Shown: positions 1-32,000, counted from the stretch's first letter. The stretch is 32,000 bases of DNA from Horticoccus luteus (GCF_019464535.1 NZ_CP080507.1:3060001-3092000); one strand, 5' to 3'. Made by a program: numbers and translations. Notes: a model not told the origin generated them from the letters alone.

Positions 1-410
1 TCTTCGAAAGCACCGAGATGGCGAAACTCCTGAAAGCCGTCGCCCGCATCGGCCTTGATATCACTCGCTTCAACGCGACGGAAGAGCCGCGCTATCTCCT
101 CACGGAAAATCCCGGCCAGAAGTCCGAGGCCAAGTCGGAGCTTTTCTCCCCCCTCGACATCGTCGCGCACATCCGCGCCAACGGCCGCAAGGGCCTCTCC
201 ATTCAACGTTACAAAGGTCTCGGGGAAATGAACCCGAAACAGCTCTTCGAAACGACGATGGATCCGGAAAAGCGCCGGCTCCTCAAAGTGTCGGTCAACG
301 ACGCCGCGAAAGCCGACCAGCTCTTCACGCTGCTGATGGGCGACGAAGTCCCGCCCCGCCGCCAATTCATCGAAGACAACGCCCTCAACGTGCAATACCT
401 CGACGTCTGA
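1..410 (+). CDS. gyrB: DNA gyrase subunit B, C-terminal fragment (5' end lies outside the window)
   Basis: The frame is open from the window edge to TGA at 408-410. The translation ends ...[30 protein letters not shown]...[25 protein letters not shown], the conserved GyrB C-terminus. It lies 75 nt upstream of gyrA. Confidence 0.9.
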
Positions 411-484
411 GCCTTCGTCAGCGCCTCAGCGTTTCCTTGCTCCGACCCACCCGTCTTCGCGCTTCACCCGACCTCTTTCCCTGA

Positions 485-3064
<2,580 letters not shown>

Positions 3065-3085
3065 GTTCATTCGCTCGCCTTCCCG

Positions 3086-3117
3086 CCGCCGCTCCTCACC
3101 GAGCGGCGGTTTTTTTT
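3086..3117 (+). terminator. Rho-independent terminator of gyrA
   Basis: CCGCCGCTC (3086-3094), a 6-nt loop and GAGCGGCGG (3101-3109) form a perfect 9-bp stem, followed by T8 (3110-3117). It starts 22 nt after the gyrA stop. Confidence 0.85.
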
Positions 3118-3186
3118 GCGCACCCCCCGGCCGGATCCCCTCGCTTTTCAATCGATTCGGTCCGCGCAACTTTTCACCCTCCCGCC

Positions 3187-3951
3187 ATGGACGTCGCGCC
3201 TTACCGCTCCTTCATGCAGGAACTCGCCACCCGCAGCGGCGAATTCATCCGCCCGTTTTTCGGCCGTCCCGACCTCGTCGTGGAAACCAAGAGCGACGCC
3301 AGTCCCGTCACGGCCGCCGATCGCGGCGCGGAGGAACTCCTTCGCCAACTCATCGCCGCGAAATTTCCTGCGCACGGCATCCTCGGTGAGGAACTCGGCG
3401 CCGAAAACACCGACGCCGAATTCGTCTGGGTGCTCGACCCGATCGACGGCACGAAGTCGTTCATCACCGGCGTCCCGCTGTGGGGCACGCTCATCGCGCT
3501 GCTCCACGACGGCCAGCCCATCCTCGGCTGCATCCACCAGCCGATCCTCGGCCAGCTCCTGCTCGGCGACGGTGCCACGACCACGCTCAACGACCGCCCC
3601 GTGCGCTGCCGCGCCGTGACGCGCATCGAGGAAGCCACGCTGCTGACGAGCGATCCGTTCAATCCCGCGAAGTACCAAAATCGCACCGCATTCGAAGCGC
3701 TCGCCGCGCGCGCGCGACTCGTCCGCACTTGGGGCGATTGTTACGGTTACCTGCTGGTCGCCTCCGGCTATGCCGACGTAATGCTCGACCCCATCATGAA
3801 CCCGTGGGATATCGCCGCACTCGTCCCCATCATCCGCGGCGCCGGCGGCACGATCACCGACTGGCAAGGCGCCGCGCCCTTCCCCGCCGAGTCCACGATC
3901 GCCGCCGCGCCCGGGCTTCATGCCGAGGTAGTGGCCGCATTGCGCCGTTAA
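3187..3951 (+). CDS. Inositol monophosphatase family protein (IMPase / HisN-like phosphatase)
   Basis: 254 aa. Family motifs seen: GEE...(LGEELG), WVLDPIDGTKSF and WDIAA. Substrate specificity cannot be called from sequence alone. Confidence 0.85.
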   Translation: MDVAPYRSFMQELATRSGEFIRPFFGRPDLVVETKSDASPVTAADRGAEELLRQLIAAKFPAHGILGEELGAENTDAEFVWVLDPIDGTKSFITGVPLWGTLIALLHDGQPILGCIHQPILGQLLLGDGATTTLNDRPVRCRAVTRIEEATLLTSDPFNPAKYQNRTAFEALAARARLVRTWGDCYGYLLVASGYADVMLDPIMNPWDIAALVPIIRGAGGTITDWQGAAPFPAESTIAAAPGLHAEVVAALRR

Positions 3952-4014
3952 CCCCTTCCACCGCGCCCGCGCCCGGCCATCGCCCGCGCGCCCCAAAATT
4001 GTAGCCCACCGCCT

Positions 4015-6096
4015 TTGCCGTCATCGAATAAGTTTATGCCCGTCGCGTCCGGACATTCTACGTCGGTTCGCCCCCTCGCTCCGCGATCGGCCGCGCACAA
4101 CCCCTGGCTCGTGCTCGCCGCCGCTCTGGTTCTCGGGGCCGCGATCTTCCTCGTTTACGCCAACGTTCTCTCCGCGCCTTTTGTTTTCGACGATTCGAGC
4201 GCGATCGTGGACAACCCGTCCATCCGCCATCTCTGGCCGCCTGGCGACGCGCTCACTCCGCCCACCACCGCCGCCGGCGCTGTGGGTCGGCCCATCGTCA
4301 ATCTCTCCCTCGCGCTCAACTACGCCATCGGTGGACTCGAGGTTCGCGGTTACCATCTCTTCAATCTCGCCCTTCATTTCGCCGCCGCGCTCACCCTTTT
4401 CGGCCTCGTGCGCCGCACGCTCGTCCGGCCGACGGTGCGCGATCTGTTCGGTGCCGATGCACTCTGGCTCGCTTTCGGCATCGCCCTCTTGTGGGCGGTG
4501 CACCCGCTGCTCACCGAGTCGGTCGCGTCGGTGATTCAACGCTCGGAATTACTCGGCGCGCTTTTTTATCTCCTCACCCTTTACACGTTTGTCCGGAGTG
4601 TTGAAGACAACGCCTCCCGCGGTTGGGCCGCGCTCAGCATCGCCGCCTGCGTGCTCGGCGTCGCCGCGAAGGAAATCGTCGCGACCGCTCCGCTGGTCGC
4701 GTTGCTCTATGATCGCACGTTCGTCGCCGGCACATTTCGCGCGGCGTGGATTCGCCGGCGCTGGTTTTATGCCGGTCTCGCGGGATCCTGGCTGCTGCTC
4801 GCTCTGCTCATGGCGTCCAATCACGATCGGGGCGGCACCGTGGGCTTCGGCCTCGGAGTGAGCGTATGGCACTATGCGCTCACGCAATGCCGCGCGCTGG
4901 TGCTCTATCTTCGCCTCTCGCTGTGGCCCGCGCCGCTGGTCTTCGATTACGGCACGTCGGTTGCGCAAACCCTCGGCGCGGTTTGGTGGCAGGCCGTGCT
5001 GCTCGTTGCCCTCCTCGCCGGCACGGTCTTCGCCCTCGTGCGCCGGCCACGTGTGGGTTTCCTCGCGGGCGGATTTTTCGTGATCCTCGCGCCCAGTTCC
5101 AGCTTTGTGCCGCTGGCCACGCAAACCATCGCAGAGCACCGGATGTATCTGCCGCTCGCGGCGGTCGTGTCGCTCGCCGTGCTCGGCGCTTACCGCCTCG
5201 GCCAACGCTGGGCGCTCGCCGGTGTCGCGGCGCTGAGCTTGGTCGCCGCCGCCGCCACCGTGGATCGCAATTTTGACTATCGCTCCGCCATTGCGCTCTG
5301 GACGGATACTGTCGCGAAACAACCCGACAACGCCCGCGCGCACGTCAACCTCGGCAACGCCCTCGCCCTCGACCGACAAGTCGACGCCGCCCGCGCCGAG
5401 TTTCAACGCGCCTTGGATCTCGAGCCGCGCAACGCGCAGGCGTGTTTCGGCCTCGCCAACGCCCTCGTCGCGCGCGGTCAGTTCGCCGCGGCGGTCCCCC
5501 TCCTGCGGATCGCTCTCAGCGTTGAGCCCGACTATCCGCTCGCCGACTACGCCCTCGGCGATTGCCTCGTTCACCTTGGACAACTGGACGACGGACTCGC
5601 TCACTACCAACGCGCCGCGCAGCACCGGCCGGACGATGGCGATATTCTCCACGCCTATGCCAGCGCGCTGGACTTCGCCGGACGCGACGAAGCGGCCCTC
5701 GCGCAATATCAAGCCGCCCTGCGTCTCGCGCCGCACGATGTCTCGCTCCATCAGGAAATCGGCATGCTACTGGGGCGCATGGGACGGCCGGCCGAGGCGC
5801 TGCCCCATCTGCAAACCGTCGTGCAACGCGAGCCTGGCAATACGGCCATCCGCTTCGCGCTCGCGCACGTCCTCCTTGTCACCGACCGGGCCGACGAGGC
5901 CGCGCGTGAATTTTCCACCGTCGTGCGTGCGCAACCCGATGTCGCCGATGCGCACAATGGCCTCGGCCTCGCGCTCGCGGCCCTGCATCGCTGGGCGGAA
6001 GCACGTGCTGAGTTCGCGACGGCTTTGCGCCTCGACCCCACGCTCGACGAAGCACGCCAGAATTTAGCTCGCATGAACGCGGCGTTGAACCGCTGA
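4015..6096 (+). CDS. Polytopic membrane protein with C-terminal TPR array (TMTC / DUF1736-like putative glycosyltransferase architecture)
   Basis: 693-codon ORF from TTG 4015; the first in-frame ATG is at 4036. The N-terminal ~400 aa are strongly hydrophobic with about 9-10 TM segments, including RGYHLFNLALHFAAALTLF. The C-terminal ~270 aa are tandem TPR-like repeats (AHVNLGNALA, ACFGLANALV, AHNGLGLALA...). Confidence 0.85.
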   Translation: MPSSNKFMPVASGHSTSVRPLAPRSAAHNPWLVLAAALVLGAAIFLVYANVLSAPFVFDDSSAIVDNPSIRHLWPPGDALTPPTTAAGAVGRPIVNLSLALNYAIGGLEVRGYHLFNLALHFAAALTLFGLVRRTLVRPTVRDLFGADALWLAFGIALLWAVHPLLTESVASVIQRSELLGALFYLLTLYTFVRSVEDNASRGWAALSIAACVLGVAAKEIVATAPLVALLYDRTFVAGTFRAAWIRRRWFYAGLAGSWLLLALLMASNHDRGGTVGFGLGVSVWHYALTQCRALVLYLRLSLWPAPLVFDYGTSVAQTLGAVWWQAVLLVALLAGTVFALVRRPRVGFLAGGFFVILAPSSSFVPLATQTIAEHRMYLPLAAVVSLAVLGAYRLGQRWALAGVAALSLVAAAATVDRNFDYRSAIALWTDTVAKQPDNARAHVNLGNALALDRQVDAARAEFQRALDLEPRNAQACFGLANALVARGQFAAAVPLLRIALSVEPDYPLADYALGDCLVHLGQLDDGLAHYQRAAQHRPDDGDILHAYASALDFAGRDEAALAQYQAALRLAPHDVSLHQEIGMLLGRMGRPAEALPHLQTVVQREPGNTAIRFALAHVLLVTDRADEAAREFSTVVRAQPDVADAHNGLGLALAALHRWAEARAEFATALRLDPTLDEARQNLARMNAALNR

Positions 6097-6182
6097 CTCG
6101 CTCCGCACGTCTGGCCGGTGCGCCTGCCGCGGACTGCCGCCGGCACCCATTCTCTTCTTGGTGGCGCCGGGCCGCCGCCCGT

Positions 6183-6557
6183 TTACTTCCGCGAACGTCC
6201 GGGCGTTTTTTTCGCGTTCCAACTCGCCGTGACCCGCGAACTGAACCCACCGCGCGCTTTCCAGTCCGCGATGATCGTCAGTTCCCGCGGCCGCAACGCG
6301 CGGCCCAAATCGTCGCAAATCTTGTTCGTCGCCGCCTCGAAGAAGATCCCCTCGTTGCGAAACGCGTGGAAATACAGCTTGAGCGACTTGAGCTCCACGC
6401 AGCTCTTGTCCGCCACGTAGCGCACCGTGATGTCCGCGAAGTCGGGGTGGCCCGTCATCGGGCAAAGCGAGGTGAACTCGTGATGCGTGTGCTCAATCAC
6501 GTAGTCGCGTTGCGGAGCCGGATTGGCAAAAGTTTCGAGCAGCTTGGGATCGGCCAT
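6183..6557 (-). CDS. queF: NADPH-dependent 7-cyano-7-deazaguanine (preQ0) reductase, unimodular type
   Basis: 124 aa from ATG at 6557. The longer track ORF up to 6644 has an implausible N-terminus. Motifs: catalytic-Cys context TSLCPMTGHPDF and the QueF motif ELKSLKLYF. Confidence 0.9.
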   Translation of the reverse strand: MADPKLLETFANPAPQRDYVIEHTHHEFTSLCPMTGHPDFADITVRYVADKSCVELKSLKLYFHAFRNEGIFFEAATNKICDDLGRALRPRELTIIADWKARGGFSSRVTASWNAKKTPGRSRK

Positions 6558-6709
6558 GCGGAAAAGTAGTGAGAAGCGGATAGTGAGTAGCGAGTAGAAA
6601 TCCTCCGCCACCGACGCTCGCCTGGCGCTCTGGGCAACGCACATCTGTTCGCCACGCCCCCGACAATCGCCACCCGCTACTCATCACCCGCACTCGCTCC
6701 TCCCACGCG

Positions 6710-8329
6710 TCAGCCCGCTGTTTCTGTGAAACGGCTCTCGCGGATTACCGTAATCTTGATTGCGCACGGCGACTTGAGTTCGGTTTCGATCTTGCGGCGC
6801 AGGTCCTTCGCGATCTCCCGGGCGCGGTCATCGGTGACCGCATTTGGCGCCACCACGACGCGGATCTCCCGCCCCGCTTGAATCGCAAACGCCTGCTGCA
6901 CGCCTTCGATCGACGACGCCAGTTTCTCCAGCCGCTCGAGTCGTTGCACGTAATTCGCCATCGCTTCCACGCGCGCGCCGGGCCGGGTCGCGGAGATCAT
7001 ATCGGCCAGAATCAACAGGCCTGCGTAAACCGTTTCCGGTTTCACCTCTTCGTGGTGCGCCGCGATCGCGTTCACCACGATCGGCGTTTCGCCCAAGTGC
7101 TTCACAAACTCCGCACCCACATGCGCATGGCTGCCGCCAAGTTCGGAGGGCAACGCCTTGCCGATGTCGTGCAGCAAACCCGCGCGCTTCGCCACGTTCG
7201 GATCGAGCCCGGCCTCGCTGGCAATCATCGCGGCGAGTTCCGCCGTCTCGATCGAGTGCTCGAGCACGTTTTGATTGTAGGAAAACCGGTATTTCAAGCG
7301 CCCCACCCCGGCGATGATGTCGGGATGGAGACCATTGATGCGCAGCCGGCTGACCGCTTCCTCGCCGGCCTGAACCGCCATTGACTCCACATCCTCCTGC
7401 GCCCGGCGAACGCATTCCTCGATCATGGCCGGATGGATGCGCCCGTCTTTCACCAGAGCATCGAGCGCCGCTCGCGCCACTTCACGCCGCACGGGATCAA
7501 AGGACGACACCAGCACCGTCTGCGGCGACTCGTCGATCAAGAGCGTAGCCCCGGTCGCCGCTTCAAACGCTTTGATATTGCGCCCCTCGCGCCCGATGAT
7601 GCGGCCTTTCATTTCCTCGCTCGGCAACGCCACGATCGTCGAGGTGAGGTCATAGCTCGACCGCCCCGCCAGCCGCTGCATCGCCGCCAGGAGGATGCGT
7701 GCGGCTTCGTTATCCAGTTCACGCTCCGACTTCTCGAGCGTCTCGCGCTTCAACGCGCGCAACTCGTCCTGGCACTCGAGCATCACTTCTTCCCGCAACG
7801 TCCGGCGGATCTCCTCCGCATCCATTTGCGACACGCCTTCGAGCCGCTGCCGCAGGCTCTTCGACAGCGCCCGAATGGCATCGCGCGCCTGCCGCACCGC
7901 CGCGTTTTCGCGGTTCAACCGCTCCGAGCGCTGCTCCAGTTGAAAATCCAGCAGGGCCAATGATTCCTCGTGCGCGCGGATCTCCCGCAGCCGCACATCC
8001 GCCTCGATCTCCCGCCGGTCAAATTCGCGATTCAGATCCGCACGCTTCTCTTGGATCTCGCTCTCCGCCTTTTGTTTAATCTCCTCTGCGGTCACCGCCG
8101 CCTCCCGGCGCGCGACCTCGATCAATTCGGCCGCATTTTCCCGCGCCACGCGCCGGGTATGGCGTGTAAACGCCCAGACGACCCCAAAGCCCACGGCCAT
8201 GCCAAGGACCAAGGTCCAACTCAGTGTCCAATCGATCGGTTCGCTCGCTCCCAAGGACACCGTCACCACCGCTGCGCGCAGGATTATCACAAGAGGGGCG
8301 CACCCTAGGGGCACCGGTTGAAACCTCAA
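6710..8329 (-). CDS. rny: Ribonuclease Y
   Basis: N-terminal hydrophobic helix, a long charged coiled-coil region, a KH domain (GRIIGREGRNIKAFEAATG) and an HD domain (HSIETAELAA...GLLHDIGK). The start is uncertain: TTG at 8329, with other in-frame GTG/TTG candidates down to about 8230. Confidence 0.9.
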   Translation of the reverse strand: MRFQPVPLGCAPLVIILRAAVVTVSLGASEPIDWTLSWTLVLGMAVGFGVVWAFTRHTRRVARENAAELIEVARREAAVTAEEIKQKAESEIQEKRADLNREFDRREIEADVRLREIRAHEESLALLDFQLEQRSERLNRENAAVRQARDAIRALSKSLRQRLEGVSQMDAEEIRRTLREEVMLECQDELRALKRETLEKSERELDNEAARILLAAMQRLAGRSSYDLTSTIVALPSEEMKGRIIGREGRNIKAFEAATGATLLIDESPQTVLVSSFDPVRREVARAALDALVKDGRIHPAMIEECVRRAQEDVESMAVQAGEEAVSRLRINGLHPDIIAGVGRLKYRFSYNQNVLEHSIETAELAAMIASEAGLDPNVAKRAGLLHDIGKALPSELGGSHAHVGAEFVKHLGETPIVVNAIAAHHEEVKPETVYAGLLILADMISATRPGARVEAMANYVQRLERLEKLASSIEGVQQAFAIQAGREIRVVVAPNAVTDDRAREIAKDLRRKIETELKSPCAIKITVIRESRFTETAG

Positions 8330-8491
8330 GTTTTCTCGCGACGTTTTGCGCGCGATCCAGCCACGTCACCGCCGCCCCGTTCCTGACCGACCTCGAAACG
8401 GCGGCTCCGCGCGCATTTAACGCGTTCGGAAGTTTTCCCGGATTGCGCTGGCCGCGACGAACGGTTTCTTGAACCTGCCGTCTCCCTTGCC

Positions 8492-9739
8492 GTGAATCTC
8501 CGCACTCCTCTCGACTACTTCCGGGTGTTCCGCCCCACCACGCGCGAACGCTGGGATTGGGTCACGCCGGTGGGGATTCTCGGGCTCGCGCTGTTCGGCA
8601 TCGCATTTATCTACAGCGCTCAATTGGAGCGCCACGGCGATGACTGGATCAAGCAGGTGGTGTTCCTCGGCCTCGGCGCCATCATCTATACGGCCGTCGC
8701 CCTGATCGATTACCGTTTCTGGCTCAGCGTCGCCCACTGGATTTATCTCGTCTGCCTCATCCCGCTGGTGATCGTGCTCCTACCGGGCGTCGGTGGCGCC
8801 ACCACCGAAAAATGGGGCGCCAGTCGCTGGATTCCCCTTGGTCCACTCGGCACGTTTCAACCGTCCGAAACGGCCAAAGTCGCCGTGCTGCTCATCATAG
8901 CGAGCATTCTTATACGCTCGGAAATCGGCACCGTGAAGCAGTCGGTCGGGGCTCTCGGCAAATTGGCTCTTGCGGTAGGCGTGCCCATGTTACTTATCCT
9001 GCTCCAGCCCGATCTAAAATCGGCTATCGTTCTGCCCCCGATGGCGTTTTCCATGCTTTATGTGTCCCGGCTGTCCGCCCGCTTTTTCGGGGTCGCCTTG
9101 GGCGCGTTCATTCTCCTGGTCGCTGTGGTGACGTGGGACAGTTACAGCTATGTGCAGTTTATGGATCGGCACGGGTATTCTTACCTGACGGACCGCGGCA
9201 AATATGAAGCCCAGTCCTTCGTTCCGCTCCACGATTACCAGCGCAACCGCATCCTCGCCTTCGCCGCGCCTGAAAAGATCGACCCGAAGGGCACGGAAAA
9301 TACCTACAACCTCACCCAGTCGCTTATTTCCGTCGGCTCCGGCGGCCTCATGGGCAAGGGTTGGACGAAGGGCACGCAGGCGCAATTGGGCTACCTGCCC
9401 CGTTCGGTCGCGCATAACGATTTTATCTTCTCGGTCATCGCCGAGGAAAAAGGATTTTTGGGAAGCCTCACGGTTCTCGGCTTGTTTGGATTGGTGTTGT
9501 TCAACGGCATACGCATCGCGGGCCTCGCCCGCGACCGCTTCGGCACTTTGCTCGCCATTGGCGTCACGGTGCTCTTTACGGTGCATGTGTTTGTGAACAT
9601 CGCCATGACCATCGGGCTGGTGCCCATCACGGGCATACCACTTCCCTTCATCAGCTACGGTGGCTCCTTTGTGCTTAGTTGCTGCATGCTGCAAGGACTG
9701 GTCCAGAGCGTCTATCGCTTCAGGAAGGATTTCACATGA
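8492..9739 (+). CDS. rodA: SEDS-family peptidoglycan glycosyltransferase RodA
   Basis: 415-aa polytopic membrane protein with a GTG start. DYQRNRILAF...SGGLMGKGWTKGTQAQLGYLP...HNDFIFSVIAEEKGF resembles the RodA signature (GKGW..GTQSQL.FLPE.HTDFIFAV) more than the FtsW one. Confidence 0.88.
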   Translation: MNLRTPLDYFRVFRPTTRERWDWVTPVGILGLALFGIAFIYSAQLERHGDDWIKQVVFLGLGAIIYTAVALIDYRFWLSVAHWIYLVCLIPLVIVLLPGVGGATTEKWGASRWIPLGPLGTFQPSETAKVAVLLIIASILIRSEIGTVKQSVGALGKLALAVGVPMLLILLQPDLKSAIVLPPMAFSMLYVSRLSARFFGVALGAFILLVAVVTWDSYSYVQFMDRHGYSYLTDRGKYEAQSFVPLHDYQRNRILAFAAPEKIDPKGTENTYNLTQSLISVGSGGLMGKGWTKGTQAQLGYLPRSVAHNDFIFSVIAEEKGFLGSLTVLGLFGLVLFNGIRIAGLARDRFGTLLAIGVTVLFTVHVFVNIAMTIGLVPITGIPLPFISYGGSFVLSCCMLQGLVQSVYRFRKDFT

Positions 9740-9832
9740 GATCCCTTCTTCGCGCTACGCACCGCTCTGCCGGGATTTCCTGCACTGCAACGTCTGCACC
9801 GGCCGCCGTGGTCCCGCCAAAACCACCGCACC

Positions 9833-11581
9833 ATGAGCGATCAATCGCAATCCCACCCCGACTCCCCGTCGGATGTTTCCCAACGCTACGATGAAGAACT
9901 CGCGCAAGCCCCAGCCCCGGTCAGCGCCGATTCTGTCAATCCCACCGAGTTAAAAGCCGGCGCCCTCGACCGCTCCAAACAGCGGCCTTTTCTCCAAAAA
10001 GTCCTCGCTGTCTTTCAAAAGGAAAAGAGTTCCTACCGCGAACTCATCATCAATTCCGAGCCCCTCGAGCGCCGGGTCGCTCTGCTCGTAGACGGCCGCC
10101 TCGAGAAATTCGAGATCGAGCGCCAGTCCGACGACCGCATGGTCGGCGGTATCTACAAAGGTCGCATCAAGAACCTCGATCCCGGCCTCAAGGCCGCCTT
10201 TGTCGACATCGGCTACGCCAAAAACGCGTTTCTCCATTACTGGGACATGCTCCCCGCCGCCGCCGATTCCTCCGTTGAGGTCGTCCGCGTCAACCGCCGC
10301 AAAGACGCACCCGCCCGCTCCGCCGAGCCGACCGTCAAGGATATCCCCAACCTCTACCCGCCCGGCTCCGACATCGTCATCCAAGTCACCAAAGGCCCCA
10401 TCGGCACCAAGGGCCCGCGCACCACGACCAATCTCTCGATCCCCGGGCGTTACCTGATTTTGATGCCCTTCTCCGAGGGCTGTGGCATCTCGCGCAAGAT
10501 CGAGGATCCGCAGGAGCGGAAACGCCTCAAACAGATGCTCAACGAACTCACCATCCCCGAGGGCATGGGCGTGATCGTGCGCACCGCCGGCGAAGGCAAA
10601 AAGACGCGTTACTTCGTGCGCGACCTGCACCTCCTCCTCAAGAAATGGGAGGAAATCTCCACCAAGACCGCCAACGATCGCGCGCCCGCGTGCCTCTATC
10701 AGGAGCCCGATCTCGTCGAACGCACCGTCCGCGACTTCCTCACCGAAGAGGTCGACCGCGTGCTCATCGACAACAAGGCCGATCACGAACGCACCCAGGC
10801 ACTCGTCGGCCAGATCTCCCAACGCTCCCGCGGCCGCATCGGCCTTTACAACGACAGCATCCCGATCTTCGAACGCTTCAACATCGAGCGCCAGATCGAG
10901 CAGACCGCGCAACGCAAAGTCGGCCTCCCCTCCGGCGGCGAAATCGTCATCGACGAAACCGAGGCCCTCATCTCGATCGACGTTAACACCGGCTCCCACA
11001 AAAACCGCGGCGGCGACGAGAAAAATACCATCTACGCCGTCAACCTCGAAGCCGCCACCGAAGCCGCCCGCCAGATCCGCCTCCGCAACCTCGGCGGCCT
11101 CATCATCATCGATTTCATCGACATGAAGGAGCGCCGCCACCGCAACGCCATCTACGAAAAAATGGTCGCGGAAATGGCGCAGGACAAAGCCAAGAATCAC
11201 ATCCTCCCCATCTCCACGCTCGGCATCATGCAAATGACCCGCCAGCGCCAGCAGGAGTCGCTCTCGAGCAATCTCTATACGGACTGCCCGTATTGCCGAG
11301 GCCGCGGCATCGTGAAGAGCGCCACGACGATGTCGGTCGAACTGCAACGCAAGCTCTCCTCCGTTCTCCGCCGCCTGCAACTCCGCAGCGATGTGAAGGA
11401 ATACTCCCTGCGCGTCCTCGTCCACCCAAGCATCTTGGAACGGCTCCGCAGCGAAGACGCGGAATTGCTCGTGCGCATGGAGAAACTTTACGGCGCCAAA
11501 CTCGCCTTCCGTGCGGACCTCAACTACCACGTCGAAAACTTCAAAATCATCAACGCCCTCACCGGCGAAGAATACCGCTAA
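9833..11581 (+). CDS. rng: Rne/Rng-family endoribonuclease (RNase G-like, no long RNase E scaffold tail)
   Basis: 582 aa. It has an S1 domain ([31 protein letters not shown]), a catalytic core ([20 protein letters not shown]) and a Zn-link-like CPYCRGRG. The N-terminal extension is about 70 aa. The TAA stop is at 11579-11581. Confidence 0.88.
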
Positions 11582-11590
11582 CGTGTATGG

Positions 11591-11668
11591 TGACATTAAT
11601 TCCGTGTCGCTGACACGAATTCCGTGATGCAGACATGAATCCCATGCCACGCTGACAGTAATTCCGTA
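11591..11668 (+). repeat. Four phased direct copies of a 16-bp motif (consensus TGACANNAATTCCGTG), period 20-22 bp
   Basis: Units are at 11591-11606, 11611-11626, 11631-11646 and 11653-11668, with 12-14/16 identity to unit 1. Unit 1 lies inside the 23-bp terminal inverted repeat. A degenerate in-phase fifth unit is at 11673-11688. Confidence 0.85.
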
Positions 11669-11693
11669 GTATCGACACAACAGCCACTACTTG

Positions 11694-11726
11694 AAAGGGC
11701 ACCCCCACCGGTGCCCTTTTTCTTTC
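11694..11726 (+). terminator. Rho-independent terminator (currently the first terminator downstream of rng)
   Basis: AAAGGGCACC, loop CCCACC and GGTGCCCTTT form a stem of 7 G/C-rich bp extendable to 10 bp, followed by TTCTTTC. Confidence 0.8.
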
Positions 11727-12015
11727 ACGGTGTCCTGCCAAGCTGGTATTGAAATTTTTGTTCGGATTCAGAGACCGCCACTGCCATCCACTGATTGTCC
11801 CTCGTCCGCCCCCAGCAAACACGGAACCAAAGACTGCAACGCAGTGCTCCTCAACGCCTGCACAGGCATCCGGCGTCATGCTGCTACCGGCAGCGATACG
11901 ATTTCCTGACGCCCGTGGCCAACCACACTAGCGACGTGACAGACCCAATAGGCATATTGGTGATAGGCTTTGAGACTGCTCGTCGGTTTATTTCCGGCGC
12001 GGCTGGACAGCCTGC

Positions 12016-15000
12016 CTACGGGTCGGCGTCGTAAATTTCCACTAATGCGACTCCACTGCCGCCGTCACTTCCGCTCACGATTGCCGTATAGGCACCGGAG
12101 GGCAGGTTGCCGAGCCAAGCAGCATCCCGCGACCCGGACGTCAGGGCAAAGGCGCCGAGGCGTGCGCCAGCACTGGCAATCAGTGAGCCGTTGCCACCGT
12201 TGTCCCAGTCGTCGTTTTCGGCGACCAGCCGATCTCCCTGCATGACCCGCAGGCGCGGATCACCCAGGACTCCGGTCAAGCCAAACTGCTCCAGAGCCGG
12301 GCCGACCGCGCGTATCATTATCCGCTTAGGTCCGCCGGTAATGACAAAGCCACCGATCAGCACATTGTCGCGGTTTCCCACCAGGGCTCGGGAAGAAACA
12401 TTGAGCAACCGGTTATTGCCTTCCCACGTGCGGTAGAGTTCCGCGAGAGCTACCGCCGACGCTCCGGCTTGCACGTGTGCGGTGAACGCGCCCGCGGGGA
12501 GTCGCGGCTGCATGGCCGCATCGTGACTACCCGGATCAAGCGCAAAAGCACCAAGCTCAGACGACAGAGCCGCGATCCCCGGACCATCGTCCTGCCACTC
12601 ATCATTCGTTGCGATCAAGTCGCTTCCCCTAAACAGAAGCAGTCGCGGGTCGTTCACAACCCTTGTAACTCCGAAACGCTGCAACGAAGGGCCGACTCCT
12701 CGTACCAAAGTTCGCATGGTCTCCATTTCCGGCCGGAGCACAAAGCCAACGATCAGCGTCTCCTGGCCTTGTGCGGCGAGGCCGCGGGTCGACAGGTTGG
12801 CGAGCGAGCCGGGAGTCGCCCGCTGTGCAGGGTAGTAAGCGAGGGTCTGTGTATTCAGCGTTGGTGAGCCCGCCAGAATGATACCGAGAGCTACCATACC
12901 GGTCGGCTGTTTGAGCAAAACTCCTCCGGCGGAATTCCAGTCGCTGTGCCACGGACGCGGATTGAACGAGGGATCCCAAGCGCCGTCCGGAAACAGGCGG
13001 ACCGCGCCACGTCGGGCAGTGCCGTCAACTTGGTCGAAGCCGCCTTGCGCCCAGAGAGCCCCGTCGGCCTCCATCTGCACATCAGTGATCCCAGTCGCGT
13101 ATCCTGAAGAGCGAAATTTGGGCGGAGTGAAGGTTTCGTCACGGCGACCGTCGGGCCAGAATCGTTCAATGCCCGGCGCCTCCGGGCTACGTATCACCAC
13201 CCTTCCGTCCGGCAGTCTCACGCCCAGCGTATTAGTCGATCCAGTCACCGGCAGGATGACCGAGTCTACGAAGCGGCCATCCGAATCAAAGTGTTCCAGC
13301 GCGACAGGTGGCGTGTGGGTCAGCGGCTGGCTGACCAATCGGTAGATCGATCCATCGGCCGCCACTATAAACGAGTAAGGACGACCGTCCGCAAACCGTG
13401 CATCCGGCGCAAACGAAGGATCCGGCAGGCCCTCTAGCGTGACCGCGGTGAGTTCCGGCTTCGACGTGGTCGTGCGTTGCACCGCCATCAACATACGATT
13501 CGGTGGCTGCCACTGCAGATCATACGCTTGTGCCCAGGCCGCCAGGGCGTCGTCGTGAAACGTCACCTCGCCGGAGGTCATCACGTGCATGAGGGTGAAC
13601 CGGAACGGCACGTCGATGGACTGCTGGTAAGACGCGAGGACCCAGAACGTGCCGTCGCCCATGGTGACGGCAGCGATCGTGCGCAACTCATAGAACGTCG
13701 CCGGTGAAGTGGCAAAGCTGGAATCCACCGTCCCATCCGCGCGGTAGCGCAGGATCCGCCGATCGCATGCGACCACCAAGCTGCCATCCGGTCCGGGACC
13801 TACTACGAACGGCGCCACCGTTGGGCTGAGGCTGCGTTCCACTTGGACGGTAATGCCGAACGGGTCTACCGATTGCGGCATAATCTGCAGATCAGCCGCC
13901 TCACTCGTCACCGAACCGCCGGCATTGCTCACCGTGGCCCGATAGCTGCCAGTGTCCGCGGTGGTCGCCTGAGCGATGCCCAAATCGGCGCGAGTTTCGC
14001 CCGGAACCGGTGCACCGTCCTTACTCCACGCATACCGGAGGGGCGGAGTGCCCCACGCCTTGACGGATAGCCTCACGGAGTTACCTGCGACCGTGCCTTG
14101 AGCTTGCGGCTGTTGCAGCAGAACCGGCGCCTCCGCCGAGCTGCGCAGGCGGGCCAGGTTGCGCCTCGCGAGGCCACCGACACTGGAAAACTCGCCCGCG
14201 ATCACAATCGAACCGTCCGGCGCAAACGCCATCGCATTTACGGAGGGGTAGCCTCTGTCGCTCGCCATACCGCCCACATCGAAGGTGGGATCGAACTTGA
14301 ACGAAGGGTCCAACCGGGCGACTCCGGCCTGATTGTAGAGTTTGGAAGGATCGTAGTAACCGTCGATCACTACGTTCGTGAAAACGCCGCCTGCCAGCAC
14401 CCGTCCGTCCGCATACGCTAGGATGCACTCGATACTCCCCGGATTGGACAAGCCAACTCCCGAGCAGTATGTCTTGAAGCGGTTCAAGTTGATTCTCTTC
14501 GAGGAATCAGACGTGGTCAGACCATCACCCCAGCTTTTCGCATCGCTCGAATCGGTTCCGAGCATGAGTTTGCCGTTGGGCAGCAGCACGAGCGCGTTGT
14601 AAACGGACGCGGGCGACCGAGCATACGACGTGTTGTCCAGAAGTTGTCCGTCCGGTCCTAACGTCGCGAAAATGGCCTCGTCGTCGTAGAACGTCGAGGG
14701 CGTCAGTTGCGTGCCGGCGATATGCAGCCGTTTGTCCTGGGGCAGGATAGCCGTGATCAGATTGGCAAAGTCTCGCGTCACGTAGGTCGTGATCGGCAGC
14801 GGGCGGTTCCCCGCGTCGAAGGTAAGGTCGAGACTGCCGCCAGGGGTCAGCCGCGCCAGCGACTGGCGGGCGCCGCCGCCGATCTGGCTAAACAGACCGC
14901 CGACGTAAAGCTGCCCGTCAGTCGCGAGAGCGATTGCGGCGACGATGGCATCGGCCGGTAGTTGTGCATTGAACGATGGGTCGACCGACCCATCCGGCCG

Positions 15001-15375
15001 CACCCGGGCGAGCGCGTTGATCGGCCGCCCATTCACCGTCGTGAAACGACCAGCAACGAGAATGTCCCCGTTCGCGAACTGAAGCAGCCGAAGGACCCCG
15101 CCGCTCGCACCCGAATATCCGATGCTCACGTTGAAAGAGGGGTCCATCGTCCCATCCGGCAGCACGCGAGACAGTCGCGCAGGCTGCCCCGTCGCGAACG
15201 TGCCAACGATCATCCGACCTGACTCGTCGATGACGAGTGCGGGTATCGGGTCAGCGGTTGGGAGGTTGGGCGCGAAGGAGGAATCCACGCTCCCGTCCTG
15301 CGCTAAGGATCTAAGGACGCATAATCCGTAACAAAGGCAGCCAACCCATAGCGGCCGAACCGTGCGGAGACACAT
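12016..15375 (-). CDS. Secreted delta-60-repeat (DUF5122-type beta-propeller) protein with a central Ig-like domain and two tandem C-terminal ~125-aa domains
   Basis: 1119 aa. The N-terminal signal-like peptide is MCLRTVRPLWVGCLCYGLCVLRSLA. Recurrent DG(S/T)xDxSF motifs (DGSVDSSF, DGTMDPSF, DGSVDPSF, GGSLDLTF, DGTVDSSF, DGAWDPSF) have the spacing of delta-60 repeats. An I-set-like Ig domain spans aa 417-498 (LRYAWSKDG...TGSYRATVSN; nt 13882-14127). Two homologous C-terminal modules span aa 857-981 and 989-1116 (LxNxSxR...GFV...GP(S/A)Lxx(F)G...DPRL...NDxW...GAFAL...DAA...G(A)(F/Y)TA). Confidence 0.9.
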   Translation of the reverse strand: MCLRTVRPLWVGCLCYGLCVLRSLAQDGSVDSSFAPNLPTADPIPALVIDESGRMIVGTFATGQPARLSRVLPDGTMDPSFNVSIGYSGASGGVLRLLQFANGDILVAGRFTTVNGRPINALARVRPDGSVDPSFNAQLPADAIVAAIALATDGQLYVGGLFSQIGGGARQSLARLTPGGSLDLTFDAGNRPLPITTYVTRDFANLITAILPQDKRLHIAGTQLTPSTFYDDEAIFATLGPDGQLLDNTSYARSPASVYNALVLLPNGKLMLGTDSSDAKSWGDGLTTSDSSKRINLNRFKTYCSGVGLSNPGSIECILAYADGRVLAGGVFTNVVIDGYYDPSKLYNQAGVARLDPSFKFDPTFDVGGMASDRGYPSVNAMAFAPDGSIVIAGEFSSVGGLARRNLARLRSSAEAPVLLQQPQAQGTVAGNSVRLSVKAWGTPPLRYAWSKDGAPVPGETRADLGIAQATTADTGSYRATVSNAGGSVTSEAADLQIMPQSVDPFGITVQVERSLSPTVAPFVVGPGPDGSLVVACDRRILRYRADGTVDSSFATSPATFYELRTIAAVTMGDGTFWVLASYQQSIDVPFRFTLMHVMTSGEVTFHDDALAAWAQAYDLQWQPPNRMLMAVQRTTTSKPELTAVTLEGLPDPSFAPDARFADGRPYSFIVAADGSIYRLVSQPLTHTPPVALEHFDSDGRFVDSVILPVTGSTNTLGVRLPDGRVVIRSPEAPGIERFWPDGRRDETFTPPKFRSSGYATGITDVQMEADGALWAQGGFDQVDGTARRGAVRLFPDGAWDPSFNPRPWHSDWNSAGGVLLKQPTGMVALGIILAGSPTLNTQTLAYYPAQRATPGSLANLSTRGLAAQGQETLIVGFVLRPEMETMRTLVRGVGPSLQRFGVTRVVNDPRLLLFRGSDLIATNDEWQDDGPGIAALSSELGAFALDPGSHDAAMQPRLPAGAFTAHVQAGASAVALAELYRTWEGNNRLLNVSSRALVGNRDNVLIGGFVITGGPKRIMIRAVGPALEQFGLTGVLGDPRLRVMQGDRLVAENDDWDNGGNGSLIASAGARLGAFALTSGSRDAAWLGNLPSGAYTAIVSGSDGGSGVALVEIYDADP

Positions 15376-15735
15376 GCTGCCATCTTGCAGCCCAAGGCAT
15401 TCGCTTCAACCCCTGAGATACAGTGAAGGGTGTAGCGCTTGGGAATCGTGGAAGTCACGGAACCGAAAGTCCGCCGGTCGGGATGGTCCACTCCTCTCTT
15501 TCCGCGGGCGGCATGAAGAACAGACCGTTGACCATGGATAACCGTAAGATTTCAGACGGCTTCGGCCATCGGCTCGCAAAACTGGCTTTCGTCGGGCATC
15601 CCGATGTCCGACAGCGCACCGCGATTATCTACGCGTTCGCCGTCTCCTTCCAGCGCACGAAAACGTGAATTTGAAGATCGCGTGGAGTTGGATGCTGCTC
15701 CGTCAAACGGAGCTTAATTGGAAAGCACCGCATGA

Positions 15736-15795
15736 CTTTGAATTCTTGTCACCTCCCCTCTGACCTTGGTGTCACGGAATTAATGTCACCATACA
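15736..15795 (-). repeat. Right-end copies of the 16-bp motif, in inverted orientation relative to 11591-11668
   Basis: On the minus strand: TGACATTAATTCCGTG (15773-15788, perfect), TGACAAGAATTCAAAG (15736-15751, with GGTGACA..AATTC conserved) and a weak TGACACCAAGGTCAGA (15759-15774). Confidence 0.75.
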
Positions 15796-15850
15796 TTAAC
15801 GAAGAAGAAGAACGCGCAGACCGAAACGTTTTCGCTTCGCTTTTCCTACC

Positions 15851-15878
15851 CGCCCGGCCCACGAGCCGGGCGTTTTTT
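15851..15878 (+). terminator. Rho-independent terminator with no + strand gene in front of it (candidate displaced rng terminator)
   Basis: CGCCCGGC (15851-15858), loop CCACGA and GCCGGGCG (15865-15872) form a perfect 8-bp GC stem, followed by T6 (15873-15878). Confidence 0.75.
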
Positions 15879-15980
15879 GTGTCGCGGGGCGCCCGCCGGC
15901 TCGTCGCCACGGATGCCTTCTCTCGGCCTTGGCCGGTCGACCGCCTGTGACGACCGCGCTCAAACCGACGACACTCGGTC

Positions 15981-16012
15981 ACAAAAAAGCCGTGGCGCCA
16001 TGGCCACGGCTT
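15981..16012 (-). terminator. Rho-independent terminator of the PEP-CTERM gene
   Basis: On the minus strand, AAGCCGTGGC, a 6-nt loop and GCCACGGCTT form a 10-bp stem followed by TTTTGTG (the U-tract overlaps the stem's closing TT). It lies 24 nt after the stop at 16036. Confidence 0.8.
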
Positions 16013-16035
16013 CGCCGAAAGGATCTTCTGCAACC

Positions 16036-16650
16036 TCAGCTTTGCGCGACCGCGCGCCGCCGACGGCGCACAACGACCGCCCCCAGCGCCACCGCTCCCA
16101 GCAGCGCAGCATACGAGCTCGGCTCAGGAATCGGCGACGCATTCACCGCCCCGTAAACCCCGGAATAGATCGGCGAGGTCGGCGCACCAACATAATAGGC
16201 GTAAAAAGGGTATCCGGTGGGAGACACCGCAAAGAAATCACTCGTGCCATGGATGAACTCCGCCGAGCCCTGGGAAATACCGTTCGGGGCGGCGGCGAAT
16301 TGAAACGTCGAACCGATGATCACGATCTGCAGGCCGACGGCACTCGCGTTGGTCGTCATATCAGCCTCGGTAAAATTGACGCCGCCGTTAAAGGAAAACG
16401 AAAGCGTTAACCCATCGAAGCTCGTGAAATCATAGGATCCGTCGCCTAACGGCGCCCCAATGTAAGTCATCGTGCCGACCCCGACGATGCTGTTGGTGTC
16501 GAGCACGCCCGACATGCCAAGGCCGGAGTTGTCGAATAGCGACTCCAGGGTTTGAATCGGGGCACCAGGGGCGGGCGACGCGAAGGCCGGCGTTTGCGAA
16601 AAAATGACCGCGGCTCCAACGCCGAGAAGGATGGTTTTAATTGAGTTCAA
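16036..16650 (-). CDS. Small PEP-CTERM-anchored secreted protein
   Basis: The C-terminus SPIPEPSSYAALLGAVALGAVVVRRRRR is a PEP motif plus TM helix plus Arg cluster. The signal-like N-terminus LNSIKTILLGVGAAVIFSQTPAFA starts at TTG 16650, so the start is uncertain. The track ORF extends to 16824, but that extension is Arg-rich and looks non-coding. Confidence 0.8.
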   Translation of the reverse strand: MNSIKTILLGVGAAVIFSQTPAFASPAPGAPIQTLESLFDNSGLGMSGVLDTNSIVGVGTMTYIGAPLGDGSYDFTSFDGLTLSFSFNGGVNFTEADMTTNASAVGLQIVIIGSTFQFAAAPNGISQGSAEFIHGTSDFFAVSPTGYPFYAYYVGAPTSPIYSGVYGAVNASPIPEPSSYAALLGAVALGAVVVRRRRRAVAQS

Positions 16651-16770
16651 GCGCCCGAAATATCCACCGAGGCCGCGGGGGTTTGGCGATAGCAAAAAAA
16701 TGTAAAGTCGACGACAGCTCACCCTGCGTCCGCCGGCTTGGCGCAAAGCGCGAGCCGGTGCTTTCCCGAG

Positions 16771-16848
16771 GGAATTTCGCGCTGCTTTTAGCCCGCGTGT
16801 AATTTTCCGACGGGCTTTCCGCAATTGGCTGCAACGGCGCCACTCCCG
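16771..16848 (+). promoter_or_regulatory. Conserved upstream module, copy A (candidate promoter/5' leader of the 16863 gene)
   Basis: GGAATTTC (16771-16778), TGTAATTTTCCGACGGGCTTTCCGCAATTGG (16798-16828) and CACTCCCG (16841-16848). The 31-mer matches 20492-20522 at 24/31 without gaps. Confidence 0.45.
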
Positions 16849-16862
16849 GCGTCGCTCTCCCC

Positions 16863-19800
16863 ATGAAATCAGCCTCCTCCCTTCATCGCTTAAGCGCCTT
16901 CCTGTTCCGCGCGGCCCTCCCGCTTGCGCTCGCCTTCAGCGCGCCTGCCCTTTGCGCGGGCACGCCCTCACCCATCACGATCTCGCCGCCGACGATCGCT
17001 CCGCTCCAGACACTCAATCCTTATGCGCAAGCGTTCACCGCCACCGGCGGAGCGGCGCCCTACACCTGGAGCACGCCCATTGTCGCACTGCCCGCCGGAC
17101 TCGCGCTCAACTCCACTACCGGCCTAATCAGCGGCACGCCCACCAAAGCCGGCAGCGCGGTCATTTTCATCCGCGTGACCGACGTCAACGGTCTCTCCAC
17201 GCAACGCGGATGGAATGTCGCCATCGCCGTTGGCGCGCCGCCTGTCGTTTCCAATCCGCCGCCCGACAATGCCGGACCGCCGCCACCTTCCTCCTCCGCC
17301 TCCACGCCGCTCGCCATCACGCCGACGACATTGCCCGCCGGCACCGTGGGCTTGGGGTATTCCTACATCCTCAATGCCACCGGCGGCACACCGCCTTACA
17401 CCTGGAATCTTCAATCCGGCAGCTTCCCAACCGGCCTCGCCCTCGACGCCGCCGGGCACATCGGCGGCACCCCGGCCAGCGGCGGCGCGTGGATTTATTC
17501 TTATCCCTATTCGGTCTATATCAACGTCACCGATTCCACCGGTCACAAAGCCGCCGCCTCATTTCCAATCGCGCTGCAGCCGTCCCCTGATGGCTCCGGC
17601 GAAGGCGGCTCCACGCCGCCGCCCGTCGTCACGCCGCCGTCCGCCACCTATACGGTGACCGTCGTCAACGGCACCGCGAACGGCACGGCGACCGCCACGG
17701 TTTCCGCCGGCAACACCGTCTCCTTGGCCGCCGCGCCTGCGCCCGCCGGCCAGTATTTCAAACAATGGAGCGGCCCCGCCTCCGCCGATCCCTTCGCGGC
17801 CACCACGACGTTCGTCATGCCGGCGGCGAACGTCACCTTCACCGCGAATTACTATACCCCTCCGCCTCTCCCCGCGGTCGTCGCCGGCCACCCACGGCTC
17901 TGGCTCAATCAATCCGATCTCCCGCGCCTCCGCTCCTGGGCCACGCCGTCCAACACCCTCTATCAACAAGGCCTGCGATCCATGCTCTCGCTCGCCCTGC
18001 ACGCCTACGACCTTTGTTTTCCCAACGCCCAGCTCGCCAGCCCATATCCCGATTCGGGCGATATCAACGGCTACTCCGGCGCCAATATCACGCCGAGCGA
18101 CATGATCAGCGAACAACACGCACTCACCCTCGCGTTCTTCGGCCTCGTCGATCCCGACCCGGCCGCGCGCCTCGTTTACGCGCAAAAAGCCCGTGCCCTG
18201 TTCATGTATGTCATCAACGAAGCCGCGAAAGGCCACCTCAAGGGCGCACCCTTCCGCGATCCCATCTTCTCCATCTACAATCGCGGCAACTCCAGTGGCG
18301 AATGCTGGCCGCTCCTCGCCGACTGGCTCCAGGGCGTCACCGATGCCAACGGCCAGCCCGTCGCCATCCTCACTCCCCAGGACAAAGCCACCATTCGCAG
18401 CGTTTTCCTCCTCTGGGCCGACGACTGCCTCAACGCCTATACAACCGGCGGCGATCACCCCGCGCCCATCGGCGTCACGAATAACGTCGCGCTCCTTCCG
18501 GGCGGCAACGCCATGCGCATCGCGGCCAACAACTACTATCTCAACCACGCCCGCCTCATCACCATGATGCCGCTCGCACTCGATGCCGCGGATGATCCCG
18601 CGGTAGACTCCGCGGTCCCCGCCTCGGTCCGCGGCAACACCCTGCGCAGTTACCTCCTCAACGCCACCGGCGCCTGGCTCTATCAACAATTCGCGATGTT
18701 CGGCGATCCCGCCGACGTGCGCGCCGCCTATCAACTCCCCGCCTCCGCCAGCGTCGGCCTCGCCTCGGGCGGCACCGCCGTCGAAGGCGGCCTCTACGGA
18801 CACTCCATCGGCTATATACAAGGCCAGCTCCTCGCGCTGCAAACCGCCGGCGCCACCGATCCCGCCGTGTTCGGTCCGCAGATCAGTCTTCTCAACTCCC
18901 CCGTGTGGGATCGCTATGTGCACGGCTTGTTCGCCACCATGGTGCCCCAGCAACAGGTCAATCCCGTGCAAAGTTATCTCGGGCCGATTTATGAAATCGC
19001 CAGCATCGGCGACCTCATCCGGCTCTGGGTGACGCCCGACGTCATGACGACCTATTCCCTGCTCGCCCTCACGGAACAGAAGCAGGGCCGCACCGATCAC
19101 CTCGCCGCCGCCCGTTGGATCGCGCTCAACGCCGTCGAAGGCGGCAGCGCCGGCCTGCTCAACCGCATTCAGCGGCCCTACAACACCATCGAGTCCATTC
19201 TCTATTTCATGCTCTTCGATCCCACGGATCCGACCGCCCTCCATCCGGCCGACCCGCGGCTCGCCTACGGCGCGAATTTCTACGACCCCGGCATGGGCCG
19301 CCTGCTCGCGCGCACCGACTGGTCGCCCAACGCCACGCTCTTCGATTTCCGCAGCGGCTGGCTCTCCATTAACCATCAGAATTGCGACGGCGGCCAAATC
19401 GAGTTCTACCGCCACGGCGAATGGCTCACCAAGGAGCTCTCCAACTACGACAACTACGGCAACGGCCAGTCCACCATCTGGCATAATACCCTCGCGCTGC
19501 AAAACTGGTCCTCCTCCGCGACGCCGTTCATGCAATGGTTCGAACAGCCCTACTGGAACAACGGCTCGCAATGGAACAACCACCAGTCCGCCGGCGATCC
19601 CGTCACCCTCGCCAGCAGTGGCCCAGGCTACGCCGCCGCGCAGACCGACCTCACGAATCTCTATAATCACCCGTCGTCCAATCCAGCCGGCAACTTCACC
19701 GACATCCAGCACGCCAGCCGCTCGGTCGTCTGGCTTCAGCCCGATTGCATCGTGATCTACGACCGCGCCACGTCGTTGCACGCCGGCCTGTTCAAACGCT

Positions 19801-20360
19801 TCAATCTCTCGCTGACGGCCGCGCCGTTCATCGATCAAGCGCAGCGTCAGGCCTCGGTCATCACGCCTCACGGGCAGCACCTCTTCGTGCAGACGTTGCT
19901 CCCCGCCAACGCCACGCTCACCTACGTCCCCGAAGGCGGCACGCTCACCAACATCGCCCAACTTGAACCGTGCAACGGCCGCCTCGTCGTCGAAGACACC
20001 ACCCGTCCCACCGACGTCCGCTTCCTCCACGTATTGCAAGGCGCCGACGCCGCGGTCACGTCACCCACCGCCGCCAGCATGGTGCAAAGCACCGCCGGCA
20101 CGGCCTGCACCGGCGCAATCGTCGGCGCCAGCGTGGTGATGTTTCCCGTTAACCTCGGCGGCGCCAACGTCGGCACAAGTTACAGCGTTCCCGCGACCGT
20201 GACGAAACACTACGTCACCGGCCTCGTGCCCGGTGGTTCCTACTCGGTCGTCGCGGATAGTGATGGCGTCACCGCGCAGGTCGCCCTCACGCCCGGCGGC
20301 CCGCTCACCGCCGATTCCGCCGGTGTGCTCTGCTTCGACCTTGCGAGCGTCATGAACTGA
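16863..20360 (+). CDS. Secreted multidomain protein: 2x He_PIG-type putative Ig domains, a divergent InlB B-repeat-like domain and a heparinase II/III-like (polysaccharide lyase fold) region
   Basis: 1165 aa with signal peptide MKSASS...APALCAG. Two G..PYTW...LP(A/T)GLAL...G.I(S/G)GTP modules span aa 37-123 and 149-238. YTVTVVNGTANG...YFKQWSG...VTFTANY spans aa 262-331. Then HPRLWLNQSDLPRLRSWA... and later INHQNCDGGQIEFYRHGEWLTKE...WHNTLALQN resemble the heparinase II/III C-terminal signature. Confidence 0.88.
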   Translation: MKSASSLHRLSAFLFRAALPLALAFSAPALCAGTPSPITISPPTIAPLQTLNPYAQAFTATGGAAPYTWSTPIVALPAGLALNSTTGLISGTPTKAGSAVIFIRVTDVNGLSTQRGWNVAIAVGAPPVVSNPPPDNAGPPPPSSSASTPLAITPTTLPAGTVGLGYSYILNATGGTPPYTWNLQSGSFPTGLALDAAGHIGGTPASGGAWIYSYPYSVYINVTDSTGHKAAASFPIALQPSPDGSGEGGSTPPPVVTPPSATYTVTVVNGTANGTATATVSAGNTVSLAAAPAPAGQYFKQWSGPASADPFAATTTFVMPAANVTFTANYYTPPPLPAVVAGHPRLWLNQSDLPRLRSWATPSNTLYQQGLRSMLSLALHAYDLCFPNAQLASPYPDSGDINGYSGANITPSDMISEQHALTLAFFGLVDPDPAARLVYAQKARALFMYVINEAAKGHLKGAPFRDPIFSIYNRGNSSGECWPLLADWLQGVTDANGQPVAILTPQDKATIRSVFLLWADDCLNAYTTGGDHPAPIGVTNNVALLPGGNAMRIAANNYYLNHARLITMMPLALDAADDPAVDSAVPASVRGNTLRSYLLNATGAWLYQQFAMFGDPADVRAAYQLPASASVGLASGGTAVEGGLYGHSIGYIQGQLLALQTAGATDPAVFGPQISLLNSPVWDRYVHGLFATMVPQQQVNPVQSYLGPIYEIASIGDLIRLWVTPDVMTTYSLLALTEQKQGRTDHLAAARWIALNAVEGGSAGLLNRIQRPYNTIESILYFMLFDPTDPTALHPADPRLAYGANFYDPGMGRLLARTDWSPNATLFDFRSGWLSINHQNCDGGQIEFYRHGEWLTKELSNYDNYGNGQSTIWHNTLALQNWSSSATPFMQWFEQPYWNNGSQWNNHQSAGDPVTLASSGPGYAAAQTDLTNLYNHPSSNPAGNFTDIQHASRSVVWLQPDCIVIYDRATSLHAGLFKRFNLSLTAAPFIDQAQRQASVITPHGQHLFVQTLLPANATLTYVPEGGTLTNIAQLEPCNGRLVVEDTTRPTDVRFLHVLQGADAAVTSPTAASMVQSTAGTACTGAIVGASVVMFPVNLGGANVGTSYSVPATVTKHYVTGLVPGGSYSVVADSDGVTAQVALTPGGPLTADSAGVLCFDLASVMN

Positions 20361-20384
20361 TCCCCTTCCCCACGTCAGCCCTCC

Positions 20385-20414
20385 AGCCGCCGGCTCACCA
20401 CCGGCGGCTTTTTT
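20385..20414 (+). terminator. Rho-independent terminator of the 16863-20360 gene
   Basis: AGCCGCCGG (20385-20393), a 7-nt loop and CCGGCGGCT (20401-20409) form a 9-bp stem, followed by TTTTTC. Confidence 0.82.
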
Positions 20415-20463
20415 CTGCCCGGAGCCCTCGCGGTCGCTTCGGTCCGGCCGCGGTCGCGACGCC

Positions 20464-20537
20464 GGAAAATTTCTGCCGCCGCAAACTTTCCTGTAATTCT
20501 CCGCCGGCGATCCCGCAATCGGTCGTGGGCACTCCCG
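20464..20537 (+). promoter_or_regulatory. Conserved upstream module, copy B (candidate promoter/5' leader of the HAF-sigma-kinase operon)
   Basis: GGAAAATTTC (20464-20473), TGTAATTCTCCGCCGGCGATCCCGCAATCGG (20492-20522) and CACTCCCG (20530-20537). Element order and the internal 21-nt spacing match copy A. Confidence 0.45.
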
Positions 20538-20547
20538 CCTCTTCTCC

Positions 20548-21654
20548 ATGACGCTTCCCTCCCGCCTCGCTGCCACCGCGGCCCTGCTCACCCTCACCAT
20601 CGCCGCGCGCGCCGATTTTCACTATACTCTGACCGACCTCGGCACTGTTGGCGCCACTTATAGCTACGGCACCGCGATCAACAACGCCGGCACGGTCGCC
20701 GGCTATCTCGACTACACCTCCACCGGCACCAAAATCGCCTTCGTCGCCGTCGGCGACGCCGCGCAACCGATCGGCACGCTCGGCGGCACTGAGAGCCGCG
20801 CGCTCGGTCTCAACGATGCCGGGCAAGTCGTCGGCTATAGTTTTCCCGCCTCGGGTAATTACCACGCATTCATCTACGCTCACGGCACATTCACCGATCT
20901 CGGCACCCTCGGTGGCGGAGCGAGCTACGGCTATGCCATCAACCAATCCGGCCAAGCCACCGGCTATTCGACTGTCACCTCCCAAGCGCCGCATGCCTTT
21001 CTCTACGCCGGCGGCGTGATGACCGATCTCGGCCTCCTTCCCGGCGGACTTTCCAGCAATGGTCAGGCGATTAACGCTTCCGGCCAGGTCGCCGGTTCCG
21101 CCACTCTCGCCAACGCCCACTCCCGCGCGGTGCTCTTTTCCGGCGGCGCCGCGCTCGATCTCGGCACGCTCGGCGGCGCCAACAGCTACGCCTACGGCCT
21201 CAACGACGCCGGCCAGGTCGTCGGCTACTCCAACACCGCCGCGGGCCCTAACCGGGCGTTTCTGTTCACCGACGGCGCCCTCACCTCACTCGGCGCGTTC
21301 GGCCCCTCTCTCGATAGCTATGCCACGGCGATCAACAACCTCGGCGACGTCATTGGTTACGCCGGCACCGCCACCAACGGCAACCACGGCTTCATCTCCT
21401 CGGCCGGCACGCTCTACGATCTCAACGATTTCATCACCGGCGCGAGCGGCTACACCGTCACCGTGCCCTACGCGATCAACGATCTCGGCCAGATCGCCGC
21501 CGCCGCGCACGACCCCTTCGGCTACACCCACGCCGTGCTGCTCACGCCGTCGCAAATTTCCCCGTCGCTCGCCACCATCCCCGAGCCGTCCGCCGCGGCC
21601 CTCCTCGCGGCCGCCGTCGCGCTGGCTGTCGCGGTGCCGCGGCGGCGCCGATGA
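20548..21654 (+). CDS. HAF-family extracellular repeat protein with PEP-CTERM anchor
   Basis: 368 aa with signal peptide MTLPSRLAATAALLTLTIAARA. About 8 repeats of the form LGTLGG..S.A.GIN..GQV(V/A)GYS......HAF(L/I)Y. The C-terminus is IPEPSAAALLAAAVALAVAVPRRRR. Confidence 0.9.
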   Translation: MTLPSRLAATAALLTLTIAARADFHYTLTDLGTVGATYSYGTAINNAGTVAGYLDYTSTGTKIAFVAVGDAAQPIGTLGGTESRALGLNDAGQVVGYSFPASGNYHAFIYAHGTFTDLGTLGGGASYGYAINQSGQATGYSTVTSQAPHAFLYAGGVMTDLGLLPGGLSSNGQAINASGQVAGSATLANAHSRAVLFSGGAALDLGTLGGANSYAYGLNDAGQVVGYSNTAAGPNRAFLFTDGALTSLGAFGPSLDSYATAINNLGDVIGYAGTATNGNHGFISSAGTLYDLNDFITGASGYTVTVPYAINDLGQIAAAAHDPFGYTHAVLLTPSQISPSLATIPEPSAAALLAAAVALAVAVPRRRR

Positions 21655-22442
21655 ACGCCACACTTGACGCTTCACTCGCGCCCGCCGCGGGTTATGACTC
21701 CCGGCTCATGCCCGAGCGCGAGTCTCCCGCTGGTGACGCCGCCTTCGCTTCCACCCAATGGAGCATCGTTCTCGCGTCGCGCCCCGACGCCACCGACCGG
21801 CCCGCTGCGCTGCAATCCCTCTGTTCCGCGTATTGGCTGCCTGTCTACAGCTATCTGCGCCGCCGCAACTTTTCGCCTGCCGATGCGGAAGATCTCACGC
21901 AGGGCTTTTTCGCCTACGTGATCGAGAGCGATTTTCTCACCCGACCCGACCCCGCCCGCGGTCGCTTTCGCGGCTACCTCGTCGGCGCGCTGAAACACTT
22001 CCTCGGCCAGCACTTCGAACGCGCCCTCGCGCAAAAACGCGGCGGCCGCGTCCGTTTTGTGGATTGGTCCACGCTCGACGCCGAACGCGAATTTGCCGCC
22101 GCCGATCAACCGCAACTCGACCCCAGTGAAGCCTACGAGAAAACCTGGGCGCTCACGCTCCTGCACCGCGCGTTGCAACAACTCGAAGCCGAACAAATCG
22201 CCGCCGGCCGGCAACGCGTCTTCACTGTCCTGCGCGCCTTCCTCAGCGCGACGCCCACGCGGGGCGACTACGATGCCGCCGCCCTCGCCCTCGGCACCTC
22301 CCGCACCAACGTCGCCGTCTGGGTCCACCGCCTCAACCACCGCTACGCCGAACTCGTGAAACTCGAAGTCGCCGCCACCGTGCGCTCGCCCGACGACATC
22401 GCCGCCGAGATGCAACACCTCCTTCAGGCGCTGCGCCGCTAG
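21651..22442 (+). CDS. ECF-type sigma-70 family RNA polymerase sigma factor
   Basis: 263 aa. Sigma-2-like region: WLPVYSYLRRRNFSPADAEDLTQGFFAYVIE...FRGYLVGALKHFL. Sigma-4-like HTH: AAALALGTSRTNVAVWVHRLNHRYAEL. ATG 21651 overlaps the upstream TGA (ATGA at 21651-21654). An alternative in-frame ATG is at 21708. Confidence 0.82.
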   Translation: MNATLDASLAPAAGYDSRLMPERESPAGDAAFASTQWSIVLASRPDATDRPAALQSLCSAYWLPVYSYLRRRNFSPADAEDLTQGFFAYVIESDFLTRPDPARGRFRGYLVGALKHFLGQHFERALAQKRGGRVRFVDWSTLDAEREFAAADQPQLDPSEAYEKTWALTLLHRALQQLEAEQIAAGRQRVFTVLRAFLSATPTRGDYDAAALALGTSRTNVAVWVHRLNHRYAELVKLEVAATVRSPDDIAAEMQHLLQALRR

Positions 22443-22449
22443 TCCGCCG

Positions 22450-25400
22450 ATGCCTCCCTCCGCCTCTGCTTCCCCGCCGCCTGCCTCCTGCCCGCGCTGT
22501 GGCAACCTCACCGCCCATCCCTTTGCCGACGTGGGCGGCCTGTGCCTGCGTTGCGCCGGCGAACGCGCCTTCGCCCTCGGCACCGACACGCCGTTCGAAA
22601 CCGAAACTCCTCTCGATCCCGCCGTCGCAACGGGCGTCGCCGACTTCGCACCCATCGACCAACCCGCGCGCATCGGTCCCTACACGATCATCGAGGAGCT
22701 CGGCCGCGGCGGCATGGGTCGCGTTTACGCCGCGCGCCAGAGCGGCCTCGGCCGCATCGTCGCACTGAAGGTCTTCTCTCCCGGCCCCGGCGCGCCGCCC
22801 GAACTTGAAATGCGTTTCCTGCGCGAAGCGCAAACCGTCGCGCGGCTTCATCACCCGCACATCATCTCGATCCACGATTCCGGCCGGGCCGGCGGCGACG
22901 TTTACTTTTCGATGGCCTACGTCGAAGGCGGCGACCTGGCTCGGCAGCTTAGGCAGCGCACGTTCGCCCCGCGCGAAGCCGCCGCGCTCGTGGCGAAAAT
23001 CGCCTCCGCCCTCGCGCACGCCCACGCCGAGGGCGTGCTGCACCGCGACCTCAAGCCCTCCAACATCCTCCTCGACGACGGCGAACCGCGCCTCGCCGAT
23101 TTCGGCCTCGCGGCGCAACTTGAAACGAGCGGCGACTTCACCAGCGCATCCGGCGTCTTCGGCACGCCGCATTATCTCGCGCCCGAAGCGATGCACGGCG
23201 GCGGTGCGGCGCTTTCGGCCGCGAGCGATCTCTACGCGCTCGGCGTCGTGCTTTACGCGTTGCTCACCGGCCGCACGCCTTTCGCCGGCGCCTCGCCGGC
23301 CGAACTCGCCGCGCTGGTCAACAGCACCGAGCCGCCTTCGCCCCGCCTGCTCGCCCCCGCGGTGCCGCACGATCTCGAGACGATTTGCCTGAAGTGCCTC
23401 GAACGCGATTCCGCGCGCCGCTACACCAGCGCCGCCGCGCTCGCCGAGGATCTGCGGCGCTTCCTCGCCGGCGAACACATCCTCGCGCGCCCCATATCGC
23501 CCCTCGGCCACTTTTTCCGCTGGTGCCGCCGCCGCCCCGCACTCGCCGCCGTCTGGCTGCTCGTCGTCGCGATCGCCGTCGGCTCCACTCTCTCCGCCGT
23601 GTGGGTGGCTCACGCGCGCGCCGCCACCGAAAAGTCGCTCGCGCGTGCCCGCGCCGCCGAGGCCGCCGACCGCGAGCATCTCCGCGCCGCTCGTCTGAGC
23701 GAGGCGCGCGCCATCCGCCACACCACGCTGCCCGGTCGCCGCCAACAAGCCCTTGTCGCGCTCGCCGAGGCCGCGCGCATCCGCCCGGGCGTCGATCTTC
23801 GCAATGAGGCGCTCAGTGCGCTCCTCTTGACCGATCTCTCGCCCGCGGAAACGTGGGATCTCGGCACCAACGCCCCCGCCGCCATCACGTTCGATCCCGC
23901 CGGCCGCACGGCCGCCGTCGAAATGATCAACGTCGCCGGCCCCGTCCGCAGCCCCGCTACGTTTCACACCTGGGGTCAAGGCCTGGCCACGCCGCCAATC
24001 GCCGCCGCCGGCACGCGCGTCATTGGCACCCTGCGTTTCAGCGCTGATGGGCAGCACGCGATGGCGCGTTACCTCGATGCCACGCTGCGCGTCTGGCGCA
24101 CGCACGACGGTCAGCCCGAACTCATCCTGCGCGGTCTCCCTCTGCCGGGCGGATCCATGCTCACGAAAGATTTTAACGACGACTACGATTTCAGTCCCGA
24201 CGCTTCGCAAGTGGTCGTCGGCGCGGCCCCGCACGGCCTGACACTTCATCGCCTCACCGACGGAGGCGAACTCGCGCATTCTCCAGCAGGCGCACAGTTC
24301 AACGTCGTGCGCTATTCTCCCGATGGCGCGCTCATCGCCGCGGCGCGCACCCAAGACCACGCGGCGCGCGAGGTTTTCATCTTCCGCGCCGACACGCTCG
24401 CCCTCGCCTATCGCCTCGCTCAAGTCACGGCGCCCAGCGCGCTGGAATGGACCGCTGACGGCACGCGCCTCCTCGTCGGCGCCGAAGACAATTCCCTTTC
24501 GATCTTTGACGTGCGCCACGAGCGGCTGCTCGCGCGGCATCCCCTCGGCCTGCACGATCTGGTCCAGGTTCTGCCACTCGACGACGACCGCCTCGCCGTG
24601 ACGCGCGGTGTCGAAACCAACCTTCACTTCGTCAACCTCCTGACTGGCCGCCCGGAATTCGAGCTGCCCGAAATCGGTCCCGCCCTCGTAGCCGCGCCCC
24701 GCGGCGGGCACACGTTCGTCACGACAAGTCTCCAAGGTATCGCCACGCGCTGGAACGTGATTTCGCCCATCGGACTTCGCAGCATCGCTCCACCCCATCC
24801 CAGCGCCTACACCGGCGCCGGCTTGAGCGGCAGTTTCGATCTTAGCCCCGACGGGCGCTGGGCGGCGTCCGGGCACGGTCGATACACGCTGCTGCGCGAT
24901 CTCGCAACTGGCCGCGTGCTCGCCGCGCTCGACGCCGGTGCCGATCGCGCCACTGAATTTACGACTGTCGCGTTTGAAGCGAACGGCAGCTCGCTGCTCG
25001 TTTGCTCGACGCTCAACGGCCTGCAACAACGCGAGCTCGTCCGCCGCTCCGACGGCCGCGAAATCGAATTTGGACCGCCGCAGCTTATCGATGCCGAGCC
25101 TGGCTTCGCGATTGCCGCGTATTCCGCCGACCGGCTGCGTTGCGCGTTGGTCAATTTCGAAACGGGCGCGGTGAAAATCATCGAGCGATCGTCTGGCGGC
25201 CTGCGCAACCGCGCGCACTGGACCACTCCCGGCGTGTATGGCGCCGCCTTCAGTCCCGATGCGGCCGAGGTGCTGGTGAACTGCAGCGGCCAAGGTCCGG
25301 CCGGCGGCGAGCAACGTCTGCGGGTGCATCGCGTCGATGACGGCGCGGTCGTCGCCGAGCTGCCCGCGCGCGTGTCCTGCGACGTCGCCTGGAGTCGTGA

Positions 25401-25758
25401 TGGCCGCACCGTGCTTACGTCCAACGGTCCCTCCGAAAGCATCCTCTGGGATACCGCCACGTGGCAGCCGCGCGTAAAACTTGCGGGAGAACTCGGAGGC
25501 GACGCCACGTCGTTCGCGCTCTCGCCCGACGAGGCCTACGCCGTAATCGTGCGCGACAATCACATTCACCTCGTTGCGATGACCGACGGAAAGGCGTTTG
25601 CGACCATCGAACTCCCCGATGCGGCCGATCTCGCCACCGGCGTAAAATTTCTCCCCGACGGCCATCGCTTCGCCATCCTTTGGCCCGACAGCCGCATCGA
25701 TATCCTCGACCCCGCCGCCTTGCGCGCGTCCCTCGATCCGCTCGGCTTGGCGTGGTGA
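22450..25758 (+). CDS. Transmembrane Ser/Thr protein kinase with N-terminal zinc-ribbon-like CxxC pair and C-terminal WD40/PD40-like beta-propeller ectodomain
   Basis: 1102 aa. CPRCG...CLRC is near the N-terminus. The Hanks kinase motifs are GRGGMGRVY, VALK, HRDLKPSNILL, DFGLA and GTPHYLAPE (nt about 22675-23469). A single TM helix, PALAAVWLLVVAIAVGSTLSAVWVAHA, spans nt 23536-23613. At least 10 blades of the form (F/W)SPDG.... follow. Confidence 0.92.
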   Translation: MPPSASASPPPASCPRCGNLTAHPFADVGGLCLRCAGERAFALGTDTPFETETPLDPAVATGVADFAPIDQPARIGPYTIIEELGRGGMGRVYAARQSGLGRIVALKVFSPGPGAPPELEMRFLREAQTVARLHHPHIISIHDSGRAGGDVYFSMAYVEGGDLARQLRQRTFAPREAAALVAKIASALAHAHAEGVLHRDLKPSNILLDDGEPRLADFGLAAQLETSGDFTSASGVFGTPHYLAPEAMHGGGAALSAASDLYALGVVLYALLTGRTPFAGASPAELAALVNSTEPPSPRLLAPAVPHDLETICLKCLERDSARRYTSAAALAEDLRRFLAGEHILARPISPLGHFFRWCRRRPALAAVWLLVVAIAVGSTLSAVWVAHARAATEKSLARARAAEAADREHLRAARLSEARAIRHTTLPGRRQQALVALAEAARIRPGVDLRNEALSALLLTDLSPAETWDLGTNAPAAITFDPAGRTAAVEMINVAGPVRSPATFHTWGQGLATPPIAAAGTRVIGTLRFSADGQHAMARYLDATLRVWRTHDGQPELILRGLPLPGGSMLTKDFNDDYDFSPDASQVVVGAAPHGLTLHRLTDGGELAHSPAGAQFNVVRYSPDGALIAAARTQDHAAREVFIFRADTLALAYRLAQVTAPSALEWTADGTRLLVGAEDNSLSIFDVRHERLLARHPLGLHDLVQVLPLDDDRLAVTRGVETNLHFVNLLTGRPEFELPEIGPALVAAPRGGHTFVTTSLQGIATRWNVISPIGLRSIAPPHPSAYTGAGLSGSFDLSPDGRWAASGHGRYTLLRDLATGRVLAALDAGADRATEFTTVAFEANGSSLLVCSTLNGLQQRELVRRSDGREIEFGPPQLIDAEPGFAIAAYSADRLRCALVNFETGAVKIIERSSGGLRNRAHWTTPGVYGAAFSPDAAEVLVNCSGQGPAGGEQRLRVHRVDDGAVVAELPARVSCDVAWSRDGRTVLTSNGPSESILWDTATWQPRVKLAGELGGDATSFALSPDEAYAVIVRDNHIHLVAMTDGKAFATIELPDAADLATGVKFLPDGHRFAILWPDSRIDILDPAALRASLDPLGLAW

Positions 25759-25876
25759 GACCAGCCGGGGGCGGCCGGCTCGCGCGCGCTTGCTTCGCGT
25801 TTCTGCCGCAACGGCAGACTCGCACGACGCGACTTGCGGTTGCATCGCTGCGCGGCCCAAGCTGCGCGCCACCCCT

Positions 25877-27511
25877 ATGCTCAACCTACCCCGCGTTCTC
25901 TTCCATCGCTGCTCGCTGCTCGCTTTCCTCTTTTGGGCGACGGCGGCGCAGCCCGCAGCGGACATTTCCTCTCCTGTCCCGCGGGTCAAAGGCCCGATCT
26001 TCAATCAGGACAGCACGCAGTTTTTCTTCGATTATACAGCCACCGAAATGAGCGGCGCGCTCGTCGATGCCTATATTGATCAACTCGCTGACGCCGGAAT
26101 CCGCACATTCGTTTCGTGCGTCAATGCCCAGCGCGCCAATTATCCGAGCAAAGTCTGGGAGCACGACTGGGACCGCTACGATCCAGCCGGCCCCAACGAC
26201 CAACCGGTGCTCCGCTATCTCGCAGCCGCGGGCCCCGCGGGAATTGCTGCCACTCGCGGCCGGCTCGACGCCGCCAAACGCCTTGCCGACCTCGGCATCA
26301 ATTTCCATGCGCGGGCACTCGCCCGCTGCCGCGCTCGCGGGATCGGCGCATGGGTGAGCGTGCGCATGAACGACCTGCACGACTGCCTGCTTCCCGAGTC
26401 GACACTTCTCAGCAGCTTCTTCAAAGCGCAGCGGGCCGCGGGCCAATTGCGTGCGCCGTATCGCGGCGGCGACTGGTGGGCCGATCGCGGACTCGATTGG
26501 GAACGCCCCGAGGTGCAGGATCATTATTTTACCCTCGTGCGCGAGCAGTTGGAAACGCTCGACCTCGACGGCCTCGAACTCGACTGGATGCGTTTCCCGT
26601 TGAGCTTTCGACCAGGCCACGAGCTCGCCGGCGGTCGGGCCATCACCGCGTGGATGCAGCGCGTCCGCGCCGAATGCGCACGCGCGGCAACGCGCCTCGG
26701 GCATCCCGTGCTCCTCGGCGTGCGCGTGCCGACGCGGCCCGAGGCCGCCCGCCGCTTGGGGCTCGATGGCGCGGGTTGGGCGCGGGTTGGGTTGGTCGAT
26801 CTCGTCGTGCCCACGCCCTTTTGGTCCACCACCGATTTCGACATTCCGATTCAGGAATGGAAACGCCTTCTCGCCGGCACGTCCGCTGAACTCGCCGGCG
26901 GCATCGAGATCCGCTACCAGCCGGTGCCCAACGGCCCCGCGTCGATGATGACGCCTGCGCTCGTCGCGGGCGTCAGCGCAGCGTTGCTCCATGGCGGCGC
27001 CGACGCCGTCTACCTCTTCAACTATATCCCCAAGCCTCTGTTTCAGGAAACACAACACCCGTGGACCGCCGCGGAATACTCGGCGGTCATGCACGGACTG
27101 CAGAGCGCGGCCGGCGCCGCCGCCTTGGCGCGCGTGCACGCCATCACCTACCGCGACATCCGCGCACCCGGTGAGCCCGCCGATGCCGCGTTCCCCGCCA
27201 CCGATCACCACACCGATTTTCAATGGCCACCCGGCTGCGCGTTGCGCGTGCAAACGGGCCCGGTGCCGGAAGCCGGGCGTGCCGTTGCGTTGACGATGGA
27301 ATTTGGTCCGGATTCCGCCGGCCCCGACAAGCTGCGCGTCTATCTCAACGCCACCGAGCTGGCTCCGGCCGCGGGCTCGCAAGGCGCCCTTCGCACTTAC
27401 CCGATTCCACACTCGCTACTCCAGGACGAAGCGCAGGTGGTGGAAATCGTCTCAGGAAAAGACGCCGCATTTACTGTGCAGCGCCTCGAAATTTCCGTCG
27501 CTAAAAAGTAA
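25877..27511 (+). CDS. Secreted TIM-barrel glycoside-hydrolase-like protein (family not assigned)
   Basis: The preferred start is ATG 25877, which gives the signal peptide MLNLPRVLFHRCSLLAFLFWATAAQPAA; the track ORF starts at 25790. RMNDLHD...LDWERPEVQDHYFTLVREQLETLDLDGLELDWMRFP resembles GHL10/DUF187-type glycosidase-like barrels. The function is tentative. Confidence 0.75.
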   Translation: MLNLPRVLFHRCSLLAFLFWATAAQPAADISSPVPRVKGPIFNQDSTQFFFDYTATEMSGALVDAYIDQLADAGIRTFVSCVNAQRANYPSKVWEHDWDRYDPAGPNDQPVLRYLAAAGPAGIAATRGRLDAAKRLADLGINFHARALARCRARGIGAWVSVRMNDLHDCLLPESTLLSSFFKAQRAAGQLRAPYRGGDWWADRGLDWERPEVQDHYFTLVREQLETLDLDGLELDWMRFPLSFRPGHELAGGRAITAWMQRVRAECARAATRLGHPVLLGVRVPTRPEAARRLGLDGAGWARVGLVDLVVPTPFWSTTDFDIPIQEWKRLLAGTSAELAGGIEIRYQPVPNGPASMMTPALVAGVSAALLHGGADAVYLFNYIPKPLFQETQHPWTAAEYSAVMHGLQSAAGAAALARVHAITYRDIRAPGEPADAAFPATDHHTDFQWPPGCALRVQTGPVPEAGRAVALTMEFGPDSAGPDKLRVYLNATELAPAAGSQGALRTYPIPHSLLQDEAQVVEIVSGKDAAFTVQRLEISVAKK

Positions 27512-27524
27512 CCTACGCGGCCCG

Positions 27525-27560
27525 CTCTCCGCGGCCGCTCGGAAAGAACGGCCGCGAGAG
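27525..27560. terminator. GC-rich hairpin between convergent genes (possible bidirectional terminator, no U-tract)
   Basis: CTCTC(C)GCGGCCG, an 11-nt loop and CGGCCGCGAGAG form a 12-bp stem with one bulged C. It lies 14 nt after the 27511 stop and 77 nt from the 27638 stop. Confidence 0.45.
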
Positions 27561-27637
27561 GCGCCTGCGCGCCGAGGGCTTCAGGCGGCGCGACGGAAGC
27601 GCGGGCGCGCAAACCGCACCGCGTCGATCGCGAGCGC

Positions 27638-30600
27638 TCAGTTCACGTTGGACGAGCCGACCAGAAACGGGTGCCCTGGCAGCGCGAGTTCACCAGCGAA
27701 TTCAAACTTGTCGGTCCCCGACGAGCCGGGGCCATATACTTTGCCGGTGCTGGCATCCGTCAGTTTGCCTACGCGGAAACTGAGGATCTTTTTCCCGTTG
27801 AAGTCTGCGACGGTCACGATGTTGGCCCGATCCGTCACGCTGACTGCCACCGGATCGCCCATGCGCTTGTCACGGATGCGGCGGAAGACTGAGCCCTTCC
27901 CGCCGAAGCTCACCACGCCCTCCACGTCACGTTCGCCGCGGCAGGCCACGTAAAACATGCCGTTGAGCGGATCGGTTGCGACGGTGCCGTCGGAATTCGT
28001 AGGCACGAGCGGCAGTCCGCTTTCGTTGAACCGCATGAACGCCATGCTCACCGGATTGCGGCCCACTTTGAACGTGCCCATCTTTTCGAGCGGCCCGAGC
28101 TTCTCATAGTCCCAGCGCTTTCTGAGCGACGAAGTATCAAACACCGTGATCGTGCCGTCTTCCGAAGCGACGTAGGCTTTGTGCCGATCCTGTGTCCAAC
28201 GGTTGAGTTTGACGCCCGCGAGCACCGCCGTCGGCTTCGCCACGGTCGTGGTGTAAACGACGGTTGGCTTGATCGAGGGCAACGCGCTGAAGGTCTTCGG
28301 GAACTGCGTGCTGCCGGAACCGCGCGACGCGAGCGTCGCCTTAAACGTCGAAACCGAACTCAGGTAACTCGTCTTCATATAGGCAAAGAGCGGCGTGAGG
28401 TCGACGAAGCAGACTTTCCCTTCCTGCTTCGAGGCCACGACGGCGTAACCCTTGGTCGCGATCACGCCCTGCCAGTTGCCGTCCCACAGCAGCTTGCGGT
28501 TGCTGTCGTTCGTCAGATCGATCTGGGCGAGCGTCTTGCCGCCGGTCGTGCCCGGGCTCTCCCACCAACCGTTGCTCGCCGCCGAGACGGAGCTCGGCGC
28601 CGCCATTGGAAGATCGATGTAACCGAGCAGCTTGAAATCCGACCAGCTGCCTTGATTCGGGAAACCCATGTAGGGCCACGTGTGATGCGCCAGATACTTC
28701 CCCTCGAGTGCGATGACCGCGAGCTGGCCTTTCATCGCCGTCGTGTCCCACACCGTCACGAGCGCGAACTCATTCAACGTCGTCACGGCGATGGACGTGG
28801 GGATCTTGTTCTCCGGGAAAAGCACACTTGGAAAATTCTGCTCTCCCATCGACCGGCTCGTTTGCGTGCCGGCGCTGGCCAGCAGACCGTCGCGATAAAG
28901 CACGAGCGCTTCATTGGACAGCAGGCCATAGTTCCGCACCATCGCGATGGGCTGCGTGGGCCGTTCGCCATTCATGGCCGCATAACTCGGAATGAGGGTC
29001 TGCGGATCCGGACTCGCCCGGGTCGCCATCGGATCAAGGCGGGGGCTCAGCGCGTAAGCATGATTGTAGAATGCGAAAGTCTGGATGCGATCGAGTCCCG
29101 GATTGGTGGCGGGCGAGTCCGGCACATAGCCGACCTGACCGCTCGTGCTCCAATAGTTGGACCACGAACCGGGTGATCCGACTTCATACTTGCCGATGCG
29201 CGCGCAGTAAGAGGAATCAGCAGACTTCGTCGTCGGTTTGAAAAGGGTTGGCCGATCGTCCGAAGCGCGGGGATTCAAGTCCGCAAACGTCGGCCCCAGC
29301 CGGCTGCTGGCGGTGGTCACATCCCACAACAACGCCGCCGCCGCATACTTGACCGCACTGATCGTGCCGTTGCTGTTGAAAATGGAGAGCAATGAATCGT
29401 CAATCGTGACGACTTCGCCATCGGGCGGCTGGATCGGATCGATCGTCGGCGTGGAAGCACCGCCGCCGCCCAGGACGATCTCATCAACATTCGGGAAGTC
29501 CTGACCGTTGCTTTCAAAGCGAATGGTGTTCGTCGCGCCGCTCTTGAGGGTGATGGAGACGGATTGCGTCTTCCACGTATCCCACGAGCCGGTCGCATTG
29601 AAAGTGATGGACTGCTTCGATCCGTTGACGATCAAAGATCCCGTGCGCGAGCCCGACGGCTGCGCGTAACGAATCGCCAGCGTCGTGCTTCCGCCGCTGC
29701 CGCCGTCAATCTTGGCAAACTCCAGATAGCCGCCCGAGTTCGGCAAGTTGGCGAAACCGGACCCGTGGTAGCCGGAATAGTTGTGCTCGATCACCGTGCC
29801 GCCGCCGTAGCTCGCGCTCTCGGCTTGAAATGAACCTGCAGCCGACGAACCGCTGTCGCTGCCGGAGCTGCCGCTCCCGGTCGTCACCGTGATCTCATCC
29901 ACATTCGGAAAGTCCTGCCCATTCGACTCGAGCCGAATCGTGTTCGCCGTGCCGCTCTTCAGCGAGACCGCGACAGACTGCGTCTTCCACGTATCCCACG
30001 CACCGGTGGCGCCAAAGGTCACCGACTGCTTTGCGCCGTTCACCAAGAGCGCGCCCGTGCGCGTGCCCGATCCTTGGGCGTAACGAATTTCGATCGTGGC
30101 CGTGCCACCACTCCCGCCATCGACGTTATTGAACTGCACGTAACCGCCCGATGAAGGCAAATTAACGAAACCCGATCCCTTATAACCGCCGTAATTCTTT
30201 TCGACCACGGTGCCGCCACCGTAACTCGCGCTCTCGGCCTGCAACGAGTTGCTGGAGGCTGACGAGGAACCGCCACCGCTGGCCGCGTCCACCGAAATCT
30301 CATCCACGTTGGGGAAGTCCTGCCCGTTTGACTGGAGGCGTATCGTGTTTGTCGCACCGCTCTTCAGCGAGACCGTCACCGATTGCGTTTTCCAGGTATC
30401 CCAGGCGCCGGTCGATCCGAAGGTAATGGCCTGCGTGGCCCCGTTCACAATAAGAGCGCCTTTGCGCGTGCCGGAGCCCTGCGCGTAGCGAATCGTCAAC
30501 GTGGCGCTGCCGCCGCTGCCGCCATCGACGTTCGTAAACTCCACCCATCCACCCGAGTTGGGCAGATTTGCAAAACCGGAACCGTTGTAGCCGGCGTAGT

Positions 30601-30730
30601 TGTGCTCAATCACTGTCCCGCCGCCGGAGCTGGCGCTCTCCGCTTGCAGAGCTGCGAAACCCGACGATGCCGAAAAGAACGTGAAACCAGTAGCGAGAAG
30701 AAACGATATAGGAACTAGGCGAAGGCGCAT
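27638..30730 (-). CDS. Secreted protein with three tandem CBM35/CBM6-like carbohydrate-binding modules and a ~610-aa C-terminal region of unassigned family
   Basis: The preferred start is ATG 30730, which gives the signal peptide MRLRLVPISFLLATGFTFFSASSGFAA; the track ORF starts at 30808. Three 120-aa modules read (L/F)QAESAS.GGGTV.E.NY.GY.GSGF.NLP.SGG...F..(V/I)DGGSGG..T..IRYAQ.SG.R.G.L.VNG..Q..TF...G.WDTWKTQSV...LKSG..NTIR..SNGQDFPNVDEI.. and are separated by Gly/Ser linkers. The remaining sequence has a beta-rich composition with no motif I can name. Confidence 0.9.
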   Translation of the reverse strand: MRLRLVPISFLLATGFTFFSASSGFAALQAESASSGGGTVIEHNYAGYNGSGFANLPNSGGWVEFTNVDGGSGGSATLTIRYAQGSGTRKGALIVNGATQAITFGSTGAWDTWKTQSVTVSLKSGATNTIRLQSNGQDFPNVDEISVDAASGGGSSSASSNSLQAESASYGGGTVVEKNYGGYKGSGFVNLPSSGGYVQFNNVDGGSGGTATIEIRYAQGSGTRTGALLVNGAKQSVTFGATGAWDTWKTQSVAVSLKSGTANTIRLESNGQDFPNVDEITVTTGSGSSGSDSGSSAAGSFQAESASYGGGTVIEHNYSGYHGSGFANLPNSGGYLEFAKIDGGSGGSTTLAIRYAQPSGSRTGSLIVNGSKQSITFNATGSWDTWKTQSVSITLKSGATNTIRFESNGQDFPNVDEIVLGGGGASTPTIDPIQPPDGEVVTIDDSLLSIFNSNGTISAVKYAAAALLWDVTTASSRLGPTFADLNPRASDDRPTLFKPTTKSADSSYCARIGKYEVGSPGSWSNYWSTSGQVGYVPDSPATNPGLDRIQTFAFYNHAYALSPRLDPMATRASPDPQTLIPSYAAMNGERPTQPIAMVRNYGLLSNEALVLYRDGLLASAGTQTSRSMGEQNFPSVLFPENKIPTSIAVTTLNEFALVTVWDTTAMKGQLAVIALEGKYLAHHTWPYMGFPNQGSWSDFKLLGYIDLPMAAPSSVSAASNGWWESPGTTGGKTLAQIDLTNDSNRKLLWDGNWQGVIATKGYAVVASKQEGKVCFVDLTPLFAYMKTSYLSSVSTFKATLASRGSGSTQFPKTFSALPSIKPTVVYTTTVAKPTAVLAGVKLNRWTQDRHKAYVASEDGTITVFDTSSLRKRWDYEKLGPLEKMGTFKVGRNPVSMAFMRFNESGLPLVPTNSDGTVATDPLNGMFYVACRGERDVEGVVSFGGKGSVFRRIRDKRMGDPVAVSVTDRANIVTVADFNGKKILSFRVGKLTDASTGKVYGPGSSGTDKFEFAGELALPGHPFLVGSSNVN
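29471..30649 (-). repeat. Three tandem coding repeats (360 nt each, period 405-414 nt) encoding the CBM-like modules
   Basis: Modules span 30290-30649, 29885-30244 and 29471-29830. DNA identity is visible by eye, for example the identical 22-mer TGCGTCTTCCACGTATCCCACG at 29565-29586 and 29979-30000. Confidence 0.85.
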
Positions 30731-30830
30731 TGAAACAACGTTTGGGGGTCTATTAAATGATCCGTCTAAACCATCAGGCGGACGCCGGATGCTGCTCATC
30801 GTGACCAATCCGATGCAAGTATGTTGCTCC

Positions 30831-30978
30831 TTTGATTACGTAAGATTACCCCCTTTGCGGATGCATAGAATTTGCTTACGTCTGCGCCCGAGCCGTGAGT
30901 CGCCAATATTACGTCGTTTCCAACAAAAATAGTTTCCTAAATGCCCTGTTTTCGCGTTCCAAAAATAGGCACTTACGT
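30831..30978. promoter_or_regulatory. Cluster of four same-orientation TTACGT sites in the AT-rich region upstream of the CBM gene
   Basis: TTACGT occurs at 30836, 30876, 30909 and 30973. The first two sit in TTTGATTACGT and TTTGCTTACGT exactly 40 bp apart. The first is the palindrome TTACGTAA. I found only one other TTACGT in the window (25416, inside the kinase gene). Confidence 0.4.
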
Positions 30979-31089
30979 CGAAAAAAATATGATCTCCCTC
31001 CGCATATTTCGGAACTGAGGGACTAGTTCTTCCTGAAAAAGCCGCTCGAGAGCCGCTTCTTTTGCGATCCGACGCACCTGCTTTTGGGC

Positions 31090-31905
31090 TCAAAGCCCGT
31101 GCAGCGCCGTGGCAAAATCCCCGACGGAAAAAACCCAACCAAACTCCAAAGCGACGCGCCACAGCGCCTGCTGCTTTTCCTGCTCTTGCCGCGCTGTTTC
31201 TGCGTTTTCCACCGCGGTGACCGCTTCTTTAATCGTCGAACACATGACTCCATAACGCCGCATGTCGACCATGCCGCCCGGCGACATGAGCAAACACCAG
31301 TTGATCGCGAACCCTATATACACGAGGTGGTTGACGCCGTGCACCCGGCAGAGCGCCGCGAGTTGGTGAGCGTTTTCCGCGATTCCTTCTTCCCCGACCG
31401 GCCGCGCCTCGTGAGCAAAATCAAGACGCGCAAATCCCGCGTTCACGTCCGGCCAGTTATGTGTGCCCACGAAAACGCGTTCCGCCCGCAGCGCCTGCAT
31501 GCGCGTGTAAACAGGATCGTGTGCCACGGGGGTGAACTCCCGATCAGGCCCCGCCAGTCTCACCGCTCGTTGATATCCCCGCAGATGCGAATAATAATCG
31601 CGCCCACCTACGACGTGGAACACCGGCAGCGGGCTCGCGCGCACCGCCGCGAGCAACGGAGGAAACACGTCATGCAGAATCTGCAGCGCGCGCGGATGAT
31701 ACTCCACGCTCCGCCGCCAGCCTGGCCACTGCTCCATCGTGCCGCACTCCCACGCGTGCATCACGACGAGTGCGGTGTGCGCGGGTGCAATTTCGACCTC
31801 CGCCCGCTGCCATCTTCCAAATCCTTCCGCCGGCACGGCGCGTGCGTAGTCGGCATCGAACTGTTGGTAAAACTCCGCTGGCAAGCGCACGCTGGATTTC
31901 GTCAT
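31090..31905 (-). CDS. Isochorismatase/cysteine-hydrolase-like family protein (tentative)
   Basis: 271 aa from ATG 31905; the track ORF starts at 31956. TALVVMHAWE... and HGVNHLVYIGFAINWCLLMSPGGMVDMRRYGVMCSTIKEAV resemble the isochorismatase-fold pattern (ALlvvD... / lvi.G..tn.CV..T..dA...G). The function is tentative. Confidence 0.7.
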   Translation of the reverse strand: MTKSSVRLPAEFYQQFDADYARAVPAEGFGRWQRAEVEIAPAHTALVVMHAWECGTMEQWPGWRRSVEYHPRALQILHDVFPPLLAAVRASPLPVFHVVGGRDYYSHLRGYQRAVRLAGPDREFTPVAHDPVYTRMQALRAERVFVGTHNWPDVNAGFARLDFAHEARPVGEEGIAENAHQLAALCRVHGVNHLVYIGFAINWCLLMSPGGMVDMRRYGVMCSTIKEAVTAVENAETARQEQEKQQALWRVALEFGWVFSVGDFATALHGL

Positions 31906-32000
31906 GACATTGAGGGGATGGGGCGCCCAGCGTGCGGAAAAAACGACCCCTGCCAACTTCTCGCTGTCGCGCGCCTGCGCCGTTTGGCCACGCCACCTTC

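What the first reader, a model, noticed from the sequence alone, without database searches (positions are those of the whole stretch)
11579..15801. Transposase-less 4.2-kb cassette with Tn7/Mu/IS21-style ends inserted between the rng stop codon and its native terminator
Seen directly: TGTATGGTGACATTAATTCCGTG (11584-11606) recurs as a perfect 23/23 reverse complement at 15773-15795. TAACG abuts the left copy (11579-11583; its TAA is the rng stop codon) and recurs 1 nt beyond the right copy (15797-15801), giving a 4-5 bp direct repeat that looks like a target-site duplication. Removing 11584-15796 would leave the rng TAA followed 51 nt later by the otherwise orphan + strand terminator at 15851-15878. 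The ends read 5'-TGT...ACA-3', and each carries extra inward-facing copies of a 16-bp sub-repeat (4-5 on the left, 2-3 on the right). The interior holds one long gene (a secreted delta-60-repeat protein), its own terminator and no recognisable transposase or recombinase. By eye the segment is more AT-rich and less GC3-biased than the flanking housekeeping genes. Established knowledge: Tn7-like (TnsB) elements, and in part Mu and IS21-type DDE elements, have TG..CA termini, several phased transposase-binding repeats distributed asymmetrically between the two ends, about 5-bp duplications, and insertion just 3' of a conserved gene. TIR-bounded passenger cassettes without a transposase (mobile insertion cassettes) are also known. 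Inference: this is a non-autonomous cargo element mobilised in trans, with the rng 3' end as its attachment site. I am not aware of that site or that cargo type being described.
Basis: partly seen in the sequence, partly recalled or inferred. Interest (0 to 1): 0.75.

Follow-up and report, generated by a model that had tools for sequence, protein, structure and literature searches.

The report
Transposase-less Tn7-style cassette behind rng
A 4.2-kb insert carrying one secreted-protein gene sits directly behind the RNase G gene of Horticoccus luteus, bounded by Tn7-type transposon ends but encoding no transposase, and sister cassettes with quite different cargo occupy the same spot in related bacteria.

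Summary
A perfect 23-bp inverted repeat (11584-11606 / 15773-15795) with TGT...ACA tips bounds a 4,212-bp segment. It lies between the rng stop codon and rng's displaced terminator. The rng-side end has four contiguous 16-bp repeats; the far end has two.

Ends of the same family were found only in Opitutaceae. At least nine different elements were seen. In all six with a visible rng-side end, that end starts 2-4 nt after the rng stop, always in the same orientation. Cargo is unrelated between elements: delta-60 protein, Na/Ca exchanger, TIR-TPR, FRG, pectin lyase, an NAD-salvage island and others. Strains with an identical Rng protein show both empty and occupied sites.

The end anatomy matches Tn7: an 8-nt TGT tip, GACA-type sites, and a contiguous array on the target-gene side.

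None of the nine elements encodes a transposase or integrase. The mobilising enzyme is unidentified, so "Tn7-like, mobilised in trans" remains an inference.

Flanking duplications are irregular: 4 bp, 5 bp with a 1-nt offset, or none. In one species the last ~148 nt of rng are exchanged together with the cassettes, so homologous recombination also spreads them.

Compositional deviation is weak. Verdict: new variant of a known kind; interest moderate to high.

The parts
9833..11581 (+). rng (RNase G/E family), the target gene. Its last codons and stop codon adjoin the insertion point.
   Evidence: Pfam RNase_E_G E 3.6e-99. 100% identical to Horticoccus luteus Rne/Rng ribonuclease P0001.
11579..11583 (+). 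Left copy of the flanking direct repeat TAACG. It contains the rng stop codon TAA.
11584..11606 (+). rng-proximal terminal inverted repeat: the tip TGTATGG, then the first 16-bp site.
   Evidence: 23/23 complementary to 15773-15795. The identical 23-mer forms both termini of the element in Opitutaceae UBA3033 (L016).
11591..11668 (+). Array of four contiguous 16-bp sites TGACAnnAATTCCGTG (starts 11591, 11611, 11631, 11653; 0, 0, 3 and 1 mismatches). These are putative transposase-binding sites, arranged like the Tn7 right end.
   Evidence: The module, including its spacers, is conserved in five other elements. nhmmer E 4.7e-26.
11693..11725 (+). Element-borne intrinsic terminator (AAAGGGCACC / GGUGCCCUUU plus a U-run). 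It now terminates rng. It also folds on the - strand, so it could serve the cargo gene as well.
   Evidence: -18.5 kcal/mol, z -5.0; - strand -18.7 kcal/mol. Every sister element has a terminator at this position.
11726..12015 (.). Non-coding spacer between the terminator and the cargo stop codon. No transposase remnant was detected.
   Evidence: ORFs of 33-106 aa gave no Pfam hit at E<=1. No Rfam hit.
12016..15375 (-). Cargo gene: a 1119-aa protein with a signal-like N-terminus, delta-60/DUF5122 beta-propeller repeats and an Ig I-set domain.
   Evidence: No PADLOC hit.
15376..15735 (-). Upstream region of the cargo gene, presumably holding its promoter. It lies inside the element.
   Evidence: No sigma-70-type consensus was found. 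ORFs there gave no Pfam hit. The promoter assignment is inference only.
15736..15751 (-). Second, weak site of the distal end (TGACAAGAATTCAAAG, 3 mismatches). A 21-nt gap separates it from the terminal site, as in the sister elements.
15773..15795 (-). Distal terminal inverted repeat: the terminal site plus the tip, reading ...CCATACA on the + strand.
   Evidence: nhmmer distal-end model E 1.1e-23 over 15669-15795.
15797..15801 (+). Right copy of TAACG, separated from the terminus by T15796.
15851..15878 (+). Displaced native rng terminator.
   Evidence: Relatives have a terminator 30-50 nt after the rng stop.

Best explanation
Window 11584-15795 is a non-autonomous member of a family of site- and orientation-specific transposon cassettes, so far confined to Opitutaceae. 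These cassettes insert 2-4 nt downstream of the rng stop codon.

How it most likely works (inferred):
- A TnsB/MuA-type DDE transposase encoded elsewhere binds the 16-bp sites, which are contiguous at the rng-proximal end and gapped at the distal end.
- It cuts at the TGT/ACA tips.
- A target selector of the TnsD/TniQ kind reads the conserved 3' coding sequence of rng and places the element just past the stop codon, with the contiguous-site end facing rng.
- The insertion leaves a short (4-5 bp) duplication.

Shown directly:
- The proximal module carries its own terminator, so rng is still terminated even though its native terminator now lies 4.2 kb away.
- The cargo, a secreted delta-60/Ig protein, is transcribed towards rng from inside the element.

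Once installed, occupied sites also spread between strains by homologous recombination within the last ~150-300 nt of rng.
For: - Termini and arrays: perfect 23-bp TIR with TGT...ACA tips and arrays of 16-bp sites.
- Restricted distribution: a scan of 185,579 species genomes and one of 241 million metagenome records found the terminal pattern, apart from isolated hits that look like chance matches, only in Opitutaceae-type DNA. Seven viral and plasmid hits were judged chance.
- Fixed site and orientation: six elements with a visible proximal end (window, L012, L015/23/28, L016, L017, L048 group) all begin 2-4 nt after the rng stop with the contiguous array facing rng. Three more (L020, L024, L025) show only the distal end. 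In L020 and L025 a terminator-type hairpin follows that end; the L024 flank resembles L020's.
- Unrelated cargo: delta-60 protein; Na/Ca exchanger; TIR-TPR; FRG; PL4 lyase with SDR and hydrolase; a >=13.9-kb NAD-salvage cluster; RibD_C/YCII; DUF2306/Grx/CMD/MFS/LysR; a small lipoprotein.
- Presence/absence behind an identical Rng protein: empty L057 reads cgcTAA|GAAAATCCCCTCTATGAAGAGGGG. Occupied L048 has a 0.97-kb element followed by AGAAATTCCCCTCTATGAAGAGGGG. The upstream 600 nt are 94.7% identical.
- Different flanks on identical ends: elements with identical 23-bp ends have different flanking repeats (TAACG in the window, GATT in L016). The repeats are therefore target-derived, as in transposition.
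- Register of the ends matches Tn7. The verified Tn7R is TGTGGGCG followed by four contiguous GACA... sites on the glmS side. Tn7L has three spaced sites. The element here reads TGTATGGT followed by GACA...
- Published TnsB-site motifs begin the same way: GGTGACAACTAYSGCCGAAA, GACAAWTAATTWGTTA, TGACAWASSWTGTGTCGY, and RGTGACGTTTTSAWTDW for the Opitutaceae species Lacunisphaera limnophila (PMC8649781 Table S1).
- TGT/ACA tips are required for Tn7-like transposition (PMC11014353).
Against: - No transposase, AAA+ regulator, TniQ or integrase was seen in any of nine elements. Four of them were read end to end with both arrays intact, and a fifth (L025) has a diverged rng-side end. None was seen in 839 kb of fetched DNA either (Pfam; precomputed Pfam; tblastn). 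The family assignment therefore rests on DNA anatomy alone.
- Flanking duplications do not fit a clean 5-bp Tn7 signature: 5 bp with a 1-nt offset (window), 4 bp (L016, L017), none (L048).
- One proximal terminus reads TGC rather than TGT (L017), and some ends are decayed (L025, L058). Many copies may therefore be immobile.
- In one species the last ~148 nt of rng carry 20-36 synonymous differences between strains while the rest of the gene differs by <1%. Orphan rng 3' fragments lie next to cassettes. At least part of the spread is therefore by homologous recombination, not transposition.
- The window's own genome could not be searched for a helper element or for further copies.
Confidence: 0.6

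Rival explanations
1. Fossil cassette. The ends are relics of an old transposition. The H. luteus copy and most sister copies are no longer mobile. Their present patchy distribution is produced by homologous recombination, with rng and downstream DNA acting as anchors after transformation or other DNA uptake.
For: - No helper transposase was found anywhere.
- A hyper-variable, purely synonymous 148-nt tract sits at the rng 3' end among strains with an identical Rng protein. Orphan rng 3' fragments are joined to cassettes.
- L048 has no matching flanking repeats.
- Decayed ends occur in L017, L025 and L058.
Against: - The window's 23/23 inverted repeat is intact, as are its TGT/ACA tips. The identical 23-mer is present in a different genus-level lineage (L016).
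- The whole proximal module is conserved beyond the site cores in elements with unrelated cargo. This argues for continuing selection on the ends, or for recent spread.
- This rival concerns present-day activity. It is compatible with a transposition origin.
Confidence: 0.2
2. Integrase-type cis-mobilisable island. The 16-bp repeats are arm-type binding sites of a tyrosine recombinase, contiguous on one arm and spaced on the other as in lambda attL/attR. The inverted termini are core-type sites. The short direct repeat is the crossover region. An integrase encoded elsewhere moves the cassette.
For: - There is formal similarity between 'direct repeat + inverted repeat + asymmetric repeat arrays' and attL/attR.
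- Duplicated rng 3' fragments, as in L050 and L053, are typical of integrases that target gene 3' ends.
- Tyrosine-recombinase transposons that use Tn7-type target selectors exist (Tsy; PMC10293859).
Against: - The crossover core should be identical within a family. Here the flanking repeats differ (TAACG, GATT, GAGG, none) although the ends are the same.
- The empty-site flanks do not resemble the element termini.
- The insertion point varies by 0-2 nt relative to the stop codon.
- TGT/ACA tips and GACA-type sites match TnsB-type ends.
- No integrase gene was found in any element.
Confidence: 0.08
3. A non-autonomous derivative of another DDE family with multi-site ends (IS21 IstA/IstB, Mu-like, or Tn552/Tn5053-like) rather than of the Tn7 lineage proper.
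For: - Two sister elements have 4-bp duplications (L016, L017). This fits IS21-type elements better than the 5 bp of Tn7/Mu/Tn5053 (established knowledge, not tested here).
- TG...CA tips and repeated subterminal sites are shared by all these families.
Against: - Strict site and orientation specificity just downstream of a conserved gene, with the contiguous array facing that gene, is the Tn7 hallmark. It is not a property of IS21 or Mu.
- The 8-nt tip plus GACA register equals Tn7 and published TnsB-site motifs.
Confidence: 0.1
4. Not a mobile element. The repeats are operator or terminator modules that regulate rng or the neighbouring gene, and the inverted copy arose by chance or by local duplication.
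For: The proximal module does act as the rng terminator and is fixed in some lineages (L058).
Against: - Presence/absence polymorphism behind identical Rng proteins.
- Unrelated cargo always lies exactly between the two arrays.
- The 23/23 inverted repeat had zero expectation in shuffles.
Confidence: 0.02

Closest known systems
Tn7 and Tn7-like (TnsB-family) transposons that home to an attachment site downstream of a conserved gene (Tn7 at glmS)
   Same: - TGT...ACA tips.
- An 8-nt tip followed by GACA-type ~20-bp sites.
- A contiguous array on the end that faces the target gene and a gapped array on the other end.
- Insertion just past the stop codon of an essential or conserved gene in one orientation.
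- Highly variable cargo, including defence genes.
(PMC8649781)
   Different: - No tnsA/B/C/D or tniQ in any of nine elements.
- The attachment gene (rng) is not mentioned in the main text of the two Tn7 surveys checked, nor in a full-text search for 'downstream of rng'.
- The insertion lies 2-4 nt after the stop codon rather than ~25 bp after it.
- Duplications are 4 bp or irregular instead of a clean 5 bp.
- A terminator is built into the target-proximal end where Tn7 has tnsA.
Defective Tn402/Tn5053-type elements (class 1 integron backbones such as In2) and partly deleted Tn7-like elements that keep intact ends and are thought to move with proteins supplied in trans
   Same: Intact multi-site ends, missing or truncated transposition genes, and dependence on a related helper (PMC11837452, for Tn7-like elements; the integron case is from established knowledge).
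   Different: Those elements retain remnants of tni/tns genes and have known autonomous relatives. Here no remnant and no autonomous relative was seen, and elements are as small as 0.97 kb.
Mobile insertion cassettes (MICs) and MITEs
   Same: TIR-bounded, with no transposase and passenger gene(s). Sizes range from 1 to several kb.
   Different: MICs and MITEs share their ends with a co-resident IS and insert at many sites. This family is seen at one chromosomal site in one orientation, and it has long asymmetric multi-site ends.
AbaR/Tn6022-type resistance islands at comM, and genomic islands at attTn7
   Same: A single conserved chromosomal site accumulates diverse cargo. Target immunity and recombination between elements shape the islands (PMC11014353).
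   Different: Those islands interrupt comM and carry tns genes. Here the target gene stays intact and the elements carry none.

Membership tests
Tn7-like (TnsB-family) transposon | Terminal 5'-TGT...ACA-3' with a short tip followed by the first transposase-binding site | tested here: met
   TGTATGGT+GACA... at both ends. The register equals that of the verified Tn7R/Tn7L, TGTGGGCG+GACA.... Sister elements have TGTnnGG, with one exception that reads TGC.
Tn7-like (TnsB-family) transposon | Several ~20-bp direct repeats at each end, arranged differently at the two ends: contiguous at the right end, spaced at the left end | tested here: met
   There are four contiguous sites at the rng side. At the distal side a terminal site is followed by a ~20-nt gap and then 1-4 more sites.
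Tn7-like (TnsB-family) transposon | Encodes a DDE (rve) transposase TnsB, an AAA+ regulator TnsC/TniB and a TniQ/TnsD target selector | tested here: not met
   No such domain was found in the window element or in eight sister elements. tblastn with Tn7 TnsA-E gave E>=0.2. The element can therefore be at most a non-autonomous derivative.
Tn7-like (TnsB-family) transposon | 5-bp target-site duplication | tested here: inconclusive
   Window: TAACG, offset by 1 nt at the right junction. L016: GATT. L017: GAGG (4 bp). L048: none.
Tn7-like (TnsB-family) transposon | Site- and orientation-specific insertion downstream of a conserved gene, with the right end proximal | tested here: met
   Six of six proximal ends lie 2-4 nt after the rng stop in the same orientation. 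Empty and occupied alleles were both found.
Tn7-like (TnsB-family) transposon | The ends are bound and cut by a TnsB-family protein | not testable with these tools
   This needs the helper gene from the complete genomes, or biochemistry.
Mobile insertion cassette / MITE | TIR-bounded, without a transposase, with or without passenger genes | tested here: met
Mobile insertion cassette / MITE | The ends match those of an autonomous IS or transposon in the same or related genomes, with copies at multiple sites | tested here: not met
   Pattern scans of the genome and metagenome collections returned copies in Opitutaceae only. Every copy whose rng-side flank could be read lies directly behind rng, and none was autonomous. 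The scans needed exact matches, so diverged helpers could have been missed.
Tyrosine-recombinase integrative element (CIME-like) | An identical crossover core flanks all members, and the attB half-sites resemble the element's core sites | tested here: not met
   The flanking repeats differ between elements with identical ends. The empty-site flanks are unlike the termini.
IS21-type element | istA/istB genes; multi-repeat TG...CA ends; 4-8-bp duplications; no fixed chromosomal site | tested here: inconclusive
   The ends and the 4-bp duplications are compatible. There are no ist genes. The fixed site and orientation are not an IS21 property.

The most novel reading that the evidence does not exclude
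Opitutaceae may keep a dedicated 'cassette dock' behind rng. There, transposase-free cassettes with Tn7-type ends, in at least two end families, are inserted, swapped and stacked. The transposition machinery would never travel with the cargo. It could be host-encoded or domesticated, or a rare helper kept out of the site by target immunity. This would be functionally an integron-like gene-capture site built on DDE transposition and rng-anchored recombination.
Probability: 0.12. Interest if true: 0.85.

Novelty: new variant of a known kind. Interest (0 to 1): 0.6.

Why it matters
- It would add rng to the small list of conserved genes used as homing sites by Tn7-type elements. It would also extend the biology to Verrucomicrobiota, where very few such elements are recorded.
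- Every sampled member lacks transposition genes although it keeps selected-looking ends. This raises a concrete, testable question: where is the helper?
- One possibility is that helper-less cassettes occupy the site and, through target immunity, exclude autonomous elements.
- The site is also a practical marker for variable accessory and defence cargo in Opitutaceae. Cargo seen includes a TIR protein, an FRG protein, an NAD-salvage island and large secreted proteins, plus DISARM in the second end family that uses the same site.
- A defined target selector for rng would be a candidate for site-specific insertion tools.

Tried and rejected
- Exact-protein look-ups of the window's Rng and cargo proteins found nothing. 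The genome scan did not return the window's own locus. Extra copies or a helper inside the H. luteus genome could therefore not be sought.
- Sampling of rng neighbourhoods through 10 further look-ups (about 45 loci) found many empty sites and several cassettes but no transposase.
- The longest element (L020) was extended via its cargo protein. This gave 13.9 kb of NAD-salvage genes without a proximal end or a transposase.
- The viral-contig scan and plasmid BLAST of both end modules gave only chance or terminator hits.
- Hits L006, L008-L011, L013, L014, L018, L019, L021, L022, L026 and L027 were judged chance matches. Each has a single site and no array, and those whose titles name an organism (L006-L019) come from unrelated taxa.
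- Rfam found nothing in 11000-16900.
- Lacunisphaera limnophila carries a published Tn7-like TnsB, but its rng site is empty and the element lies about 0.65 Mb away. Its site motif shares only the GTGAC half.
- A literal match to the site motif in the Benler Table S1 motif list gave no hit.
- The cargo protein shows no internal repeats by self-BLAST.
- No distal end was found for the L012 and L015/L023 elements.

Full report
**1. What is in the window**

The window comes from Horticoccus luteus (Opitutaceae, Verrucomicrobiota). Its Rng protein is 100% identical to the NCBI H. luteus entry on a 4.32-Mb contig. Its genes are gyrA, suhB-like, a TPR protein, queF, rny, rodA and rng, followed by surface and secreted proteins.

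rng ends at 11581 with TAA. Directly after TAACG (11579-11583) comes TGTATGGTGACATTAATTCCGTG (11584-11606). Its perfect reverse complement lies at 15773-15795. The shuffled expectation for this repeat is zero.

The 16-mer TGACAnnAATTCCGTG occurs four times in tandem at the left end, at 11591, 11611, 11631 and 11653 with 20-22-nt spacing. It occurs twice in inverted orientation at the right end, at 15773-15788 and 15736-15751. That makes 7 hits in the window against 1.56 expected.

TAACG recurs at 15797-15801, one nucleotide beyond the right tip.

A strong hairpin plus U-run at 11693-11725 follows the left array (-18.5 kcal/mol, z -5.0). The terminator at 15851-15878 (-18.1 kcal/mol) would lie 51 nt after the stop codon if the insert were removed.

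The only long gene inside is 12016-15375 (-). It encodes an 1119-aa protein with a signal-like N-terminus, delta-60/DUF5122 repeats and an Ig domain. Small ORFs in the two non-coding stretches have no Pfam match at E<=1, and Rfam finds nothing.

Composition deviates only mildly:
- GC is 60.9% against 64.1% for the rest of the window.
- Cargo GC3 is 0.708 against 0.811 for rng, but 0.669 and 0.699 occur elsewhere in the window.
- Tetranucleotide distance is highest at the element (27.4), while 24.8 is reached elsewhere.

**2. Relatives of the element**

I scanned 185,579 species genomes with TGTNNNGTGACANNAATTCCGTG and the metagenome records with a 19-base version. The hits with repeat arrays came only from Opitutaceae-type DNA. 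The remaining hits were isolated single sites that I judge to be chance.

Together with loci fetched through Rng homologues, this gives nine different elements.

| Locus | Source | Size | Cargo | Notes |
|---|---|---|---|---|
| window | H. luteus | 4.2 kb | delta-60 protein | both ends |
| L016 | Opitutaceae UBA3033 | 1.5 kb | Na/Ca exchanger | both termini identical to the window's 23-mer |
| L017 | Oleiharenicola | 2.2 kb | TIR-TPR protein | proximal tip reads TGC |
| L012 | Nibricoccus | >5 kb | PL4 lyase, SDR, hydrolase | distal end not in the locus |
| L015/L023/L028 | Verrucomicrobiota MAG and metagenome contigs | unknown | FRG protein | distal end not found |
| L007/L020/L060-62 | uncultured Opitutaceae MAG and metagenome contigs | >=13.9 kb | NAD-salvage cluster | distal end only |
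| L024 | metagenome contig | >=1.8 kb | RibD_C, YCII | distal end only |
| L025/L029/L050/L054 | metagenome contigs (Rng ~94% identical to Lacunisphaera sp. entries) | ~6.9 kb | DUF2306, glutaredoxin, CMD, MFS-porin, LysR | diverged proximal end |
| L048/51/52/55 | same species as the row above (identical Rng protein) | 0.97 kb | one small lipoprotein-like ORF | both ends |

In all six elements where the contiguous array is visible, it begins 2-4 nt after the rng stop codon and faces rng. The proximal module is conserved in sequence across elements with unrelated cargo. It comprises the tip, four sites, their spacers TTGG/ACGC/CCACGC and a terminator. The distal module comprises the tip, site 1, a ~20-nt spacer and then 1-4 further sites (nhmmer).

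**3. Evidence that it is an insertion**

The closest relative available (L001, Rng 93% identical) has the same upstream gene order. Its rng stop is followed about 35 nt later by a terminator, with no repeats and no cargo gene.

More decisive evidence comes from contigs that encode one and the same Rng protein (P0121) but carry different DNA behind it:
- an empty site, L057: cgcTAA|GAAAATCCCCTCTATGAAGAGGGG...;
- the 0.97-kb element, L048, whose distal tip is followed by AGAAATTCCCCTCTATGAAGAGGGG...;
- the 6.9-kb element;
- a DISARM island.

Between L048 and L057 the upstream 600 nt are 94.7% identical. The 94 nt after the element align to the 93 nt after the stop codon of the empty allele. Many other Opitutaceae rng loci are empty.

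**4. What kind of element it is**

I checked the anatomy against real Tn7, taken from plasmid R721. Tn7R reads TGTGGGCG followed by four contiguous GACA... sites, and it faces glmS in chromosomal insertions. Tn7L has three spaced sites.

The element here reads TGTATGGT followed by GACA... in the same register. Its contiguous array is on the target-gene side and its gapped array is on the other side.

Published TnsB-site motifs begin the same way: GGTGACAACTAY..., GACAAWTAATTWGTTA and TGACAWASS... The motif for the Opitutaceae species Lacunisphaera limnophila is RGTGACGTTTT... (PMC8649781 Table S1). TGT/ACA tips are required in Tn7-like elements (PMC11014353).

Elements with identical ends have different flanking repeats: TAACG here and GATT in L016. 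The repeat is therefore target-derived. This argues for transposition and against a conservative recombinase with a fixed crossover core.

**5. What does not fit**

- No transposase, AAA+ regulator, TniQ or integrase was found in any element or in 839 kb of fetched DNA.
- Flanking duplications are irregular: 5 bp with a 1-nt offset, 4 bp in two cases, none in one.
- Some ends are decayed (L017 tip; L025 proximal end; a relic that now serves as the rng terminator in L058).
- Among strains with an identical Rng protein, 20-36 of the 23-53 nucleotide differences in rng fall in the last ~148 nt. All are synonymous. The rest of the gene differs by <1%.
- Orphan rng 3' fragments of about that length lie next to cassettes in L050 and L053.

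The last two points mean that occupied sites are also passed around, or converted, by homologous recombination. The cassette travels with about 140 nt of donor rng. This probably explains the mismatched flanks of L048.

**6. Mechanism, with status of each step**

Shown:
- an insertion at a fixed site and in a fixed orientation;
- transposon-type ends;
- a built-in terminator that replaces the displaced rng terminator;
- cargo-only content;
- recombinational exchange of the rng 3' end.

Inferred:
- binding of a TnsB-type transposase to the 16-bp sites;
- recognition of the conserved rng 3' coding sequence by a TnsD/TniQ-like selector;
- supply of both proteins in trans;
- possible exclusion of autonomous elements from occupied sites by target immunity.

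I put 0.6 on the Tn7-type non-autonomous transposon model. I put about 0.9 on the broader statement that this is a mobile cassette specific for the rng 3' end.

**7. Novelty**

Non-autonomous derivatives of Tn7/Tn402-type elements are known in principle (PMC11837452; class 1 integron backbones, from established knowledge).

The main text of two broad Tn7 surveys mentions neither rng nor RNase G. A full-text search for 'downstream of rng' together with Tn7 found nothing relevant. No paper in the library describes a family in which every sampled member lacks transposition genes.

I therefore rate it as a new variant of a known kind.

Noticed in passing
L049 11751-11885 and 12110-18291: A second end family uses the same site. 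Six ~22-nt-phased repeats of a different motif (TGAATTAAAGTCC) plus a terminator start 4 nt after the rng stop. They are followed by a DISARM defence system (DrmC, DrmB, DrmA; PADLOC E 1e-57 to 1e-267).
   Followed up: partly
L048, L049, L050, L053, L057: last ~148 nt of rng: Strains with an identical Rng protein differ by 20-36 synonymous changes in the last ~148 nt of rng but by <1% in the other ~1600 nt. This looks like a sharp recombination or gene-conversion tract that travels with the downstream cassette.
   Followed up: partly
L050 11747-12050 (= L025 4936-5240); L053 11747-12060: A full rng plus terminator is followed by a conserved ~110-nt GC-rich segment and then an orphan copy of the last 100-140 nt of rng with its stop codon. 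In L050 this orphan is joined to a diverged proximal end (GGATTAATTCCGT-type repeats). No significant Rfam match to the segment (best E 0.01, scores far below the gathering thresholds).
   Followed up: partly
L058 11753-11860 (= L059 5407-5515): A decayed copy of the proximal module (nhmmer E 0.0017) with the family's terminator now serves as the rng terminator. The next genes are two ~1850-aa M10-peptidase/Ig proteins, reminiscent of the large secreted cargo in the window.
   Followed up: partly
L048 12811-14817: About 2 kb carrying a GH43 gene lies between two copies of the native rng terminator region. The empty allele L057 has one copy and goes straight to the Fic gene.
   Followed up: no
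L060/L061 180-13884: The largest element carries a complete NAD salvage and biosynthesis set: NAPRTase, NAD synthase, PRPP synthetase, NrtR, isochorismatase, NAD kinase, NUDIX, NMNAT, PnuC and a NadR-like kinase. A ParE/antitoxin pair sits just outside the distal end, and IS630-type ORFs (HTH_32, DDE_3) lie 4.3 kb further on in L060.
   Followed up: no
window 16036-16824 and 16863-25758: The PEP-CTERM protein gene has the lowest GC3 in the window (0.669) and has no counterpart in relative L001. There the He_PIG gene follows rng directly and is 268 aa instead of 1165 aa. The DNA beyond the element is therefore also variable between relatives.
   Followed up: no
window 11579-11581 versus relatives: H. 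luteus rng ends in TAA, which lies inside the flanking repeat. The closest relative L001 and most other sampled Opitutaceae rng genes end in TGA; some end in TAA (e.g. L040, L050, L053, L057).
   Followed up: no
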